Virus record (IMG/VR): IMGVR_UViG_3300042691_015921 | Source of the DNA: a virus | DNA: 64,000 bases | Direction: 5' to 3' (one strand) | In this document: piece after piece, positions 1 through 64,000 of the stretch | Numbering within the stretch: the stretch's first letter is position 1 | Layout: every line of letters begins with the position of its first letter | Notes under the pieces: generated by a model | Seen by the model: only the letters and a program-made list of their open reading frames with translations | What the model was told of the DNA's origin: nothing | Database searches by the model: none | Position numbers and translations under genes: made by a program

Positions 1-175
1 TATTTAGATCCCAAGTCTTGATGTATTCTTCAATCCATACGTCAATTCTATATCGCTCAATATTATCCCTGTTCCAAAGGAAATGGCATCTAGTATTGAC
101 AATATTTCCTAGATTATTATATCCAACTTTTGACTCTACAAACTCGCTTAACACACTGTTTGGGATCGTGTTCAT
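1..175 (-). CDS. hypothetical protein, runs off window (MNTIPNSVLSEF...)
   Basis: Open frame from ATG 173-175 to window edge, RBS AAGGAG, promoter directly upstream; not in ORF track. Confidence 0.7.
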   Translation of the reverse strand, partial: MNTIPNSVLSEFVESKVGYNNLGNIVNTRCHFLWNRDNIERYRIDVWIEEYIKTWDLN

Positions 176-203
176 TCTGTTTCTCCTTGTTGGTGATGCG
201 TTA

Positions 204-243
204 AGTATACACCATTTATCGTCCATGTCAAGCGGAATCTTTA
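204..243 (-). promoter_or_regulatory. nested sigma70 (TTGACA-N16-TATACT) and sigma28-like (TAAAG-N15-GACGATAA) promoter
   Basis: Both motifs read directly on minus strand. Confidence 0.75.
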
Positions 244-254
244 GGCTATCAGGC

Positions 255-287
255 AAAAAAAGAGGATGACCGATTAGATCACCCTCT
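255..287 (-). terminator. intrinsic terminator after DUF1559 gene
   Basis: AGAGGGTGATC...GGTCATCCTCT stem followed by T-run on minus strand. Confidence 0.75.
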
Positions 288-315
288 CATAATTCTATTT
301 ATATAGAATATTTAT

Positions 316-1272
316 TTAATCAATTGATGTTGCCTCTCCACCACTTCTTGTGACTAATCCACAAAATACCCTTAAATCGACATCTTGAGAGATTAATCTT
401 GTGCTACCATCGCACATAACTACTACACACCCTCCGGGATGAAAGCTGTAAAATTCTCCATCATTGCTAGCATTTATTGGCATACCGGCATTTGGTGCAG
501 CACCTTTAAAACCATCCGGCCTAAAAGCATCTACTTTAAATGGACCAAGATTATCAGCCCAAGAAATACACTGATTAACTGATCCTTGTTCTATTTTACG
601 CAGTCTATACACATAAGGTCTTGAAACACACTCTCCGACTAATATCGTCTTGCTAGTTCCATCCATAATTGAGGAAAGCTTAGTAACCTTATCTTTATCT
701 AAGGCACCAACTGATGAATCTCCACCATTGATATAAATATCAGGATCTACTACTTTCTTTTTGACTCCAGTACAGACTTCATAATCAGTGCTTGCCAAAG
801 ATAGATTTGAAATAGACGGTCTTATGCTATCACTATCTGGACTTGCTGGATAATTATTTAGTTCACCCCTAACTGCACTAGGGCAATAATAAACGCTTAC
901 TTTTCTCATGGCAGCATTTAAATTATTCTGACTATACCAATGCTCATTCCAGTTATAACTAGATGCTAGATTTCCTTCTTCCATATATGGCATTACTAAG
1001 ACTCTCCAACTATGTTCTACTCCTGATGGATTTCCAACAGGTTTTGGATTCATTTTAGCACTAGCTACCGTATAACATGCGGCCGGTAGATAATTTCTAC
1101 TATCAGCACAATTTAAAAAAGCCAATCCAATTTGTCTTACATTGCTTGAACAATTTGTTCTATTTGCGGCCTCTCTTGCCGCCTGAACCGCCGGAAGTAA
1201 AAGTCCAACTAGTGTTCCAATAATAGCAATAACAACTAATAGTTCAACCAGTGTAAATCCACGTTTTTTCAT
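316..1272 (-). CDS. DUF1559 family prepilin-type N-terminal cleavage/methylation protein (Planctomycete type)
   Basis: [37 protein letters not shown]-terminus; C-terminal [17 protein letters not shown] (H-X9-DG); start trimmed to ATG 1272. Confidence 0.95.
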
Positions 1273-1360
1273 AATCAATCCTTTTTTTAAGTTTAAAAAT
1301 ACAATTATACATTTTATGTATCCCAATAAAAGATGGCAATAATGTTAGAATTTTGTTTAA

Positions 1361-1663
1361 TTACGGATTAAATGCATTTGGCGGGATATCCCTATCCAGA
1401 AACATCCGGCGTTCTTCTCGCAATCCGGCAATTTCTTTTCTTTGAACTCTTATTTCTCTTTTTAGCGAAGCGACATAATCATCTTCATAGATGCTAAATC
1501 CTCCACGACCAACAACTTCAACAATAGCTTTTGTTAAATGCCAAATATCTGCTGTATTATCAGAAACCTTATATAGAGAATCTAGTGTTTTACTTTTTAG
1601 TATTTCGCAGAAATATTGTAGATCGAATAGATCAGCGTCATTCAATTTTGTCATGTATGCCAT
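1361..1663 (-). CDS. hypothetical protein
   Basis: Part of tightly tiled minus-strand operon. Confidence 0.7.
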   Translation of the reverse strand: MAYMTKLNDADLFDLQYFCEILKSKTLDSLYKVSDNTADIWHLTKAIVEVVGRGGFSIYEDDYVASLKREIRVQRKEIAGLREERRMFLDRDIPPNAFNP

Positions 1664-1956
1664 TCCTCTTTTACCCGCCCAATTAATTCATTGAAAACAA
1701 CATAAGCATCAATATTTCTACATGGTGCCCAATATACTATAGCTTGATCATCCATAGCAAGTTCTGTAGAATAGCAATAATAATGCCATTGATGTATCTT
1801 TCTAATGCTTCCAATAATTGGTCTATTATCTGGCTCAAAAGACCTAAAGATAATATTGTTCGGCCTAGCGTAATAATGAAAGCCTATGAATTCATATTCA
1901 GTATCTTTTGTTTCAAAGACAATCTTGACTCTTGAAGTATCAATCATTATAAACAA
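1651..1956 (-). CDS. hypothetical protein
   Basis: Tiled operon ORF. Confidence 0.65.
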   Translation of the reverse strand: MFIMIDTSRVKIVFETKDTEYEFIGFHYYARPNNIIFRSFEPDNRPIIGSIRKIHQWHYYCYSTELAMDDQAIVYWAPCRNIDAYVVFNELIGRVKEEWHT

Positions 1957-2210
1957 TTCTTCCCTTCTAGTGGATCATAAATTGAATTAGGCATAACATC
2001 CCATCGTCGCTCGTTTTTTAGGAATTTGATTACATACTGAAAGCACAAGCAGCAAATATCAATATCAAATTTGCTCCCGTCTAAAGGACTACCATATCCC
2101 CACTCCGCCTTAAGAACAGCATAATCTGGTCCAGTCATGTCAGATATTGTACAACTCTTTCCACAGATATCGCACTTAATATCATCGACAACATCTTTTA
2201 GTATCTTCAT
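1947..2210 (-). CDS. small Cys-rich (CxxC) hypothetical protein
   Basis: CDICGKSC...DICCLC. Confidence 0.7.
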   Translation of the reverse strand: MKILKDVVDDIKCDICGKSCTISDMTGPDYAVLKAEWGYGSPLDGSKFDIDICCLCFQYVIKFLKNERRWDVMPNSIYDPLEGKNCL

Positions 2211-2421
2211 AGTTATACTCGTCTAGATTAAAGACTTGGCTCATTGTATCATGTAGTTTTGAAATATGCAACTCAAGCAAAACACTCATCCCCGAAAGCA
2301 CATTCACAATTTCATCTTGTGACAAGTCACGTTCCATAACTCCGTGTGCTACACTGTCTAGATTAGAAATAAATGAGTGTAGTTCCATAATTTCGTTTTC
2401 AAGATCAAATCTGTCCTTCAT
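2182..2421 (-). CDS. hypothetical protein
   Basis: Tiled operon ORF. Confidence 0.7.
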   Translation of the reverse strand: MKDRFDLENEIMELHSFISNLDSVAHGVMERDLSQDEIVNVLSGMSVLLELHISKLHDTMSQVFNLDEYNYEDTKRCCR

Positions 2422-2623
2422 TTGTATTTCCTTTTTTTGGAATTGGTACTGAATTATTATACTTCATAATGAATACTTTTTTATCATTAGCAAATGATTC
2501 TTCACGATAATATAGGTGAATAACATTATCTACCTTAAAACCTAGTGTCTCGCGGTCTTGTTCTACGGCATAGATTCCGCCATCCATCGGTCCACCAACA
2601 CATTCTATAGTTTCATACTTCAT
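2405..2623 (-). CDS. hypothetical protein, GGPxDG family
   Basis: VGGPMDG motif shared with 7378..7617. Confidence 0.7.
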   Translation of the reverse strand: MKYETIECVGGPMDGGIYAVEQDRETLGFKVDNVIHLYYREESFANDKKVFIMKYNNSVPIPKKGNTNEGQI

Positions 2624-3180
2624 TTTACAAGTACCTTAATTGCAATTTCTACGGATTTATCATAGATCTTCTTAAAAACTCTAACTACAAACTTGCCAAA
2701 ATCTACCAGTAGATCACCAAGAATATAGAATATAACTGAAAGGGGCCAGCAAAATATCCACGAACTAATTAGATGTACATTATCTAGTAGATTAAGATTC
2801 TTAATATCTCCATAGATTTTTAGTTCGTCTTCATTCCTCCAAAGACGACCGCTGATTCGCATATATTCAATATATACCTCATAGGGAGTTGTATTAGTTT
2901 TCTTAGCAATCTCTGATAGTGTTGCCCCATTTACATCTAGGAATTTCTTTGTCCACTTAAATACACTCCAAATAAATCCAACGCCAATATATGACATTAG
3001 ATATAAAATACATGACTTTGGATGCAATTGAACATAAGCTAATACATCTGGAAGATAGCCAAAAAGCCATAGTCCAGCAATTGTGCTTAATATAACGCCT
3101 AGTCCACCATCACATTCATTGTAAACTAAAAATAAAATAAAACAAACTAAAAGAATTGCCGGAAGTATTGTTAGAATCAT
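2620..3180 (-). CDS. membrane protein
   Basis: Several hydrophobic segments; ATGA overlaps with neighbours. Confidence 0.75.
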   Translation of the reverse strand: MILTILPAILLVCFILFLVYNECDGGLGVILSTIAGLWLFGYLPDVLAYVQLHPKSCILYLMSYIGVGFIWSVFKWTKKFLDVNGATLSEIAKKTNTTPYEVYIEYMRISGRLWRNEDELKIYGDIKNLNLLDNVHLISSWIFCWPLSVIFYILGDLLVDFGKFVVRVFKKIYDKSVEIAIKVLVK

Positions 3181-3482
3181 TTTTCATTTTCCTTTTCTGT
3201 GTGTGTAAATGTCATATCGTCTATTGATCTTTGTAAAATCCACATAGACTCCCAATGTTCTGCGGCTTTTACTGGACCAACCATTAAGAAACAATGGACA
3301 ATACCCCTGATGTATTGAAGCTTATCTCTTAAGTTATGCGACTCTGATTTTTCATTATTAAGTATGGTTAATACTGTATCTGCGAACACGGCTACTGGAG
3401 CCAACTTTTCTTTCAGTTGCCCGTTAGACCAGTCATTTGTCACTTTTTCACAAAGTTGTTTTACTTCTTCAATTGGTGTCAT
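3177..3482 (-). CDS. hypothetical protein
   Basis: Tiled ORF, RBS GGAG before MTPIEE. Confidence 0.7.
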   Translation of the reverse strand: MTPIEEVKQLCEKVTNDWSNGQLKEKLAPVAVFADTVLTILNNEKSESHNLRDKLQYIRGIVHCFLMVGPVKAAEHWESMWILQRSIDDMTFTHTEKENEK

Positions 3483-3972
3483 AATTTTCTCTCCGCGAGT
3501 CAAAGCTTTCAATTGTCCATCCCATGCTCAGTAGATCGTTCCTAATTTCATCCGTAACAAAACTTTCTCCTACATATCCATTGTTTTTATCTATAATTCC
3601 AGAACAATACCAGTCTATGTAGTCTCCTTCTTGTCTCATATCAGCAATTATACCGCCAGCATATCTCCATGAACAACCCCACGGTTCTTCACAATCACTA
3701 TAAAAGAAATCATTATTACACATAGCGGCATATAGATTTTGAGCATAGATTTTACTTGATCTACATTTTTCTAGGATAGTTTGGTTTGATCTAAGATCGT
3801 ACTCTAGATTACAAGTTTTACTGGCCTGATCTTTACGACTCTCTTCTTGATCAAGGATATTCATCCATGAATCATAAACTTCCTTAGTCATCGTACCATC
3901 ATCATGCTGTCTTTTAAGGCTAGATTTAAAGAAATAGCCTCTATCTGGACTAGAAGAATATTCAGTTGTCAT
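3469..3972 (-). CDS. conserved phage hypothetical protein
   Basis: YAQNLYAAMCNN..WGCSWRYAGGIIAD..YIDWYCSG motif typical of a phage family. Confidence 0.8.
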   Translation of the reverse strand: MTTEYSSSPDRGYFFKSSLKRQHDDGTMTKEVYDSWMNILDQEESRKDQASKTCNLEYDLRSNQTILEKCRSSKIYAQNLYAAMCNNDFFYSDCEEPWGCSWRYAGGIIADMRQEGDYIDWYCSGIIDKNNGYVGESFVTDEIRNDLLSMGWTIESFDSRRENYDTN

Positions 3973-4172
3973 AATAATTTTTTACCTATCTATATTAGAA
4001 TAATTAATTAGAGATATTTTATAGTCCGCATATCCTAAATCTAACAATGAACGAACATCTGCCAGAACTTCATCACAGCCGGTTGATTCTTCTTTGGTTA
4101 TTTTTTCCCAGAATTCATCACAACCTTCTGTAATCTCTATTTGAATAACATATTTTTTCATAAATATACCTC

Positions 4173-4373
4173 CTAATAATTATCCCTTATTCTTTCGTTA
4201 TCCCACGCTCTTTCAATAATCTCGTCAAGCTTTTCTAACTCTTCGATAGTTTTTGCCTCTTTGGCTCGCCTAATACCATCTTCGCACCAATCATCACAAC
4301 AGTTCATAACAATACGATAAGAACCGTATGAATCGATAACGCTCTCGCGGAGTTCTTCTAGATTTTGTTCCAT
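4173..4373 (-). CDS. hypothetical protein
   Basis: Tiled ORF. Confidence 0.6.
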   Translation of the reverse strand: MEQNLEELRESVIDSYGSYRIVMNCCDDWCEDGIRRAKEAKTIEELEKLDEIIERAWDNERIRDNY

Positions 4374-4816
4374 AAATATTCTCCACTTTTTAGTTTAATT
4401 TTAGAGCATCCCATCTGGTTATCAAGTTCATCTATCCAAATATCCCAATTCTTTTCTACTAAAGAGATAAAGTCTGGAGTACTTCCTCTATTCTTGTATC
4501 GTTGTATATATTCGTCTTTTAATTCTCTATCTGGATACACTAGAAGAAAAGGGATATCATTATCAACAAGTGCGTCCCTAACAACTTTATGAGAAGATAC
4601 AAATATTTTATAGATAGATTCGTTTAATAAAGATGTTTGAATATGTTCGATATAATTTGCCGGGAAATATTGTTTATCAAACTTTGAACTATCACTATCT
4701 AATACCGTACCAATTTGAATATTATAGGAATAGTGTTTATTGGAATAGTATGTTTTACCTGTTCCTGGGAAGGCAGACACTACTTTTGCGTACATGCTAC
4801 TGTGTTTTATTTCCAT
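4358..4816 (-). CDS. P-loop NTPase / nucleotide kinase-like protein
   Basis: Walker A SAFPGTGKT, DSDSS motif, YxxRG. Confidence 0.75.
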   Translation of the reverse strand: MEIKHSSMYAKVVSAFPGTGKTYYSNKHYSYNIQIGTVLDSDSSKFDKQYFPANYIEHIQTSLLNESIYKIFVSSHKVVRDALVDNDIPFLLVYPDRELKDEYIQRYKNRGSTPDFISLVEKNWDIWIDELDNQMGCSKIKLKSGEYLWNKI

Positions 4817-5445
4817 CCTAGTGCCTCCGCTACAGTCGGGAACTGTTCACAAAAAATACTCTTACACTCATTCGCAATAATCATATGTTCTTTTTGAGTG
4901 CCATTTCCTGATCTTAGATCAATATAGTGAATCCACGATCTTACTGAGCCTTTCATATAAAGTCTAGTAGGTGTTGCAAGAGGTAGAGCAAATCTGGCAC
5001 ACTCCTTAGCAATCCCACTAGCAATCATTCCATCATAAAGACTCTTAGCCTTTGCAAAATGCTCGCGGATTTGAGTATTCCATTTAGCTTTTACTTCATC
5101 ACTAACATCATCAATACTATTTTGACGATTCTTGTGATCCTGGCTACGAAGTTCAAAAAGAGGAATATCTTCTGCTAGTAATGTTGTGTCCGCATATCTT
5201 TGAGAGAACTCTTGAAAATTGAAACTTTTATGTCTTAAAATTTGTGCGGCTAATCCCCTAGTAGTATTGATCTCAAAAATAAGATCAGCCATCTCAAATA
5301 CAGACCAATGTTTCTTATTGATACAGTATCTGAGTAGCTTGGCACAATCCTGATTGTTTTGACCTTCTGGATTTGATACTCTGGCACAATAAGCCATTAA
5401 CTTTTCAGCATCAGGAGTAACACTGACTAGTTTTACTTGAGTCAT
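4807..5445 (-). CDS. thyX: FAD-dependent thymidylate synthase
   Basis: ARVSNP, HWSVFE, QILRHKSFNFQEFSQRY, ECARFALP, TQKEH motifs. Confidence 0.97.
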   Translation of the reverse strand: MTQVKLVSVTPDAEKLMAYCARVSNPEGQNNQDCAKLLRYCINKKHWSVFEMADLIFEINTTRGLAAQILRHKSFNFQEFSQRYADTTLLAEDIPLFELRSQDHKNRQNSIDDVSDEVKAKWNTQIREHFAKAKSLYDGMIASGIAKECARFALPLATPTRLYMKGSVRSWIHYIDLRSGNGTQKEHMIIANECKSIFCEQFPTVAEALGWK

Positions 5446-5696
5446 ACTTGTTCCTCTACTATTGTTATATCAAACTCTTCTAGCGGACAGAGTTCTTCGT
5501 CCCAAAATCCGTTTCGTAATCCTAATCCTAAGATATGACCGGGTAATTTCCACTGATCAAATTCTTGAACTGTAATTCGTCGATGTTTTCGCCCCCAATC
5601 GCAAACGGTAGCGTCGAACACCTCTGTACCATCATCATACCACATTCCAGGCTTGCTGACAAACCTTACAAATTGTTCAGGTTTCTCTAAAGTCAT
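5442..5696 (-). CDS. hypothetical protein
   Basis: Tiled ORF. Confidence 0.7.
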   Translation of the reverse strand: MTLEKPEQFVRFVSKPGMWYDDGTEVFDATVCDWGRKHRRITVQEFDQWKLPGHILGLGLRNGFWDEELCPLEEFDITIVEEQV

Positions 5697-6015
5697 AGAT
5701 TATTAACTCCATTCTTTTGGCTATATCATACATATGTCCGGTTCCTTTTCCGCCGGGAAATAAAACAACAGCATCGGCATATTTTGCCATCTGCTGGTTC
5801 CTTCTATATCCGGCTGATTTACCAAACTTTTCCCAATCTGCGGGGAATTTCTTGACTGGAATATTATTCTTCTTAGCCCACACTTCTCCAGCCGTGTCAA
5901 CTCCTCTTGCACAGCCGGATACAACTTCTGAGATTGTACCACCTAACTGATCAAGTTTTTTGAAGTCTTCATCAGTTAAGTGATAGTCTCTACCGCCAGC
6001 AATAATGGTTTTCAA
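5677..6015 (-). CDS. SLOG superfamily (YspA/DUF2493-like) protein
   Basis: IIAGGRDY, VSGCARGVD, ADWEKFGKSAGYRRNQQM, PGGKGT. Confidence 0.9.
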   Translation of the reverse strand: MKTIIAGGRDYHLTDEDFKKLDQLGGTISEVVSGCARGVDTAGEVWAKKNNIPVKKFPADWEKFGKSAGYRRNQQMAKYADAVVLFPGGKGTGHMYDIAKRMELIIYDFRET

Positions 6016-6299
6016 AATTCTGTTCTCTCAAATAGCAACCACTTATACTTATCCAGATCGGCAATAGGAAATGGATAAAGCTTTCCGCCATAAACATAAT
6101 CCGTACTCCAGTCTGGATTAATCATGACAAAAATATATTGTGTAACCCCACCAATATTTGCCTCAACAACTAAAATATCGCCAACTTTCAGATCATATTT
6201 CATGACAACTGCCGGCCTATTATCAACAGGGGCGGCGATAATACCATTGCTAAACATAAGAGACATACAAACAACAAAACCAGCCACAAGCTTATTCAT
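6012..6299 (-). CDS. secreted/exported hypothetical protein
   Basis: N-terminal signal-peptide-like segment. Confidence 0.65.
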   Translation of the reverse strand: MNKLVAGFVVCMSLMFSNGIIAAPVDNRPAVVMKYDLKVGDILVVEANIGGVTQYIFVMINPDWSTDYVYGGKLYPFPIADLDKYKWLLFERTEF

Positions 6300-6457
6300 A
6301 AACTCTCCTTTACTTGAGAAAATTCTTCATAATTCTTACAATAAGATAGCCACACACTATACTTATAATCAGACAAATTATTAACCTCGATATATCATCA
6401 TGAACAATCGATTCAATTAACGGACGATTTACTATTGTTTTCATCAATATAGAAATT

Positions 6458-6871
6458 TCACAGTTTATCTACATTGTCTTCAATAGCATCAGCAATTCTA
6501 TAAAAATCATTTCCACCATCATTCAAGACTGTAAGATCTTCATAATAAGTATATACATTATCATTGAATGATCCTTCTTGTGTTTTCAATCCAGCCCAGT
6601 CTTGAACATTCTTTGGAAGAACTGTCACTCCACGCTCAGTATTACCCTGTCCGAATCGAATTGCTGATACACCTTCCCATCTTACCTCATGAACCTTCAT
6701 CTGCTTCTTCTTATGCCTCTTCTGTTCCTCATTATACAACTCACACAGGACACCAAGGCAACAATGACATGAATCTCCCTCATGGTCAGTGATCTTTAGA
6801 TATCCTTGACCTTGCTTATATTTACCGCTACGTAGAGCCTTAACCCACTTCTTTGCAATATTCTTATTCAT
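6458..6871 (-). CDS. conserved phage hypothetical protein
   Basis: KWVKALRSGKYKQG..CCLGVLCE..LND..F..IADAIE family motif. Confidence 0.8.
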   Translation of the reverse strand: MNKNIAKKWVKALRSGKYKQGQGYLKITDHEGDSCHCCLGVLCELYNEEQKRHKKKQMKVHEVRWEGVSAIRFGQGNTERGVTVLPKNVQDWAGLKTQEGSFNDNVYTYYEDLTVLNDGGNDFYRIADAIEDNVDKL

Positions 6872-7073
6872 TATTGTACTCCTTTAGTTCTTCTTCTGAT
6901 AGAGCCAAGATACGGACGTAAAAACTATCACCAAGTCCTGCAATTTTATCAGCCGGATAGCCCATGTCAACTAGCCATTCGTGCAGATTAGGATTTTTAC
7001 TACGATTATAAACCTTTGGGAAACCATACATCCATCCGCTAGGTGGATCAATCCATACAAGATCATTTTCCAT
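6864..7073 (-). CDS. conserved phage hypothetical protein
   Basis: IDPPSGWMYGFPK motif. Confidence 0.8.
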   Translation of the reverse strand: MENDLVWIDPPSGWMYGFPKVYNRSKNPNLHEWLVDMGYPADKIAGLGDSFYVRILALSEEELKEYNNE

Positions 7074-7377
7074 TTTTAAACTCCTGTGTTGTGTGAAATA
7101 TATACAATATCATGAAAAAAATTAGAAGCCTATTGGACCAAAGCTTATCTGCATCTATTATTCCACTAATTACATAAAATAGCATAAATAAATAAAAGTA
7201 GATACTATTCATAATATTTAAACCACCTTATGTATCCAAGCCTTGTCTTGCCTTCCGAGATATAAATCTTTCCCCCACATACCCAAACAAGTAAAGCAAA
7301 GGACATACCCCACAGAATAATTCCAAGCACCGCCCAAATTGGAAGAGAAAGAAATAGCAGTAGATAGAAAACCCAAA

Positions 7378-7617
7378 TCATTCTATCTCCTTTACGTTGA
7401 CTAGACCCGGCTTAAATATCCCCTGATATACCAGTTCATCGTCTTCCACTTGATACACATATAGACCATGTTCTCCATCTATAACCGCACCAAAGATATG
7501 AACTCTTGTGGAGGGATCAATCAGTTGTGCAGACCCATCAAATGGTCCACCATAGATAGAAATATTATCTAGTCTAATATCGTTAAGATAAAATGACTGT
7601 CTCATCCTTCTCCCCAC
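7378..7617 (-). CDS. hypothetical protein, GGPxDG family
   Basis: YGGPFDG. Confidence 0.65.
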   Translation of the reverse strand: MGRRMRQSFYLNDIRLDNISIYGGPFDGSAQLIDPSTRVHIFGAVIDGEHGLYVYQVEDDELVYQGIFKPGLVNVKEIE

Positions 7618-7952
7618 TGTTTCATGATACGACCGATACAGGCACGGATGCCACGCTTACGATTGAAATTGTGACCCTTCGGGGTATTAAACTTAGCAGA
7701 GAATTCCTGACCGGTCATAGTGGTAAGATCAATGCGGGTATAGCCACCCTTGCAGGAAAGTTCATGAAATTTACGATCACCCCTTTCGGACATCTCCCTC
7801 TTACTCATAAGGATATCGCGGCCCCCATGCTCCAACCAACCATCGGCCGCAAAAACACGACAATGATAAACCCGAACCTTATGACCAGCCTCACGAAGTT
7901 CTTCAATACTAGGCACGTTACGAATCTTCTCACGCTTAATTTTAGTAGTCAT
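7602..7952 (-). CDS. hypothetical protein
   Basis: Tiled ORF, KGGYT...FNRKRG. Confidence 0.75.
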   Translation of the reverse strand: MTTKIKREKIRNVPSIEELREAGHKVRVYHCRVFAADGWLEHGGRDILMSKREMSERGDRKFHELSCKGGYTRIDLTTMTGQEFSAKFNTPKGHNFNRKRGIRACIGRIMKQWGEG

Positions 7953-7953
7953 T

Positions 7954-8169
7954 TTATTCCTCTGTTATTGTTACTTCAACACCATCAAACACATGAACGT
8001 CAACGCTGTCATAAATACCACAGGCACGGGGCTTATTCACCACTTTCCAGTGAAAGTGAAACTTATTCCCATCAAGTTCAGAATATCCTATCTTAACAAG
8101 ATACTCGTTAATGATATCTTCCAGATCAGGCAGGCATAGGTCAAGTTTTGTTGTTTTGGTTGTCTTCAT
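7954..8169 (-). CDS. hypothetical protein
   Basis: RBS AAGGAG and promoter upstream. Confidence 0.75.
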   Translation of the reverse strand: MKTTKTTKLDLCLPDLEDIINEYLVKIGYSELDGNKFHFHWKVVNKPRACGIYDSVDVHVFDGVEVTITEE

Positions 8170-8188
8170 CGTTTTCTCCTTCTCTCAG

Positions 8189-8216
8189 AGTATACCACGC
8201 CTATCAGCGTTGTCAA
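8189..8216 (-). promoter_or_regulatory. sigma70 promoter TTGACA-N16-TATACT (extended -10)
   Basis: Consensus match. Confidence 0.85.
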
Positions 8217-8234
8217 GCCACTTGTTCCATTTGC

Positions 8235-8720
8235 TCATAGTACCCAACAAACCTTCCTATATTTATCGTGAGGATCACTATCGTTAATAATCTGCTCAAT
8301 AATATTCCAATCACCATTCGCTAGGCCCGCCCCAATTTTCGGAAAATGAACATCCGAAAAATAATTGTATTCAATGTTACTATTGCTGATTATTCTGAAA
8401 ACATTAGCCACTGCCACATAATTGACATATCTTACTGTAGGATCGCCTCCACAAGTTTCTTGAGTTAATGCATTAGCAATCCATAGATAGTCTCTCTTAG
8501 CAGACTTATATTCGTTCCACGGATGATAATACCAAATAATGTCGCCAAGCTTCGGTTTATCTTTTGATTCCAGACTCAACTTATATCGTGTATAACACTC
8601 AGGATATTTATCTTTGATTGCTTTAGCAACGCCCGCACCCATAACTCCCAACATATTACAGCCATGAACAATCACTCCAGACTGAGCATCCAGCAGATTA
8701 CCTTTTCTGTATTCAATCAT
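8235..8720 (-). CDS. macrodomain (ADP-ribose binding/hydrolase, DarG/Poa1-like)
   Basis: KGNLL, IVHGCNMLGVMGAGVAKAIK, FPKIGAGLANGDW. Confidence 0.92.
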   Translation of the reverse strand: MIEYRKGNLLDAQSGVIVHGCNMLGVMGAGVAKAIKDKYPECYTRYKLSLESKDKPKLGDIIWYYHPWNEYKSAKRDYLWIANALTQETCGGDPTVRYVNYVAVANVFRIISNSNIEYNYFSDVHFPKIGAGLANGDWNIIEQIINDSDPHDKYRKVCWVL

Positions 8721-9007
8721 TAAATGTCTCCTGTCTCAACAAATTTTTGCAGCATAGGGATTAAAGCCTTAACTTGCTCGACATTAAGGTGCATTCGACT
8801 ATTAGATACTAGTTCTTTGGCTTTAAGAAGCGTTTTGATTTCCTCTTCTGAAACATCTCGCCAAGGATATCCCGCCCTTAGACCAATATCATTACATCCT
8901 AACCAAATTCTAACGCCAGAGCTACTACGTTGAAGGCTACATTCGGCCCCGTAATCGTCTACGAAATTGTATCGGCCAAATCCACGTTGAGTATGAGTTT
9001 TTTCCAT
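8720..9007 (-). CDS. conserved phage hypothetical protein
   Basis: TQRGF..F.D.YG..CSLQRSS..IWLG..RMHL motif. Confidence 0.8.
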   Translation of the reverse strand: MEKTHTQRGFGRYNFVDDYGAECSLQRSSSGVRIWLGCNDIGLRAGYPWRDVSEEEIKTLLKAKELVSNSRMHLNVEQVKALIPMLQKFVETGDI

Positions 9008-9046
9008 TAGTGATTCCTTGGTTAGTCGGTTATCTGTACGAAGGAC

Positions 9047-9074
9047 AGTATACCATACCCTTACGGGTTGTCAA
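9047..9074 (-). promoter_or_regulatory. sigma70 promoter TTGACA-N16-TATACT
   Basis: Consensus match; -35 contains stop codon of upstream gene. Confidence 0.85.
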
Positions 9075-9355
9075 CCCCATGCTATAGTGTAATATGGATC
9101 AACTGATCCTTGTGGATCTCTCTGGTCATAGAATCCACTCTTCTTATCCACTTTATATCCCAAGCTGGTTAAACGGAATATAATCGTCTCATTAACATAC
9201 TTCTCATTAATAGCAACTGCATATTTACCCTTACTGGATGCTTCTGCGATTTTGCTTTCAATAATAGTAAGATGAGTCTGATTAGTATTGCTATTTAGAT
9301 CATCAGAGATCTTTCTTGCAGTTTTTGCGTCAATCATTCTATTATTTCCTTTCAT
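9071..9355 (-). CDS. hypothetical protein
   Basis: Tiled ORF. Confidence 0.7.
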   Translation of the reverse strand: MKGNNRMIDAKTARKISDDLNSNTNQTHLTIIESKIAEASSKGKYAVAINEKYVNETIIFRLTSLGYKVDKKSGFYDQRDPQGSVDPYYTIAWG

Positions 9356-9749
9356 ACTTTTTCATCAGTATACACAATTGATTTAATAACTCGATATGTC
9401 GCTGATGCCAATAATCTACCGCTTCTTTTGCATGATCCGCCGACTCGTAGCGAATAACGTGGCAATTCTCCCATAAACAAAAAGATCTTTTTTGCACAAA
9501 GAATCCACGAAATTCGCCGTTATTATAAAGTTGTTCAACAACTCTGAATCCACCAGCGTAAGATTTAATTACATTAGTAATATATGACTTAAACATATAC
9601 TCCGATTCTTTTGCTTCGTTGATAGAAACCGGATGGTGATGGCAATCTTCCCATACCCAGAAAAATAAAGGATGTCTTTTCTGAATAAAATAACCCAAAA
9701 GTTTGCCATTATCAAACTCTCTCTTGACTACTCTAGTTTTATCAAACAT
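9342..9749 (-). CDS. hypothetical protein with internal duplication
   Basis: Two copies of RVV..F/YxNG...G(Y/F)F(I/V)QKR...WExCH. Confidence 0.75.
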   Translation of the reverse strand: MFDKTRVVKREFDNGKLLGYFIQKRHPLFFWVWEDCHHHPVSINEAKESEYMFKSYITNVIKSYAGGFRVVEQLYNNGEFRGFFVQKRSFCLWENCHVIRYESADHAKEAVDYWHQRHIELLNQLCILMKKYERK

Positions 9750-10116
9750 GATTTTCTCTTTCTATTGGTTGTTTGTGGGTTTTTCTAAATTCTCGCAGTC
9801 TTTTTACAAACCACCAATGGAAGTTTTCTTTTCCTGGCTTGAATCCGGCTTTTTCACAAGACTGAACGAATAAATATCCGTCACCGGGACAACAAACGAT
9901 AAAATCTCCATTATATTCTTTTCCACCATACTCAGCTTCGTACTCGTCATCCCAGCTAAATGTAGCCATTCCAGTGTTTCTTCTAACAATAAACCAGTCA
10001 CCAGCGTCTACAAGAATATGACCAGTTTCGTAACCATTCGTAATTGCTTTAGAAACAAACCAGTCTGGAACAATCTCGCCATAGAGTTCAGCATTCGTGT
10101 CGCAAATTTGGCACAT
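9742..10116 (-). CDS. hypothetical protein
   Basis: Tiled ORF under promoter 10149-10176. Confidence 0.7.
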   Translation of the reverse strand: MCQICDTNAELYGEIVPDWFVSKAITNGYETGHILVDAGDWFIVRRNTGMATFSWDDEYEAEYGGKEYNGDFIVCCPGDGYLFVQSCEKAGFKPGKENFHWWFVKRLREFRKTHKQPIERENHV

Positions 10117-10148
10117 AGTCTCTCGCTTTGTAATAGGTGTGTAGAACG

Positions 10149-10176
10149 ATTATACCTCACGACTCAAACGTGTCAA
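10149..10176 (-). promoter_or_regulatory. sigma70 promoter TTGACA-N16-TATAAT
   Basis: Perfect hexamers. Confidence 0.9.
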
Positions 10177-10391
10177 CCGTTGATCCACCCCCTCAAGTCT
10201 ACGATTTCATACCAGTCACGGTCACTGCCATTCACGGTATAAGACTCGTCGCATGCGTTGCCTTGAAAATTATATTTCTCAACTTTTACCTGACTTAATG
10301 CTTCCTCATATGTTTCAAAACATCCAATCCAGTCACCAGTACGACGGGACGGATAATAATCTTCCCCTGCGATTAGCAAATAGTATTTCAT
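10173..10391 (-). CDS. hypothetical protein
   Basis: YLL.AG..YYP..GDW phage motif. Confidence 0.75.
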   Translation of the reverse strand: MKYYLLIAGEDYYPSRRTGDWIGCFETYEEALSQVKVEKYNFQGNACDESYTVNGSDRDWYEIVDLRGWING

Positions 10392-10579
10392 AGAACTCCG
10401 TTCTTTCGTAAAAAGCCGTACAAATTTTTCATATCATTCTCGTCAACACGAAACTCGACCGGATCATTGTTGTAACTAAAAACCCTCACCAGATAAGGAT
10501 TTCGCTTTAGATTTTCATTATAGTGAATTTCAATAAGGTCATACTCTAAAACTAGAGTTCGCAACAATGAAGATTTCAC
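10388..10579 (-). CDS. hypothetical protein
   Basis: Tiled ORF. Confidence 0.6.
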   Translation of the reverse strand: MKSSLLRTLVLEYDLIEIHYNENLKRNPYLVRVFSYNNDPVEFRVDENDMKNLYGFLRKNGVL

Positions 10580-10609
10580 AGCTACACCTTGCGTCTAGAG
10601 TCCCAATGA

Positions 10610-10849
10610 CTAGTCATGGTCATTCCTTACTGAGTATTCAATAACGAGATCAACTGGCTGAACTTGTTCATCATACAAAAAATTGTATAATATACCGAAT
10701 TTTAAACTTACTGCATTAAAATCAACATCATTCACTCTCATAAAAATTTCACTCATGCCTATACCTTTAACAAAAAAAGTATCAGTTACATTCATGTGTT
10801 TAAATATGATTTCTTCGGGCTTGCTAGACTTTTCTTTAAACGTAATCAT
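10610..10849 (-). CDS. hypothetical protein
   Basis: RBS GGAGG; similar in pattern to 40476..40718. Confidence 0.7.
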   Translation of the reverse strand: MITFKEKSSKPEEIIFKHMNVTDTFFVKGIGMSEIFMRVNDVDFNAVSLKFGILYNFLYDEQVQPVDLVIEYSVRNDHD

Positions 10850-10870
10850 TTTTCCTCCAGTTAGTTGTTA

Positions 10871-11605
10871 CTAAGAATTACTTTTCCATTTGCCATCATA
10901 CACTAAAATTTCAGATAAGTACTTATTAGCAGTTTGATCGTCACATTCAATATACAAGCCTTCTGCGGTCCAGTTTTCAAGATTTACTTTGGAGTAATTA
11001 ATCCCGTCGTAAGGTTTAGATGCGGGAAATTCTTCCACTAACCAAGAGCAAACACGGTTTTCAGGAACAAAAACGGTATGTAATAGGTCTGAACGCAAGA
11101 AAAAAGAATAGCCCGAATCATAGGATTCATACCTAGTAAGTGAGAGATTTTGCTTTCCAAGACTAATAAACTTGCCACAACCTCCAGAGATATGACTATC
11201 CCATCTATATTTGTTGTACTCTTCTCCTCGTTGATCGTCTAGAGCATATACCTTATTATCAAGTTGACCTTTCAAAACCGTAATTTTGAGGTCTACATGA
11301 TGAGAATGAATAGCAATAGCCGAATCTTTGTAAAGTTCATGATTCTTATCCGCATAAAAAACTCTTTTATAGCGTCCATCTTCATATTCAAGCGGGAAAG
11401 AATGAACTCCTACACAGTGACAGTTGAGAAGATTTTTCATATTACCAACGCTCTCCACAATTAGTTTTACGTTATGATTCTTACACAAAGTTTCGTATTC
11501 TTCTGACGAGTATGCTGAATCTGGAGTTATCATTATGCGTCTAGCTTCGCCCTTTTCTAGACTCTCATAAGAAACAAACTTTCCGCAAACGTCGCACTTA
11601 ATCAT
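10871..11605 (-). CDS. hypothetical protein, possible cupin-like fold
   Basis: IHSHHVD...VLKG...LHTV His motifs. Confidence 0.6.
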   Translation of the reverse strand: MIKCDVCGKFVSYESLEKGEARRIMITPDSAYSSEEYETLCKNHNVKLIVESVGNMKNLLNCHCVGVHSFPLEYEDGRYKRVFYADKNHELYKDSAIAIHSHHVDLKITVLKGQLDNKVYALDDQRGEEYNKYRWDSHISGGCGKFISLGKQNLSLTRYESYDSGYSFFLRSDLLHTVFVPENRVCSWLVEEFPASKPYDGINYSKVNLENWTAEGLYIECDDQTANKYLSEILVYDGKWKSNS

Positions 11606-11633
11606 CGAAATCTCCTCGCTGATTGTCAGCCTT

Positions 11634-11828
11634 CTATGTCAAATCCTTAATTAGACGAGCAAATGTTTCGGCCAACTCCGGTAAAGAGTCAAATTTAACG
11701 TTAATTGAACGGCTATCATGAAACCAGATAACAATTCTTGAGCCATTAGCGGAGTCAATGTGTTTATTGATATGATAGATATCCGATTTGTGAATGATAT
11801 GTGAGCCAATATGAATAAAGTCTGCCAT
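11634..11828 (-). CDS. hypothetical protein
   Basis: Start MADFIH after RBS AGGAG, downstream of promoter. Confidence 0.7.
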   Translation of the reverse strand: MADFIHIGSHIIHKSDIYHINKHIDSANGSRIVIWFHDSRSINVKFDSLPELAETFARLIKDLT

Positions 11829-11860
11829 CTGTTTCTCCTGTGTTTGTCTGTCCGAAGGAC

Positions 11861-11889
11861 AGTATACCACAGCCCTCACGGGCTGTCAA
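11861..11889 (-). promoter_or_regulatory. sigma70 promoter TTGACA-N17-TATACT
   Basis: Consensus match; shares 17 identical bp with promoter at 9047. Confidence 0.85.
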
Positions 11890-11890
11890 G

Positions 11891-12118
11891 TCACGGAAGC
11901 TCCGTAATCTTTATTTGCTTACGCAAAGTTTCCTTTCTCAGATATTCTTTTTCACTTTCAATATACTTGCGACACTCTTCTTCTGTTTTAAAACGTCTTT
12001 GTTCCCTGCCGCTACGATAATTTTCCTGAATCCAAGAGTAAAAAATCCATTCTTTCAGTCTTACCTGATACCAAATCTCGCCAAGACCATTCTCAAATTT
12101 GAATACTTTGTATTTCAT
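11891..12118 (-). CDS. hypothetical protein (paralog family A)
   Basis: KYKV..FENGLGEIWY.VR..W...TELP. Confidence 0.75.
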   Translation of the reverse strand: MKYKVFKFENGLGEIWYQVRLKEWIFYSWIQENYRSGREQRRFKTEEECRKYIESEKEYLRKETLRKQIKITELP

Positions 12119-12125
12119 ATTTACC

Positions 12126-12350
12126 TCACGGAAGCTCCGTAACCTTGTCTTTTTTTTGTGAAATTAGAAAATCATGCAAGTATTGCCTAGCTTCACTCTC
12201 TGAATTAAAAACTAAAGTCTTATTATAGGCAAGACCATATGCTGTAAAGTCTATTTGAGTAAGCCAAGAATCAGAAATCCAACCCTTTTTTCTAATCTTA
12301 TACCAGATTTTACCACTACCTGTCTCTACTTTACAAACAACATACTTCAT
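12126..12350 (-). CDS. hypothetical protein (paralog family A)
   Basis: MKYVV..VETGSGKIWYKIRKKGW...TELP; start trimmed. Confidence 0.75.
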   Translation of the reverse strand: MKYVVCKVETGSGKIWYKIRKKGWISDSWLTQIDFTAYGLAYNKTLVFNSESEARQYLHDFLISQKKDKVTELP

Positions 12351-12595
12351 TGACAACAACCTCTTATAAAGAAATACATCTCTTGAATAATATCGTCTAA
12401 TTCTAAAAGTTCTATTTCGCGTAAAACATCCGTAAGGCCAATCTCCAATGCTTCGATTTCGCAAATATGAGTAGGTGAGGATATATCGTTTGTATTTTCC
12501 CAGGCATCAATACGATTTCTAATAAATTCTATAATGCGTTTTTGTTTTTCGTTAATCATATAGTCGTTTAATTCCTCTTTTATCGTATGCGTCAA
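12347..12595 (-). CDS. hypothetical protein
   Basis: Tiled ORF. Confidence 0.6.
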   Translation of the reverse strand: MTHTIKEELNDYMINEKQKRIIEFIRNRIDAWENTNDISSPTHICEIEALEIGLTDVLREIELLELDDIIQEMYFFIRGCCQ

Positions 12596-12797
12596 CTTCT
12601 TCTAATTCTAGTTCAATTTTGCACCGTTTAATATCATAGTAGTAATCATAACTATAATAAGTATCACACGCAATTAGTATATTCACATTTTCTATAGTCT
12701 TATCTAAAGAGTAATATGGACCAGAGATAATTTCGTCCTCATATCTTCCATCTTTTCTGACATATACAATGTAATAAGTGTCAACTTTCATAGTCAC
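12552..12797 (-). CDS. hypothetical protein
   Basis: Tiled ORF. Confidence 0.65.
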   Translation of the reverse strand: MTMKVDTYYIVYVRKDGRYEDEIISGPYYSLDKTIENVNILIACDTYYSYDYYYDIKRCKIELELEEVDAYDKRGIKRLYD

Positions 12798-12988
12798 TCT
12801 TTAATCTCCACAATTACTTTAATGCCCTCAAAGCTATAACTATTATAGGCACTACCGGGTTTAACAATACACTCCATCTTATAAGCATCTCCCTTTGAAC
12901 TCAAATCATTGTCAAGAATATGTTGCTCAATCAATGTTTTAATATCAGAAATAGAATAGGTGATTTCTTTCTTATTTTTAACTTCCAC
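12794..12988 (-). CDS. hypothetical protein
   Basis: Tiled ORF. Confidence 0.65.
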   Translation of the reverse strand: MEVKNKKEITYSISDIKTLIEQHILDNDLSSKGDAYKMECIVKPGSAYNSYSFEGIKVIVEIKE

Positions 12989-13287
12989 TATATCGCTCCA
13001 GTGTTATTATTCTCTAAACGCTCACGAAAATTAAGTAGCTTGTCTAATCTCAATTGTTCTCGTTCTACTTCTTCTTTTTGAAATTTTATTTTGAGGTCAA
13101 TATCATCTATAGTTGCTGGTCTAAGTTCTTCACAATCCCTTAGTCCATAATACCAAGCTTTCTTTGAACTAAAAAGAGTTGAACAAAATTGTGGGGTATG
13201 CTCTGCTTCAAATATGGACAAAGCACCACCATTATGACCTAATAGAACAACTACATCGCCCTTTTTCCAACTTGGTTTATTGTTCAT
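12988..13287 (-). CDS. hypothetical protein
   Basis: Tiled ORF. Confidence 0.7.
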   Translation of the reverse strand: MNNKPSWKKGDVVVLLGHNGGALSIFEAEHTPQFCSTLFSSKKAWYYGLRDCEELRPATIDDIDLKIKFQKEEVEREQLRLDKLLNFRERLENNNTGAI

Positions 13288-13290
13288 ACA

Positions 13291-13512
13291 TTATCCTCTG
13301 ATCAGTAAGCCTATCTGATGGGTTTTATAATCCATAAAGATCATTCCATCGTCAGATTGTGACCATTCCTCCATTAGCAAAATATCTCTAGGACATAAAG
13401 ACTCATGCATAGGAATGAAACACTCCGATGATGTGTCATAATATGCTAGTTGTTTTTGATAATCTCTTTCAATATAATGATTAGCCTTAACGAGTTCAAT
13501 TGTCCATTTCAT
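13291..13512 (-). CDS. hypothetical protein
   Basis: Tiled ORF. Confidence 0.65.
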   Translation of the reverse strand: MKWTIELVKANHYIERDYQKQLAYYDTSSECFIPMHESLCPRDILLMEEWSQSDDGMIFMDYKTHQIGLLIRG

Positions 13513-13520
13513 TGTATCAC

Positions 13521-13964
13521 CTAGCCCACAAGCGACATAAAATACATCTTAACCGGATAATCTGGAAATTTTTTGCTAATCAGATCAAACCTTTCTTGGA
13601 TAAATTCTAGAGTTAGTTCACCTTCCAAAAGGTTAACCCTTCCATAATCTTCATCTGCATCTATCATATAACCAAAGTATAAGTAATCATCTAGATGATA
13701 TGTTTCTACTGGATCATCATATTCTATTTCACCGAGATCATAAGGTTCTTCATATACTTTACCATCCCATTCATAATGGTATTCTTCTCTTTTGACTAAA
13801 ACCCGCTCTGTTCCTTTTACTTTACCAGTTTTGGAATCATATCGGTTTTGTTCTTCGTAGACCGCTGGTGAGGTTACTACTTTTAGATCTTCTACTGGAA
13901 TTTTTATTCCTATAATACAATAACGCAAAGCGTCAACCCAAATTTTTGCTACTTCTGGTTTCAT
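13521..13964 (-). CDS. hypothetical protein (N-terminus resembles 6458..6871)
   Basis: MKPEVAKIWVDALR vs MNKNIAKKWVKALR; RBS GGAGG. Confidence 0.7.
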   Translation of the reverse strand: MKPEVAKIWVDALRYCIIGIKIPVEDLKVVTSPAVYEEQNRYDSKTGKVKGTERVLVKREEYHYEWDGKVYEEPYDLGEIEYDDPVETYHLDDYLYFGYMIDADEDYGRVNLLEGELTLEFIQERFDLISKKFPDYPVKMYFMSLVG

Positions 13965-14203
13965 TATATATCCTCCATTTTTGTAAGACCACAATATTCA
14001 CAAATATACCAAGGATTACCTACGGGACCAAATGACTTAAACCCAAATTTGTGTCCTAAAGTCCCACAATCATCCCGTAGTTGTTTGAGTGTAGGATGGT
14101 GTTGGTGTATACATCGGTCATACTCATCCATACATTTTGCTATTTCGCGTCGTATATCACGATCTATTTTTAGTTTTTCACGCCATATATCATCGTGATT
14201 CAT
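13964..14203 (-). CDS. hypothetical protein with C/H zinc-binding motif
   Basis: C..LGHKF...CEYCG. Confidence 0.7.
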   Translation of the reverse strand: MNHDDIWREKLKIDRDIRREIAKCMDEYDRCIHQHHPTLKQLRDDCGTLGHKFGFKSFGPVGNPWYICEYCGLTKMEDI

Positions 14204-14206
14204 TAG

Positions 14207-14482
14207 TTATTCTCCACCAAGGTCTGTGACTGTGACACGATTTCTTTTTAGCCTAACCAAATACCTTTCTTTTTCAAGATTCAAGTGTTCTATTGCCTCT
14301 TCTTTACTATCAAATTGTGGGATATAAGGCGTCCAGCCATACTCAGTTTCATAATATATTCTATACCATGAATCCCACAACCAACCAAGATGTCTGATTT
14401 TATACCAAACTTTACCCAAACCATCCTGAAATTGGATAATTGTATATTTATTACTGGGACGATAATTTGTTTTTGTAGCCAT
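14207..14482 (-). CDS. hypothetical protein (paralog family A)
   Basis: KYTIIQFQDGLGKVWYKIRHLGW. Confidence 0.75.
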   Translation of the reverse strand: MATKTNYRPSNKYTIIQFQDGLGKVWYKIRHLGWLWDSWYRIYYETEYGWTPYIPQFDSKEEAIEHLNLEKERYLVRLKRNRVTVTDLGGE

Positions 14483-14817
14483 TAGTCATTCTCCAGTACA
14501 GATATAGCGTATTTTGTCATTCTATTTTTTGCATCGTCGAAATCTTTTTGTTTGCTAGCATAATGCTCTCTGAAATTTGGGTGATCAGCGGTTAATTTTA
14601 AGGATGCGTTTAAGCAATAGTCGTATTGAAATGAGTTTTCTGTTGGCGAGAGCTTTTTTCTTTCGGAAATCTCAATAGACTGCAAATCTTCCGAATATAC
14701 TTTACCATAAACTATTAACCCATTTTGGTTCAGGATTTTATAATAATATGGAATAGTAATATCGATAGTTTCAGTTGTGCGAACATATTCGATTTTCTCT
14801 CTTGTAATTTCCATCAC
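14482..14817 (-). CDS. hypothetical protein
   Basis: Tiled ORF. Confidence 0.7.
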   Translation of the reverse strand: MMEITREKIEYVRTTETIDITIPYYYKILNQNGLIVYGKVYSEDLQSIEISERKKLSPTENSFQYDYCLNASLKLTADHPNFREHYASKQKDFDDAKNRMTKYAISVLEND

Positions 14818-15086
14818 TCATTCTCCGTAAAATTACTCAACACAACCTTACCTTTGAACTTTGACCACTTTTTGATATCCTTATCGAAAATAATATAAGG
14901 TTTAAAGACCAAGTTATCAGGGATTCCCAAATAATAGCCATGATACGCAAAGTCTCCATCACTATTTTGACGGAACTCAGTTAGAACAACAACAATTTTT
15001 GGATCATAATTATGAACCACCATAACAGGCAAATCAAACTCATAACTAACATCACGCTTTTCGGGCTGAATAATTTCAGAAATCAT
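14814..15086 (-). CDS. hypothetical protein
   Basis: Tiled ORF, RBS GAGG. Confidence 0.7.
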   Translation of the reverse strand: MISEIIQPEKRDVSYEFDLPVMVVHNYDPKIVVVLTEFRQNSDGDFAYHGYYLGIPDNLVFKPYIIFDKDIKKWSKFKGKVVLSNFTENE

Positions 15087-15255
15087 TATTTTACCTCATC
15101 CTTTAATTGTTCAATAATGGTAAGTAATCCGATCATAATAACCCATCCCATATTAAATGGAAAACTATACTGTGGATTATTTAGTGCTAAATCTACAACT
15201 GCTAATACAACTTGAAAAACAAAACTTGCATAAATAAAAAAAGTGCTTGTTTTCA

Positions 15256-15531
15256 TTATATTCCTCGTTGGTTAAACCATTCATCAACGGTCATAATTTT
15301 TGGACAAATATAGTCGTCATTCTTATCGAAAGTATTGTTTTCAAAAAAATTGTATGCGTCGAAAGTATGGCCCGCGAAAACAAAATCCCATTTATCAGAA
15401 CAGTATGCGTTCTTTGCTACGTTTTCAAAGTCAACAATCAATGTTTCTGCTGATTCATATTCGATAGGTACGGTCCTCTCGAACCAATAGGTACAATTGT
15501 CTCCAACATCATAGATTAGAACAAGTTTCAT
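15256..15531 (-). CDS. hypothetical protein
   Basis: Tiled ORF. Confidence 0.7.
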   Translation of the reverse strand: MKLVLIYDVGDNCTYWFERTVPIEYESAETLIVDFENVAKNAYCSDKWDFVFAGHTFDAYNFFENNTFDKNDDYICPKIMTVDEWFNQRGI

Positions 15532-15534
15532 AAT

Positions 15535-16011
15535 TTATACGTTACCTTCTTTGAAAAAGTCGCGGTCAATTTTGCAATAGCCATATCCACAGTGGGGACA
15601 AGCTTGATTGTCCTTATAATCCTCGCCTATTAGATAGATAGCGATTTGTTCTCCCCATCCACATTCTTGGCATTGTATCCAGGCGTAAAGATCCCTCTCC
15701 TTTACGTCATTCAGCATGTAATTAAGCAGCATTCTACCCATCTCGTCACCACTACTCCCATAAGGAGCAATATAAACATCCGTATACTCATCCATCCTGA
15801 ACTCTCCACCTTTATATCCGGTAAATACGTTATTAAGAGCATACTTTGCATCTACCAGCATTTCCCTAACGGTAATGTCTTTCGCCGGTTCAAACGCAAG
15901 ACATTCATAATATCCCCGATAACTATGAGGGTTGCGGAATCCATTCCTTACTACTTTATCAGGATTTTCCCGCTCAAGAATACTAATCAACGATCCAAGA
16001 CTAAGTGACAT
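15535..16011 (-). CDS. conserved phage protein with C-terminal zinc ribbon
   Basis: PHSYRGYYECLAFE..FTGYKGGEF; CQECG...CPHCG. Confidence 0.8.
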   Translation of the reverse strand: MSLSLGSLISILERENPDKVVRNGFRNPHSYRGYYECLAFEPAKDITVREMLVDAKYALNNVFTGYKGGEFRMDEYTDVYIAPYGSSGDEMGRMLLNYMLNDVKERDLYAWIQCQECGWGEQIAIYLIGEDYKDNQACPHCGYGYCKIDRDFFKEGNV

Positions 16012-16125
16012 ATTATTTTCCTTTCCCTCCACGCTTTTTGTTTCCACCGTAAAGATGAATGGCAACAATATAAATAGGAAGAAGTATAGTTGGCAGAATA
16101 CCGCAAAAAAGTAGTAGATAATTCA

Positions 16126-16239
16126 TTAGTTCACGCTTGGGATGACTGCCATTAGTTTACCAGACGCTCTGGCAATTACAAGGGCATCGTAAATAAATTT
16201 ATAAAAAGCATTGATATTTTTAGCCATTTGTTCATCCAT
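16126..16239 (-). CDS. 37-aa truncated duplicate of 18150..18377
   Basis: MDEQMAKNINAFYKFIYDALVIARASGKLMAVIPSVN; near-identical DNA to 18150-18260. Confidence 0.65.
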   Translation of the reverse strand: MDEQMAKNINAFYKFIYDALVIARASGKLMAVIPSVN

Positions 16240-16373
16240 TAGTTATTCCTCACAATCGATTCCATTCCAAACATATTCCCCCGCCGTATATAGAAGTATT
16301 AGCGGAGTTAATAAAAGACCAAACGCACAGAGCATTAGTATTAGTGTGCCGGTGATTAAGTTTCGCAATATCG

Positions 16374-16562
16374 TCATCGTCCGTTCTCCAATCTATTAGC
16401 AATAGACCTAAGTCTATGAACAAAATCATAAAGAGTATTCTCACCATAAACATTAACAAGCCTATCAGCAAGCCAACTCAAAAATTCTGCGTCTAGCAGT
16501 TCTTGTGTTCGTTTCGCTGCTATCTTTCTTGTCTTTTTGTTTCCGATTTTACGATCTTTCAT
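16374..16562 (-). CDS. hypothetical protein
   Basis: FLSWLADRLVNVYGE..DFVHRLR phage motif. Confidence 0.7.
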   Translation of the reverse strand: MKDRKIGNKKTRKIAAKRTQELLDAEFLSWLADRLVNVYGENTLYDFVHRLRSIANRLENGR

Positions 16563-16765
16563 GTTTTATCTCTCCACAGAGGATATTCTTTATCGTTTTT
16601 AGCCAAGTTATCTGCTAATTGAGCCACTTCTCTTTCGCTCCAGCCCGCAAAATAGCCTCTCATAAAAACCTGAGTAAGTTCATTACGGTCTTTTTCTCTC
16701 TCATAATATTTCTGGACTGCTTCTATCCAATTTTTAGTTGCTAGTTGTAGTGGGTTTTCGTTCAT
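16559..16765 (-). CDS. hypothetical protein
   Basis: RBS GGAG. Confidence 0.7.
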   Translation of the reverse strand: MNENPLQLATKNWIEAVQKYYEREKDRNELTQVFMRGYFAGWSEREVAQLADNLAKNDKEYPLWRDKT

Positions 16766-16863
16766 TGTTTATTCTCCAAATACTTATTTAATTCAACCAA
16801 CTCCTTCTTCATTATTGTGTTCATAACAAGTTGTTCTTCCAGAATATTCCATCATCTCTCCTT

Positions 16864-17193
16864 TTATCTTTGCTTAAACATCTTGCCTTTATTGTCTAGA
16901 TAAACGCAATGATACCTGCTTTCAGGCAGCCCATCACAATCATCAAACTCTTGTTCTCCAACCAACATAACATCAAACTTGTTGGTTAGATTTAAAACGA
17001 AGCTTGAAAAATCAACAACTTCTACCCATTGAAGATTGTGTTTGGCTTTTGGGTTTTTTGGTGTACCTTGACTAAAAACTCCAGGGACTTCTTCGTTAGT
17101 TAAATCCCTAGCCATCCAGTGATAAAGATAAATACGCATTATTATTCCCAGGTGATTTTGAATTTTTCGTAGCCAGTTACAAACCCATCCCAT
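16864..17193 (-). CDS. hypothetical protein
   Basis: Tiled ORF; true start probably MRIYLY. Confidence 0.65.
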   Translation of the reverse strand: MGWVCNWLRKIQNHLGIIMRIYLYHWMARDLTNEEVPGVFSQGTPKNPKAKHNLQWVEVVDFSSFVLNLTNKFDVMLVGEQEFDDCDGLPESRYHCVYLDNKGKMFKQR

Positions 17194-17401
17194 ACAATGT
17201 CATAATTCTTGTTTGAAGGTTTGGCTTACACCACCACAGCGTACCACCAAACCGTATTGTTAGTTAAAAGATAAGGGGATGTTTAGTCCCCCTATAGTGG
17301 GAGTGTTATCGCCAACTGATATAGAGTGTTCATTAAGGGTTACTATAATATCCCGTTTGTCCAAATCAGTTAGGTTCTTCATAGTGTCTCCTTGTTCTAC
17401 C

Positions 17402-17429
17402 ATTATACCACACTACGCTAACGAGTCAA
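17402..17429 (-). promoter_or_regulatory. sigma70 promoter TTGACT-N16-TATAAT
   Basis: Consensus match with TG extension. Confidence 0.85.
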
Positions 17430-17784
17430 GTGTCCCAAATACGACCGTATAAAGTTTCATTTACTCAACCCCCATATTCAAGAATTTCCCCAACTATTAC
17501 ATTTTCATTAAGAATACCTGATTTTACTATCTTATCTACTCGTTCTTGCATAGCATCATAACCACTAACAACCTCCCACAACTTTTCGCCATTAGTATCT
17601 TCCCAAGCAATTAACCACATTAGTTATTCTCCAAATATTTTTGATACGCTTCTAGTAAATAGTTTTCAATTAATTCTTTTGGATTCTCTATTCCATGAGT
17701 ATTCTTTAAGACATCTAATTGCTCTTGTGTTATTTTTGCACAATATTTATCTTTCCATACGTCATATGATAATTTAGTCATTAT

Positions 17785-18024
17785 TTATTCTCCATCAAAT
17801 TCTAAATTATTTGTCATAATTTTATTCTCTTTTCTAAATGAGGGAGAAACCAAAACCCCCCAACTCATGCCAATAGGATGAGTGTCAAATCCCATTTCTC
17901 TTAAAGTATTGGCAACCCAAGCCATTTTTTCGCCCCTTGGTTTCTTGCAAAAAATAGAGTTTTCTGATGCTGCAAGTACCATTGAAAACATGAGATCAAT
18001 TAATTTTTGTTCTTTATTTTCCAT
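17785..18024 (-). CDS. hypothetical protein
   Basis: RBS AAGGAG. Confidence 0.75.
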   Translation of the reverse strand: MENKEQKLIDLMFSMVLAASENSIFCKKPRGEKMAWVANTLREMGFDTHPIGMSWGVLVSPSFRKENKIMTNNLEFDGE

Positions 18025-18149
18025 TATTTATTCTCCTTTTTATTTTCCCCCGCCCCTCTTCTTTTGCCCGCTATAAGCGTACACAAACAAAAAATAGATG
18101 GGGAACGAGATCGACAAGACTACGACTCCAAAAAAAATCAAGTAAGTCA

Positions 18150-18377
18150 TTAGTTCACGCTCGGGTTAACAGCCATAAGTTTACCAGACGCTCTGGCAAT
18201 TACAAGGGCATCGTAAATAAAATTATAGAACGCACTAATATGAGCCGCCATTTGCTCCTCACCACGCTCGTTGATAATGTCATCAGCCAGAGCGTATGCA
18301 AAATTTGTAATCTGTATACGGACTGCATCTTCATCGTTTGTAAGCATTGTCAGATCTTTTCTATAGAGGTGAAACAA
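18150..18377 (-). CDS. hypothetical protein
   Basis: Duplicated in part at 16126. Confidence 0.7.
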   Translation of the reverse strand: MFHLYRKDLTMLTNDEDAVRIQITNFAYALADDIINERGEEQMAAHISAFYNFIYDALVIARASGKLMAVNPSVN

Positions 18378-18385
18378 TTAGTAGA

Positions 18386-18457
18386 TAGCCCCAGCAGGAA
18401 TCGAACCTGCACCTAGAGATTAGAAGTCACTTATTATATCCATTTAACTATGGGGCC
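18386..18457 (-). tRNA. tRNA-Arg(TCT)
   Basis: GGCCCCA/TGGGGCT acceptor stem, CT-TCT-AA loop, GGTTCGATTCC T-arm; no encoded CCA. Confidence 0.9.
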
Positions 18458-18462
18458 GCGAA

Positions 18463-18789
18463 TCAAGTAGACCGGTCAATCAATTTGTACTCAAAGATAT
18501 CCCCATTCTCTCTAATCTTCTTATCTTCATATGGGGATGCAACACGCCGGTAAAACTCTTGCTTGATATTTTCAAGAACTCCGGTGATCATTGCCACGTT
18601 ACGGTATGATACACCATCCTCAGTCAATGTCAAGTGGGCAGCAACCCTTGAGAAACAGTAATTAATCCGGCCCAAAAGCTTGGGGAGTTCCCACTTCTCT
18701 TCCGGCTTAACGTCAAAAAGAATTGCGTCAATCATCGCATCAACTGACCGGTCCAATCCCGGCCGCTCATCTTCTGAAATATATGGCAT
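18463..18789 (-). CDS. conserved phage protein (MPYI...G.lnY...G.LE..K.E.YRR...PYED.K...NGD)
   Basis: Family motif often found near nucleotide-metabolism genes. Confidence 0.8.
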   Translation of the reverse strand: MPYISEDERPGLDRSVDAMIDAILFDVKPEEKWELPKLLGRINYCFSRVAAHLTLTEDGVSYRNVAMITGVLENIKQEFYRRVASPYEDKKIRENGDIFEYKLIDRST

Positions 18790-18799
18790 GATTTATCCT

Positions 18800-19027
18800 T
18801 TATCGTCCAAATCCAATCTTGGTACGTTCAACATTATCCGAATTTAGAAACTGAGTTTCATGAAACCATCCGGTTTCGTTTGATCGTCCACTCCACCAAC
18901 TACATTCATACGTTACATAATTATTCTGCTTGATGCATACGCTGGTAATTACAGCATCAATAGCTTCTTCAAGACTATGACCTAGAGATACTTTAGTTCC
19001 AATTGGCATAACGACGATATTCTTCAT
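18800..19027 (-). CDS. hypothetical protein
   Basis: Start trimmed to MKNIVV. Confidence 0.7.
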   Translation of the reverse strand: MKNIVVMPIGTKVSLGHSLEEAIDAVITSVCIKQNNYVTYECSWWSGRSNETGWFHETQFLNSDNVERTKIGFGR

Positions 19028-19242
19028 TTGGTTTCCTCTTCTTCTATTAAAGTCTTCCATTCAAACTGTGCGGTATTTGGATTATATTGAGCGACATTAT
19101 TTTTTATAGCTTGTGTTTGTACATCTATAGTTCCAATTTCCACTCCTATAAACAATCCTAGCATTAGAAATATATCGCATGACGCGGCCCAGACTATACA
19201 AAAAATACTTGCAGTTGATCCATCTTCTGAATTTTTATTCAT
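19024..19242 (-). CDS. small membrane protein
   Basis: Hydrophobic segment then AIKNNVAQYNP..FEW. Confidence 0.7.
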   Translation of the reverse strand: MNKNSEDGSTASIFCIVWAASCDIFLMLGLFIGVEIGTIDVQTQAIKNNVAQYNPNTAQFEWKTLIEEEETK

Positions 19243-19271
19243 TTTACCACCAGTGGTTAGTTTGAAATCAG

Positions 19272-19345
19272 TAGCGACGGTGGGATTCGAACCCACACTG
19301 TGGACATTTTAAGTGTCCTGACTCCTGCCGTTGGTCTACGTCGCC
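19272..19345 (-). tRNA. tRNA-Leu(TAA), short variable loop
   Basis: GGCGACG/CGTCGCT stem, GGACA-CT-TAA-AA-TGTCC anticodon arm, GTGGG-TTCGAAT-CCCAC T-arm. Confidence 0.9.
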
Positions 19346-19355
19346 TCATACCATT

Positions 19356-19383
19356 ATTCTACCACACTTTCAGTGTGTGTCAA
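19356..19383 (-). promoter_or_regulatory. sigma70 promoter TTGACA-N16-TAGAAT for tRNA-Leu
   Basis: Consensus match ~10 bp upstream of tRNA. Confidence 0.85.
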
Positions 19384-19476
19384 GGAGGGGCCGGAGGAAT
19401 CGAACCTCCGAAGGATGATCAACCCTACACCATGCCTTCCCACGGATTCGAACCGTGCCTCAACCACTGACCCCTC
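19384..19476 (-). ncRNA. tRNA-like RNA with two T-loop arms and no anticodon arm
   Basis: 8-bp closing stem GAGGGGTC/GGCCCCTC, CACGG-TTCGAAT-CCGTG, GGAGG-TTCGATT-CCTCC; own promoter. Confidence 0.7.
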
Positions 19477-19484
19477 TCTATCTG

Positions 19485-19527
19485 ATTCTACCACAACCTT
19501 ATCGACCGTCAACTCTCGTTGTCTTGA
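19485..19527 (-). promoter_or_regulatory. nested sigma70 (TTGACG-N16-TAGAAT) / sigma28-like (TCAAG-N16-GTCGATAA) promoter
   Basis: Directly upstream of tRNA-like RNA. Confidence 0.75.
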
Positions 19528-19967
19528 AAGAACTTGTCAAAATCTGGTTGTGTTCCCGGCCGCAACCGCCAATGAGTTACTCCCCAATTTCCAAAATCAT
19601 CTTTACCTATATGATATGGACCACCTTCGTATTCGGTCATTATGGGCGTTGGATCATGGGATAGATGGTATTTTTCACACCATTCCTTGTTCTCTCTATG
19701 GATATGACCGTATCCATCATACCCGCTGACGCACAAAAAGTCAACATCCGCACCTTCCGGTGGAAGTTGTTCTGTAACTGGAATCCACCGCAAGGCGGAT
19801 TCTAGTTCTTTTACTTTTTGTTCTGATTTAGCTAAAGCGTCACACCATTGTGAAATTTTGCTACGGTAATTTACGCAGCGTTCCATTACTAATTTTACGT
19901 CCGCGTCTGAATAGTTACCTTCTTTGATGTTTTTAATTGCTAGATCTAGACCAAATGATTCACTCAT
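19509..19967 (-). CDS. DUF551-like protein
   Basis: WIPVTEQLP...VTHW motif. Confidence 0.75.
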   Translation of the reverse strand: MSESFGLDLAIKNIKEGNYSDADVKLVMERCVNYRSKISQWCDALAKSEQKVKELESALRWIPVTEQLPPEGADVDFLCVSGYDGYGHIHRENKEWCEKYHLSHDPTPIMTEYEGGPYHIGKDDFGNWGVTHWRLRPGTQPDFDKFFQDNES

Positions 19968-20220
19968 TTTCAGCCTCTTTTGCTTTACGTTCTTCTTCCA
20001 GCCTCTGCCTAACTTGTTCCTTCAACGCCTCAAATTCTTCCGGTGTCATAGGACAATTTGGGCATTTATCTATTGGCTCTGACGGACCATTGGACTCCCA
20101 TTCTGATCCACAACCGCTGCAAATTGTAATAGTGCGGCGTGGCACTTCTGGCTTTATAGTGCGTTGTTCACACCCAGACAATACCAATAGAAAGATAGCT
20201 ATCAATTTTTTAATATTCAT
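19960..20220 (-). CDS. lipoprotein with zinc ribbon
   Basis: LVLSGC lipobox; CSGC...CPNC. Confidence 0.7.
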   Translation of the reverse strand: MNIKKLIAIFLLVLSGCEQRTIKPEVPRRTITICSGCGSEWESNGPSEPIDKCPNCPMTPEEFEALKEQVRQRLEEERKAKEAENE

Positions 20221-20221
20221 C

Positions 20222-20605
20222 CTAACCCCTGTCTTTCAAAAGTTGGTTTAATCTTACGATTTCATCAGACTGATCACTATACATCTTCCCTATTTTCTCA
20301 AGCAAATGTTGTATATCTTCATTAGACATCGCCCAGCAATTACATTCATCTCCTGCTGCATCATTGGCACATCCATCCTCTGATAATGGACAAGAATACC
20401 ATGGATCTTCACAGGTATAATGACCTCTATATGCGAGCTTTTTAAGTTGATTTAGTAGTTCAATCACCTGTGTTCTCCCACAACTTGTATAGACTCTCTG
20501 AAAACTGTGCGAGCCATTCCCAGTTTTCTTCTGAAATTGAACTATCATCGTATCTATCCATTTCCTCACGGATCTTTTCCCCTTCATCTGATTCGTCCTT
20601 ACCAT
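20222..20605 (-). CDS. hypothetical protein (true start likely near 20470)
   Basis: HYTCEDPWYSCP..CNC motif. Confidence 0.6.
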   Translation of the reverse strand: MVRTNQMKGKRSVRKWIDTMIVQFQKKTGNGSHSFQRVYTSCGRTQVIELLNQLKKLAYRGHYTCEDPWYSCPLSEDGCANDAAGDECNCWAMSNEDIQHLLEKIGKMYSDQSDEIVRLNQLLKDRG

Positions 20606-20669
20606 CTTTGATAAGTTGATGAAGTTGAACAGTTAGTTCGACCATACGCTTAAGATTGTTAGTATTCAT
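20460..20669 (-). CDS. hypothetical protein
   Basis: Start trimmed to MNTNN. Confidence 0.65.
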   Translation of the reverse strand: MNTNNLKRMVELTVQLHQLIKDGKDESDEGEKIREEMDRYDDSSISEENWEWLAQFSESLYKLWENTGD

Positions 20670-20875
20670 TTGCGATATTCCTGTGCTAATTTTTGTATAT
20701 CCACACATTTCCTGTGATTTTCTCTTTCCCATTCAAGCTGGTTGTTTAGCCATCCAATAGCAGCAAGTAACTCGTCCCGATTCAACTCCTCAGAGGGAAC
20801 GCCGAATAATTCAAATTCTGTCTTATGGGACTTCACCCAGTCTAAAGAAATTTCCCTCACTTGTTCATTCATCAA
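20666..20875 (-). CDS. hypothetical protein (paralog of N-terminus of 21740..22231)
   Basis: EISLDWVKSHKTEFELFGVPSEEL.RDELLA.IGWLNNQL. Confidence 0.75.
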   Translation of the reverse strand: MMNEQVREISLDWVKSHKTEFELFGVPSEELNRDELLAAIGWLNNQLEWERENHRKCVDIQKLAQEYRK

Positions 20876-21323
20876 AAAAAGCCCTCACTATCGTTACAGC
20901 ATCATTCAAATTATTTACTTTGTATCCACACATAGCGAACATCATAGAGTGAGAATGAACATTATTTACTCCATCCTCTATAATAAGCACTACTGGAATA
21001 TGTTCGTGATAAGCCCACGCAACTTCGAACATAGTGCCAATACTAACCTTTGTAGCTCCTAAAAGGTTAACAATTATAATATCTGAATTAATAACATCAG
21101 AATGATCTCTCGTCAAGATCGCGGGACCGCCACTCAATATACCCTCAACGTTTGTCGCAGATATATCTTTACAGTCTTGCAAGTAATGCTTACCTCGCAT
21201 TGGACTCAAGCACTTAACATTATTCGTTATTGACTTGACTTTTGCTATAAAATCATTTCGCCAATCCGTTGCTCCACCATAAGAACACGAAGTAATCGGT
21301 CCTGCTAAATAAACCCTATTCAT
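20865..21323 (-). CDS. nucleoside 2-deoxyribosyltransferase-like protein
   Basis: VYLAGPI..DWR..SPMRGK..RD..D..SD..SIGTMFEVAWA. Confidence 0.88.
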   Translation of the reverse strand: MNRVYLAGPITSCSYGGATDWRNDFIAKVKSITNNVKCLSPMRGKHYLQDCKDISATNVEGILSGGPAILTRDHSDVINSDIIIVNLLGATKVSIGTMFEVAWAYHEHIPVVLIIEDGVNNVHSHSMMFAMCGYKVNNLNDAVTIVRAFFDE

Positions 21324-21376
21324 AGTAGTCTCCTTTTATTTATAAGCTCTGCTAATCGTAATAATATCCCACCTAT

Positions 21377-21565
21377 TCATCTTTTTAGTTTATCTTCCAT
21401 ATTGTTAAGTCTCACATGGATCGTAGTTATTTCTTGTCTAAAGCTTTTTAAACTATCTCCGTGATCAATGATAGTTATCATCCTCCACGCCGCTCCAATT
21501 AATGAAAGGACGATAGAAACCACTATAGCAATTATACCAATCTGTTCTAAAACTGAATGAGTCAT
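21377..21565 (-). CDS. small membrane protein
   Basis: Tandem paralog of 21562..21747. Confidence 0.65.
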   Translation of the reverse strand: MTHSVLEQIGIIAIVVSIVLSLIGAAWRMITIIDHGDSLKSFRQEITTIHVRLNNMEDKLKR

Positions 21566-21747
21566 TTGAGTTTCCCCTCTATGTTGCTAATTCTTTCTGA
21601 TAGCTCGTTAGTGCCTTTTATCAGGAGGTCACAATCATATCGAAGATCAGATATGAATTCATGTCGATATATCTCTGCCACGATTAAAGCCGCTAATCCA
21701 AGCACTATTGTTAGCATTCCGATAATTTGTAAAATTGATTCAATCAT
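21562..21747 (-). CDS. small membrane protein
   Basis: SILQIIG..TM..RI.NIE.KLK. Confidence 0.65.
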   Translation of the reverse strand: MIESILQIIGMLTIVLGLAALIVAEIYRHEFISDLRYDCDLLIKGTNELSERISNIEGKLK

Positions 21748-22231
21748 TCGACGCCCCCTTCGCTTTAGGCGTCGAACGGGCGAGAATGCCGTCTACGAAA
21801 TCGGCTTCCCTGGAAGTGTCTGTGGCCGTGGCTTCGTCACCGTTGCGGTATTGCTGATTCGCCAATTCACGGAGCTTACGGGCGGCAAAAGCCATCGCCT
21901 CACGCTCCTCCTCCGTCAGCCACGGTGCGTCGTAGAGGGGGAGTGCATCTTTGTCTTTCCACTTGGCAAGCCGCTCGTCTGTCGTCACTTCATACTTGTC
22001 ATGCCATCGACTGCCGTCAAACCAAGGTTCGCCTTTGTATAACCACGCCACCGACTCCGCGTTGCTTGCAGACTTATTATGATTTTCTCTTTCCCATTGA
22101 AGCTGATTATTCAGCCAACCAATAGTGGCGAGTAATTCATCCCTACTCAATTCCTCTGATGGAACACCAAATAGTTCAAATTGGGTCTTGTGTGAGTTTA
22201 CCCACTCCAAGGAGATTTCACTATCAGTCAT
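21740..22231 (-). CDS. chimeric hypothetical protein
   Basis: N-half paralogous to 20666..20875, C-half GC-rich (VAW..PLY..LTEEEREA). Confidence 0.75.
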   Translation of the reverse strand: MTDSEISLEWVNSHKTQFELFGVPSEELSRDELLATIGWLNNQLQWERENHNKSASNAESVAWLYKGEPWFDGSRWHDKYEVTTDERLAKWKDKDALPLYDAPWLTEEEREAMAFAARKLRELANQQYRNGDEATATDTSREADFVDGILARSTPKAKGASND

Positions 22232-22374
22232 TTGTTTCTCCGTTTTTCAATTTGCATTCCGATTAATACTCCAACGCCAATTAGCGTTAATGCTGTTGGC
22301 AATAAATAGGATAATGGAAAATACATAAATAAAGCCAGAAAGAATAGTAGTATATTTTCAAAAAACTCATTCAT
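22228..22374 (-). CDS. small membrane protein
   Basis: Start MNEFFE after RBS AGGAG. Confidence 0.6.
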   Translation of the reverse strand: MNEFFENILLFFLALFMYFPLSYLLPTALTLIGVGVLIGMQIEKRRNK

Positions 22375-22384
22375 TTGATTTCTC

Positions 22385-22600
22385 CTATGAGGTAATCTTT
22401 CTATACAAAAGCGGGGCCGGATGTTGACACCACTTGGTTTTAAACACTTCTTCACCAGCATCATTAATCACATGCTCAATCGGCGTGATTATATGCACAG
22501 CTTCTCCTGTTTCAGTATCACACCACACGCAGAATTCTAGTCTGATTCCATTAGTGTCAAATACGTCATAACTACAATGTTCTGGAACCTTGAGAATCAT
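22385..22600 (-). CDS. hypothetical protein
   Basis: Start trimmed to MILKVP. Confidence 0.65.
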   Translation of the reverse strand: MILKVPEHCSYDVFDTNGIRLEFCVWCDTETGEAVHIITPIEHVINDAGEEVFKTKWCQHPAPLLYRKITS

Positions 22601-22601
22601 G

Positions 22602-22898
22602 TCATTCATCCCCTTGGTATATCTTATCATCACCCTCCAATACCTCGCTTCCGCACCATTCACATTTATGCTTTTCCCAAGGGTATAGTGGACGAACAGG
22701 TTTAGCATAATGTTTAACCAACCAGTCAATTTGGCCGGTCTGAATACGAATACTGGAATCTATATTCTGTATACTTTTATTAAGGCTAATCAGATTAGCT
22801 GATAAATACTTAATCTGTACACCTATACCAAGTAACAATATGGTTGCCAAAATCCACAGAAATTTTGTTATTAAGGAATCAAATTCTGCGTTTGTCAT
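22602..22898 (-). CDS. membrane protein with zinc ribbon
   Basis: TM segment, CEWCG. Confidence 0.65.
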   Translation of the reverse strand: MTNAEFDSLITKFLWILATILLLGIGVQIKYLSANLISLNKSIQNIDSSIRIQTGQIDWLVKHYAKPVRPLYPWEKHKCEWCGSEVLEGDDKIYQGDE

Positions 22899-22899
22899 A

Positions 22900-23559
22900 T
22901 TATTTATTCCTAGCGATAAAAGAGCGAAGTGAATTCGCAGACTCATAAAATTGAGCATAGTCAAGTCTATCGGCAATACGAGATAATTGGTCTATATCTT
23001 CTTTTGTTATAGTATATTTAGGGCCAGAATAAAGAGGAAAATGTTCCCATCCCTCATGTTCTGGAAATATTCCTTTGGCAAGTTCTTCTGTAGAACAACA
23101 TGACCATACTAGATCGACTTTATATTGAGTATCTTTTGTATTTCGTACACCCCAAGTAATTGGAGTGGAAGAGTTTTTAATCTCTTCCAACTCTTTCTTT
23201 ACCTGTTCATACTTTCTCCTCAAGTCATAAACAGTACCACTAGCAATTCGTGCGGACTCACAAGCTGCTTTCCAGTCTTCCGCTTTTTCTCTCTTTAGTT
23301 CTTCGATAACTTTATTTTGTGCGGCAATTTCAATATTCGCTTGGTGAACATCGCGGCGTGCCCGGTCGAGATCGTCGTCGTATTTTTGGTTAGCCGCGTC
23401 ATTCACAGAATGGAAAAGACGCTCAAACGAATCTCGCTCGGCAGTGAGACTAGCGATTTGAGCATCGCGTGCCTGTAAAGTATCCCGCAAGATGCAAAAC
23501 TGGGAGTCCCATTGTCTGTCCTCTAGTTTCCCATCAGTATTATATCGTGGTTCAATCAT
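22900..23559 (-). CDS. coiled-coil hypothetical protein
   Basis: Tiled ORF. Confidence 0.75.
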   Translation of the reverse strand: MIEPRYNTDGKLEDRQWDSQFCILRDTLQARDAQIASLTAERDSFERLFHSVNDAANQKYDDDLDRARRDVHQANIEIAAQNKVIEELKREKAEDWKAACESARIASGTVYDLRRKYEQVKKELEEIKNSSTPITWGVRNTKDTQYKVDLVWSCCSTEELAKGIFPEHEGWEHFPLYSGPKYTITKEDIDQLSRIADRLDYAQFYESANSLRSFIARNK

Positions 23560-23791
23560 TTTTAATTCTCTCCTCTAGATCGACAATCTTACGCCTATCC
23601 TTAGACCACTCCATTACAGCCTCTTCCATAACATATTTTATATCTCCAATTTCTGGATAACCATTCATCGTTGGAGCCTTGAGTCTCATAAGCATATTAC
23701 GTAAAGCTACATATGCTGATGTTGGTTCGATATTATCTTCTTGTCGATGCTCGGCATCGTACTGCATCTTTTGAAAATTTCTCTTAGTCAT
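23552..23791 (-). CDS. hypothetical protein
   Basis: Tiled ORF. Confidence 0.7.
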   Translation of the reverse strand: MTKRNFQKMQYDAEHRQEDNIEPTSAYVALRNMLMRLKAPTMNGYPEIGDIKYVMEEAVMEWSKDRRKIVDLEERIKND

Positions 23792-24063
23792 CAGTTAACT
23801 CCCGCCGCCTGGAAATAAGACCTCATATGATCCCGGTAAGCTTCTGAATAGCGAAGCGGACAGGCCATGCCATCATCAACCCGATTCTTTGGTACGATAA
23901 AATATCCGTCATCATCCTTGACTATAACAGACCCCTCTGGAACTGAGACAGACAAAATATCTTTATCGTTGACCACCATATCACTAGTAATTCCATATGG
24001 AGTCTTTGTGGTAATAATTCTACCCGACTCATGCTTCCTGGCCTTAAATCTATTCTTCGACAT
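23791..24063 (-). CDS. hypothetical protein
   Basis: Tiled ORF. Confidence 0.75.
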   Translation of the reverse strand: MSKNRFKARKHESGRIITTKTPYGITSDMVVNDKDILSVSVPEGSVIVKDDDGYFIVPKNRVDDGMACPLRYSEAYRDHMRSYFQAAGVN

Positions 24064-24072
24064 ATTGTTTCC

Positions 24073-24501
24073 TCAAACTGTAAAAATTTTGTTAAATGAA
24101 GACCCAAAAGTATTCCGGTCAATACTCCAATAAACCCGGTGCAAACCAACAGCGTCTAGAATCTTCTGACAATTATCACATGGTTTGCTCAATAAAATCT
24201 TTCCCTGACGATTAATCCTGAGAACAACAATGGAAAGATCGTCGTCAATCTCATTATATCTGTCCAGAAGTTTAGAAACAAGATGACTTTCCGCGTGAAT
24301 GTAAGGAAACTCTTTGTAGGTCTGGATATTAAACCGCTTTCCCATTTTATATGCCTTGGAGTTAATCTTGATAGGATTATTCTCGCAGACAAGAATGGGC
24401 TTTTTACCGCTAAAAGCAATAGCATAGTGATAACGTCGCTGAAACTCATTCGGCGTGAAAGTATCGTAACTCAACTTAATAGCTTTGTCAATAATTTTCA
24501 T
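24073..24501 (-). CDS. cytidine/deoxycytidylate deaminase-fold protein
   Basis: IHAES...SKPCDNC zinc motif. Confidence 0.85.
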   Translation of the reverse strand: MKIIDKAIKLSYDTFTPNEFQRRYHYAIAFSGKKPILVCENNPIKINSKAYKMGKRFNIQTYKEFPYIHAESHLVSKLLDRYNEIDDDLSIVVLRINRQGKILLSKPCDNCQKILDAVGLHRVYWSIDRNTFGSSFNKIFTV

Positions 24502-24814
24502 TTGGTTGCCAGAAGGTAAAGACCAACGTTGCTAAAGGCATACCCAGCGTATGCCATGCTCATCCCGATATTGCCCTTATATCCCTGCTCAAAAGATACA
24601 TACAGATAGATCGCCCCGGTTAAAAGTATTAGATTACCGCTCATACTGCCTCCTGTACAGTGAGAAGTGGATAAAGTTCCTGATATTTTTTGATAGCTAA
24701 ATCTTTTTGTTTGATCTCAAAATCTAGACCGTAAGTATCGATTGGCTGAGTGGCATAGTCTGGAAACTATAATCCTGATCTTTTAATTCCAGAGAGATAC
24801 AGCAGAGGCCGGGC

Positions 24815-25099
24815 TTATTCATCACCAAATTCCTTTTTGAGATCTTCGTAACACTTGCGTCGATATGTCTTATTCTGTTCTTCAAGTTTGATACGAGTAT
24901 TGTATTCTTCGTCTGTTTCAAGTCGTTCCTTGGAAACGTGAAATTCTCTATCGTCCGGTCCATAATAGTCACAAGTAATGTCTGTCCATCCCTCTTCTTT
25001 ATATTTTTGAAGCATAGAAATTACACTATCGATACTTTTTTCAAAGTCTATACGGTGATAATTTCTTTCTGTTCTCATTTTCTTCATGTTATTATCCAT
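24815..25099 (-). CDS. hypothetical protein (RLETDEEY family)
   Basis: Shared motif with 26646..26975. Confidence 0.7.
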   Translation of the reverse strand: MDNNMKKMRTERNYHRIDFEKSIDSVISMLQKYKEEGWTDITCDYYGPDDREFHVSKERLETDEEYNTRIKLEEQNKTYRRKCYEDLKKEFGDE

Positions 25100-25334
25100 T
25101 CTGGTTTACGTTTTTCATATCTACAAGATATCTAACATACCAACGACTACCATCTTTGCATATTACAAAGCTGGCATTCAAATTGAGTTCGACCTGTTCT
25201 TCAAAAGCAAGGAGTTGTAGCACCAGTCTTCTATTACTAGCCAAAAATATACGATCTGTTCCCTCAATGGGATCACCATTTTTATTGGTTTTCCATCCGG
25301 CGTATTGTCTCGTCATAATTACAGAACAGTCCAT
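25092..25334 (-). CDS. hypothetical protein
   Basis: Tiled ORF. Confidence 0.6.
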   Translation of the reverse strand: MDCSVIMTRQYAGWKTNKNGDPIEGTDRIFLASNRRLVLQLLAFEEQVELNLNASFVICKDGSRWYVRYLVDMKNVNQNG

Positions 25335-25675
25335 TCTGGTTTGGGTTTGCCTTTTAATTTGACGCTTTTCTTCGCTTTAGAGCATAGCTTGGCTACTGCC
25401 TCTACGCAAACTTTTGCTTCCTTGAGTGTATCACAGCATCCCTCGTTTGTCAACTCCTTTGCGGAATGGAGATACTCAGGAGAGTAATCTAATTCAATAT
25501 GGTCTTTTAAACAGCCGTCAGCTTTGTATGTTTGCTCACTCGTTCGCGGCACATTAAAACAACCAAAACAAACCCGGTCATAATTTCTGCCGTCAACGAA
25601 TGGAGAGGTTTTGTGAGCTTTGGTATATATAAGAGTTTTTTGACCACAGATATCACACTCTATTGTTTTTGACAC
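25319..25675 (-). CDS. zinc-finger hypothetical protein
   Basis: CDICG...CFGC. Confidence 0.7.
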   Translation of the reverse strand: MSKTIECDICGQKTLIYTKAHKTSPFVDGRNYDRVCFGCFNVPRTSEQTYKADGCLKDHIELDYSPEYLHSAKELTNEGCCDTLKEAKVCVEAVAKLCSKAKKSVKLKGKPKPEWTVL

Positions 25676-25983
25676 TAAAGAGGTTCTCCTATTTCAAAAA
25701 AATAATGACTATCCTCTGGATCAACAATGACCACACTAAAATGTATATGGTGAAATTTGTGCTTCTTCTTAATTGACTTGCATAATTCTATGAATCTATT
25801 ACTGTTGAAATAATTAAAAGCTCCCATATACACATGAGCCTCAAATGCCCATCCTCCGCAATGATCGTCTACTTTTAGTAGAGGGGAATGATCTCCTAGT
25901 CTTAACCAAGTATTTAGTCTATCTATAATGAACCTATGATCCAGAATATCGAGGGTCACTATGACGTTTGTTATGCGGCTCAT
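25675..25983 (-). CDS. hypothetical protein
   Basis: Tiled ORF. Confidence 0.7.
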   Translation of the reverse strand: MSRITNVIVTLDILDHRFIIDRLNTWLRLGDHSPLLKVDDHCGGWAFEAHVYMGAFNYFNSNRFIELCKSIKKKHKFHHIHFSVVIVDPEDSHYFFEIGEPL

Positions 25984-26438
25984 GATTCTACTCTCCCGTC
26001 TGGATAAAACACTTTAACTGGGACGTTTCGTTTAATCGCATAATCATAATAAGTATACCAAGTTCCACCTTTTGACTTACGCTCATTATCCATAGGCACT
26101 ACTATTAGTAGATCACTACTGTCAACAATATCCCGATTACGAGCGAAGTGAGTTTTTGCTGTTAGAATTCTATCTGATTTATGGAATGCTCTCAATGATT
26201 CATCGACTGGTGGGTGACTAACAGTAAATTGATTGAGATCTTCTGCAATACTTGCAATCTCTACATCAACTCCTATGCAGTCTCCATGATGTAGTATAAA
26301 ATTCACCGGTCCTAGCTCATGTAGAAATTTCTTAACATTATATGTCTGAGTCTCATTCATCCCATTGCGAGTTCCTGTGACCCCTATGTATGGGACTATT
26401 GTTTCTGCACGAAAATCTTCTAGATTTGACTCTCTCAT
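25980..26438 (-). CDS. SLOG/DprA-like Rossmann protein
   Basis: IGVTGTRNG, LHHGDCIGVD, ARNRDIVD, GGTWYT. Confidence 0.85.
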   Translation of the reverse strand: MRESNLEDFRAETIVPYIGVTGTRNGMNETQTYNVKKFLHELGPVNFILHHGDCIGVDVEIASIAEDLNQFTVSHPPVDESLRAFHKSDRILTAKTHFARNRDIVDSSDLLIVVPMDNERKSKGGTWYTYYDYAIKRNVPVKVFYPDGRVES

Positions 26439-26656
26439 TTTGGTTTCTCAATTAGTGAGAGAGTTACACCCTCGTGCAAAATAACAAAAGGGATATCTAT
26501 ACCAGCCTGTTTTTTAAAGTCCGCAAATCTTTGACTCAGAGCCTTTATTTCTAATTTAGTCATATAATTAGGGACGGTTATTACAAAAAGCAGAGGATTA
26601 TCTGATTCATATAAAGAGGTCTTGATATTTTCCCAACCATAGTTGTCATTTTCCAT
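26435..26656 (-). CDS. hypothetical protein
   Basis: Tiled ORF. Confidence 0.65.
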   Translation of the reverse strand: MENDNYGWENIKTSLYESDNPLLFVITVPNYMTKLEIKALSQRFADFKKQAGIDIPFVILHEGVTLSLIEKPK

Positions 26657-26975
26657 CGAATTTCTCCTTTAGCTTAAGGTATCTATTGTATTCAGCCTTT
26701 TCTTGTTCCTCTTTTTCCTTTTTCTTACTCGCTCTGACCTTTTTATTTAACTGCATTCTCTTTTCATATTCCTCGTCTGTTTCCAGTCGGGAGGTATAGA
26801 CAACAAAGTATTGTGTATCACTATCCCCATAGACTAATTCAAGTTTAACCTTGTTTGTACCATCTGAAAGATTCACCCAGATATTTTTGAGATATTCTAT
26901 CGCTGATTCTATTGATCCCTCTAGAGAACCCAGACTGATCTCGTCGTACTTTTCTGTTATAAATATTTTCTTCAT
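26646..26975 (-). CDS. hypothetical protein (RLETDEEY family)
   Basis: Start trimmed to MKKIFI. Confidence 0.7.
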   Translation of the reverse strand: MKKIFITEKYDEISLGSLEGSIESAIEYLKNIWVNLSDGTNKVKLELVYGDSDTQYFVVYTSRLETDEEYEKRMQLNKKVRASKKKEKEEQEKAEYNRYLKLKEKFDGK

Positions 26976-27033
26976 TTGTGCATCCTTTAAAAACTCCTGG
27001 GGTGGCATTGCTGCCACCCCAGGGTTATTGATC

Positions 27034-27930
27034 TCACACCCAAACCCTGTAGTTTTCGTTATCATCCTCCCAATCGGGGTCTTCCTCGTCCTGCTCGTCC
27101 TCGTCCTCATAGTCTGGGTCTTCCTCATCCTCGTCCTCGTCATACGAGAACTTCTCGCTATACAGGGGGCGATTCAAAGCACCCTGATACTCGGCAGCAA
27201 CCTCGTAGTTGGTTACACGAACCTTTTGACAGTTCTCGTCAAGGGGGACGCTCACAACATCCTGCGGATTAACCTTAACGATAACAATCTTATCACAACT
27301 GTTAGCGTGTCCCTCAACGTACTTTAGAGAACCAACATGAAGACCCCCGGAGCATCCAACGCTTCGATTATCGTCAACCCTAGAGCGACTCATGCTAGGA
27401 CAATCCCCGACATTATTACGGTATGATCTGAGGGTGTACTTATCCACGAAATCTCCATCATTTACCGTCTTGCCGTTCTTATCCACAAAGCTTTCTCCGT
27501 GATAAACGCTGACTGCCTTGTAAGCAAGAAAGTAACCGTCTTCCGTAATCGGGAGATTCTCATGCTCCAAAAAGTCATACAGTTCACGCTGACTCTGCAT
27601 ACTTGGATTCTGCATAAGATTCTTAAGGAAATTAACAAGAGGCTGGAACGGAAGACCGTTCTTCATGAAATCAAGAAGACGTTTGGTGATTGTACTATGG
27701 ACCTCCTCTCCATCATAGAAAACCACACCATTCTTGACCTCAACAGAGCCGTCACTAAAGCTGGCAACGGCACTCTGAACATCGATCAGATTAAGCATGG
27801 TGTCTTCGTCTGCCGTATGGAGAGCCTCAACAATCGACTTGTAGTTGAAATGATCCTTAAGAACTTGGTAGCTCTTGTTCTTAAGAACAACCGTCAAATT
27901 ACCATCAACAATCATGAACGGAACACTCAT
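27034..27930 (-). CDS. rIIB: rIIB-like protein with acidic tail
   Basis: PLVNFLKNL..NPS..ELYDFL..ITEDG.FLAYK..CSGGLHVG..KVNPQDVVSVP.D; downstream of rIIA. Confidence 0.88.
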   Translation of the reverse strand: MSVPFMIVDGNLTVVLKNKSYQVLKDHFNYKSIVEALHTADEDTMLNLIDVQSAVASFSDGSVEVKNGVVFYDGEEVHSTITKRLLDFMKNGLPFQPLVNFLKNLMQNPSMQSQRELYDFLEHENLPITEDGYFLAYKAVSVYHGESFVDKNGKTVNDGDFVDKYTLRSYRNNVGDCPSMSRSRVDDNRSVGCSGGLHVGSLKYVEGHANSCDKIVIVKVNPQDVVSVPLDENCQKVRVTNYEVAAEYQGALNRPLYSEKFSYDEDEDEEDPDYEDEDEQDEEDPDWEDDNENYRVWV

Positions 27931-27969
27931 CGTAGTCTCCTTTTTAGTAGTAAAGCTGTCTGTGTGTGA

Positions 27970-30084
27970 TTATACCGGAAGAACGTTGTCTGTCAACACC
28001 TGATTTTCCACAAAATCAATATAGTCTGAAATTTTCTGCTTATTAGATCCATCAATCCAATTAAGTGAGACAAGACTAAGCATAGGATACTTGTCCATTT
28101 CATTCCGTAGCGGAATTTCAAACTCTGCCTTCTTATCAAATCCCTCACGATCTTCCATAAGGTTAGAAAGTCCGAGACAATCACAAGCATTCATGATCTT
28201 CTTACAAATATCCATATTCTTCTTAAGACTCTCGGCCTTCTCCTGATAATCGGCAACGATCTGCTTTGCCCTGTTATCAGTAGAGGTATTCAAAATAGCA
28301 CTGTGAAGGTGAGTAAAACCGATAGACGGGGCATGACGCATATCATAGATATCATCCTTGTAAGTGGTGAAAATATCCTTCACCATATCAATGAAATACT
28401 CCGGGCCTTCCCAATTATCTCGACTTTCAAGCTTTCGGCTTGCCACCGTAGACTCTGGCACGAAAATAAACTTCTTGTCAAAGAAACGATGCCGATAGCA
28501 AATGATAAGCATCTGCTTGATCACCGAAATACTAATCGTCCTATTGTTAATAATTACGTCCTGAGCGTAACTACCCCTCGTCTTCCTAATGGGAATATAA
28601 ACAGCATCTTCTTCCTTAACGCTCAATCCGCAGGTCTTAAAGCTTTCGGAATACTGGTCAAAATACTCCACCAGACCATAGGTTCGATCAGCAACCGTGT
28701 AGGACTGCTTCTCTGGCTTTGGCATGGAGGAAACAAGAATCACATCCTTGCGAGTTGCTCCACCAAGAATATCATAGAATGCACAATCGTCAACAGTCTC
28801 ATTCTCTGCGAGAGTATAGACGTAGACATGCCCGCGATTATTATCCTTGAGATACTGACGAACCCGGCCAACTCCTCCTCGCTTCAAGTCATCAATTGCG
28901 AACACTACATTCTCGCCAAAATGAACAGTCAGAAGATCGCGGTCAATATTGATCTTGCTACGAAAGTTAGACTTAGAAGCAGACATTACAATCTTCGTTC
29001 CGGTGGAAACGCTATTCATGCCCATAGAATCAAAAAGCTTCATTCCATTCCACATCATAGAATCTTTAAGTTGAGAAGTAACTTGCCTAACAGAACTACA
29101 ACGGTCTTGAATCTCCACGTACTTTTTACGAGCAAGGAAAAGAGATGGCTGGCTAGAGATAGACGTTTCAATGCTATTCTTAATATCCTTCATGATATGA
29201 ATAAGCATTTCATGAAGCTTCGCCTTAGTCTGTGGATTGAAAGACAGACTCTCTCGGCTAGGAGTAAAGTCAACATCTCCAATATTCACATACATAATCA
29301 ACCCACGAAGATTGTAGCAGAAAATACTAACAGAATCATCCTCAAACATGCGGCTGAGTTCACAGTTATCAACGTTATAAGGAACCTGTCCCATCACAAC
29401 ATAGTTATCGGCCATGTCATGAAATGCCCACTTACCATCATTATCAGAAATGATAGGCTCAGGCATGTTCATATTAATGTTAGCATTGACAATAGGCTTA
29501 ACCTTCCAATACTTATAGAATTCACCAGCGATGGTATGAAACTTGCTAATGTCTCCAGACCGGACTGGCACAGAAACCTTAATACCATTCGGCTCATCGG
29601 TAGAAGAGGTTTCCATCTTCACGAACTGATAATCTCCCGTTGTATCCTTGAACCCGGAGTAAATCCGCTTTTCTCCGTTCAGATAGGCTTCCACGGTGAA
29701 ACTGTTCGAATAGGCAAGAGGACTCTTGCTTCCAAGACCAAGACAGCCGAGAAGATCATTGCTCTCAGTCTTTGTGCTTTTAAAGAAGGTGGTGTAGAGA
29801 ATCATGCACATATCGTCAGTCATGCTGATTCCAAAATCACGCACATAGAAATACGGCTCAATTGCAGTAGGAAGGTGGACTTCAAACGGCTTGTCCGCAC
29901 ATCCCGCGTCAACATGGGCATCATACGCATTGGTAGAAAGTTCACGAATAACGGCAAATTCCTTGTGGGAATACATGTCATTAGACAGAACCATAAAAGC
30001 TTTTGCCGATCCTTCAATGGAATAGCTTTTCGAAACAAGACCAGCAGACTTCTCAACGCTCGACCCGGCAGAATACATCTTCAT
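27970..30084 (-). CDS. rIIA: rIIA-like protein (GHKL/HATPase N-terminal domain)
   Basis: AF.VLS..MYS.K..AVIRELSTNAYDAH, VRDFGI, STKTESN..GCLGLGSKSP, PSRESL. Confidence 0.9.
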   Translation of the reverse strand: MKMYSAGSSVEKSAGLVSKSYSIEGSAKAFMVLSNDMYSHKEFAVIRELSTNAYDAHVDAGCADKPFEVHLPTAIEPYFYVRDFGISMTDDMCMILYTTFFKSTKTESNDLLGCLGLGSKSPLAYSNSFTVEAYLNGEKRIYSGFKDTTGDYQFVKMETSSTDEPNGIKVSVPVRSGDISKFHTIAGEFYKYWKVKPIVNANINMNMPEPIISDNDGKWAFHDMADNYVVMGQVPYNVDNCELSRMFEDDSVSIFCYNLRGLIMYVNIGDVDFTPSRESLSFNPQTKAKLHEMLIHIMKDIKNSIETSISSQPSLFLARKKYVEIQDRCSSVRQVTSQLKDSMMWNGMKLFDSMGMNSVSTGTKIVMSASKSNFRSKINIDRDLLTVHFGENVVFAIDDLKRGGVGRVRQYLKDNNRGHVYVYTLAENETVDDCAFYDILGGATRKDVILVSSMPKPEKQSYTVADRTYGLVEYFDQYSESFKTCGLSVKEEDAVYIPIRKTRGSYAQDVIINNRTISISVIKQMLIICYRHRFFDKKFIFVPESTVASRKLESRDNWEGPEYFIDMVKDIFTTYKDDIYDMRHAPSIGFTHLHSAILNTSTDNRAKQIVADYQEKAESLKKNMDICKKIMNACDCLGLSNLMEDREGFDKKAEFEIPLRNEMDKYPMLSLVSLNWIDGSNKQKISDYIDFVENQVLTDNVLPV

Positions 30085-30131
30085 TTCCTAATCTCCTGAC
30101 AAGTGTTTGTGTGTGCCTTAACGACTCGCCT

Positions 30132-30170
30132 ATCCTACCATCCTATCGTCTGCTGTCAAGTTGGTCTTGA
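30132..30170 (-). promoter_or_regulatory. nested sigma70 (TTGACA-N16-TAGGAT) / sigma28-like (TCAAG-N15-GACGATAG) promoter for rIIA
   Basis: Motifs read on minus strand. Confidence 0.75.
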
Positions 30171-30436
30171 ATTTTTTCCCAACCCCTATGCCTAGACTTG
30201 GAAGCCATAGGCCAGCCCCCACCACATTTGTCCAACATCCTCAATTGTTGATGGATTTTCCGATGAACTTCTCCATCTCTAACAATTTCACTCCAGAGAA
30301 TATCCCTGGTTTCTACAGCAACGGTCGCAACCATAACCCCTCCACCACTTTGTGGACGAGTAACGATTGTATAGCCCGCACAAGCACGGTCAATCTCTTT
30401 TTTCGTTATCGTAATTTTCTTTGACATAGCTTTCAT
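30143..30436 (-). CDS. hypothetical protein
   Basis: Tiled ORF. Confidence 0.65.
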   Translation of the reverse strand: MKAMSKKITITKKEIDRACAGYTIVTRPQSGGGVMVATVAVETRDILWSEIVRDGEVHRKIHQQLRMLDKCGGGWPMASKSRHRGWEKIQDQLDSRR

Positions 30437-30975
30437 ACATCCTTAAAGAAATACCAACGGTTATAGGTGACGATCTCTTCCGCACCGTCAATATACATCA
30501 GGTATTCTTGCAAGTCAAGCCACGAATCAAAAATCATTTGATGGGGAATTGTCCCGAATAACCAATCTGGAGCATTTTGCTTTCCTTGAGCAACATTGAT
30601 CAGTATCGGTTTCTTTTCACGGTTTGCAAGAAAGATTTCCTCATATGTTCCACAGGGATGAATATCTAAATCTAGATTGACAATCAAGAAATCGCTGATA
30701 TCAACAAGTCTTAGGTCTACGTTTCTGATTGTCTTCATGACTTTAGATAGTTCGTCATACCGTTTCTCTTGCTTGAGTCTTTTCTTGAGCATGACGGTAT
30801 TTTCATCTTCTCTACCAATCTCTGACGGTTTAATTAATGGATTGAAAACAGTAAGTCCCATTTTTAAAAGAACGGGGGTAATATTTTCTCGCCATGTTTT
30901 TCCGCCATCCGGTACTCTATCCATAGCACCAGCAAGATATACCCGCTGATTATTTAGTCGATTCATCATCCTCAT
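30433..30975 (-). CDS. nucleoside 2-deoxyribosyltransferase-like protein
   Basis: VYLAGAMD..WR..FNP..DLRLVDISDF..CGTYEE. Confidence 0.85.
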   Translation of the reverse strand: MRMMNRLNNQRVYLAGAMDRVPDGGKTWRENITPVLLKMGLTVFNPLIKPSEIGREDENTVMLKKRLKQEKRYDELSKVMKTIRNVDLRLVDISDFLIVNLDLDIHPCGTYEEIFLANREKKPILINVAQGKQNAPDWLFGTIPHQMIFDSWLDLQEYLMYIDGAEEIVTYNRWYFFKDV

Positions 30976-31087
30976 CCTCTTCTACCAAGTCCCACTCAAA
31001 TTCTTCCACTTCTTTGTCATAAACCGGCAGTTCGGTTTCTTCCCACCAAGCAACTGATGTTTCAGGATAGTCACCATAATCTTGCAT
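30950..31087 (-). CDS. 45-aa acidic protein (not in ORF track)
   Basis: MQDYGDYPETSVAWWEETELPVYDKEVEEFEWDLVEEDEDDESTK; RBS GGAGG; fills gap between glf and NDT. Confidence 0.65.
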   Translation of the reverse strand: MQDYGDYPETSVAWWEETELPVYDKEVEEFEWDLVEEDEDDESTK

Positions 31088-31098
31088 AATTACCTCCG

Positions 31099-32190
31099 TT
31101 ATTTCTTAAGTAAATTGTATTTATGAATAGCAGAAGCTATGACCTGATGCATGTCATAGTATCTATATTCGGCTAGTCTACCGCCAAAAATAAACTTATT
31201 TGTATCTATCAGCGACTGATATCTACCAAATAATTCGTTGTTTAGTGTAGTATTGACAGGATAGAATCTCTCCAAACCGTCTTCATAGTCTTGTGGAAAC
31301 TCTTTAGTTATTACGGTATGACGAGAATCTAATTTGTCGAAATGTTTATACTCCACAATTCTAGTATGTTTAACATCTACGTCTGTGTAGTTTACTATAG
31401 AAGTCCCTTGAAAGTCGCAATTTTCGATGTATAATTGCTCAAATCGTAAACTTCTCCAGTCTAATTTCCCTAGACTTGAGTTAAAAAACTCATCAATTGG
31501 GCCTGTATATACAACCTTCTTTGCTATCTTATCCCACTCATCCCTGCTTGTCAAGTAGTCTTCATCTAGTATTACCTTAATGCCGTCCAGCATATTCTCT
31601 ACTAGTTTGGTATATCCAACTGTTGGTAGTCCTTCATAATTATCTGAGAAATATCTGTCGTCAAATGTTTTTCGGATTGGGATACGTTTTATTATTGATG
31701 CTGGCAAATCGCGGGGATGTTTATCCCATTGTTTAGTTGTATATCCCTCGACAAATATCTCATATAATTCTCTGCCGCATTTATCTAGAATCCATTCTTC
31801 TAGATTCTTGGGATTGGTATTAACTACCCTAACTGATTCAAGATATCTAATTGCTTCTTCTGGAGTTTTTACATTTGCTACTTGATAAAGGGTGAATAAA
31901 TTAATCGGGAATGAATATAATCTATCCTTGTAATTAACTTTTACTCTGTGCGAATACCCATTAAAAGAGGAGAATCTATTTATAAATTGCCAGATACGCT
32001 CATCATTTGTATGAAATATATGCGGACCATATTTGTGTACATTGATCCCAGCAATATTTTCTGTGTAACAGTTTCCGGCTATATGTTGTCGTTTATCTAT
32101 TACAAGACAAGAATAGCCATCATCCTGAGCAATCCTGGCGAATGTCGATCCAAATAGACCGGCACCAACAATCAGAAAATCATATTGCAT
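31099..32190 (-). CDS. glf: UDP-galactopyranose mutase
   Basis: IVGAGLFG, HIAGNCY, HKYGPHIFHT, YTTKQW, TGPID, GRLAEYRYYDMH. Confidence 0.96.
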   Translation of the reverse strand: MQYDFLIVGAGLFGSTFARIAQDDGYSCLVIDKRQHIAGNCYTENIAGINVHKYGPHIFHTNDERIWQFINRFSSFNGYSHRVKVNYKDRLYSFPINLFTLYQVANVKTPEEAIRYLESVRVVNTNPKNLEEWILDKCGRELYEIFVEGYTTKQWDKHPRDLPASIIKRIPIRKTFDDRYFSDNYEGLPTVGYTKLVENMLDGIKVILDEDYLTSRDEWDKIAKKVVYTGPIDEFFNSSLGKLDWRSLRFEQLYIENCDFQGTSIVNYTDVDVKHTRIVEYKHFDKLDSRHTVITKEFPQDYEDGLERFYPVNTTLNNELFGRYQSLIDTNKFIFGGRLAEYRYYDMHQVIASAIHKYNLLKK

Positions 32191-33843
32191 TTAATACCAA
32201 TCAAGTTTTCTTATATCTTGTGGCAACATGATAAAGTTTTTATTTGCCAGCCATAATACAGTTACAAATTCTGTTAAATATCCATTTTTCCTTATTTCAA
32301 AGACCGGCTTATCTGATGAGATCTTATTACTATCTACGAAAAAACCTATCTTTTCTAAGATATTATTATTTTGATAGAAATCAAAAAGTTCTTCTACTAT
32401 TTCTCTTTTTGCGATAATATTGTTCGAAAGTGCCGCAGTTTTTGATACTGGTTTTAGTTGTATCAAATCAAAAAATTGATTAATTTGTTCTTTATTTATA
32501 CGTAATATATTGTATAAAATATCTATAAATACAAGAGATGGCTCAACATTGGCACAAAGTATTTTATTGTCGCTTAAATAATTAAGTGCGGCCCAATTAT
32601 GCATTTCGTCTATTGGATTTAATCCTACATATTTATGATTCCAAGACGCTGTGACTATTCCTACATATTTTTTATCTGGTGGGAATAGTTCATCAAATGA
32701 AATATCATATATTCTTGATTCCGAGTATTCATTCCCAAATGAAGTCTTCAACTCATTTAGATTTATCTTTGATAGATAGTCCCTGTCTTTAATAGAATCA
32801 AACTGTTCTGCTTTATGCCCTAGGCATAATACTTTTACTTCATCCATATTAAACTTTGGCTTTTTTTTATAACCTATGATATTATTATCATAAAGCCAAG
32901 TATATTGCACGTTATCTTTTATGTCGCCTCGTTTGTATCTATAGATATATTTCTGGTTGATTTTCTTACTAGTATTGTCATTTAATGAAATACCAAAATT
33001 ATATTCAGGCGACAAATTAAATATAGGATATCCATCCCTATGTATACAGACCTCCATCCATTTATTATCATCATCTTCTTCTTTAGAAAATGGAAAGCTT
33101 ATTGGACAGAATATATTTGAATGTTTTTTATTACAGACGACAACCCCAAAATCATACCAAGTTTTCATTTGGTCTGATTCATATTCTAGAGGTTCTAATA
33201 CTGTCTGTGTCAATGCTGGATATCTAGTGAAAGCTTCTGCTTTTAATATCCTCATTCTTGTCTTTTTATATCGAAAGAACATCCCGTTATTTTCAATCTC
33301 TTCTAGATTATCATATAATCCCACATGATCTTCTGGAACAATATCAAAAAGATTAGGACAGTTGTCCATTATTAACACACTGTAATCAAAATAGATTGTT
33401 CTGTCATAAGCCTCGATAAATCGTTTAACTCTAAACTTTTCTAATAATAAAGACCCCTGAGTTCTTCCCTGTAAAAGAACAAAGTCGGAATTAACCTTTT
33501 TAGAATACTTACTAATACTGTTAACACACTCGTTGAAAATCTCACAATCCGGCGGGAGATATGTTATTACCAGTCTTTTAGATTTAGGCTTTGGCACAAT
33601 ATCATTAGTCTCTGCCCAAACCGGATAATTAGATTCAACAATATATGGGGTAATATCTTCCTTTACTAGACTTCTAATACTAGACAGTAAATTGTCTGCG
33701 TTAGAGTAATCCAATTTCGGGGAAATACTATTGTCGATAGCCTCTATGGCTTTTCTAATCCGGTCTGGTTGCCACTGTGCAAAGCTGTAGTTATAGTTCT
33801 CAGCTACGGCTTTGATTATTTCAGGCAGTTTGGTTTGGGACAT
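32191..33843 (-). CDS. multi-domain putative glycosyltransferase-like protein
   Basis: LEKF...YDRTIYFD..V.....PNLFD..P...YD.GVVV resembles GT-A/GT8-like; next to glf; DxD degenerate. Confidence 0.55.
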   Translation of the reverse strand: MSQTKLPEIIKAVAENYNYSFAQWQPDRIRKAIEAIDNSISPKLDYSNADNLLSSIRSLVKEDITPYIVESNYPVWAETNDIVPKPKSKRLVITYLPPDCEIFNECVNSISKYSKKVNSDFVLLQGRTQGSLLLEKFRVKRFIEAYDRTIYFDYSVLIMDNCPNLFDIVPEDHVGLYDNLEEIENNGMFFRYKKTRMRILKAEAFTRYPALTQTVLEPLEYESDQMKTWYDFGVVVCNKKHSNIFCPISFPFSKEEDDDNKWMEVCIHRDGYPIFNLSPEYNFGISLNDNTSKKINQKYIYRYKRGDIKDNVQYTWLYDNNIIGYKKKPKFNMDEVKVLCLGHKAEQFDSIKDRDYLSKINLNELKTSFGNEYSESRIYDISFDELFPPDKKYVGIVTASWNHKYVGLNPIDEMHNWAALNYLSDNKILCANVEPSLVFIDILYNILRINKEQINQFFDLIQLKPVSKTAALSNNIIAKREIVEELFDFYQNNNILEKIGFFVDSNKISSDKPVFEIRKNGYLTEFVTVLWLANKNFIMLPQDIRKLDWY

Positions 33844-34069
33844 TTCTCAATTCCGGGAAGTGTTTAACGAGAGTTTCTAGACGATCTTCCGCGTCTGTCA
33901 GTTGTTGTAAAGCCTCGTTCAAATTCCTGTGCAAATCACCCGTGGAGTGGTCCCCAATACCCGCAGGATGGTGTAGGAGTAGATTGAGACTAGCTAGAGC
34001 CTCTGCCCTGTCTGCCTGGGCCTTGAGAGCAAGAGCATATAGAGCGGACGTTTTGAAGTTAATTTCCAT
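33821..34069 (-). CDS. conserved phage protein (PAGIGDH motif)
   Basis: ALA.L..L..HPAGIGDHS motif. Confidence 0.75.
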   Translation of the reverse strand: MEINFKTSALYALALKAQADRAEALASLNLLLHHPAGIGDHSTGDLHRNLNEALQQLTDAEDRLETLVKHFPELRNVPNQTA

Positions 34070-34499
34070 AATTCACCTTAAGGTTTTTCTATTTTTTTCT
34101 AAGATTTTTCTATTTTTTTAACCAATTAATTATATCGCCTTGAATAGTAAATATTCAGGAGAAAAAATATAAGAATACAAACTAGGGGAAAACTGAGAGA
34201 GGGTTTGAGAGAGGGAGAGAGTAGGAGAAATATCAAAAACCCCTATACCATAAATAAAAGAGAGTAAATAATAATAGAGGATGATGAACAGACCAGTAAT
34301 GCTTGACAGTTGGAATTGGAAGTTTGAACCAGCCACCCGCGTAATAAGTGGGAAATATGCCATTTTAGCCCTATTTCTGCACTATTTCTGTGGGTTTCAA
34401 GCCCATTTCCTCTCTACTGTTTTTCCTATATGGGGGTTTTTGTATTGTTCTCTCTCTCTTTTTGGATGGTTTGTGTTTCTCTCTGGGGTATTTTCTCAC

Positions 34500-34730
34500 T
34501 TACAGGGACAAATCTGCGTCATTTTCTATCGCTTCTAGTGTTTCAGAGAGGATTTCTGCAAAATCTTTTAGTTCCTGGGGGGTGATTTCGTGTCCTAGCT
34601 CTGCCATTATCTGTCTGGTGAGTAGTAATTCTCTCTCTCCAGAAGTAACACATGTTGCCGCCTGCTTGAGTCTATTATAGTTCTCTCTTACATATTTATA
34701 CCATTCGCGTAGTACATCATCCTTGTCCAT
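34500..34730 (-). CDS. hypothetical protein
   Basis: Tiled ORF. Confidence 0.7.
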   Translation of the reverse strand: MDKDDVLREWYKYVRENYNRLKQAATCVTSGERELLLTRQIMAELGHEITPQELKDFAEILSETLEAIENDADLSL

Positions 34731-35193
34731 TGTCAGCTTTCTTCAAGAGGATAACTTTGTGTGGTGCCCGAGTAATACTATCCATGACCGGACTTTTTAC
34801 TTCCGGCCCCATATACAGAAACTCCCTTGAGCCGTATGGGCTGGATACCATAATTCCATCCGGGAGGATTTCACTAACGGTATACTTTCCTTTATTGCCA
34901 AGGTAGTTGATATTACCATCTTGATCAGTATGGAAAGGACCGCTCCCCTGGACGACTTTAATTAAATCGCCTTTAAAAAGGGTGGTATGATCAGATACCG
35001 GAATCTTGCGGGTTTTATTAATTTTAAATCGCTTAACCTTCTTAGAGGTAATGACAGCGACTTCTTCCGTTGGGGCTTTCTTCCCGGACTTCATTACAAA
35101 CGGGTGATTACAATTCTTACAGTTAAAAGAACGAACACCATTAATAGTGCTACAGTTCTTACACATCTTTTGCCCGCGTTTCAGCTTTTCCAT
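34717..35193 (-). CDS. zinc-ribbon protein
   Basis: MEKLKRGQKMCKNC..NGVRSFNCKNC; start trimmed to 35193 (RBS AAGGTG). Confidence 0.8.
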   Translation of the reverse strand: MEKLKRGQKMCKNCSTINGVRSFNCKNCNHPFVMKSGKKAPTEEVAVITSKKVKRFKINKTRKIPVSDHTTLFKGDLIKVVQGSGPFHTDQDGNINYLGNKGKYTVSEILPDGIMVSSPYGSREFLYMGPEVKSPVMDSITRAPHKVILLKKADNGQG

Positions 35194-35212
35194 ACTTTCA
35201 CCTTTATAGTCT

Positions 35213-35362
35213 AAAGAACTTGAGTCCAAACACTTAACCCTGGCCCTTGCGGGATTCGGCTTGTTTAGCCAACACACTCCCAAAGAACTTGCGTCCAAAC
35301 TACAAATACCTTGGCCCTTGCGGGGAGCCGGGCAGTGGGGGTGGCACAAGTGCCACCCCCAC
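35213..35362 (-). ncRNA. structured leader: CUUG hairpin plus two tandem CCCGCAAGGG..GGAC(G/T)CAAGTTCTTT units
   Basis: 12-bp perfect stem 35335-35362; repeats at 35282-35324 and 35213-35253. Confidence 0.55.
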
Positions 35363-35366
35363 CTCG

Positions 35367-35585
35367 TCATTCCTTGCCATTCTCGTATCGCCCAAGTTCC
35401 AGGGTAAATGGCGGATTAATTTCATTACCTTCGTCATCCCATGTTCCATATCCATGGAATGTCACTCCGACTGCGAAACATTCCATTCCACGATGACTTT
35501 CTTCGATTTCCATAGTGACATCAAATTCAAGCATGAGATCAAAAAGTCTACGCTTGAAAGCTTCTCTACGATCCCAGCTACTCAT
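35367..35585 (-). CDS. hypothetical protein
   Basis: Tiled ORF. Confidence 0.7.
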   Translation of the reverse strand: MSSWDRREAFKRRLFDLMLEFDVTMEIEESHRGMECFAVGVTFHGYGTWDDEGNEINPPFTLELGRYENGKE

Positions 35586-35767
35586 GACCAGTCCTCCTCG
35601 TCCCGCCGCCGTCGCTTGGAGCGGGAATTAATTGCGTCCAGTTCTACCTCCAGACTCTCCACATCATCCTCCAGATCCTGAATATACTGGTAGATAACTG
35701 CGAAAGTTTCGGGGGAACAATTGTCCTGAACTTCCAAAAGAGCCTCGTTGATCTCACCGCTTGTCAT
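35582..35767 (-). CDS. hypothetical protein
   Basis: Tiled ORF. Confidence 0.7.
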   Translation of the reverse strand: MTSGEINEALLEVQDNCSPETFAVIYQYIQDLEDDVESLEVELDAINSRSKRRRRDEEDWS

Positions 35768-35898
35768 AGTTGACCACTCCCTGAATCAGACCGATAGTGC
35801 CGACAAAGAAAAGGAATAGGATCAGTTTGAGCATAGATTCTCCAAAGTTAGTGTAAGGGGGCAGGGAGGGGCGGCCCGATGCCGCCCCTCCCATTATA

Positions 35899-36801
35899 TC
35901 AGGCAGTCAACGCCATGACAAGGTTCTCTGCCTTGAGAACGCTGGCATCACTACCCGCCTTCAAGATGCGAGCAAAGTCGCTCTTGAATCCGGCCTTGGT
36001 CCGTGCATCGTGCTGCACGTAACCCTGGACGGCATTGAAAGCCTCCCACGCACTAACCTTGAAATCACTCCCCATGTCGGGGCGACCAGTCAGAACCCGC
36101 TCGCGGTAGAGACGCTGGAAAATCGCCTCAGTCCGATTCTTGTGGATCGTCACCGCAGTCTGGGACGCATCCGGGGCGGGCTGACCGTACACCTGATCCA
36201 GAAAACTCACCATCGACACTTCCCGATTCTGGAGGGTCAGAATCAGATCCCCCAGCGTACCCCACGACTGCTTGAGAAGCTGGAACGTCTGAATCAGATC
36301 GTCCATCTTGCTCCGCAGACCGGAAGTGTGCCGGATGGAAACCGTCGTGCCGCTCACCTTTCGCATGATGTAGAGATTGGAGCAAAGGTCACGCCAGTAC
36401 CCCATGCTGGCATGGAAAGCCTGACCATCGTATCCCGCCCGCACCATAATGCGGGGGAAGACGTTATCCGCAGTCCCGTAGACACTCAGACGCTGCTCCT
36501 TGGTGGGGGCAATCGCCACATAGTGACCGTTGCGGAAGTAGGTCTTGCAATCCACCTCCCCGTCGAAAGCCTCTGCGGCAGCATCGACCAGGGCACACAC
36601 ATCATCCGTCTGGTGGGGAACGTAACGACTGGTCACGCTGCCCGTCCCGACAACCTCAGAAGTGTCAGATCGGAACAGACCGTACCAGGGGGTGGTCATG
36701 CCATCCGGCCCGGCGAGGGGGAACTTGTCCACGCTGAAATCGAAAGCCGCACGAACGCTAGAGGAAACGTCGCTGGCCTGCTGCTTAGTCATCTTATTCA
36801 T
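35899..36801 (-). CDS. DUF932-like protein
   Basis: GSVTSRYVPHQ, AGYDG..F......R..CSN, SIRHT, SAWEAFNAVQGY. Confidence 0.8.
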   Translation of the reverse strand: MNKMTKQQASDVSSSVRAAFDFSVDKFPLAGPDGMTTPWYGLFRSDTSEVVGTGSVTSRYVPHQTDDVCALVDAAAEAFDGEVDCKTYFRNGHYVAIAPTKEQRLSVYGTADNVFPRIMVRAGYDGQAFHASMGYWRDLCSNLYIMRKVSGTTVSIRHTSGLRSKMDDLIQTFQLLKQSWGTLGDLILTLQNREVSMVSFLDQVYGQPAPDASQTAVTIHKNRTEAIFQRLYRERVLTGRPDMGSDFKVSAWEAFNAVQGYVQHDARTKAGFKSDFARILKAGSDASVLKAENLVMALTA

Positions 36802-36839
36802 CCTTTGTTGGAGTTACTGTCACCGTCACTTGTCCCCGG

Positions 36840-36945
36840 ATTCTACCAGGGTTATCGTCGTTTGCAAGAGGCGGGATTAACTTTTTTTCTCGTCCCGCGT
36901 TCCGCTCGACTCCCCCGATTCTACCAGATGGTATCGACATTGCAA
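36840..36945 (-). promoter_or_regulatory. two tandem sigma70 promoters (TTGCAA-N16-TAGAAT) each with internal CGATA
   Basis: 36840-36867 and 36918-36945. Confidence 0.75.
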
Positions 36946-36977
36946 CTAGGGGAGAAGAGTTTTTTTTCGTGATTCTT

Positions 36978-37075
36978 TGGTATGCCGTTTGCTATATGCA
37001 AATCCCGTGCCGGAAATTAATTCTCGTTTGGCACGATTTTTGCGAGCGGCCCAAAGCGGCCGCTCCGCTGCGGCC
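36978..37075. repeat. regulatory island 1: three sigma54 motifs + conserved hairpin
   Basis: +36978, -36997, +37029 GG-N10-GC motifs; hairpin 37044-37065. Confidence 0.85.
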
Positions 37076-37149
37076 ACTTAATGGGGTTGTATTAGAGTGC
37101 TACCCATTTTGCAACTGTCGGCGGGCTGGGTAGCCCCACCATAATTATG

Positions 37150-37416
37150 TCAGTATGTAGGGAGTTCAGCAATAATCTGCTTGGCAAAAAGATGGTTTGG
37201 CTGTCCCAAAACGTCTGCTTCTTCAAGATCATCACCCTTGTAACATCCAATATTCATACTGTACGGAAGAATAACATCAAGCGATCCATTGTAGTCTAAG
37301 GCAGCATTGCTAGGACGCAACTGAATCACCAGTTGTTTACCGCCAGGAAAATTGATGATGAAATCGCAATCATGATCTGGTGCTTCTTGATGAATCTCAG
37401 TGAACTTATAGTTCAT
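37150..37416 (-). CDS. hypothetical protein
   Basis: RBS AAGGA. Confidence 0.7.
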   Translation of the reverse strand: MNYKFTEIHQEAPDHDCDFIINFPGGKQLVIQLRPSNAALDYNGSLDVILPYSMNIGCYKGDDLEEADVLGQPNHLFAKQIIAELPTY

Positions 37417-37450
37417 TTCTATTTCCTTAGATTAGAGGTAAAGCTGCCAA

Positions 37451-37523
37451 TGCCCCCACTAGGACTTGAACCTAGAACCTATCGGTTAAAAGCCGAATGC
37501 TCTGCCAATTGAGCTATAAGGGC
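37451..37523 (-). tRNA. tRNA-Lys(TTT)
   Basis: GCCCTTA/TGGGGGC stem, TAGCTCAATTGGCAGAGC D-arm, CT-TTT-AA, GGTTCAAGTCC. Confidence 0.93.
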
Positions 37524-37531
37524 AACTATTG

Positions 37532-37915
37532 TTAGTTTCTTTCCTCAAGAATGTAGACTTGCCGGTCTTGAGTTACCAGGGTGGCATATTCATATCCGTC
37601 CCAGATGAACTCCCCGTCATCACTATCCCGCCTCCAGTGAGGATCGACAATAGGATTATAGAACAAACGCTCCAGATTGTCAACCGGAATATTTTCAGTC
37701 ACGATCAATTCCGCACACTCAATCCATCCCGCCACATCCTTAACGCCTTCGGCGTGGACCTTCTTAGCCTTGTTCACCTTGTTAACCAGCTTGCACTCAA
37801 GCATTTCTAGGGAATACTGCTTGGGGTCAAGATACCTAACAGCACTATCCGGCCCACGAACTTGCCACTTCTTGAAGTTCTCACCGCTTTGAAGATGGAA
37901 GCGAACCTTATACAT
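37532..37915 (-). CDS. conserved hypothetical protein
   Basis: MYKVRFHL..G.NF.KWQV..YNP...PHW motif. Confidence 0.8.
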   Translation of the reverse strand: MYKVRFHLQSGENFKKWQVRGPDSAVRYLDPKQYSLEMLECKLVNKVNKAKKVHAEGVKDVAGWIECAELIVTENIPVDNLERLFYNPIVDPHWRRDSDDGEFIWDGYEYATLVTQDRQVYILEERN

Positions 37916-37934
37916 TTCTATCTCCTTTTCCACC

Positions 37935-37962
37935 ATTCTACCATACTTTTAGTGTATGTCAA
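37935..37962 (-). promoter_or_regulatory. sigma70 promoter TTGACA-N16-TAGAAT
   Basis: Consensus match abutting tRNA-Glu 3' end. Confidence 0.85.
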
Positions 37963-37963
37963 G

Positions 37964-38035
37964 TGACCCCACGGGGAATCGAACCCCGGTTAACGGATTG
38001 AAAGTCCGCTTTCCTAGCCGCTAGAAGATGGGGCC
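37964..38035 (-). tRNA. tRNA-Glu(TTC)
   Basis: GGCCCCA/TGGGGTC stem, GCGGA-CT-TTC-AA-TCCGT, GGTTCGATTCC. Confidence 0.93.
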
Positions 38036-38040
38036 AACTA

Positions 38041-38241
38041 TCACTGTGGCTCCGCAAGAATTGGTGCTTCGCTGTCGTAATCCATATAGTAAATAATCGC
38101 GTCTTCGATGAGAGGAATCAGACGCTCTCGCATCTTTTTCAATTCATCATTAGAAAGACTAGGGTAGTCCAGAGCCTCTACCCATGACTGAAAGAACGCA
38201 TAGTCAATCAGGATCGAAGAAGTTTGTGCAAAATTACTCAT
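38041..38241 (-). CDS. hypothetical protein
   Basis: Start trimmed to MSNFAQ. Confidence 0.65.
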   Translation of the reverse strand: MSNFAQTSSILIDYAFFQSWVEALDYPSLSNDELKKMRERLIPLIEDAIIYYMDYDSEAPILAEPQ

Positions 38242-38401
38242 CGTTGATTGCCTTTCGATTAGCGGAACCACGGGTTCGTTGACGCTTGGGACGGCTGTCG
38301 TGCAATCCACTCCCCGACCTGTGGGGGCTGTGACCCTTGCCCAATTCCCACACCGGGCGGATATTGAGTTGGATTGGTTCGTATTTGCGGGACTTGCTCA
38401 T
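38234..38401 (-). CDS. small basic protein
   Basis: GH..HRSGSGLHD.RPKRQRTR; overlaps tail of next ORF. Confidence 0.55.
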   Translation of the reverse strand: MSKSRKYEPIQLNIRPVWELGKGHSPHRSGSGLHDSRPKRQRTRGSANRKAINDE

Positions 38402-38609
38402 GCCATTTTCCATCGGGGTGAAGGTGATACAGTTTACCACTGTTTGGATTAAATGCAACTTGCCAAGTCATAATCGGCTGTGGCTGTGCATACGATTCCT
38501 GAACGATTACCTGGGGAGGAAGCATCGGCATCTGCTGATACTGCCTCCAACCATTATACGCCATTCCTACGATTGTCAAGCCAATTCCAATCCATTGGAT
38601 CATAGTCAA
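38259..38609 (-). CDS. membrane-anchored Pro/Gln-rich protein
   Basis: N-terminal TM; RBS AGGAG. Confidence 0.6.
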   Translation of the reverse strand: MTMIQWIGIGLTIVGMAYNGWRQYQQMPMLPPQVIVQESYAQPQPIMTWQVAFNPNSGKLYHLHPDGKWHEQVPQIRTNPTQYPPGVGIGQGSQPPQVGEWIARQPSQASTNPWFR

Positions 38610-38803
38610 CTCCTATTAAAACTAGCCCTCGCTCCAAGAACCATGCACAACCACATCGTCGCAAAGAAAGTCTTGATAGTGACCGGGATGCTAAGACCAA
38701 ACAGGAGATTCAGACTCCAGATGGTCAAAATCGGACCAAGGACAAGCATCACGATAAAGAAAAGAACCATCAGAAGAATAAGAAAGCCAGTTCCGTCAGT
38801 CAT
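38606..38803 (-). CDS. small membrane protein
   Basis: GPILTIWSLNLLFGLSIP. Confidence 0.7.
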   Translation of the reverse strand: MTDGTGFLILLMVLFFIVMLVLGPILTIWSLNLLFGLSIPVTIKTFFATMWLCMVLGARASFNRS

Positions 38804-39030
38804 TTGTTCCTCAAAGTCGGGAGATAGTAAAGATCGTACACTTCTTGCCAAGTCGGCATCTTGTGCCAGGGATCACCCTCATTCACACAGATACCATCAT
38901 TGTCATACACATCATAAAAGTCAACTGTTCTTGAATCAAATCCGTCAGAGTCATCATAGCAGGCGACCACATGAAAGATTCCAAGCGGCCAATTGCGGTC
39001 GTACAAATACGTCGCCACTTTCTCATTCAT
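38800..39030 (-). CDS. hypothetical protein
   Basis: FYDVY...C.NEGDP...PTW. Confidence 0.7.
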   Translation of the reverse strand: MNEKVATYLYDRNWPLGIFHVVACYDDSDGFDSRTVDFYDVYDNDGICVNEGDPWHKMPTWQEVYDLYYLPTLRNK

Positions 39031-39242
39031 CTTCTACTTCCTCGTAGTCCACATCGTGACAGTCACATTCCGTACAGATGTTATTGTCAAACGTGGTGTA
39101 GGTAGTCCCGTCAAGGTGTGCCCAGGCGTCGAAAACAACTTCGCCGCCACATTCCTTACATCTAGCCCACATGGTGTTTCTCCTTTACCCGCATGGTGGG
39201 GGCATGGCATTGTGCCACACCCCCACCACACAGTCAAGTCCC

Positions 39243-39461
39243 TCACGAACAGGACGGATCGACCATCCGGTCACACCGCAGGGTACGGACCTTGTTGTCC
39301 GCACTACGGATGCGGGCATAGGGACCGTTGGGGCCGAACCCGACGATCTCCACCACGCCGGCGTGGAACTTGAGGACGTTCCGACGACCGTGCTTGGGGT
39401 ACTTGCACACAAGACGCTGACCGGCCGAAATCGACAGGCCCGTGAAAACGTTCATTTTCAT
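39243..39461 (-). CDS. small SH3/WYL-like beta protein (paralog of 43258..43464)
   Basis: YPKHG..NVL...G...GPNG...VRTLRCDRM. Confidence 0.7.
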   Translation of the reverse strand: MKMNVFTGLSISAGQRLVCKYPKHGRRNVLKFHAGVVEIVGFGPNGPYARIRSADNKVRTLRCDRMVDPSCS

Positions 39462-39486
39462 TTTCCTTTGTGAAGTGGTACTAACT

Positions 39487-39522
39487 CTATCGACATTCTA
39501 CACAGAAAACTTTAGAAGTCAA
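39487..39522 (-). promoter_or_regulatory. nested sigma70 (TTGACT-N16-TAGAAT) / sigma28 (TAAAG-N15-GTCGATAG) promoter
   Basis: Both motifs on minus strand. Confidence 0.8.
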
Positions 39523-39803
39523 GCCTCAACGGGCTGGCTTGCTTCCTCGACAGTCTCGACAGCCTCGACCTTGACCTTCTTCTTCTTCGGAGGCTTGGGA
39601 TTGGCAAGGCTCACGCCCATACGCCGCTTCGCCCAAACCTTAAGACCCTGCGTACCAAGATCAGTGATATCGTCAATGTTCACGGCGTCGTAGGTGCGGC
39701 CATGCACACCACGGACAGCCTTAGAAAGACGCTGACGAACATCAATCACATCGACCTCATGACCATCCGACACAATCTCGACCGTAAACGTAAACTTCTG
39801 CAT
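39519..39803 (-). CDS. hypothetical protein
   Basis: RBS AAAGG. Confidence 0.7.
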   Translation of the reverse strand: MQKFTFTVEIVSDGHEVDVIDVRQRLSKAVRGVHGRTYDAVNIDDITDLGTQGLKVWAKRRMGVSLANPKPPKKKKVKVEAVETVEEASQPVEA

Positions 39804-39821
39804 TATTAAAACCTTTCAAGT

Positions 39822-40316
39822 TTAGAACCAATAGGGCCGACACCGACCCTTTTCCCATTTAGCGAACCTAACCTTGTCCCGCCTGTAGTAAGTCCTATAG
39901 GCTTCCACCGCATCAGGATTCCGGTATTCATCCGGCATGGCCTGTGCGAAATCCGTCATTGGGACGTTGGGGATATTATCCCACAAGGTTCCCATTCTGT
40001 CAATACCTTTCTCGCAAAAATGTTCCTTGCAAAACCTCAAGGAATATTCCTTGCAAAGTTCCTTCCCGTGGATATACGCCCAGGCAAAGTTAAGCTTGGA
40101 ATCGCCAACCCAACGGGTACAGGGGTGATTGTGATATCCGCCCGCGAGAGGCTTTCCAGCCTTTGTCAAGGGCATATCCTGATCCTGAACTCCATGACGA
40201 CGGAGAGCAGACCCCATTTGCTGGTAGAGTTCAACCACCATCTTGGGGACATGCTTATCACAGTAGAACTGTGCCGCAATCTTGGGATCGTTATCTAGGA
40301 CGAAGATATTCATCAT
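39822..40316 (-). CDS. pyrimidine-dimer DNA glycosylase (DenV)-related protein
   Basis: MNIFVLD..P..AAQ..CDKHV.KM..E..Q, YHNHPCT.W, FAQAMPDEY, AYR.YY. Confidence 0.8.
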   Translation of the reverse strand: MMNIFVLDNDPKIAAQFYCDKHVPKMVVELYQQMGSALRRHGVQDQDMPLTKAGKPLAGGYHNHPCTRWVGDSKLNFAWAYIHGKELCKEYSLRFCKEHFCEKGIDRMGTLWDNIPNVPMTDFAQAMPDEYRNPDAVEAYRTYYRRDKVRFAKWEKGRCRPYWF

Positions 40317-40333
40317 TTGCTCCTGTGTGACTT

Positions 40334-40361
40334 ATTCTACACTACTTATCGGCCGAGTCAA
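40334..40361 (-). promoter_or_regulatory. sigma70 promoter with perfect GCCGATAA in spacer
   Basis: TTGACT-CG-GCCGATAA-GTAGTG-TAGAAT. Confidence 0.8.
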
Positions 40362-40393
40362 GCATCTGGGATAAAAAAAAGAAGAATTTTCTT

Positions 40394-40440
40394 TGGCACG
40401 GTAATTGCGAGCGGCCCAAAGCGGCCGCTCCGCTGCGTCC
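40394..40440 (+). repeat. regulatory island 2: sigma54 motif + hairpin
   Basis: TGGCACGGTAATTGC-GAGCGGCC-CAAAGC-GGCCGCTC-CGCTGCG. Confidence 0.85.
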
Positions 40441-40475
40441 CTTACTATAAGGAAAGCAACGGTTTGGCCCTTTGG

Positions 40476-40718
40476 TCACTTGTAAGTGGTTACAGCCAGG
40501 GTGCAATCCACGATATGATCAATGGTTTCTTCACTCTTCCAATATCCAAACCTATTTTGGCTAAAACACCAAACATTATTAGGTACAATTTCGGACATAA
40601 GTTTGATGTAGACCAGATCATTCCATGTGAAAGTTTCACCAATATTAACAGCCCCAAAAGTAGTCTTAGAAGGACTTCTGACGTTATGCTTAACCGTGAT
40701 CATTCTTATCTTCTCCAA
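40476..40718 (-). CDS. hypothetical protein
   Basis: Tiled ORF. Confidence 0.65.
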   Translation of the reverse strand: MEKIRMITVKHNVRSPSKTTFGAVNIGETFTWNDLVYIKLMSEIVPNNVWCFSQNRFGYWKSEETIDHIVDCTLAVTTYK

Positions 40719-40923
40719 AAGTGCAACAATCGTAATCCAACAATTCGCTATTTACTTCAAGGATTTCCTTCGTCAATTCACTATCTGGCATTTGAGAAAT
40801 AGCCTCAGTCAGATAGTAGTGAAGCATATCCTCCATTTTTCGCATATCAAGACCATCAATGATATTTTCTACATACCTATTGATGATACATGCACGGTTG
40901 GAACTATTGATTTCAATCGCCAT
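40690..40923 (-). CDS. hypothetical protein
   Basis: Start MAIEIN, RBS GGAG. Confidence 0.7.
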   Translation of the reverse strand: MAIEINSSNRACIINRYVENIIDGLDMRKMEDMLHYYLTEAISQMPDSELTKEILEVNSELLDYDCCTFGEDKNDHG

Positions 40924-41164
40924 TATCTTCTCCGAAGATGTTATCCCAATGTTCCGGGTCAATCCCGCTCATGCACAGTTCACGATCATCGGCAGATAAA
41001 TAGGGAAAGCAATCCTGGGTAAGACCGCCATTCAACCACCTATTCATATCCGCCAAGTTGACGGTAACAGTAAACGGCTTTCCGTTAATACTCTCACCTT
41101 CCATCATCAGAATCTTCCCGTTCACGCTGACGGTTTTCTTACAATTCTCAAGGGCGTATCGCAT
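40913..41164 (-). CDS. conserved phage hypothetical protein
   Basis: W..G.L.QD.FPYLSADDRE...SGI.PE.W..F motif. Confidence 0.8.
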   Translation of the reverse strand: MRYALENCKKTVSVNGKILMMEGESINGKPFTVTVNLADMNRWLNGGLTQDCFPYLSADDRELCMSGIDPEHWDNIFGEDNGD

Positions 41165-41167
41165 AGT

Positions 41168-41398
41168 TCACTCCTTATTCCAGCCGGATTGTTCCATGAT
41201 ATCGTCAACTGAAAAGACTGCGGTCAGTTCATCGGCGGTTTTCTTAGTGCGGAATCCCCTCTCGTCAACAGTCATGAACCTGTCCAGTTCGTCATTATCA
41301 TTCGTCTCCCAGATAGCGGCACAAGCCGCCTCCATAGGAGTTTTGTTAGTAGAGTAGATTAGTTCCAGCGTCCCGCAGTTAATGTAATACTTAGGCAT
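41168..41398 (-). CDS. hypothetical protein
   Basis: MPKYYI..G..VDERGF; start trimmed. Confidence 0.7.
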   Translation of the reverse strand: MPKYYINCGTLELIYSTNKTPMEAACAAIWETNDNDELDRFMTVDERGFRTKKTADELTAVFSVDDIMEQSGWNKE

Positions 41399-41597
41399 TG
41401 TTAAACTCCGTGTGGTAGTATTCCATGTCTGTGTCGCAAACCACTTCCGCCTCCCCGTCAGCAAATCTTGCACCACAAACTGGTGTTCCATGCTTCTCAT
41501 AATAGCAAGGACTGACGTATTCCTCCGTTCCACAGGATGGGCAACACCATAGGTGTCGGATTTGCCGGTCATTAATTATAACCCAATTCTCATTCAT
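41391..41597 (-). CDS. small zinc-ribbon protein
   Basis: CCPSC...GTPVC...CD.DM.Y. Confidence 0.7.
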   Translation of the reverse strand: MNENWVIINDRQIRHLWCCPSCGTEEYVSPCYYEKHGTPVCGARFADGEAEVVCDTDMEYYHTEFNNA

Positions 41598-41916
41598 GGC
41601 ACGATCCTCAGATGATTAATGAGATAAATGATAATTTCAAGCAATTTCCATACACCTAGAGGAAAAACAACAAATACACTAAAAAAAGCCAGCAAAATCT
41701 GTAGATGAAAACTTGTTTCTGACATCATTTTGCCTTTACAGTAATGGTCTGTTCTTCAGTGTCAATCTCTAGGGTCACAATTTCATCATACCTAAAAAAC
41801 TTATCAGTCACTTGTTTAGCCTGCATTTCAATATCAGGCGGCAAATCCTGAAAAGCGTAGTATAAAGCGTCAGGGGTTTTCATCATCACTTCAATTTTCA
41901 TAATATTTTATGCCTT

Positions 41917-42621
41917 TCAATGGGAGGGGAATAAGACGTTGGCCAAACCCTTGACGCACATCCGGCAGGCGATATCGTTTTTCGCCCCCGTGCAAGTAAC
42001 TTCCGACCGTCCCCGGCGAATCTCCGGGCAAGTGACAAACTTTTCCCCATTCAGGATAACCAGTTTGGGGAGAGACTTCCGCCATGCATCAGCCTTTGCC
42101 TTGCCACGAGGCCGCTTGGGGGCAATCTTCTGGTCCGAATCGCACCATGCGAATCGCTTGAACCCTGCCGCCATAGCCAAACCCATATCTTCATGGTTAT
42201 GGATACTGGCATAGACCGCCATATACTTATCCAGACCGGCGAGAACGTCGTCGTAGATATGAGTATAGAACCACATGTCGGGGAGGTCAAGCCCATCGGC
42301 CAGAATACTTTCGCAAGCCTCAATGACGTTGGCAATGTAGTTGTGGTCGAGTTGACCGTTCAGGAACCAGTCACCCCGTTCATGCCACCGGATCGACTTG
42401 CCCCGCTTGCGGGCGTCCAGAATCATCGCCCGGATACGATTCTTCTCCGTAATGATATTCTGGAATCCGGCGGGACGGACGGCGGGATACTGCTTTTCCG
42501 ATTGTTCAGCATAACAGCCGTTGTTGAGATATGCACACGACGAGGGGCAAGTATCCCCCACGGGGCGAGACACCACAACGCAACCCTTGCCAAGTTTATC
42601 GTTCCCGTCAGCGATTTTCAT
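41917..42621 (-). CDS. Cys-cluster protein related to phage gp88 / radical-SAM-like proteins
   Basis: GN.KLG, TCPSSC....GCYA, IRWHE.GDW, YTH, TCP, C..C; start trimmed. Confidence 0.65.
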   Translation of the reverse strand: MKIADGNDKLGKGCVVVSRPVGDTCPSSCAYLNNGCYAEQSEKQYPAVRPAGFQNIITEKNRIRAMILDARKRGKSIRWHERGDWFLNGQLDHNYIANVIEACESILADGLDLPDMWFYTHIYDDVLAGLDKYMAVYASIHNHEDMGLAMAAGFKRFAWCDSDQKIAPKRPRGKAKADAWRKSLPKLVILNGEKFVTCPEIRRGRSEVTCTGAKNDIACRMCVKGLANVLFPSH

Positions 42622-42644
42622 CGTATCCTCCGTTTGATACTTGG

Positions 42645-42763
42645 ATTCTACACTACTTATCGACAATTGCAAGAGCGAATCTTAAACTTTTTTCTTTTAC
42701 CCGTCGTTCGCTTGTGTGCCCCGATTCTAGCATAGATATCGACACTTGCAAGCAGAATCTTTC
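42645..42763 (-). promoter_or_regulatory. two tandem sigma70/sigma28-like nested promoters
   Basis: TTGCAA-N16-TAGAAT at 42645 and 42724, both with GTCGATA; TTAAG/GAAAG 15-16 bp upstream. Confidence 0.75.
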
Positions 42764-42783
42764 CGGGGAATCTTATTTTCTTT

Positions 42784-42846
42784 TGGCACGATAATTGCGA
42801 GCGGCCCAAAGAGGCCGCTCCGTCGCGGCCCCTGCCATTTTGGCAG
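42784..42846 (+). repeat. regulatory island 3: sigma54 motif + hairpin + CTGCCATTTTGGCAG
   Basis: Direct reading. Confidence 0.85.
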
Positions 42847-43191
42847 GCAATCACTCCTCGTTCAGTACAATAGTGTCGATCCAGCAAGAGAAAGAATAGC
42901 CTTTCCGAGACATTTTCTCTTTCTCCATGCGGGCAATGGCTGTTTTGAGATTTTCATACGCCGCAATATTGAAGTAATAGCCTTCACCATGCTTAATGAT
43001 GGCATAGATATTCTTCATTTCACAACACCTTTCTTATGAGGCAAGCTAATCATGGCATAGATATCAACAATGATCGTTCCGGAGGGGAAGTAATTGTCGA
43101 TATCATGGGTCAAGATGCACGTTGCCATTGGGATACTATCATTGGTTTCTTTATAAACCACATAGTAACAGTTCATGATTTCACCTAGAAG

Positions 43192-43248
43192 AAAAAGGGT
43201 GAGCGGCCCCGCCCATTTGTCAAAGAACGGGTCTTATGGGCCGCTCAC
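43192..43248 (-). terminator. intrinsic terminator containing a boxA-like element
   Basis: GTGAGCGGCCC/GGGCCGCTCAC stem, T-run; GTTCTTTGACAAAT inside. Confidence 0.7.
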
Positions 43249-43257
43249 GCGGGGGGA

Positions 43258-43464
43258 TCAAAGGGACGCGATGCACTTCCGCAGGGAGAGGGAGCGAATC
43301 TCCCCGTTCTTCTGCTGGACCGTGATGCCCCGACCGTTGGGGCCGGTGAAGCTCCGGACCTTCACACCAACAACCCGACGAAGCACGTTCTTCGTGCCGT
43401 GGACGGGGTAAAGAACAGAAACCGTCCGACCATTGTTCCGCTTGTACAGGTTAGCCATTGTCAA
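43258..43464 (-). CDS. small SH3/WYL-like beta protein
   Basis: YPVHG..NVL...G...GPNG...IRSLSL. Confidence 0.7.
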   Translation of the reverse strand: MTMANLYKRNNGRTVSVLYPVHGTKNVLRRVVGVKVRSFTGPNGRGITVQQKNGEIRSLSLRKCIASL

Positions 43465-43602
43465 TCATCCTTTCGATCTGGGTAAAAGAGAAATACTGGA
43501 TACCACTCTCTCCGACCACTCCAACACGATCCTTGCGAATCGAAACCACCGTACCACTTGGGAGAACAGTCCCAAGTCCAACAATCGGCTTTTGCTCACT
43601 CA

Positions 43603-43923
43603 TCAGCTAACCCTTTCGGTAAAAACTTCCCTCACGGTCCCATCGGCGTAGAAAATCCTAATGTCTGGGCTAGTCCAGCCAAAGCCATTGGCAAGGTATT
43701 GGGCGTGTTCCTCAACGGAGTTGAAAACAATATTGCCATATTCCATCGGGTAGGACTCACCATCATTCCATGGATTATACCAGCGGTCGCCACCAAGGCT
43801 TTCGGCCTTTTGGACTGCCTCTTCCACGCTATCCGCCTCAATGAACATCAGATGGAAAACATTGTCGTCAGTGATGAAACTACCACCAACGTTAATCTGG
43901 TCGAACTGGAAAAACTTGCTCAT
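43603..43923 (-). CDS. conserved phage hypothetical protein
   Basis: F.F.Q.N.GG.F......IEADS.EEA...GDRW; RBS AAGGAG. Confidence 0.8.
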   Translation of the reverse strand: MSKFFQFDQINVGGSFITDDNVFHLMFIEADSVEEAVQKAESLGGDRWYNPWNDGESYPMEYGNIVFNSVEEHAQYLANGFGWTSPDIRIFYADGTVREVFTERVS

Positions 43924-43943
43924 TGTTTGCTCCTTATTCCATC

Positions 43944-43971
43944 ATCCTACCACACTACGCGTGAATGTCAA
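43944..43971 (-). promoter_or_regulatory. sigma70 promoter TTGACA-N16-TAGGAT
   Basis: Consensus match with upstream A/T tract. Confidence 0.8.
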
Positions 43972-44069
43972 GAGAAAAAAATAAGTTAGTGCCGTGCTAC
44001 GCTAAGTCACTTCTGCAAGCAGAAGGCTTCTCTTGCTTTACGATCACGGTCACTAACTATTTTTTAGCG

Positions 44070-44240
44070 TCAGTAGTTATCCTCGTCGTCGTCCCACGGA
44101 TCATCCGGGGCAAAATCCTCGTCGTCGTCGCCGGTCATGATATCATCATCATCCAAGAAATCCTCGTCAAAGCCGTCATACGTCGCGGCCTCAATCATAT
44201 CATCATCGTCTTCGTCGTACAGGGGGTCCGGGTGACTCAT
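44070..44240 (-). CDS. 56-aa hyper-acidic protein
   Basis: 28 of 56 residues D/E, no K/R; RBS AAGGAG. Confidence 0.7.
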   Translation of the reverse strand: MSHPDPLYDEDDDDMIEAATYDGFDEDFLDDDDIMTGDDDEDFAPDDPWDDDEDNY

Positions 44241-44256
44241 GACATTTCTCCTTTTA

Positions 44257-44460
44257 CTAGATTTGCCAATATCCGTCAACAAACAGGGCGAACCTCGGGG
44301 AAATCCACACCATACCAGCGTCCCCTACGTGCCCAAGATTGTATTTGACACTGGTAACGTCGGGGAAATACTTTCGGGCCATGTTCATCGCGTCGAGTCG
44401 GTCTTTACCGCAAACAGCACCGGCAAGAAACCCATCCACGAAGACTTCAAGTTTCATCAT
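44257..44460 (-). CDS. hypothetical protein
   Basis: RBS GGAG, promoters upstream. Confidence 0.7.
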   Translation of the reverse strand: MMKLEVFVDGFLAGAVCGKDRLDAMNMARKYFPDVTSVKYNLGHVGDAGMVWISPRFALFVDGYWQI

Positions 44461-44479
44461 TTCCGTCTCCCATTTCCTT

Positions 44480-44584
44480 ATTCTACCTTATCGGCAATCG
44501 AAGTCAAGGGGATTCAATCTTTTTTTTCTTTTCCCTACCCCGTTGGGTTGTGCGTTCATTCTACCATAGATATCGGCTTGTCAA
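44480..44584 (-). promoter_or_regulatory. two sigma70 promoters with GCCGATAA / GCCGATAT in spacers
   Basis: 44480-44507 and 44558-44584. Confidence 0.75.
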
Positions 44585-44615
44585 CTAGGAAAATCCACGA
44601 AAAAAAGATTTTCTT

Positions 44616-44727
44616 TGGCACGGGGTTTGCTAATGCAAGTCTTGTGCCGAACTTTCTTTTTCGTTTGGCATGGCTTTTGCGAGCCGCCCAAAGCGGCGGC
44701 TCCGTCGCGGCTCTGCCATTTTGGCAG
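44616..44727. repeat. regulatory island 4: three sigma54 motifs + covariant hairpin + palindrome
   Basis: +44616, -44634, +44666; GAGCCGCC-CAAAGC-GGCGGCTC 44681-44702; CTGCCATTTTGGCAG 44713-44727. Confidence 0.85.
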
Positions 44728-45001
44728 GTACTATGGTAATAACACGGCGGGGGAGTGTTACTGTCCTCCCCTGCCATGCTACTATTTACTTTTTCCCATC
44801 TCTTTCTTTTAGGAAGCAGTGTGAATGAGTAGTAAAAAGGCGGGTATAATCACTAGGTTTGCCTCCATACTTTTTAGCCCTCTCCTGTGCAGAAGGAGTT
44901 AGTACAATCTCTTGCTGGCAGATTCTACATTTCATATTGTTATTCCTTGTTCTTGGTTTATTTGTCGTTCACCTTACATCACCTCAGCGTACCACAATCG
45001 T

Positions 45002-45340
45002 TCACGCTGTCAAGCAATCGCGGTGGATCGCCACCCAATCCTTTGTCACCACCGCTCCGTCCACGAACGGAACGTGATTTTCGAAAAACCATTCGAAGTT
45101 CTTCTGGTAAATGCGGAAAGGACTGTACTTGTTGATCCTGTCCTTTGTGGTATGGGTTCTCCATCCACCGCTCCTGATGGTAGCGGAATCGTCTGGATGG
45201 ATCGTCACCACGGGGGTAGCATGGAGGATAATCGCCACACTTCCACAGGGGAGGATTTCCGCACGGGTATTGTTGCCGATTTTGCGGCGACTGGCGGAAG
45301 TCTTACCCTTGACCATCTTCACTGCGTCAATGTAATTCAT
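45002..45340 (-). CDS. conserved phage hypothetical protein
   Basis: KIGNNT..LH.T.VV..GGWRT.TTKDRIN..IYQKNF.WF. Confidence 0.8.
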   Translation of the reverse strand: MNYIDAVKMVKGKTSASRRKIGNNTRAEILPCGSVAIILHATPVVTIHPDDSATIRSGGWRTHTTKDRINKYSPFRIYQKNFEWFFENHVPFVDGAVVTKDWVAIHRDCLTA

Positions 45341-45534
45341 TCTGCCCTCACGAAAAAAGGATGATCGTCACAACTCATCTTCACCAGCCAATTCCGGCCC
45401 GATCCATCTTCCACGGAAATGCTATTGACCATTCCGGTCGCCTGCCTTCCCGAACAGAGTAGGATAGTAACTACCTTTCGGGTTTGCATGGCTTCACAAA
45501 GCCAAGTAAAAGAGTAAACGGGGGGTGCGGTCAT
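45337..45534 (-). CDS. hypothetical protein
   Basis: VNSISVEDGSGRNW. Confidence 0.7.
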   Translation of the reverse strand: MTAPPVYSFTWLCEAMQTRKVVTILLCSGRQATGMVNSISVEDGSGRNWLVKMSCDDHPFFVRAE

Positions 45535-45613
45535 ATTTCACCTTTTGTGGGATAGTGGGGGCGGGTTTTACCCCGCCCCACAGTGTACCAGTTATTCCCG
45601 ATTGTCAAGCTCC

Positions 45614-45763
45614 TCACCAAAGGTTTTTCATTGAGCAAAATGCCTTTGCGTTTTGACAGGCGAACTCTCCGTAGAAAACTGCCACGATTCGGTTTCCTAC
45701 GGCTGCGTGCAAGTCGATTACCGAGTACCCTTCCTCGCCGTGCCGAACGGTTTCGTATCGCAT
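45614..45763 (-). CDS. hypothetical protein
   Basis: Start MRYETV after AAGGAG; promoter 45786-45813. Confidence 0.65.
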   Translation of the reverse strand: MRYETVRHGEEGYSVIDLHAAVGNRIVAVFYGEFACQNAKAFCSMKNLW

Positions 45764-45809
45764 TTCCGCTCCTTTCGTTTTGTGGATTCTATCACACTTT
45801 CCAGCCCCG

Positions 45810-46124
45810 TCAAGGGGAGGGGGAAAACTTTCCCCCTGCCCCGGACGGTTGGAGGTTACGGGCAACTTCGATCCATTTGGCCACTTCTTCCGGGGTCTGC
45901 CGGGCCATTACGTCGTCATGCTCTTGGATACGGTAGAACTCACCATTGGGGAGAAGAATAGCTACTTCCGCCGTTGTGGATTCCCATTGAAGTTTTCCTC
46001 GCTGCGAACCATACTCTACGTTGTGATAATGGTCACAGTAGTTACCCGGCCCCCACTGGACGGAAATTGTGCAACCATTCTGGAACTTGATTTGGAAACC
46101 CTTGCCATCGGTGATCGAAAACAT
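45810..46124 (-). CDS. conserved phage hypothetical protein
   Basis: GFQI.F.NG.TISVQWG.GNYC..AEVAI. Confidence 0.8.
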   Translation of the reverse strand: MFSITDGKGFQIKFQNGCTISVQWGPGNYCDHYHNVEYGSQRGKLQWESTTAEVAILLPNGEFYRIQEHDDVMARQTPEEVAKWIEVARNLQPSGAGGKFSPSP

Positions 46125-46214
46125 GCCAGCTTTCCTTTACTTGGGGTGAATTGTGAACGGGGTTTTGTTTCATTGTCCCCGTCCTAAACGCCATAGGCGT
46201 CTCTTGCGATTATA

Positions 46215-46475
46215 CTAGGCGTTGTCCAGTTCGTCAAGCCTCTCCTGATCGGCAATCCAACGGTCTGCCCTAGATTCCGGGAAAATACCCGAAAAGCTGG
46301 TCTGCTGCACCCACCCCCGATTGTGACTGAATCTCTCCACCGCCACCGCATCGGGATTCAGCCAAACCTTACGATATCGCTTCCCGCGAGTCCCGCCGTC
46401 AAGCCACGCCTCATATTCGGCCCGGTCCTCATACGTCTGCAATTCCGCAAACTGTCCGAAAGTGAAGTTGTCCAT
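46215..46475 (-). CDS. hypothetical protein
   Basis: Promoter 46505-46532 upstream. Confidence 0.7.
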   Translation of the reverse strand: MDNFTFGQFAELQTYEDRAEYEAWLDGGTRGKRYRKVWLNPDAVAVERFSHNRGWVQQTSFSGIFPESRADRWIADQERLDELDNA

Positions 46476-46528
46476 TGTTTTTTCCCTTTACTGGTGATTC
46501 TGGGATTCTACCACACTTTTCGGTTTCG

Positions 46529-46744
46529 TCAAGCTATTTCTTTGTGTGCTTCCCACGCATCGGCAATATTCTTCGACCGGATGAAGTCCCTATATCCCAA
46601 TTCAATTCGAACAACATTATCGACGCTTGCGGGGTTTTCCACGAAAGCCGCCAATTCTTTCATGAGGCTTTTCGCTTCCGCCACCGCCTTGTTCATATAG
46701 ATACGGTGGCAACGATCCAACTTCTCGTTGATATCCATGTTCAA
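46529..46744 (-). CDS. hypothetical protein
   Basis: RBS GGAGG; promoters 46762-46789 and 46839-46866. Confidence 0.7.
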   Translation of the reverse strand: MNMDINEKLDRCHRIYMNKAVAEAKSLMKELAAFVENPASVDNVVRIELGYRDFIRSKNIADAWEAHKEIA

Positions 46745-46867
46745 CCTCCGGGGGTGTTTCTATCTTACACTATCGGAAATCGTTGTCAAGCGGTTTTCTT
46801 CGTCGTGCCGTTGAATCCTTCCCATGTGTTGTATCGGCATTTTACTCCCCCGACATGACTTTGCAAG

Positions 46868-47041
46868 CTTACAAAACTGTAAGGTTCCTAACGACATTGT
46901 AAGCTGTCATTTTGGCAGTTGGCATGGGATTTGCTAGCCGCCATATTGGCAGGGCGATTGGCACACGGTTTGCTGTGGCCTGCCATTTTGGCATTGGCAC
47001 GGCATTTGCGAGCGGCCCAAAGCGGCCGCTCCGCAGCGGCC
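46868..47041. repeat. regulatory island 5: CTTAC-N6-GTAAG, three alternating palindrome/sigma54 units, hairpin
   Basis: Palindromes 46904, 46938, 46980; sigma54 + at 46920, 46959, 46995; hairpin 47010-47031. Confidence 0.85.
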
Positions 47042-47135
47042 ATTAGCCTTTATTCTCCCGTGCCCTTTTTGGAGTTCCGCCGCGTCCATCCGGGGTTAGG
47101 GGGGCGGTTTCCCGCTCCCCCTGTCCCCTGGAAGT

Positions 47136-47336
47136 TTATCCTACGCGAGTCATGAAAACCCTTGCGATTCCGCAAGTCGAGATGCTCCATCCCTGCTCGT
47201 CCCAAATCCACGGAGGAAGCCCCTTCGCGTCGGGCGGGAAATACCCGTCAACGTGGATCATCCGATCATCCCCTTCCATCCGCTGGACGGCACAGCCATC
47301 CTCTTCAAGCCGCTTGATCATTTGTTCGACGGTCAT
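47136..47336 (-). CDS. hypothetical protein
   Basis: Start trimmed to MTVEQ; promoter 47357-47384. Confidence 0.65.
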   Translation of the reverse strand: MTVEQMIKRLEEDGCAVQRMEGDDRMIHVDGYFPPDAKGLPPWIWDEQGWSISTCGIARVFMTRVG

Positions 47337-47419
47337 GATTGAACCCTTCGGGTGAGAGTGTACCAGATTTTCCAGCCCCGGCAAGGGGAGGGGCGGTTTC
47401 CCGCCCCTCCCCGTTTGGG

Positions 47420-47935
47420 TCAGCCGATGATGTACTCCGAACCTTTCATCCGAATCGACCGGATGTTCTCCACCGCGAAATCCCGGAGCATGATAGCCTT
47501 TTCCGTTCCCTGCCGACCACTGTGGCGGGCGGGCGGAAGCCACTTCGCCACTTCCTCCGGGTCCACGGGGGAAAGGTCGGGCATGATGTAGGCGATAACG
47601 TCGCTCCGCTCCACCTTCGCTTCGATGTACCACTTATCCTTATGGTAGACGAGAGGCGTGCCCGCGATCCGCTCCCCCCACTTCCGGGGTTCCGCGATGA
47701 AATCGGCCACCATCCCCTCACGCTCCCGCTGCCGGTTGACGGCAGACTCATAATTGAAATTGAGAACCCCGTTGACCTTGCGGACAAGCCGCAGACCGGG
47801 GTACGGGTTGCCAGCCCGCAAACGCGGTTCCGTGGATGCCACGAAGGAAACCATCGTCGCACCTTTCACGGAGTGAAGCATGGCGATAAGATCGGACGCA
47901 GAGATACCGATACGATTCGCAATCGTCGCAGACAT
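47420..47935 (-). CDS. phage protein with possible Sm/SH3 (WYL_2-like) fold
   Basis: NPY....K.NG....NYE.AVN.QREREG, WG, HK.K.Y, RDFAVENIRSI. Confidence 0.75.
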   Translation of the reverse strand: MSATIANRIGISASDLIAMLHSVKGATMVSFVASTEPRLRAGNPYPGLRLVRKVNGVLNFNYESAVNRQREREGMVADFIAEPRKWGERIAGTPLVYHKDKWYIEAKVERSDVIAYIMPDLSPVDPEEVAKWLPPARHSGRQGTEKAIMLRDFAVENIRSIRMKGSEYIIG

Positions 47936-47983
47936 TGTGAAATCCTCTTGAGTGTCGCGGGTTTTCCTCCCCGCGATGGTGTC

Positions 47984-48024
47984 ATTCTACCATCTATCAT
48001 CGGCGTGTCAACACCCCGACTTGA
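47984..48024 (-). promoter_or_regulatory. nested sigma70 (TTGACA-N16-TAGAAT) / sigma28 (TCAAG-N15-GCCGATGA) promoter
   Basis: Direct reading. Confidence 0.8.
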
Positions 48025-48026
48025 AG

Positions 48027-48272
48027 CTTACGGGATTGTAAGGTTCTCCCTTTGGCACAGCATTTGCTAGCAGCGGTATTACTATTCCTTTACTATCGTG
48101 TTACTATTCTTTTACTATCTGTTACTGTCATTTTGGCAGGATAGTAAACGTGTGCAAGTCCCGTGCCATTTGCCCTGCCATTTTGACACTGCCATTTTGA
48201 CAGCACTGCAACTCCCGTGCCAAACCGACTGCCATTTTGACAGCCGCCCAAAGCGGCGGCTGCGTTGCGGCC
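48027..48272. repeat. regulatory island 6: sigma54 motifs, four TG(C/T)CA-TTT-TG(G/A)CA palindromes, phased TTACTAT repeats, covariant hairpin
   Basis: sigma54 +48053, -48153, -48207; palindromes 48125, 48175, 48189, 48229; hairpin CAGCCGCC-CAAAGC-GGCGGCTG 48241-48262. Confidence 0.85.
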
Positions 48273-48398
48273 ATAAGCGTGGTTTTCGCGGGTTGTGATC
48301 GCTCTAAAAGCCATAATCTCCCCTATTCCCTACTAGAAGTCCCGTCGCGTCCATCCGGGTCAGGGGGGCGGTTTCCCGCCCCCCATGCCCCGTGCGGA

Positions 48399-48569
48399 CT
48401 ACTTCTTCCCGTCCTCCAGGGTGCGGAGAACCTTGTCCCTCTTGATCTGGTATTTCAGATCCTTGAGGACATACAAAACCATTCCCGCCTCATGGGAGGT
48501 CAGTTGGCGGCGAGAGTTCGCCACCTCCGTCAGCAGACGGATCGCATCATCCACGGTCAGGGAGTCCAT
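48399..48569 (-). CDS. hypothetical protein
   Basis: Start MDSLTV after AAAGG. Confidence 0.65.
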   Translation of the reverse strand: MDSLTVDDAIRLLTEVANSRRQLTSHEAGMVLYVLKDLKYQIKRDKVLRTLEDGKK

Positions 48570-48651
48570 GATTGAACCTTTCGCGTGAAACGTGAAACCC
48601 TTTTCCCCGTCCGGGGAGGGGGGAAACGCTCCCCCCTCCCCATTGTGCGGG

Positions 48652-48930
48652 TCAAGCCCGCACGAACCTACCATTACTCGCCCGCATCATCTTCCGAACT
48701 ACGGGGTAGACTTGCTTGCCACCCTCGCAAACCTTGACGATATTACGGAGGGTGAATGTACGATACGGCCCACGAATGTCGTCAGCCGGAATGCCGTCAA
48801 TCTTGAACAACTGATAGGGTCCGTTCTTGCCCTGATGCACCGGGCCAATCCAGTGGCCCGAATAGGTGGTGACGATGCCATTCTTTACGTACCACACCTG
48901 CGTTTTGACATTTTCCACGATTGCGGACAC
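48652..48930 (-). CDS. small SH3/WYL-like protein
   Basis: GTG start (MSAIVENVK); GKNGPY...YRTFTLRNI. Confidence 0.7.
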   Translation of the reverse strand: MSAIVENVKTQVWYVKNGIVTTYSGHWIGPVHQGKNGPYQLFKIDGIPADDIRGPYRTFTLRNIVKVCEGGKQVYPVVRKMMRASNGRFVRA

Positions 48931-49031
48931 TGTAAAACCCTTTCGTATTGGGAAAACTCCCCACCTTCCCACCCCCTAACGCTAGGGGAGGGGAGGGTAG
49001 GGAGGGGGCTTTCGCCCCCTCCCGATCCCCG

Positions 49032-49379
49032 TCACCCGTAGAACGGGCTTTCCCGATCCTCTTCGGCCTTTTCCATCTGGGCCGAATAGGCCACGACCAG
49101 TGCTTCCAGCCGTTCCTCCGATCCGGGCTTCCCAACGGGAACGATCATGCCATCGTCCCAACCCTTGAACCGCTTGCTGACCTTGACCTTGACCTTCCGG
49201 GCCTTGGGAACCCGGCGGGTCACTTCCGTCCGAAGGTAGGGACCGTCGTCCGTCCAGACCATGCCCAGCGTAGTCTCCACGAACGGAATCCCTGCCGCCG
49301 CCGCTGCCGCAAACAATTCTTCGGGCTTGTGAACCTTGACCAATTCCGTGCCGGTGACGATGGAAAAGATGGCAGACAT
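49032..49379 (-). CDS. hypothetical protein, first gene of leftward early region
   Basis: MSAIFS..., GKPGSEER..AL...Y...ESPF; RBS AAGGGG. Confidence 0.75.
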   Translation of the reverse strand: MSAIFSIVTGTELVKVHKPEELFAAAAAAGIPFVETTLGMVWTDDGPYLRTEVTRRVPKARKVKVKVSKRFKGWDDGMIVPVGKPGSEERLEALVVAYSAQMEKAEEDRESPFYG

Positions 49380-49439
49380 TGTAGAACCCCTTGAAGTAGG
49401 AAACCGATCCGAGGGACGCCCCCCGTGCCGAATAGCATA

Positions 49440-49576
49440 TGCACTCCCCGTGCCGAAACAAAAAAAATCCTAAGTCTAATCGTGGTAAGGGTTTACGATT
49501 TATGCCATTATGGCAGATTTCACAAAAACAGTGAGACGTTCACAAAAATTGTGAATCGCCTCCCAAAAATTGTGAA
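49440..49576 (-). promoter_or_regulatory. candidate sigma54 promoter with IHF-like site and upstream palindromes
   Basis: CGGCACGGGGAGTGCA 49440-49455; TAAGGGTTTA 49486-49495; TGCCATTATGGCA 49503-49515; TTCACAA-N3-TTGTGAA x3 49519-49576. Confidence 0.6.
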
Positions 49577-49707
49577 TCGCTCACCGATACGGGGAACGTG
49601 CATGGCGGGGGGTTTTCCGTTCAATCGGCAGGAGTCTGGCGAGATCGTCGCGGGCCGGGGGGGTTTTTCCGCAATATCCCTCTAGCTTAGTTAATGTATT
49701 GCCTCTA

Positions 49708-50169
49708 CTACGCTACTATATCGTTTCTTCCAGCCTCCGCAGGATGCTCCCCGCCAGGGGCGAGAATTGCCGCCCAAGGTTCTATTCCCTTCCTTATCCT
49801 CGCACGAAGGGCGTCATATGATACTACGCATCTTGCGTCTCTGCTCCACTCCGCAATTGTCTTTTTCTCTCCGAAGCAGTCAATAAATACGTTATCGGTG
49901 CGGTTATTAGCATTCTCTAAGTAATTAATTATGCGGAGGTTTCCCCGCGTGTTATTTAGACGGTTGCGATCCTTATGGTCAACAATCATATCCGGGTCAT
50001 GAACATCCATTATGTAGCGGTGCATTCTAATTTCATGCCCGTCAATCTTAGCCAAAGCATATCCTTCACGGTAATACCAACTAAAACGAGCAAGACGGGG
50101 ATAATCCTCCGGGCTAACGAGGGCATATTTTCCGGCCCCGTTTATACCATTAAGCTTAATTTGTAACAT
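49708..50169 (-). CDS. HNH homing endonuclease
   Basis: ALVSPEDY, MHRYIM...VDHKDRNRLNNTRGNLR. Confidence 0.9.
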   Translation of the reverse strand: MLQIKLNGINGAGKYALVSPEDYPRLARFSWYYREGYALAKIDGHEIRMHRYIMDVHDPDMIVDHKDRNRLNNTRGNLRIINYLENANNRTDNVFIDCFGEKKTIAEWSRDARCVVSYDALRARIRKGIEPWAAILAPGGEHPAEAGRNDIVA

Positions 50170-50363
50170 TTTATCTCCATTAAATCCGATTTTCGGGGTA
50201 TAATACTTTTGTAGATTACTATTTTCCTCTTTTATAGGAATGTATTTCATGAATTCAAGTCATTACGTCGCTATTCCAACTAGCGGACTCTCCATCGCGG
50301 TAGCGAGGGAGTTATTAATACCAGATCCTCCAAGTATCGCCAAAGGCGTAGAAATTATAGAAC

Positions 50364-50858
50364 ATGGAACCAACGAAGGAACAACAGGAAACGATCCTGA
50401 AAGTAATTGAACGTATTGCTCCACGCTATGTGTTTGGTTACTACGAATTAGACGATATCCGGCAAGAATCATATATTATATGCCTTGAGGCTATTAGTAA
50501 ATATGATAAATCCCGTCCTTTCGAAAATTTTATCTCAAAACACTTATCGAATCGACTCAAGACTCTCATTAGAGATAAATACTCCCGAAGTAAGATAGAG
50601 TCCGAAAAACATGAGAAACTTAATCAAACTAAAAAGAATTTAGTGGATTTGAAGAGTGTCGAGGGACAACACAAACTTTACGGGGATGATATGCTTGACC
50701 GGATTTCTACGCAAGAGGCTATGGAGATTCTAATGCAGAAGCTGCCGCCGTCAATGAGGAATAATTTCTTCCGGCTTGCTAATGGGGTTTCAATCCAATC
50801 TGCGAAGAAGACCGCACTGTTTGCCAAGATAAAGGAGATTCTAGGTGAAGACTGGTAG
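50364..50858 (+). CDS. phage sigma factor (region 2; probable late sigma)
   Basis: DDIRQESYIICLEAISKYD..RPFENFI..H..NRL. Confidence 0.8.
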   Translation: MEPTKEQQETILKVIERIAPRYVFGYYELDDIRQESYIICLEAISKYDKSRPFENFISKHLSNRLKTLIRDKYSRSKIESEKHEKLNQTKKNLVDLKSVEGQHKLYGDDMLDRISTQEAMEILMQKLPPSMRNNFFRLANGVSIQSAKKTALFAKIKEILGEDW

Positions 50859-51645
50859 ACTCTCAAGAGAAGAATGGGATTATATCTCAACCCATGCTGA
50901 AAGCTTAAACCCGGAAAAGATAGCGGAAAATCTTGGCCGGTCATTAGATTCAATCGAAAAGCATCTTAAGAAAATCGGGAAGACATTCGACAAGCTTGGA
51001 TCTTTTGCTGTTCAGGCGGAATATGACATTAAATCTCGCCCCTATTGGAAAGAATTAAAAGCACAATTCTCTGAGGATGAACTAGAACTATTTCTTTACC
51101 ATTGGAAGCAGATTATCGCACAGTTTCGTAAAGATGTTTTAGCAACAGAAGAGTTACAGATTGTAGATACAATAAAGTTAGAAGTACTCATGAATCGTGC
51201 TTTACGTGAACAACAGCAATCTATGGACCGCGTTCGTCTCCTTGAGGCGGAAATAGATATAGAGAAAAGACGGGATTCTGACCAACAAGATAAAGAAATG
51301 ATATTTAACCTAGAGAGGCAGATAGCAAGCCTTCGTGCTGCTAAAGAGTCTCTCTCAAGAGAGTTCAAAGATTTACAAACAAAAAAAGCCGCGATGTATA
51401 AAGACCTCAAGGCTACCCGTGAACAAAGAATAGAAAAACTGGAGAGCAATAAACAGACGCTTGCGTCTTTAGTAAATCAGATACTACGCGATCCAGAGTT
51501 TTTTGAACAAGAGGGCAAGGCTATGGAAAAGATGAGGCTTGCCATGGAACAAGAAAAAATAAGACTTGCGGATTATCATACCTATGGAGATGGCTGTATT
51601 GATAGGCCATTTTTGAATAGTGAAACTGTAATGTATGAAAAATAA
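50845..51645 (+). CDS. HTH + coiled-coil protein, possible terminase small subunit
   Basis: N-terminal GRLS.EE..YI...IAE.L.RS HTH, long coiled coil, upstream of terL. Confidence 0.5.
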   Translation: MKTGRLSREEWDYISTHAESLNPEKIAENLGRSLDSIEKHLKKIGKTFDKLGSFAVQAEYDIKSRPYWKELKAQFSEDELELFLYHWKQIIAQFRKDVLATEELQIVDTIKLEVLMNRALREQQQSMDRVRLLEAEIDIEKRRDSDQQDKEMIFNLERQIASLRAAKESLSREFKDLQTKKAAMYKDLKATREQRIEKLESNKQTLASLVNQILRDPEFFEQEGKAMEKMRLAMEQEKIRLADYHTYGDGCIDRPFLNSETVMYEK

Positions 51646-52303
51646 TACTTATCTTAATAAGATATGTACCGGATGTAGATGTACATTCTTTAATGTTAAA
51701 AATATAAAGCCTAGTCAATTTATGCGTATTAAATACTGTAATAAAGACTGTAGAATAGCTAATTCAAATTTTGCCAGAAATGTTAAAAATTATAGTGGAA
51801 CTATTATAAACAATATCAAAATTTTAAATCAAAATGGCAAAACCGCTGCCGGGACAATAAAATATGACTGCCAATGCTACTGTGGAAAAATTTTTAATAC
51901 GAGAGTCGCTAGATTAATTAATAAAACAACAACATCATGTGGATGTTACCAAAAAAAATTAATTTCTAAAATGTCATCATCAAGATGTAAAGATAAACAT
52001 TGGAATTGGAATCCGAATCTTACAGACGAAGATAGAATAAAAAAAAGAGATATACAGCAAATAAATGAATTAAGAAAAAAAGTATTTCTTAGAGATAAAT
52101 ATAAATGTCAATTATGTAATAATGATAGAAAACTAAATCATCATCATCTGGATGGATGGAATTGGTGTAAAGAAAAAAGATTAGATATTAATAATTGTAT
52201 TACATTATGTGAAAAATGCCATAATAAATTTCATAAAAAATATGGAAGAGGAAATAATACAAGAGAACAATTCGAAAATTTTAAATATGAGGAAAAATTA
52301 TGA
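51635..52303 (+). CDS. HNH homing endonuclease
   Basis: CQCYCG..SCGC, VFLRDKYKCQLC..HH..NCITLCEKCH; extremely AT-rich. Confidence 0.9.
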   Translation: MKNNTYLNKICTGCRCTFFNVKNIKPSQFMRIKYCNKDCRIANSNFARNVKNYSGTIINNIKILNQNGKTAAGTIKYDCQCYCGKIFNTRVARLINKTTTSCGCYQKKLISKMSSSRCKDKHWNWNPNLTDEDRIKKRDIQQINELRKKVFLRDKYKCQLCNNDRKLNHHHLDGWNWCKEKRLDINNCITLCEKCHNKFHKKYGRGNNTREQFENFKYEEKL

Positions 52304-53364
52304 GTTGCGGACAGAATTGTAATTGCAATTGCAAGAAAGCTATTATTACTGGAATAACCGGACAGGACGGATCACATCTCGCTGACTTTCTTTTATCAAG
52401 AGGATATAAGGTTGTTGGCATAACCCGACGTTCTTCTACTGATAATACCGGTAGGATTAAACACCTTCTTGACCATCCTAATTTTAAATTAGTGGATGGA
52501 GATATTACTGATTATTCTAGTATTGTAAATGTATTACTAAAATATGCCCCAAGACAAAAAGTATGTGAATTCTATAATCTTGCGGCACAATCACACGTTG
52601 CCGTTTCTTTTAAACAGCCCGGATTAACATGGGATGTTACCGCCAAAGGATGTTTAAATATTCTACAGGCTATTGTTGATTTGCAGTTAACCAACAATGT
52701 CAAATTCTATCAAGCCAGTAGTAGTGAAATGTTTGGTAAAAATTACGATGTTGTTGATGGTAAGAAAGTTCAAAGTGAAACTACAAGATTTTTGCCACAA
52801 AGCCCATACGCAATAGCAAAATGTGCCGCTCATGAGGCTGTAAGACTCTATCGTGAAGCGTATGGAATACATGCTAGTGCCGGAATATTATTTAACCACG
52901 AAGGGCCAAGGCGTGGAGAAACTTTCGTTACACGCAAGATTACAAAGTGGATTGGGGATTTTTGTAAACATATAGTGTCCAACGGAGTCGAAGTACCATT
53001 TCCGAAGCTACGTCTAGGGAATCTTGAAGCATTTAGAGATTGGGGGTACGCAGGAGATTACGTGGAAGCCATGTGGATGATGTTACAACAGGATATTCCT
53101 GATGATTATGTCATTTGTACTGGTGAAACTCATTCTATTCGGGAGTTCTTAGACGTAGCCTTTAATAGAATTGGCATTAGGGACTGGTCAGAATATGTAG
53201 TACAAGACCCAGAATTTTATAGACCGGCAGAAGTAGACTATCTACTAGGTGATAACACAAAGGCCACAAATAAATTAGGATGGAGGCCAAAGACTTCCTT
53301 TGAGGAACTTGTATCAATGATGCTACAACATGATTTAAATAATGAATTACAAAGTAGTTGTTAA
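52300..53364 (+). CDS. gmd: GDP-mannose 4,6-dehydratase
   Basis: ITGITGQDGSHLA, YNLAAQSHV, FYQASSSEMFG, PQSPYAIAK, GILFNHE, RDWGYAGDYV. Confidence 0.97.
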   Translation: MSCGQNCNCNCKKAIITGITGQDGSHLADFLLSRGYKVVGITRRSSTDNTGRIKHLLDHPNFKLVDGDITDYSSIVNVLLKYAPRQKVCEFYNLAAQSHVAVSFKQPGLTWDVTAKGCLNILQAIVDLQLTNNVKFYQASSSEMFGKNYDVVDGKKVQSETTRFLPQSPYAIAKCAAHEAVRLYREAYGIHASAGILFNHEGPRRGETFVTRKITKWIGDFCKHIVSNGVEVPFPKLRLGNLEAFRDWGYAGDYVEAMWMMLQQDIPDDYVICTGETHSIREFLDVAFNRIGIRDWSEYVVQDPEFYRPAEVDYLLGDNTKATNKLGWRPKTSFEELVSMMLQHDLNNELQSSC

Positions 53365-53593
53365 TATGCTGAGAATACTGCCCAAGATAAAAAAGCTTGG
53401 GTTTAAGCTTGGAGTTTTCAATAAAGATTCTCTAACGCTAGATATACAGGCAGACAATCCCGACGATGCTTGTTATTTTGCATATAAACTATTTTGTGAT
53501 TGTATAACGGAACAATCTTCTTCTCATGAAACTAAGAATCTATTAAAAGAGTTAAAAGATGATTTTCATGTTGTGAGTTTAACAAGACAATGA
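53342..53593 (+). CDS. hypothetical protein
   Basis: Tiled ORF. Confidence 0.7.
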   Translation: MNYKVVVNMLRILPKIKKLGFKLGVFNKDSLTLDIQADNPDDACYFAYKLFCDCITEQSSSHETKNLLKELKDDFHVVSLTRQ

Positions 53594-53865
53594 GAAATTA
53601 TGAAGATCCAATATATGCAGAGGTTCGAAAGCGTTCATTAAAGCGGGATAAATATAAATGCCAGATGCCCGGATGTAAGTGCAAGAAAAGGTTAGAATCT
53701 CATCATATTATTCCTTGGAGTAAAGCGGCATATTTGAGATATGATGTAAATAATTTGATTACTTTATGTTATGCCTGTCATAAATCAATAAAAGATCAAG
53801 AACACTTATATCAATCTTTATTCATGGAAATAGTTAAGAACAATGAAAATAATAAGAGACACTAG
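53590..53865 (+). CDS. small HNH endonuclease
   Basis: RDKYKCQMPGC..HHI.PW..NLITLCYACH. Confidence 0.9.
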   Translation: MRNYEDPIYAEVRKRSLKRDKYKCQMPGCKCKKRLESHHIIPWSKAAYLRYDVNNLITLCYACHKSIKDQEHLYQSLFMEIVKNNENNKRH

Positions 53866-54307
53866 AGAACGTAATGGATGGGATTTTCCTTTTACTGATG
53901 TGGAGATTTCCCAAAGGAAATTAGACTCTGGTGATTATACAACAGAGATACTTGAAGACTTTGTTGTAATAGAGAGAAAAGCCACCGCAACTGAATTAGC
54001 TAATAATTTAGGAAAGCGTACAGCTAAAGCTAGATTCTACCGCGAATTTGACCGGATGGTTAATTTACGGAAAGCTTATATTGTTTGTGAGTTTCCAGAA
54101 TCTAATATTTACGAATTTCCAAAGAACTCGGGAATGTCATTAGCACAAATGGCTAAAGTCAAACTTAATGGCAAATATCTAGCGAAGCTAGTATCGCAGA
54201 TAAGCTTAGATTATCCTAACATAGAAGTGGTATTCTGTCAAGACCGGGATAGTGCGGAAAACTTTACATACGATACTCTCAAGTCATGGGAAGAAGAAAT
54301 CAGATGA
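53843..54307 (+). CDS. ERCC4-domain nuclease
   Basis: IIRDTRE, KLDSGDY, IERK. Confidence 0.88.
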   Translation: MKIIRDTRERNGWDFPFTDVEISQRKLDSGDYTTEILEDFVVIERKATATELANNLGKRTAKARFYREFDRMVNLRKAYIVCEFPESNIYEFPKNSGMSLAQMAKVKLNGKYLAKLVSQISLDYPNIEVVFCQDRDSAENFTYDTLKSWEEEIR

Positions 54308-54936
54308 AAAATGATAAAGACTTACTACACGATTTACACAATTATAGTGCCAATATCAATACAAGAGAGATATTCCTACATAATTCTTTAATGTCGGACG
54401 ATAACCAAAATCCCGGCGTGGAATATAAAATGGCTACCGCATTTATTAAAAATATAAGGGTACTGGAAGGCCGGTCATCTGATCCAATTAAAATTCATAT
54501 GCAAAGTATTGGCGGGGAATGGGCTGATGGGATGGCAATATATGACGCTATCACGATGTGTAAATCTCATGTTACTATTATCGCCTATGGTCAAGCGGAG
54601 TCAATGAGTAGTATTATCTTACAAGCGGCAGATGAGCGGCTAATTACCCCGAATACATACTTTATGTGTCACTTTGGTAGTTCTTATGGGGGTGGTGATT
54701 TCCAAAACGTTCATAATTGGATGGAACAAGACCGGAAGTTTTTACATGTAATGATGGATATATACACCCGAAAATGTGTGGATGGGGAGTTCTTCAAAGA
54801 CAAGTTTAATAAAAAGCCGACAGAAAATCAAGTAAAACAATATCTAATGAGAAAGCTTAAGTCTGGAGACTGGTATCTAAGTGCAAAAGAAGCGGTCTAT
54901 TATGGCTTTGCAGATAGGGTAGTGACCTCATGGTAA
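54304..54936 (+). CDS. ClpP-like serine protease
   Basis: SIGG..GMAIYD, GQAESMSS (Ser), FMCH (His), GDWYLSAKEAVYYGFAD. Confidence 0.9.
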   Translation: MKNDKDLLHDLHNYSANINTREIFLHNSLMSDDNQNPGVEYKMATAFIKNIRVLEGRSSDPIKIHMQSIGGEWADGMAIYDAITMCKSHVTIIAYGQAESMSSIILQAADERLITPNTYFMCHFGSSYGGGDFQNVHNWMEQDRKFLHVMMDIYTRKCVDGEFFKDKFNKKPTENQVKQYLMRKLKSGDWYLSAKEAVYYGFADRVVTSW

Positions 54937-57900
54937 ATGTAGAGATTAAAGACAGAACTGTTATAACAGAACTTAATAATGCATGGTTAAATCTAAATGT
55001 AGATGACCGGTTTATAATTAATCCTCTAGATAGACTAAAGACAGATGACCCGGAGGAATTTTATAAGCGACTAACTTGCTTATTTATGAACCCGGAATAC
55101 TTTTCATTTATATGCAAGCATTTACTAAATATCGACCTATTACCAATGCAGGCGTTGATATTACAAGAGATGTGGAATAGAAAATTTCCAATGCTTGTGG
55201 GGACAAGAGGGCTGGGGAAAGCGATTAGGCCAGATGAAAAAATTAGGGTTAAAAATGGATGGAAGTCGATGCGTGATATCGAAGTTGGTGATCATGTATA
55301 TAGCTCTGATGGAACCTTATGCAATGTTATTTACAAGACAGAGTTGCAAAAAAATCTAGTAATGTATCGCATCTCATTAAGAGATGGCAGGACCATAGAC
55401 TGCTGTGAAGATCATATGTGGAAAGTATGGGATAAGAATAAAAACCAAGATCCAAAAAATCCCACTATATGGTCAGAGTTAAAAACAAAGGACTTAGCAG
55501 ATAATTATTTCTACGTGAGAAAAGATAGTAAATCTAAGACTCCAAAAGTCTGCAAAGAATACAGATATGCTTTACCAGTTAATAAGGCATTAATGAATGA
55601 GGAAGAGTCTATTTTGCCATTGCATCCGTATGTTGTTGGCGTTTTATTAGGAGATGGAACATTAACGCAAAATGCAATTGTCATATCATCTAGGGATTCG
55701 GAATTACTAGATAGATTTCAATCGCTATTGCCTTATGGTTATGTATTGAAGGCACGAAACGATATAGACTATGCAATTATAAGATCTGATAAGAAGGTTT
55801 TACCATTTCATCATTTATGTAGAGAAGTTAAAATCTGGGGACATAATTCACATACAAAATTCATTCCAGACCTATATAAGTTTGCATCTTATAATCAGAA
55901 GCTTGAGTTAATAAAAGGACTAATGGATACAGACGGATGGTCCGATTGTAGAACAATAGAGTATTATACAGTTTCAGAAAAGCTTTGTAATGACTTCATG
56001 GATGTAATTAGGTCATTAGGTATTTCTTGCAGCAAAAAAATCAAACCGTCATATATAGGAAAAAGAAGATACGCAGACTGTTATAAAATAAGGATCTATA
56101 CTGATCAAGGAATATTTTCTTTAACAAGAAAGCTATCGTATCTGAATCATAAAAAATCAAAAGCTGGTGAGTCTAAATATGAAAAGATTTTTATCACAAA
56201 TATTGAGCGAATTGAAAACGCAGAGGGATACTGCATAAAAGTGGATAGTCTAGATAGTACATATATCACCAAAGATTATATAGTAACTCACAATACGTTT
56301 CTTCTATCGCTATATTGTATACTACGTGCATCACTGATACCAAACAGAAAAATTGTAGTAGTAGGTTCAGCATTCAGACAGTCAAAGTATCTTCATGATT
56401 ATATGGAGAACATATGGAAGAATGCACCAATATTAAGAGACATGTGTGACAGTAATAGTGGCCCAAGAAGAGACGTTGATATGTGCAAAATGACGATTAA
56501 TGGAAGCACCATATCGGCGTTACCTATCGGGGACGGTCAAAAAATTCGCGGACAGCGAGCCAATGATATTGTCGCGGATGAGTTTGCGAGCATGTCCCGA
56601 GAAGTTTTTGAAAATGTTATCGCCGGCTTCGCGGCCGTTTCTGCCTCTCCAGTAGAAAACGTTAAAAGAATGGCTATGGAAGCAAAAGCCCTAGAAATGG
56701 GTATTGATCCATCTTCACTTTATGGAGAGAAAAAAATACTTGAAGCTGCTAAAAGCAATCAAATTATCATATCTGGAACAGCATATTACGAATTTAATCA
56801 TTTTGCCGAATACTGGAAAAGATGGAAGACTATCATAGAAACTCGCGGCGATAGAAAAGCGATAATGAACAATGTATTTAATGGCGAGGAAATACCTCCT
56901 TCTTTTAAATGGGATGATTATTCTATTATCAGAATACCGGTCGATTTAGTACCAAGAGGATTCATGGATGAAGGACAAATCGCACGTTCTAAAGCAACTA
57001 TTCATAATGGCCTCTATCTTATGGAGTTTGGTGCTGTATTTACAAAAGATAGTAAAGGATTTTTCAAGAGAAGTTTAATTGAGTCTTGTGTTGGAACAGA
57101 TTCAAAGCCCGTAAAGATTGCAAGCGGGGATATATACTTTGATCCTCTTTTACGTGGAAATAAAAATGAAAAGTATGTCATGGCTATTGACCCGGCGTCA
57201 GAAGTAGATAATTTTAGTATTATTATTCTAGAACTCCATCAAGACCATAGGCGGGTTGTACATTGTTGGACCACTACAAGAAAAGATCATACAGAGCGTG
57301 TAAAGAAAGGTCTGACTAAAGAGAATAACTTCTATAGCTATTGTGCAAGAAAAATTAGAGATTTAATGAACTTATTCCAAATTGTGCATATTGCTATGGA
57401 CGCACAGGGCGGCGGTTATTCAGTTGCGGAAGCATTACATGATAATAGTCAATTACAGCCCGGAGAGATTGCTATTTGGCCGATCATTGATGAAGAAAAA
57501 CCACAGCCGTCAGATGATCAGCCAGGATTACATATTTTAGAGATGTGTCAATTTGCCAAGTATGATTGGTATTCTGACGCTAACCATGGACTACGTAAAG
57601 ACTTAGAAGATAAAACATTACTATTCCCAAGATTTGATCCAGTTACTATAGGTTTATCAATTGAAGAAGATAAAGCAAATAATAGACTTTATGATACATT
57701 AGAAGATTGTGTCATGGAAATTGAAGAACTTAAGAATGAACTATCATTAATTGAAGTTAGTGAGAGTATAAATGGACGTATGCGATGGGACACCCCAGAA
57801 GTTAAAGTAGGGGTTGGCAAAAAACAAAGAATGCGTAAGGATAGATATTCCGCATTAATTATGGCAAATATGGCGGGAAGAAATATTGACCTTGGCGAAA

Positions 57901-58019
57901 AGCAGGCGACATATTCTGCCTACGGTGGATTTGCCGTAAAGAGCAACGCACAGAGATTTGAAGGTGCTACATTTTCTGGTCCCAACTGGTTTACTTCACA
58001 AATGAATAACATTTACTAA
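54930..58019 (+). CDS. terL: terminase large subunit (intein-containing)
   Basis: LLPMQ, Walker A GTRGLGK|T split by intein, RGQRA, Walker B IVADEF, nuclease AIDPA, KDRYSA. Confidence 0.93.
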   Translation: MVNVEIKDRTVITELNNAWLNLNVDDRFIINPLDRLKTDDPEEFYKRLTCLFMNPEYFSFICKHLLNIDLLPMQALILQEMWNRKFPMLVGTRGLGKAIRPDEKIRVKNGWKSMRDIEVGDHVYSSDGTLCNVIYKTELQKNLVMYRISLRDGRTIDCCEDHMWKVWDKNKNQDPKNPTIWSELKTKDLADNYFYVRKDSKSKTPKVCKEYRYALPVNKALMNEEESILPLHPYVVGVLLGDGTLTQNAIVISSRDSELLDRFQSLLPYGYVLKARNDIDYAIIRSDKKVLPFHHLCREVKIWGHNSHTKFIPDLYKFASYNQKLELIKGLMDTDGWSDCRTIEYYTVSEKLCNDFMDVIRSLGISCSKKIKPSYIGKRRYADCYKIRIYTDQGIFSLTRKLSYLNHKKSKAGESKYEKIFITNIERIENAEGYCIKVDSLDSTYITKDYIVTHNTFLLSLYCILRASLIPNRKIVVVGSAFRQSKYLHDYMENIWKNAPILRDMCDSNSGPRRDVDMCKMTINGSTISALPIGDGQKIRGQRANDIVADEFASMSREVFENVIAGFAAVSASPVENVKRMAMEAKALEMGIDPSSLYGEKKILEAAKSNQIIISGTAYYEFNHFAEYWKRWKTIIETRGDRKAIMNNVFNGEEIPPSFKWDDYSIIRIPVDLVPRGFMDEGQIARSKATIHNGLYLMEFGAVFTKDSKGFFKRSLIESCVGTDSKPVKIASGDIYFDPLLRGNKNEKYVMAIDPASEVDNFSIIILELHQDHRRVVHCWTTTRKDHTERVKKGLTKENNFYSYCARKIRDLMNLFQIVHIAMDAQGGGYSVAEALHDNSQLQPGEIAIWPIIDEEKPQPSDDQPGLHILEMCQFAKYDWYSDANHGLRKDLEDKTLLFPRFDPVTIGLSIEEDKANNRLYDTLEDCVMEIEELKNELSLIEVSESINGRMRWDTPEVKVGVGKKQRMRKDRYSALIMANMAGRNIDLGEKQATYSAYGGFAVKSNAQRFEGATFSGPNWFTSQMNNIY
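55221..56294 (+). mobile_element. intein with LAGLIDADG endonuclease, Ala1 / WCT class-3 type
   Basis: Starts A, block B CCEDHMW, LLGDG and GLMDTDG, block F GYCIKVD, ends VTHN/T; 358 aa. Confidence 0.9.
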
Positions 58020-58026
58020 TTTATAT

Positions 58027-58042
58027 GGAGTATAATAAACAG
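58027..58042 (+). promoter_or_regulatory. candidate late promoter GGAGTATAATAAACAG
   Basis: Similar 16-mers at 60202 and 50345; no -35. Confidence 0.5.
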
Positions 58043-58084
58043 TTAGATCGCATTTCGAATCCATACAGATTGATATAGAAGAGG

Positions 58085-60184
58085 ATGAAAATGGCAGAAG
58101 ATAATAAAACACCAGACAAAACACCATATATATTTTGGACTTCGGCAGAAGATCAACAGACCGCTTTTGATAAGACTGTTGGCAATGTCGATAGTTATGA
58201 CGGAATTATGACATCTAATGCCGCTAGTCGTCGCTCACATATTGATATTGAGCCAAATATATCAGTCAGAACTGACTTTCTTAAGGACGATTATTATCGC
58301 TTTCGTCCATTTGAAGAACCGGCTAGTAACTTTAAACAAGCCATGTCCATGTGCATGAAAGCATATGAGAGGGTTGGAATAGTTAAGAACGTGATTGATC
58401 TCATGGGAGATTTTGGATCACAGGGAATTACATTAAATCATCCTAATAAAAAGATAGAAAGATTTTATCGTAGATGGTTTAAGAAGGTAAAAGGAGAAGA
58501 ACGCTCTGAGAGATTTTTAAATATGTTATATCGTTGCGGAAACGTAGTGATACAAAAACGTTATGGAAAAATCTCCAAGAAACAGGAGCGTAATTTATCT
58601 AAAGCTGGAGACTCAATAGAATTAAAAGATCTTGGAGTTTTAAAACGTGAAATACCTCTTAAATATGATTTTCTCAACCCTTTAATGATTGATGTTGAGG
58701 GTGGATATGCCGGTGCTTTTAGCGGCGATAAAAAGTTTAAGATGAAGATTAGTAATTCTGTACGTAAATCATTTGAAAAGAATGGTAAATATATAGAGAA
58801 TCTCCCTTCTCAAATAAAAAAGGCATTAGAAAAACAAGAGAGTTACATTAAACTAGATAGTGATACTATTGAAGTATTTTACTATAAGAAGGATGATTGG
58901 GAGTTGTGGGCAAACCCAATGATCAACGCTATTATTGATGATATTATAATGCTAGAAAAAATGAAGCTAGCTGATATGTCCGCTCTAGATGGTGCTATTT
59001 CAAATATCAGACTTTGGAGATTAGGTAATCTAGAACATAAGATTTTACCAAACAAAGGTGCTATTGATAAACTACGTAATATTTTAGCGAGCAACGTTGG
59101 CGGCGGAACAATGGATTTAGTTTGGGGTCCAGAAATTGACTTTAAAGAAAGTAATACTCAGATATATAAATTTCTTGGTTCTGAAAAATACCAGCCAGTT
59201 CTTAATAGTATTTATGCCGGTCTTGGTATTCCTCCAACTCTAACTGGATTGGCCGGTCAGTCGGGTGGATTTACTAACAATTTTATTTCTTTAAAAACGC
59301 TCATTGAAAGGCTAGAATATGGCCGCGATCTACTTTATGAATTCTGGGAAAAAGAAATAGAATATGTACAAAAGGCTATGGGTTTTAGTACCCCTGCCAC
59401 ATTACACTTTGAGCATATGATTTTATCAGATGAAACGGCCGAAAAGAATCTATTAATGCAGTTAGTTGATAGAGATATTATCTCCGTTGAAACTCTTAGA
59501 GAAAGACTTGGCGAACTTAACGACGTTGAAAACTCTAGAATTAAAACAGAAGCAAGAAAGAGATATCAAAGACAAATGCCTCCAAAAGCAGATCCATTCC
59601 ATAATGGCAATGCGGATTCTGAATACAGAAAGATTGCCTTACAAAGAGGCGAAATTGGAATTGATGATGTAACAACTCTAAAGCCAAAAGAACAAAGTCC
59701 AATAAGTACTCCTCCCGGATTACAAAATAATAAAAAGTCTCCAAATAATAATGGCAGACCAAAGTTTGCTCAAGATACAAAACCAAGAAAACAAAAGAGA
59801 GTATTACCAAAGAGTAAACCAGCACTTGCATCTCTTTTAGTTTGGAGTGCAGAAGCACAAAAGGTAATTTCTAATATAATTAATCCGGCAATGTTAAATC
59901 ATTATAATAAGAAAAATCTTAGAGAATTAACAAAGGCCGAATTAACAGATTTGGAAGAAATAAAATTTAGAGTATTATGTAGCTTAACTCCATACGATTT
60001 AATAAATGAAGAAAAAATAGCTTTAATTCTAGAAAATAATCCGAAGGTAAGTCCATCTCAAAACGAGATGAAGACTCAATTAAAAGCGGAATTTATAGAA
60101 AATCAAGGCAGAACGCCATCTATAGATGAATTACGACAGATATATAATTTAACTTATTCATTCGATTTTTTTACAGAAAAATAA
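58085..60184 (+). CDS. portal protein
   Basis: Position after terL; GIVKNVIDLM, GNV, LNP, LGIP..L, ISVETL. Confidence 0.85.
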   Translation: MKMAEDNKTPDKTPYIFWTSAEDQQTAFDKTVGNVDSYDGIMTSNAASRRSHIDIEPNISVRTDFLKDDYYRFRPFEEPASNFKQAMSMCMKAYERVGIVKNVIDLMGDFGSQGITLNHPNKKIERFYRRWFKKVKGEERSERFLNMLYRCGNVVIQKRYGKISKKQERNLSKAGDSIELKDLGVLKREIPLKYDFLNPLMIDVEGGYAGAFSGDKKFKMKISNSVRKSFEKNGKYIENLPSQIKKALEKQESYIKLDSDTIEVFYYKKDDWELWANPMINAIIDDIIMLEKMKLADMSALDGAISNIRLWRLGNLEHKILPNKGAIDKLRNILASNVGGGTMDLVWGPEIDFKESNTQIYKFLGSEKYQPVLNSIYAGLGIPPTLTGLAGQSGGFTNNFISLKTLIERLEYGRDLLYEFWEKEIEYVQKAMGFSTPATLHFEHMILSDETAEKNLLMQLVDRDIISVETLRERLGELNDVENSRIKTEARKRYQRQMPPKADPFHNGNADSEYRKIALQRGEIGIDDVTTLKPKEQSPISTPPGLQNNKKSPNNNGRPKFAQDTKPRKQKRVLPKSKPALASLLVWSAEAQKVISNIINPAMLNHYNKKNLRELTKAELTDLEEIKFRVLCSLTPYDLINEEKIALILENNPKVSPSQNEMKTQLKAEFIENQGRTPSIDELRQIYNLTYSFDFFTEK

Positions 60185-60201
60185 CTTAAATTATGTTTTT
60201 T

Positions 60202-60217
60202 GGAGTATTACAAATAG
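60202..60217 (+). promoter_or_regulatory. candidate late promoter GGAGTATTACAAATAG
   Basis: Matches 58027 motif. Confidence 0.5.
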
Positions 60218-60229
60218 AAAGGCAACAAT

Positions 60230-61735
60230 ATGAAAATATATGAACACGAAAAATCAGACGGCATTGCAGAAGCTATAGAACAAAATAATTCTATTGCTTT
60301 TGAATGTGATATTCTCAGCAAGGAGATAGTATCTCCTGGCAATATCTTTTCGTCTTTCGCAAGTTTGTATAAGGATGCCGAAAAACAAAACGATTTATAC
60401 TATTTGAATTCCATACTTGTTTCAGCCGGTTGGAACAAAAATGACGATGTATTTGGCGTTAATGAGTTATGGGTTGCTCGCAATACTCCCGTAAACAAAC
60501 AATTTAACTATATGCATGATGATACTGATATCATCGGACATATAACCGGATCTATGGTTGTAGATCACGACGGTAATGAAGTTAAACATAATACAGACCC
60601 CTCTTCTTTACCAGAAAAACTTGATATTATAACAAGTGCTGTTATTTATAAAACATGGTCTGATCCAGTAATGAGACAAAGGATTGAAGAATTAACACAA
60701 GAAATAGACAATGGCTTATGGTCCGTTTCTATGGAATGTGTATTCAACAACTTTGATTATGCTATCATCGCACCAAATAATGAACAAAAAGTTTTGTCCA
60801 GAACGGAAGCTTCTTCCTTTCTAACAAAGCATCTAAGGGCTTATGGTGGAACTGGACAATATAACGGATACAAGATAGGAAGACTTTTAAGAGGTTTTTA
60901 TTTCTCTGGAAAAGGTTTAGTCGAAAAGCCAGCTAATCCAAGAAGTATCATTCTTAACAAGGAAGTCAATCCTTTTAATAGTAAGGCTGATGTAACCTTT
61001 TACAATTTTTTAACTGCGATGGAGAATCATAATATGAGTGATATTACCATGCCGGTTGAAGACTTAAAGGATCAACTCTCTAGCAAAGCTAGTGTTGAAC
61101 CCGAATCTACAACCGAACATACAATTGAGCCATCAGTAGATGTTACATCTGCCGATGAATCAGTTTTAGCCGAGAAAGACCAGCTTATTACATCTCTTCA
61201 AGCCAAGGTAAAAGAATTAGAAGATTCTGTTGCCGGTATGAATGGCGATAAAGACAAGATGATGAAAGAAGCCGAGGCTGTAAAGAAAGAAATGATGAAG
61301 AAAGAAGAAGAACTCAAAGGGATGAAAGATAAATATACTGCCATGCTCAAAGAAATGAAGGGCATGAAGCGTATGGCATCCCTTATTGAAGCCGGTGCCA
61401 ATGAAGAAAAAGCCGCAAAGATTGTTGAAGATTTTTCTGATGCGTCAGATGAAATGTTCACATCAGTCGTTGCTCTTTTAGCTGATAAGAAACCGGTTGT
61501 ACAATCAGAACCGGAAAAAAAGTCAGAGCCTGCTCCTGTTGATTTTGGATCAGAGGATGCGGCAAGTGATGAAGACGAAGAAGCTGATGCTTCCGAGTTG
61601 GATAGTGTCGAGGGCGTTACTGAGGCTTCCTTAGCAAACCCTGAATCAGATCAAGAAAATCAGAACACTGCTATTGCTTCTGCCGCTTCTTGGTTGCGTA
61701 AATCGGTTTTACAATCCACTAAAAATCTTAAGTGA
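60230..61735 (+). CDS. prohead protease / scaffold protein
   Basis: WNKNDDVF, NYMH..IIGH, SVSMEC, F.G.GLVEKPANP; acidic coiled-coil C-terminus. Confidence 0.85.
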   Translation: MKIYEHEKSDGIAEAIEQNNSIAFECDILSKEIVSPGNIFSSFASLYKDAEKQNDLYYLNSILVSAGWNKNDDVFGVNELWVARNTPVNKQFNYMHDDTDIIGHITGSMVVDHDGNEVKHNTDPSSLPEKLDIITSAVIYKTWSDPVMRQRIEELTQEIDNGLWSVSMECVFNNFDYAIIAPNNEQKVLSRTEASSFLTKHLRAYGGTGQYNGYKIGRLLRGFYFSGKGLVEKPANPRSIILNKEVNPFNSKADVTFYNFLTAMENHNMSDITMPVEDLKDQLSSKASVEPESTTEHTIEPSVDVTSADESVLAEKDQLITSLQAKVKELEDSVAGMNGDKDKMMKEAEAVKKEMMKKEEELKGMKDKYTAMLKEMKGMKRMASLIEAGANEEKAAKIVEDFSDASDEMFTSVVALLADKKPVVQSEPEKKSEPAPVDFGSEDAASDEDEEADASELDSVEGVTEASLANPESDQENQNTAIASAASWLRKSVLQSTKNLK

Positions 61736-61748
61736 TAGGGAGATTAAT

Positions 61749-62201
61749 ATGGCTCTTAAAGGTGATCGTTACGAATTAGATACAGACATTTCATTTTTTA
61801 TGAACGAAACCGCCGCCCGTGGCGTCGTTGTTTCAGTTAGTACACAGGGTTCTGGTTCTGCTATGGATAGTGCTGCTGCATTAGTTACAGTTGCTGCTAA
61901 TCCATCAGGTGCCAATCCACTTGGTATTCTCCTAAACGATGTAGTTAATATCGACCTAACCCGTCAGCACCTAAACCAGCATAAGGATGAAGTACAACAG
62001 GGAGGTAAGGTTACTATTCTTACCAAGGGTAATGTTGTTACTGATAGAATCAGTGGTACACCAACCGCTGGAGGCGTAGCTTATCTTGCTGCAAGTGGTT
62101 TAATTTCTACCTCTCAGGCAACCGGGGCACCAGCTATCGGACGTTTCCTTTCAACAAAGGACGCCGATGGTTATGCTAAAGTTGCTGTCAACCTTCCATG
62201 A
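61749..62201 (+). CDS. capsid decoration / cement protein
   Basis: Start MALKGDR; Gly/Ala-rich, between scaffold and MCP. Confidence 0.75.
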   Translation: MALKGDRYELDTDISFFMNETAARGVVVSVSTQGSGSAMDSAAALVTVAANPSGANPLGILLNDVVNIDLTRQHLNQHKDEVQQGGKVTILTKGNVVTDRISGTPTAGGVAYLAASGLISTSQATGAPAIGRFLSTKDADGYAKVAVNLP

Positions 62202-62229
62202 ACTTAATAAGAAATAGGAGAATATAAAT

Positions 62230-63240
62230 ATGTCATTTCTAACTAAACCCGATGCTGAATTTATTCAGTTACTAAAGCGTACCGCCAGTGCAGATCGCAA
62301 CGAAGCAGGAATAGCTATGGCTGAACTTGCTAAGGCTATCGAACTGCCATTACGTGACGGTATCATGGTTGGCGATATTGCCAGCAACATCTATGAAAGA
62401 ATTCCAATGGCTCCGGGAAGTTCAACAGAATTCCCCCTTGATCTTCTTTCCCCTGGTGAAGAAGCTGATTTCGCCGCTTATGTTGCCCCAGCACACGGTC
62501 GTATTCCTGAAAGAACAGTTGAAGGCGATTACGTCATGGTGCCCACATACACCGTAACAAACGCTATTGACTGGCTACTTCGTTATGCCCGTGAAGCCCG
62601 TTGGGACATTGTTGCCCGTGCAACACAGGTTCTTGAAGCTGGCTTCGTCAAGAAGATGAATGACGATGCTTGGCATACACTTCTTGCCGCTGGCGTTGAT
62701 CGTAACATCCTAGTTTATGATGCCGATGCTGCTGCCGGTCAGTTTACAAAGCGTCTTGTCAGTCTTCTAAAGGTTGTCATGCGTCGTAATGCCGGTGGTA
62801 ATAGTGCATCAATTAAGCGTGGTAGACTAACCGATCTCTATCTTTCACCAGAAGGTGTTGAAGATATGAGAAATTGGGGAATCGACCAGCTTGACGACAC
62901 TAGTCGTAGAGAAGTTTATGTTGCTAATGATGATGCCGGTTCAGTTTCTCGCGTCTTTAATGTTAATCTCCACGCGATTGACGAACTTGGCGAAGGTCAA
63001 GAATATCAGGTTTACTACTCAAGTAACCTAAGTGGTACTCTTGGTCCAAGCAGTGACGTTGAACTAGTTGTTGGTCTAGATCTTGCTGCTAACGATAGCT
63101 TCGTTATGCCAGTCAAGCAAGAAGTAACAATCTTCGAAGACCCAACTCTCCATCGTCAGCAACGTGCTGGCCTTTATGGCTTTGCCGAAATTGGCTTTGG
63201 CGTTCTAGATAATCGTAGAGTAATCCTCGGAAGTTTCTGA
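62230..63240 (+). CDS. major capsid protein
   Basis: Position, size, strong codon bias, C-terminal GLYGFAEIGFGVLD, followed by terminator. Confidence 0.9.
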   Translation: MSFLTKPDAEFIQLLKRTASADRNEAGIAMAELAKAIELPLRDGIMVGDIASNIYERIPMAPGSSTEFPLDLLSPGEEADFAAYVAPAHGRIPERTVEGDYVMVPTYTVTNAIDWLLRYAREARWDIVARATQVLEAGFVKKMNDDAWHTLLAAGVDRNILVYDADAAAGQFTKRLVSLLKVVMRRNAGGNSASIKRGRLTDLYLSPEGVEDMRNWGIDQLDDTSRREVYVANDDAGSVSRVFNVNLHAIDELGEGQEYQVYYSSNLSGTLGPSSDVELVVGLDLAANDSFVMPVKQEVTIFEDPTLHRQQRAGLYGFAEIGFGVLDNRRVILGSF

Positions 63241-63263
63241 GGATTGTTCTTGATGGTCACTCT

Positions 63264-63300
63264 GGGGGAGTGGGGAGATATCCTCCCCCTCCCCTTTTTT
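63264..63300 (+). terminator. intrinsic terminator after MCP
   Basis: GGGGGAGTGGGGAG...CTCCCCCTCCCC-TTTTTT. Confidence 0.85.
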
Positions 63301-63318
63301 ATTATTTAAGGATTAATT

Positions 63319-64000
63319 ATGCCGCTACATCTAGCCAACAGAATTAAAGAAACTAGTATATCTTCTGGAAGTGGCATCATAGTACTTGGTGGTGCCCCCG
63401 CTACATATCAGCCATTCTCTTCCGTTTTATCTGATGGCGATATAACATACTATACAGTTGTTGATAATAGTAATTGGGAAGTAGGAATTGGAACATATTC
63501 ATCAAATACTCTTACAAGAGATATCATTCTCTCTAGTTCTAATTCTAACAATAAGATTAACCTAGATGGATCTAGTAATGTTTTTATAGCTTATCCTTCT
63601 GAAAAAAGCGTCTATAAGGATGAAGCCGATAGGGTAGTTGCTGGATCTTCTGGTATATTAATTAATGGCGGGATTCCGGGTAATGTATCCGGGGTTCTAT
63701 ATAATGCCAACAGTATACTGTACTTTAATGGATATCCCCTGAGTGTTAGCGGGCATCTTCATTCTGCAAGTGACATAACAAATTTCGCTAGCGGAGTTAG
63801 TGGGCTGTTGCCAGTAGTTTCTATCACTGGAGGATATGGAGTTGGTGTTACCAACACTAGCGGTAATCATACTATTTATTCAACTTTAACTACTGTTAGT
63901 GAATCTTACTCATTAGTCACAACAGTTTTTAATAGGAACGGATCTGTCCTACCAAAGTTCTCTGTCGTTTACATTAGCGGTGGACAGGGAGATCTACCAA
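63319..64000 (+). CDS. virion structural (tail/fibre-like) protein, truncated by window edge
   Basis: MPLHLANRIKETS..GSG.I.LGGA...WEVGIGTY...LTR..ILSSSN; Ser/Gly-rich. Confidence 0.75.
   Translation, partial: MPLHLANRIKETSISSGSGIIVLGGAPATYQPFSSVLSDGDITYYTVVDNSNWEVGIGTYSSNTLTRDIILSSSNSNNKINLDGSSNVFIAYPSEKSVYKDEADRVVAGSSGILINGGIPGNVSGVLYNANSILYFNGYPLSVSGHLHSASDITNFASGVSGLLPVVSITGGYGVGVTNTSGNHTIYSTLTTVSESYSLVTTVFNRNGSVLPKFSVVYISGGQGDLP

Follow-up and report, generated by a model that had tools for sequence, protein, structure and literature searches.

What occupies the gaps between the early genes of an uncultured freshwater (lake) phage, where sequences resembling promoters of a host alternative sigma factor recur far more often than chance would allow? 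The window considered here is the whole 64,000-nt stretch of DNA that was analyzed, part of a 130,685-bp record. Genes in the region of interest are encoded on the minus strand (PHROG and Pfam matches), and between 36.8 and 49.7 kb seven gene-free islands hold 15 -24/-12 boxes of the TGGCAC-N5-TTGC type, with about 0.2 expected. A sequence-only reading of this DNA had reported 15 such motifs, and we recovered all of them; its plus-strand starts stand, and its minus-strand starts shift to one base later. Relative to the genes, 5 boxes are sense and 10 antisense:

36978..36992, plus strand: box, antisense, opposing box 36998
36998..37012, minus strand: box, sense, its -12 element 5 bp away from that of 36978
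37029..37043, plus strand: box, antisense, abutting a hairpin
40394..40408, plus strand: box, antisense, abutting a hairpin; -35 hexamer of the divergent promoter 32 nt away
42784..42798, plus strand: box, antisense, abutting a hairpin; -35 hexamer 32 nt away
44616..44630, plus strand: box, antisense, opposing box 44635
44635..44649, minus strand: box, sense, its -12 element 4 bp away from that of 44616
44666..44680, plus strand: box, antisense, abutting a hairpin
46920..46934, plus strand: box, antisense, member 1 of a tandem trio
46959..46973, plus strand: box, antisense; strain variants alter three bases, in the spacer only
46995..47009, plus strand: box, antisense, abutting a hairpin; strain variant C to T at the Y position
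48053..48067, plus strand: box, antisense; -35 hexamer 41 nt away
48154..48168, minus strand: box, sense
48208..48222, minus strand: box, sense
49441..49455, minus strand: box, sense, weaker (CGGCAC ... GTGC); the sole recognizable promoter ahead of ORF 49032-49379

Applied to the window, the pattern of the sequence-only reading gives 17 matches where 0.46 are expected (100 shuffles, maximum 3). The two additional matches, at 29532 and 39933, are weaker and lie within coding sequence. Because the region with boxes has a GC content of about 50% in a genome of 35%, a local control was also run: positions 35000-50300 contain 16 matches versus 0.19 expected (first-order Markov, maximum 2), or 11 versus 0.04 for the strict form TGGCAY-N5-TTGC, and the islands themselves (2,267 nt in total) contain 15 versus 0.04. 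Beyond the window the record has a single further match, within an ORF; in all, the other 115 kb of the phage yields only three weaker matches, every one in coding sequence, and no boxes were found in the non-coding DNA of the 130-kb record outside the islands. The window and related phages alike have GG and GC at an invariant distance of 10 nt around a spacer that carries no information, with secondary preferences for T at -27, R at -20, T at -15, and W after the GC. These features match the published sigma-54 consensus, TGGCAC-N5-TTGCW (PMC12316311), and uphold the proposed sigma-54 identity of the motif. The best explanation is that the boxes are genuine recognition sites for host sigma-54 (RpoN) RNA polymerase kept by selection, although binding itself is something we infer.

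The boxes sit within modules of 160-460 bp whose elements keep one order when read with the leftward genes: one or more hairpins, one or more sigma-54 boxes, an A/T tract, and a strong sigma-70 promoter. Islands had been noticed before, with a count of six; we count seven, the last at 49.4-49.7 kb. Listed along the direction of the genes, they are:

36802..37149, minus strand: island 1; hairpin, antisense box, face-to-face pair, A tract, two sigma-70 promoters; downstream gene 35899-36801, minus strand, DUF932
40317..40475, minus strand: island 2; hairpin, antisense box, A tract, sigma-70 promoter; downstream gene 39822-40316, minus strand, phrog_624
42673..42850, minus strand: island 3; palindrome, hairpin, antisense box, two sigma-70 promoters; downstream gene 41917-42672, minus strand, GP88/DUF7227
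44461..44795, minus strand: island 4; GC hairpin, palindrome, 22-nt hairpin, antisense box, face-to-face pair, A tract, sigma-70 promoter
46745..47135, minus strand: island 5; GC hairpin (GAAA loop, gene strand), 22-nt hairpin, tandem trio of antisense boxes with a palindrome before each, CTTAC/GTAAG inverted repeat, sigma-70 promoters
47936..48398, minus strand: island 6; GC hairpin, 22-nt hairpin that no box abuts, palindromes interleaved with two sense boxes, TTACTAT repeated five times (11-bp period), a single antisense box, inverted repeat, sigma-70 promoter
49380..49707, minus strand: island 7; TTCACAA/TTGTGAA repeats in symmetric arrangement plus a single palindrome, located at about -75 to -150, then a sense box with ORF 49032-49379 beginning about 60 nt downstream

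Leftward sigma-70-like promoters are enriched (46 versus 15.8); no good one was found for island 7. Many of the island promoters carry CGATA in the spacer. About ten other sigma-70-like promoters in the block (score at least 10/12) have no box nearby, the boxes belonging to the hairpin-bearing islands. The island promoters, given from -35 start to -10 end, are:

36945-36918, 36867-36840, 40361-40334, 42751-42724, and 42672-42645, minus strand: sigma-70-type promoters 1-5
44507-44480, 46866-46839, 46789-46762, and 48011-47984, minus strand: sigma-70-type promoters 6-9

The conserved hairpin is likewise real, with six 22-nt copies that are 100% paired and two compensatory G:C to C:G swaps, and the box-plus-hairpin unit is near-identical across five islands. 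It is not an obligate part of a sigma-54 unit, since 10 of the 15 boxes lack it and the island 6 copy stands apart from any box. In five boxes a GC-rich palindrome fills the region to be melted, centered on the predicted start site. The second repeated element, TGCCA-N3-TGGCA, occurs in four strict and nine relaxed copies, all confined to islands. Its proposed role as an enhancer is not supported: copies are found at 0-6 bp from a -24 element or else on the downstream side of the hairpin, and relative L028 carries the palindrome twice in a record devoid of sigma-54 boxes. It is probably an operator for some other protein. These elements, with no strand assigned, are:

37044..37065: hairpin copy 1, a 22-nt GC palindrome with an 8-bp stem and CAAAGC loop
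40409..40430: hairpin copy 2
42799..42820: hairpin copy 3
44681..44702: hairpin copy 4; one compensatory swap, G:C to C:G
47010..47031: hairpin copy 5
48241..48262: hairpin copy 6; two compensatory swaps, no sigma-54 box directly beside it
42833..49515: nine palindromes of the form TGYCA-W3-TGRCA, with starts at 42833, 44714, 46905, 46981, 48126, 48176, 48190, 48230, and 49503

The boxes are conserved in the related lake phages examined, where they hold the same module position with different spacers and flanks. The complete relative G003 has five strict boxes, all located in an early block of 13 kb and all opposite in strand to the genes; G004 has three strict boxes, G001 two, and G002 one. 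Each of the relatives' boxes has hairpins on one side and the A/T tract belonging to a consensus sigma-70 promoter on the other, with flanks and hairpins unlike those of the window. In L036 the order is again hairpins, box, A tract, and promoter, with the boxes in sense orientation 31-42 nt upstream of the sigma-70 promoters; boxes can change orientation with module order intact. Orientation is near-uniform within a lineage (the window's close relatives have antisense boxes, L036 sense ones), so transcript direction could matter, or duplicated cassettes could share a common descent. Every one of the listed strain variants inside boxes affects either a base of the spacer or the Y position; one insertion of 18 nt contributes a further palindrome, and module copy number differs among strains. 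Contigs of other strains and lake samples join island to island, which identifies the islands as mobile cassette boundaries. Relatives have only one to six boxes and many sigma-70 promoters have none, so not every cassette requires a box.

The factors that read these sites would come from the cell. Neither PF00158 nor PF04552 was found in the phage, nor PF00158 in two complete relatives. No gene for sigma-54 or a bEBP was found in these three genomes (the sequence-only reading had noted the same for the window), so that whatever reads the boxes must come from the host. The phage, with small early genes separated by cassettes, probably infects Planctomycetes; the phylum, Planctomycetota, is inferred from one gene family only, a DUF1559 pilin-like gene whose top match is in a Planctomycetales MAG with rpoN and at least 12 bEBPs. 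Sigma-54 and its activators are both present in the likely host phylum, and in many of its genomes the strict motif is several-fold over its control.

To our knowledge, sigma-54 holoenzyme is the sole bacterial holoenzyme that forms a stable closed complex on DNA without an activator. We tentatively propose, as a plausible account somewhat short of probable, that cassette boundaries are places where the boxes keep the sigma-54 polymerase of the host parked and, for the most part, not firing. Most boxes would act by occupancy rather than as ordinary gene promoters, with holoenzyme held at the upstream edge of each early-promoter cassette, mostly back-to-back with the sigma-70 promoter and facing the end of the preceding cassette. 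Most sites would seldom fire because a GC-rich palindrome or inverted second box occupies the region to be melted, and because enhancer sites at the usual distance and a phage activator gene are both lacking. The geometry agrees with earlier remarks that sites point against the genes or are packed too tightly: 10 of 15 aim into the 3′ end of the preceding cassette, face-to-face pairs have -12 elements separated by 4-5 bp, and tandem boxes start 36-39 bp apart, overlaps that prevent holoenzyme from using such sites simultaneously as promoters. The proposal also draws on generality: tandem boxes occur in at least 120 viral stretches, many of them multi-box arrays in both orientations, and 301 genomes of the host phylum gave just 6 tandem-box matches, most resembling coding repeats by eye. 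Counting against it are the near-uniform orientation within lineages, the small number of boxes in relatives, and the many sigma-70 promoters that lack one.

A less likely competitor is that the boxes are real enhancer-dependent promoters, fired by a host bEBP (possibly one that lacks a DNA-binding domain and works from solution) or by an unrecognized phage activator. Sense boxes would then provide host-state-dependent early expression, in tandem with sigma-70 promoters in a glnA-like manner, and antisense boxes would yield short structured or antisense RNAs, or convergent collisions ending or silencing the preceding cassette. The good consensus fit, the sense boxes of L036, and the many bEBPs in the candidate host phylum all suit this account, as does an inverted repeat in relatives that begins near the predicted +1; in 7 of 10 islands the strand predicted to be transcribed from the box folds more stably than the gene strand. 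The 49441 box, with its upstream repeats and no sigma-70 promoter near, resembles a normal promoter and counts against occupancy; it may be the conventional activator-dependent promoter of the first cassette. Among the 120 other viral stretches listed with tandem boxes, co-oriented boxes more often point toward a near same-strand ORF (39 cases) than toward one on the opposite strand (23), by crude ORF calling. Against firing stand the direction of most boxes, the paired and tandem arrangements that make poor promoters, the palindromes in five melting regions, the lack of enhancer-like sites at the usual distance outside island 7, the missing phage activator, and hairpins whose place follows gene direction rather than box orientation.

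We consider it doubtful that the boxes act mainly in trans as a sponge, in which some 15 high-affinity sites per genome, multiplied through replication, would titrate sigma-54 or its holoenzyme, turning off host genes under sigma-54 control, whether for stress, proteostasis, or surface functions, or moving core polymerase to sigma-70. The density, about one strict box per 1.2 kb across a 13-kb block versus tens per several Mb in the candidate host phylum, is suggestive, as are overlapping sites in both orientations, strain-variable copy number, dense arrays across many unrelated viral contigs, and independence from an activator. A sponge does not account for the fixed place of boxes beside early promoters and hairpins or their absence from other non-coding DNA, and the one to six boxes of relatives are too few for early-infection titration. 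The functional analogy would be 6S RNA, a cell-made RNA mimic of an open promoter that serves as a sponge for sigma-70 holoenzyme; both would be nucleic-acid decoys keeping a specific holoenzyme unproductive, the phage candidate differing as double-stranded DNA directed at sigma-54. Genome-entry handholds, also suggested previously, find no support, the islands of G003 lying 29-42 kb from the terminal repeats. The earlier observation is confirmed and its interpretation partly supported; by sequence alone, sponge, roadblock or antisense promoter, and other readings look alike.

It is quite unlikely that another protein, such as an unrecognized phage early protein, binds boxes that merely resemble sigma-54 promoters: most early ORFs have no known family and further repeated operators show that DNA-binding proteins of other kinds act in the islands, but the secondary preferences, exact 10-nt GG-GC spacing, and free spacer all match sigma-54, the motif is found again in relatives whose early genes differ, as well as in many unrelated viral contigs, and the phage encodes no sigma-54-like DNA-binding domain. 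Very unlikely is functionless hitchhiking in a repeat spread by recombination between cassettes, for which the paralogous, recombining islands and the near-identical box-plus-hairpin units speak, since spacers vary among copies around a constant GG and GC and boxes persist in relatives with sequence-unrelated flanks.

Compared with bacterial sigma-54 promoters such as glnAp2, nifH, and pspA (PMC12316311), the boxes share bipartite sequence, spacing, secondary preferences, and, presumably, dependence on cellular factor and activators, but they are phage-borne, clustered about 100 times more densely than in candidate host phylum genomes, mostly directed away from genes, sometimes face-to-face or tightly tandem, devoid of enhancer sites at the usual distance (island 7 perhaps excepted), and in five cases coupled to a GC palindrome centered on the predicted start. 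Non-canonical intragenic or antisense sites in E. coli and Salmonella bind inactive holoenzyme with no obvious target gene, as proposed here, with decoy, antisense, and interference roles discussed (PMC4591121, PMC3844500); those sites are dispersed, mostly intragenic, and often weaker, whereas the phage boxes are consensus-grade, strictly intergenic, and modular. At the E. coli intragenic sites the overlapping gene was not measurably affected, which the authors took to exclude roadblock repression (PMC4591121); these data argue against simple roadblocking by intragenic sigma-54 complexes.

The closest architectural parallel is the promoter-early stem-loop (PeSL) of T4-type phages, a terminator/stem-loop and early promoter repeated between small variable early genes (PMC2839356, PMC4122927). 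Like PeSLs, the islands are small composite repeated motifs and points of genetic exchange; unlike them, they are larger (160-460 bp), belong to a phage not assigned as T4-type, and include sigma-54 boxes and palindromic operators, which are not described for PeSLs. We found no published description of sigma-54 boxes inside phage early terminator-promoter modules. Under the parked-polymerase proposal, the box would be one building block of composite, mobile terminator-promoter cassettes between early genes; the parked complex may mark or insulate the cassette boundary, and sigma-54 would be soaked up as a side effect as phage genomes multiply.

The -24/-12 pattern of the sequence-only reading matches the window 17 times against 0.46 expected, which confirms the dense motifs reported at 15 sites. 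All 15 are intergenic, as had been claimed; two additional, weaker matches (29532 and 39933) lie within coding sequence. Because the region is GC-rich, we retested the enrichment against a local control, with expectations taken from Markov simulations, and it persisted: there are 16 matches versus 0.19 expected in 35000-50300, 11 versus 0.04 for the strict form TGGCAY-N5-TTGC in the same local test, and 15 versus 0.04 in the 2,267 nt of gene-free islands that hold the reported sites, with one further match, within an ORF, in the remainder of the genome. All 15 putative sigma-54 sites (hereafter boxes, named by start coordinate) carry GG and GC 10 nt apart within a TGGCAC-N5-TTGCW consensus, 11 of them in strict form. 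Across relatives, the box profile has an uninformative spacer and favours T at -27, R at -20 and T at -15, which is the profile of sigma-54 (consensus in PMC12316311).

The islands themselves were confirmed, in a number of seven rather than six (numbered here by increasing coordinate). Read along the gene strand, each island leads in the same order from the end of the previous gene through a GC-rich hairpin and/or a palindrome, a conserved 22-nt hairpin, one to three boxes, an A/T tract resembling an UP element, and one or two sigma-70 promoters to the next gene. On the gene strand, the loop of the GC-rich hairpin in islands 5 and 6 is GAAA, and CGATA is frequent in the spacer of the sigma-70 promoters. 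The same motif (often GCCGATA) is found in the spacer of many early sigma-70 promoters of this phage and its relatives, in this phage at 36840-48011, 231 and 30159 on the minus strand.

Ten of the 15 boxes run against the genes (antisense) and five along them (sense). Face-to-face pairs, with -12 elements 4-5 bp apart, occur in two islands, and the three tandem boxes of island 5 start 36-39 bp apart, all of which bears out the earlier remark that most sites point away from genes or are packed too tightly. Only box 49441 lies directly before an ORF, the four remaining sense boxes being placed upstream of sigma-70 promoters. This exceptional box is in sense orientation with an ORF 60 nt downstream and no sigma-70 promoter nearby, and is the sole box with symmetric repeats at about -75 to -150. 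The DNA upstream of it at 49503-49582 contains a symmetric set of four TTCACAA/TTGTGAA half-sites and one TGCCATTATGGCA palindrome, an arrangement that could be an enhancer or operator heading the leftward arm.

Both the TGCCA-N3-TGGCA palindromes and the conserved hairpin described from the sequence are present, the former in four strict and nine relaxed copies and the latter in six copies that are 100% paired, with two compensatory swaps (reached by 8 of 500 shuffles). The hairpin abuts the GC of a box in five islands, which places the centre of the dyad at the predicted start site. However, the hairpin of island 6 is retained with its loop although no box adjoins it, and no hairpin accompanies ten of the boxes; the two elements are therefore separable, and we set aside the hairpin as a specialised start-site feature of the boxes. 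Folding energies of both strands gave mixed results as to which strand carries the hairpins as RNA, and the six window hairpins give no strand information because they consist of Watson-Crick pairs only. About ten other good sigma-70-like promoters in the same block have no box nearby, which indicates that boxes go with hairpin-bearing boundaries and not with promoters as such. The distance from box to -35 hexamer is 21-87 nt, mostly 32-42; a claim of helical phasing between the two would need more cases, and more independent ones. The palindromes had been taken for enhancers, but they abut boxes and also occur without them (the viral contig stretch L028 has two CTGCCA-N3-TGGCAG palindromes and no box in the record), so they are more likely operators for some protein. 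Between the boxes of island 6, at 48079-48128, are five TTACTAT/TTACTGT direct repeats with an 11-bp period, or one per helical turn, which are suggestive of iterons or of arrayed sites for a protein that contacts the helix from one face.

The window corresponds to bases 52383-116382 of an IMG/VR virus record that is 130,685 bp long and about 86% complete. The islands belong to a block of distinctive composition: the genome has a GC content of about 35%, versus about 50% in 35000-50000. The 15 kb of this GC-rich block are the exact extent of the sigma-54-bearing early region, and the block may have been exchanged with higher-GC relatives, whose loci have 41-46% GC. Small genes run leftward from about 50.2 kb, and a rightward module including the large terminase begins at 50.36 kb. 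The real genes of the block are its minus-strand ORFs, with family matches to DUF932/phrog_1221, phrog_624, GP88/DUF7227, DUF7296, Kyano_Gp96, DUF7326 and an HNH endonuclease. Leftward sigma-70-like promoters number 46 here versus 15.8 expected; the block thus behaves like an early, hyperplastic region, and we infer that it is one. About 35 early ORFs were searched against Pfam and PHROG, and none came out as a DNA-binding regulator, a sigma factor or an AAA+ activator; an Rfam search of the islands at permissive thresholds returned the two tRNAs and chance-level matches only.

Individual genes of the window (coordinates, strand, description)
316-1326, minus strand: gene with DUF1559 and an N-terminal methylation (pilin-like) motif
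44796-44936, minus strand: 46-codon ORF with a CxxC motif noted by eye, between island 4 and the Kyano_Gp96-like gene and under the ORF length cut-off used; we guess at a Zn-ribbon
49708-50250, minus strand: HNH endonuclease gene, within the divergent control region that separates the leftward early arm from the rightward large-terminase arm
54930-58019, plus strand: large terminase ORF, unusually long at 1029 aa, aligning to other terminases over residues ~6-790 only; it may carry an insertion or fused domain

Auxiliary sugar-metabolism genes, for UDP-galactopyranose mutase and GDP-mannose 4,6-dehydratase, are also present at 31099-32190 (minus strand) and 52300-53364 (plus strand).

Comparison of the block with contigs of four lake runs bore on both selection and mobility. 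Among the best-supported strain differences, those falling inside boxes are three spacer bases in box 46959 and, in box 46995, T in place of C at the Y position, which is supportive evidence, if not exhaustive. An 18-nt insertion in strains brings another palindrome. In addition, contigs join one island directly to another (40432 to 43947, 42830 to 47099, 44584 to 37029, 48224 to 42830 and 42847 to 37058), skipping 0.4-4.3 kb, from which it follows that early-gene cassettes are gained, lost or swapped at islands. Cassette swapping at the element is likewise a property of the promoter-early stem-loops (PeSLs) of T4-type phages (PMC2839356; PMC4122927), which the islands also resemble in make-up: they repeat a composite of stem-loop and early sigma-70 promoter between small early ORFs (all seven have hairpins, and six of the seven also a promoter scoring 9-11 of 12). 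The sole result bearing on membership of the T4-type group is the large terminase, which is about 24-25% identical to jumbo myovirus terminases.

Conservation of the islands in related phages had been proposed as a check, and for the boxes and their layout it came out positive. Among homologues of two flanking genes fetched from viral contigs, the closest relatives have the same layout of consensus sigma-70 promoter, A/T tract and divergent TTGGCAC-N5-TTGC box, with hairpins and repeats past the box that differ from those of the window. In the complete 148-kb relative G003 the strict boxes number five, all within an early block of 13 kb and all antisense to the genes; four other relative genomes have three (G004), two (G001), one (G002) and none (G005). 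The contig stretch L036 carries its boxes in sense orientation, with the order of hairpins, box, A tract and promoter unchanged. An exact search of viral contigs for the box-plus-hairpin unit and a megablast of the 14-kb block against isolated phages gave no match, so the hairpin unit seems limited to this phage and its strains.

Two arrangements in relatives deserve separate mention. High-GC relatives (L008-L016 and L029, 61-65% GC) are without boxes; a CCGAACAATCAGCC-like motif, accompanied by a GGCACGGCC...GGCCGTGCC hairpin, recurs upstream of their DUF932 homologue and of its upstream neighbour, and may represent another promoter system serving another host. In G003, at the head of its early block (about 29.4 kb; contig stretch L110, 3417-3605), two boxes about 145 bp apart are arranged back-to-back, and GCCAATGAGCAG direct repeats fill part of the gap, a layout that resembles divergent sigma-54 promoters sharing one enhancer.

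Box clusters extend well beyond these relatives. Pairs of strict boxes spaced 5-35 nt apart were found in at least 120 viral stretches, and among the matches listed are many arrays of 4-16 boxes, some repeating in tandem every 27 bp or so, others alternating in face-to-face pairs.

Box arrays in unrelated viral contigs
L121, L125, L129, L137, L150, L160, L171, L172, L192: 4-16 consensus boxes

In L125, four identical units lie directly upstream of a gene; over the 120 viral stretches listed, tandem boxes show a modest sense bias relative to neighbouring ORFs (39 versus 23, with crude ORF calls). In the candidate host phylum, 301 genomes yielded 6 matches to the two-box pattern, most of them resembling coding repeats by eye. 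Given that the viral count is a lower bound and that the collections differ in size, our claim goes no further than that arrays are frequent among viral contigs and rare in the phylum. In the literature that we searched, sigma-54 box clusters in phage genomes are not described.

Any sigma-54 acting at the boxes would have to come from the host. Searches of the phage for a sigma-54 DNA-binding domain and for the AAA+ domain of enhancer-binding proteins (bEBPs) found neither, and the bEBP AAA+ domain was not found in two complete relatives, in agreement with the earlier statement that the window has no sigma-54 or bEBP gene. The phage DNA is present in about 14 freshwater studies, with no RNA run among the public runs listed with the phage. 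The DUF1559 gene, whose pilin-like N-methyl family is a hallmark of Planctomycetes, has its best genome match, at 33% identity, in a Planctomycetales MAG, and this one gene is the pointer to a Planctomycetota host, or one from the wider PVC group. In that MAG, rpoN occurs once and bEBPs number at least 12. Across a 61-genome sample of the phylum, the strict motif is several-fold more frequent than its reversed control in many genomes (for example 58/6, 63/7 and 40/1), an excess indicating that canonical sigma-54 promoters are in use there.

Overall, the observation made from the sequence stands, and its interpretation is supported in part. It is likely that the boxes are sigma-54 recognition elements kept by selection and built into PeSL-like mobile cassettes; their mechanism is much less certain. 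The reading that we favour is occupancy, in which a non-firing sigma-54 closed complex would be parked at the box; to our knowledge, sitting on DNA without firing is unique to sigma-54 RNA polymerase. We favour it because the order of elements is fixed relative to the genes and box orientation can flip between lineages, because overlapping boxes cannot all be promoters, because GC palindromes occupy the region that would need to melt, because searches found no phage activator gene and, save perhaps at box 49441, no enhancer-like sites at the usual distance, and because boxes associate with terminator-promoter boundaries. Against it, intragenic sigma-54 sites in E. coli do not act as roadblocks (PMC4591121). 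The uniform orientation of boxes within a lineage and the likeness of box 49441 to a normal promoter also count against occupancy. A live alternative is that the boxes are genuine promoters, including for antisense transcription into the previous cassette. Also live is the possibility that the boxes serve as a trans-acting sponge for sigma-54. The suggestion that islands give RNA polymerase handholds during genome entry we reject, the islands of the complete relative G003 being 29-42 kb from the terminal repeats.

As an element, the sigma-54 promoter box is known; its setting here is new, and it is part of a wider phenomenon that appears undescribed. More tentatively, and with the balance tipping somewhat against it, many phage lineages might carry purpose-built capture sites for non-firing host sigma-54 polymerase, either acting in cis as a dock or boundary of mobile early-gene cassettes or serving as a decoy that would shut off the sigma-54 regulon of the host, which would be a so far undescribed phage-host transcription strategy. 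Textbook treatments of phage use of host transcription deal chiefly with sigma-70 and with sigma factors or polymerases that the phage makes; phage papers mention sigma-54 mostly in connection with the phage-shock response. The motif being universal, standard sigma-54 biochemistry is applicable to this reading, and the islands may offer synthetic biology small natural parts for use as insulators or docks. As only rpoN-bearing hosts would qualify, boxes could help to predict hosts. If the finding is true, either early development would be tied to physiological signals of the host through host enhancer-binding proteins, or the silent closed complex would be used as a structural or titrating device; either would be an added layer of phage takeover.

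Follow-up and report, generated by a model that had tools for sequence, protein, structure and literature searches.

The six GC-rich hairpins described here are probably the stem-loop part of a repeated, composite boundary cassette that occupies the intergenic gaps of a plastic block of phage early genes. Read along the minus strand, each cassette runs in the order stop codon, GCCGC-NN-CG, hairpin, antisense sigma54-type box, A/T-rich tract, sigma70 promoter, ribosome-binding site (RBS) and next gene. The closest known system is that of the promoter-early stem-loop (PeSL) cassettes of T4-type phages.

The phage and its early-gene block

The DNA comes from an uncultured freshwater phage (IMG/VR record IMGVR_UViG_3300042691_015921), and the window analysed is a 64,000-nt stretch of its 130.7-kb contig. 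Genes for rIIA, DenV-like and Kyano_Gp96 proteins were found in the phage, and its large terminase is nearest to those of RaK2-like jumbo phages, at ~25% identity. The clade is widespread in freshwater, being present in sequencing runs of at least 14 studies, with no RNA run among those found to contain the phage, and a relative of one clade gene is encoded on 121 IMG/VR stretches. The block of small early genes is rich in ORFans and stands out in base composition:

34500-50300, minus strand: early block with 50% GC in a 35% GC genome; small, closely packed genes and two tRNAs

The block is transcribed from the minus strand throughout, on which Pfam- and PHROG-supported genes, 4-nt overlaps, RBSs and the two tRNAs agree. 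The initial annotation missed these minus-strand genes and did not consider shuffling cassettes of the PeSL type; the position at 49.5 kb that it took as an end is instead a strand-switch region and not a genome end.

The six hairpins

The six hairpins, which have perfect 8-bp GC stems and 6-nt loops, are all found on the plus strand in the same orientation, each in an intergenic gap, and are real in that none is expected by chance (100 shuffles). No further copy occurs elsewhere in the 130.7-kb contig.

37044-37074, plus strand: hairpin 1, GAGCGGCC CAAAGC GGCCGCTC, with flank CGCTGCGGC
40409-40439, plus strand: hairpin 2, with flank CGCTGCGTC
42799-42829, plus strand: hairpin 3, loop CAAAGA, with flank CGTCGCGGC
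44681-44711, plus strand: hairpin 4, GAGCCGCC/GGCGGCTC, pair 5/18 swapped, with flank CGTCGCGGC
47010-47040, plus strand: hairpin 5, with flank CGCAGCGGC
48241-48271, plus strand: hairpin 6, CAGCCGCC/GGCGGCTG, with flank CGTTGCGGC; preceded by CTGCCATTTTGACAG, without a sigma54 box

Hairpins 1, 2 and 5 share the sequence GAGCGGCC-CAAAGC-GGCCGCTC, and the flank CGNNGCG(G/T)C follows all six, as had been noted. The distances from hairpin to hairpin are 1231, 2329, 1882, 2390 and 3365 bp, so that the proposed widening away from 49.5 kb holds roughly but as a weak gradient. The outer stem position is G.T in two to three copies, a wobble available only on the plus strand, antisense to the genes. 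As RNA the stem-loop alone would be very stable, at about -17 to -20 kcal/mol, and the folding energy of each 47-86-nt window holding a hairpin is about -20 to -36 kcal/mol. None of the hairpins has a T-run within 10 nt of its stem on either strand, in agreement with the earlier view that these are not canonical intrinsic terminators: the GC hairpin is present and the U-tract missing on both sides. Gaps 5 and 6 hold in addition a second hairpin, a G-run/C-run stem with a GAAA loop, nearer the stop codon.

Sigma54-type boxes and promoters

In five of the six hairpins the stem begins directly after the -12 GC of a sigma54-type box, TGGCAC-N5-TTGC, with zero spacing, which bears out the original observation. 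The consensus TGGCAC-N5-TTGCW with correct spacing has 12 exact matches in the window against 0.25 expected, a 48-fold enrichment, and several of the boxes are accompanied by palindromes.

36978-37012, no strand assigned: face-to-face pair of sigma54-like boxes, GGTATGCCGTTTGC tatat GCAAATCCCGTGCC
37029-37043, plus strand: sigma54-type box TGGCACGATTTTTGC, adjoining hairpin 1, antisense to the genes
40394-40408, plus strand: sigma54-type box TGGCACGGTAATTGC, adjoining hairpin 2
42784-42798, plus strand: sigma54-type box TGGCACGATAATTGC, adjoining hairpin 3
42831-42847, no strand assigned: palindrome CCTGCCATTTTGGCAGG; in relatives the same motif occupies the hairpin's place
44614-44651, no strand assigned: face-to-face pair of sigma54 boxes, folding as a 17-pair hairpin with a T-rich run after it on the plus strand
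44666-44680, plus strand: sigma54-type box TGGCATGGCTTTTGC, adjoining hairpin 4
44713-44727, no strand assigned: palindrome CTGCCATTTTGGCAG
46920-47009, plus strand: three tandem sigma54-type boxes (46920, 46959, 46995) separated by TGYCATTTTGGCA palindromes; the third box adjoins hairpin 5
48154-48222, minus strand: two sigma54-type boxes in gene sense (48154-48168, 48208-48222), separated by palindromes

Because the genes here run along the minus strand, the hairpin-linked boxes are antisense to them and aim away from them, entering the upstream gene at its 3' end; they are not placed to transcribe a downstream gene or RNA. For the same reason each hairpin comes after one early unit has ended and before the sigma70 promoter of the following unit. 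In each gap a strong sigma70-type promoter (TTGACA/TTGCAA-16-TAGAAT) follows the A/T-rich tract on the gene strand, and the ATG is preceded by RBS-like purine runs:

36918-36945, minus strand: sigma70-type early promoter TTGCAA-16-TAGAAT of the next unit, with a second copy at 36840-36867
40334-40361, minus strand: sigma70-type early promoter TTGACT-16-TAGAAT, separated by an A/T-rich tract and 48 bp from hairpin 2
42724-42751, minus strand: sigma70-type early promoter TTGCAA-16-TAGAAT
47984-48011, minus strand: sigma70-type early promoter TTGACA-16-TAGAAT

Sigma70-like sites number 47 where 18 are expected; the strong ones are almost all minus-strand sites just past each hairpin. Canonical terminators show no enrichment (18 against 17 expected).

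Conservation and gene turnover in relatives

The hairpin element is restricted to one phage subclade, in which three relatives (L097, L102 and L117) keep the cassette order and orientation seen here. The box, the hairpin and the CGNNGCGGC flank are conserved as one unit of ~50 bp, with variable positions between them, and this unit reaches 87-100% identity where the genes beside it have 65-72%. Gene gains and losses directly adjoin it: L098 and L099 are without a gene between hairpin 1 and tRNA-Lys, L095 has a different gene there, and a 447-bp indel lies 36 nt from unit 2 in the assembled contigs of three metagenome runs. In relatives the hairpin slot can be filled by other inverted repeats. 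Upstream of DUF932 homologues, for example, it holds a CTGCCATTTTGGCAG pair or hairpins of the form TAAGTCCTT-N7-AAGGACTTA, in some cases accompanied by a sigma54 box, and followed by an A/T-rich tract and TTGACA-N17-TATAAT.

The near-invariant CAAAG loop of the initial annotation holds within this genome but not among relatives, where homologous copies have CTCCGG, CTCCGT, GTAAAC, CTACAG, CATAAG, TTTAAG or, in one case, a 23-nt loop. Stem pairing holds in 99.2% of cells; two of the eight stem pairs show double changes, and no shuffle attains the covariation score. The claim that paired stem changes indicate selection on structure therefore stands in so far as they exceed shuffled controls, but the covariation is modest and rests on perhaps three events. 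Conserved stems with free loops, the 23-nt loop included, fit a hairpin rather than a dimer site of fixed spacing. A protein-binding RNA hairpin in early transcripts, as suggested earlier, is compatible with the cassette reading as far as the RNA hairpin is concerned, and the varying loop argues against an RNA-binding protein that reads the loop.

Comparison with known systems

An Rfam 15 scan returned only two tRNAs, with no match overlapping any hairpin, and a scan of GTDB (one genome per species) gave 12 single matches, mostly in high-GC genomes and none multi-copy, which are chance matches. The element thus matches neither an Rfam family nor a host REP family. REP/BIME repeats of enterobacterial chromosomes resemble it as short, GC-rich, imperfect palindromes that are intergenic or in 3' untranslated positions and have no U-tracts. 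REP elements can stabilise upstream mRNA, and have a conserved flank beside the hairpin. The phage element differs in not being a host family, in having no RAYT/Y1 transposase and in belonging to one phage subclade; a host REP/BIME repeat was rejected, there being no multi-copy bacterial family in the GTDB scan and no Y1_Tnp. Intrinsic terminators are likewise stable, GC-rich stem-loops downstream of genes, but the U-tract is missing here on both sides.

PeSL cassettes have been described and tested in RB49/phi1, T4/PST and KVP40/nt-1 (PMC2839356, PMC4122927), and their criteria include a stem-loop acting as terminator or attenuator and the formation of mini-circles (PMC2839356, PMC4122927). 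Both kinds of cassette recur between the genes of a plastic early block whose members are small and mostly unknown, and both combine a stable GC-rich stem-loop with an A/T-rich tract, a near-consensus sigma70 promoter, a Shine-Dalgarno sequence (SD) and a start codon. Both are also better conserved than the genes, with gene indels and swaps at the cassettes. Among the PeSL criteria, we found in this phage the sigma70 promoter with A/T tract, SD and start codon, the stable stem-loop, and the hyperplastic region with indels and swaps. The phage stem-loop departs from those of PeSL cassettes in that it has one sequence, almost unchanged from copy to copy, and a conserved flank of 9 nt, the -35 lies 48-230 bp further downstream, and a sigma54-type -24/-12 box, antisense to the genes and absent from PeSL cassettes, is fused to it. 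PeSL cassettes belong to T4-type phages, a group in which the present phage, with its RaK2-like terminase, may or may not fall.

How the cassette may work, and alternative readings

By analogy the cassette would work like the PeSL cassettes of T4-type phages. Host sigma70 RNA polymerase, moving leftward, would transcribe the whole hairpin, and the RNA stem-loop would attenuate read-through into the next unit, or else, once the A/U-rich tract had been cleaved, stop 3' exonucleases, so that each cassette would be transcriptionally self-contained. The conserved ~50-bp unit could also provide homology for cassette-shuffling recombination, as a recombination linker. This proposed RNA-level action in early transcripts has a slightly less than even chance of being right, less than the cassette reading as such. 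Classical intrinsic termination is not expected, since no U-tract follows the stem. Further features speak against the cassette model: the outer G.T pairs that wobble only on the antisense plus strand, the GAAA-loop hairpin nearer the stop codon in gaps 5 and 6, and the almost invariant stem. The conserved CGNNGCGGC flank has no role in it. The model also leaves unexplained the spacerless fusion of hairpin and sigma54 box, which could mean that the hairpin belongs functionally to the box. The distance to the box is fixed at 0 nt in most copies, while those to the stop codon (31-137 nt) and the sigma70 -35 (48-230 nt) vary, which points to a functional tie with the box and not with the upstream gene.

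The hairpin might accordingly be part of a divergent sigma54 promoter, its GC palindrome over -11 to +11 serving as a GC clamp or operator, a reading that we consider somewhat unlikely. Host sigma54 holoenzyme could be held there in a closed, non-productive complex, as an insulator, roadblock or sigma54 sink, much as in the dead-end sigma54 trap of the initial annotation, or the box could fire only with a special activator, antisense RNAs then starting in the loop with a 5' GGCCGC-N6-GCGGCC hairpin. Zero TTGC-stem spacing extends to nearly all relatives (one related copy has a 2-nt spacer), which favours this reading, as do the conservation of box, hairpin and CGNNGCGGC as one unit and the fit of the enriched boxes to the extended sigma54 consensus. 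In five near-complete relatives, where the reversed control gives no match, the boxes cluster within 3-6 kb of early sequence, and some gene-sense boxes in relatives precede an A/T-rich stretch, RBS and ATG, where hairpin-linked ones instead precede GAGCGGCCC. Sigma54-dependent phage promoters have a precedent in Pseudomonas phage YuA (PMC10914365, citing Ceyssens 2008); in that account the phage genome likewise has consensus -24/-12 boxes, the difference being that the hairpin-linked boxes, as putative promoters, face away from genes into a GC-rich palindrome.

Against this, no genes for sigma54 or for an enhancer-binding AAA+ activator (EBP) were found in the contig or in the five near-complete relatives, and hairpin and flank occur without a box in hairpin 6, in L353 and in one strain variant. 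An alternative helix in which the 3' arm pairs with the flank, 95.8% paired and with five G.U pairs on the plus strand, would favour a divergent promoter, but it shows no covariation and is broken in both covarying copies; it is therefore the full stem that is maintained, and an RNA starting in the loop cannot contain the full stem. A further point against it is that an 8-bp GC arm with a 6-nt spacer is unlikely to extrude as a cruciform in vivo. A bolder form, in which box, palindrome and GCGGCC flank are a docking unit that locks host sigma54 RNA polymerase at every boundary (as insulator, terminator substitute or sink) or launches antisense 5'-hairpin RNAs that shut early genes off, we judge unlikely.

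It is very unlikely that the hairpin is a double-stranded DNA site of a protein reading GCGGCC hexamers, with arms and flank providing three hexamers 12 bp apart in alternating orientation and the paired stem changes arising from palindrome correction (template switching) and not from selection on folding. The nearly invariant stem around a 6-bp centre that is free to vary would suit such a site, as would the third GCGGCC copy conserved in the flank, the GGCCGC/GCGGCC cores that also lie between the CTGCCATTTTGGCAG palindromes of relatives, and the half-site variants of CTGCCATTTTGGCAG (TGTCA/TGACA), which fit hairpins consistently on neither strand. However, the arms have changed to GCCGCC/GGCGGC with the third hexamer unchanged, no copy has a change in one arm alone, and the natural 23-nt centre breaks any fixed half-site spacing.

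Site-specific nicks are known from T5- or phiKMV-like phages, but nothing supports the nicking, priming or ejection-pause signal of the initial annotation, and a single-strand DNA signal for a nickase/HUH enzyme, primase, packaging or ejection machinery is most improbable: the hairpin with its conserved 9-mer, strict co-orientation and one-strand outer G.T pairs resembles nic-site architecture, yet the phage has no Y1/HUH transposase (Y1_Tnp, RAYT), uniform gene direction already explains the co-orientation, and the units are linked to promoters and the boundaries of cassettes.

Biological significance

PeSL-like cassettes are thought to let large phages gain, lose and swap accessory genes with neighbouring expression undisturbed, and the boundary cassettes described here carry this architecture over to a widespread freshwater phage clade. 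What is new relative to T4-type PeSLs is the consensus sigma54 box, its spacerless fusion to a conserved GC palindrome, and its orientation away from the genes. Should sigma54 not bind the boxes, the units would be an ordinary variant of promoter/stem-loop boundary cassettes. If sigma54 holoenzyme does bind them, they would represent a new phage use of the enhancer-dependent polymerase, as insulator, decoy or antisense switch, and a docking unit or antisense-RNA launch site, if true, would be a phage use of sigma54 without earlier description.

The hairpin unit and its genomic setting

A degenerate pattern search of the window returned exactly six copies of the hairpin, all of them on the plus strand, where shuffled sequences are expected to give none, and the six co-oriented hairpins of the initial annotation are therefore confirmed; the 130,685-bp contig has no further copies. 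Each hairpin is a GC-rich stem-loop with an 8-bp stem and a 6-nt loop:

37044, plus strand, hairpin 1
40409, plus strand, hairpin 2
42799, plus strand, hairpin 3
44681, plus strand, hairpin 4
47010, plus strand, hairpin 5
48241, plus strand, hairpin 6

The loop reads CAAAGC in five copies and CAAAGA in one, and the stem changes at two pairs, with pair 5/18 being G-C in four hairpins and C-G in two, and pair 1/22 being C-G in a single copy. As originally described, the motif CGNNGCG(G/T)C lies directly 3' of all six, the stem begins right after a sigma54-type box (TGGCAC-N5-TTGC) in five of the six, and no T-run adjoins the stem on either strand. The window contains 12 such boxes, where 0.25 would be expected. 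A reading of the box as a sigma70 site, with TTGGCA as the -35 element, was rejected because the spacing to every -10-like element is wrong.

The phage, whose IMG/VR record is 86% complete by CheckV, carries rIIA, a RaK2-like large terminase, tRNAs and many unknown genes. Genomic GC content is approximately 35%, rising to approximately 50% across 34500-50300, and relatives share this jump, with 2-kb windows going from approximately 30% to 47-54%. The hairpins lie in this early block of small, closely packed minus-strand genes, an orientation indicated by 4-nt overlaps, ATG starts with purine-rich ribosome-binding sites (RBSs) and two minus-strand tRNAs, with Pfam or PHROG matches backing six of the proteins. 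As the genes are on the minus strand, the sigma54-type boxes, like the loop in its 'sense' reading, run antisense to them. Megablast of the early block against GenBank phages gave no match.

Architecture of the intergenic gaps

Read on the gene strand, the gaps share one order: a stop codon, 31-137 nt, GCCGC-NN-CG, the hairpin, the antisense sigma54 box, an A/T-rich tract, a near-consensus sigma70 promoter (TTGACA or TTGCAA, 16 nt, TAGAAT) and finally an RBS and ATG. Longer gaps hold additional sigma54 boxes or CTGCCATTTTGGCAG palindromes beside the hairpin-linked box. Sigma70-like sites in the early block number 47 against 18 expected, nearly all on the minus strand, and canonical terminators are not enriched (18 against 17 expected). 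Approximately 16 near-consensus promoters (TTGACA-16-TAGAAT) were counted on the minus strand of 34000-50500, many with GCCGATA in the spacer. The other repeats and control elements are as follows:

49520-49585, control region heading the leftward early block, with two direct AAAAATTGTGAATCGC copies and a TGCCATTATGGCA palindrome
49441-49454, gene-sense, sigma54-like box in the same control region
49469-49497, TAAGTCCTT-N7-AAGGACTTA hairpin, of which this phage has only one or two
36978-37012 and 44614-44651, face-to-face pairs of sigma54-type boxes, 4-5 nt apart, forming 34-38-nt palindromes, also found in many relatives
42831-42847, 44713-44727, 46905-46917, 46981-46993 and 48126-48242, repeated CTGCCATTTTGGCAG palindrome with half-sites TGCCA/TGTCA
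35864-35892, 47385-47412, 48363-48384, 48613-48641 and 49000-49023, G-run/C-run hairpins

By score, one of the face-to-face palindromes is a terminator-like hairpin, with a tail rich in T. The G-run/C-run hairpins form a second family, with stems of 9-12 bp and a GAAA loop on the gene strand, and in the gaps holding hairpins 5 and 6 they sit between the stop codon and the hairpin studied here. The CTGCCATTTTGGCAG palindrome resembles a recognition site for a DNA-binding protein that acts as a dimer, perhaps an enhancer-binding protein (EBP) of the kind that activates sigma54; in relatives (L023, L029, L040 and L041) pairs of it stand right after sigma54 boxes, separated by a 16-nt GC-rich spacer with GGCCGC or GCGGCC.

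Conservation of the unit in related phages

Searching IMG/VR with a GP88-like early-block protein gave 80 loci, 69-78% identical and on contigs of up to 238 kb. The hairpin unit was not found in these relatives, including by a covariance model (R1) run on 92 loci, and many of the 80 loci contain sigma54 box clusters; the boxes of five near-complete relatives all fall within an early stretch of 3-6 kb, and the reversed control pattern gave no matches. Exact-pattern scans located the unit in ten metagenome contigs and two IMG/VR contigs, and in the relatives that bear it the unit, the genes and the sigma70 promoters follow one another in the same order and direction. An IMG/VR scan with the exact hairpin gave unrelated terminator-like matches only, and looser scans, dominated by chance matches in high-GC phages, added after filtering only L093:226 among the matches listed. 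The hairpin and flank also occur, with the loop TAAAGA, on a 4.5-kb contig labelled as a Nitrospina MAG (L353, CALAGQ010000056.1), a stretch of which is 70% identical to 51013-51204; the contig probably comes from a related phage and was placed in a bacterial MAG by binning.

The stem is 99.2% paired over the 16 distinct copies compared. Pair 1/22 is G-C in 12, G.U in two, A-U in one and C-G in one, and pair 5/18 is G-C in 14 and C-G in two. The paired changes had been taken to indicate selection on structure, and this stands in so far as no shuffle reached the covariation score and slid registers collapse. The signal is modest, however: six of the eight pairs are invariant or changed solely via one unpaired cell, and the covariation appears real but thin, amounting to perhaps three events. 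The 3' arm can alternatively pair with the flank, in a helix that is 95.8% paired, shows no covariation and is disrupted in both covarying copies. The near-invariant CAAAG loop holds for the six window copies but not for relatives, where CTCCGG, CTCCGT, GTAAAC, CTACAG, CATAAG and TTTAAG occur, along with a strain variant whose loop is 23 nt long, while the flank CGNNGCGGC stays constant. A catalogued RNA family and a host REP family were both rejected as identities, since Rfam gave no match and the GTDB scan showed no host repeat family; a match to an already described family had been named at the outset as an outcome that would refute the initial interpretation.

A probable PeSL-like boundary cassette

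In T4-type phages, promoter-early stem-loop (PeSL) cassettes consist of a stem-loop, an A/T-rich tract, a sigma70 early promoter and a Shine-Dalgarno sequence, lie in hyperplastic regions and undergo inter-cassette recombination; one PeSL stem-loop that was tested behaved as a strong terminator would, lowering the expression downstream of it (PMC2839356, PMC4122927). The hairpin described here is probably the stem-loop component of a comparable cassette. By blastn, the unit is 87-100% identical between relatives against 65-72% for adjacent genes. In L098 and L099 it leads directly to tRNA-Lys, without the 88-codon gene present there in this phage, and in L095 another gene takes that position. 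Contigs assembled from four freshwater runs reveal an indel of 447 bp lying 36 nt from unit 2 (three runs give 71-74 nt on the shorter side), together with a replaced segment at 46202-46404; short joints (25-36 nt on a side) represent repeated promoter or unit matches and were excluded from the recombination count. This conservation, gene gain and loss and segment replacement match behaviours described for T4-type PeSLs, and the G-run/C-run stems recall their polyG/polyC stems. A tRNA-Glu gene with its borders (37958-38036) is 100% identical in L090, L095 and L096, where neighbouring genes are only approximately 70% identical.

The slot itself was examined in 29 related loci with a DUF932 homologue, where it lies upstream of that homologue and runs from the preceding gene to an A/T-rich tract with a TTGACA-N17-TATAAT promoter. 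It is filled either by one or two TAAGTCCTT-N7-AAGGACTTA hairpins or by two CTGCCATTTTGGCAG palindromes with a GC-rich spacer between them, and in each case an antisense sigma54 box may or may not be present. What these fillings share is therefore an inverted repeat, and the box is frequent but optional. The TAAGTCCTT-N7-AAGGACTTA family is abundant in relatives, with many wobble and compensatory variants: 353 distinct copies occur in the related loci examined (L010-L089, L363-L391), intergenic genome-wide and often paired in tandem at a 53-nt interval (L025:3075/3128; L010:6121/6174). Their wobble pairs do not clearly favour either strand (122 antisense, 90 sense), so no strand inference can be transferred to the hairpin studied here.

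The PeSL-like model does not account for two features: the hairpin joins the sigma54 box with a spacing of zero nt, and its flank is conserved. Because the box and the conserved flank are foreign to PeSLs, the phage is only possibly of T4 type and the terminator role is putative, we liken the element to PeSLs and do not file it as a member.

Alternative explanations

It is possible, though doubtful, that the palindrome instead belongs to a divergent sigma54 promoter and covers its positions -11 to +11, where it would serve as a GC clamp or an operator or would begin a 5'-structured antisense RNA. The best argument for this is that the hairpin-box distance is fixed, at 0 nt in most copies, whereas distances to the stop codon and the sigma70 promoter vary. 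Gene-sense boxes of relatives lead into A/T-rich DNA, an RBS and ATG, hairpin-linked boxes into GAGCGGCCC, which fits a split into productive and locked sites, and phage YuA is described as a precedent for sigma54-dependent phage promoters (PMC10914365). Searches of the phage and its near-complete relatives, however, found no EBP and no sigma54 DNA-binding domain, the hairpin stands without a box in three contexts (hairpin 6, L353 and a strain variant), and an RNA initiated in the loop cannot include the full stem, which is the feature maintained. Sigma54 docking as the function of the unit, a more novel proposal than a PeSL-like variant, we regard as unlikely.

Invariant arms around a free centre would also suit a duplex DNA site for a protein reading GCGGCC hexamers, but a variant with a 23-nt centre exists and no copy has just one arm altered, making such a site improbable. 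The nicking or priming signal proposed initially, like an HUH-type signal, is very improbable, being without support and with a Y1 transposase searched for and absent.

Proposed role of the cassette

Hairpin-assisted release of a polymerase stalled on bound sigma54 holoenzyme was considered and not adopted: going by the usual footprints, the polymerase would collide before the hairpin had been transcribed. As part of a PeSL-like cassette, the hairpin would be carried by leftward early transcripts as a complete and very stable stem-loop, which, we tentatively suggest, might attenuate read-through or block 3' exonuclease. The unit would also provide a conserved linker for recombination.
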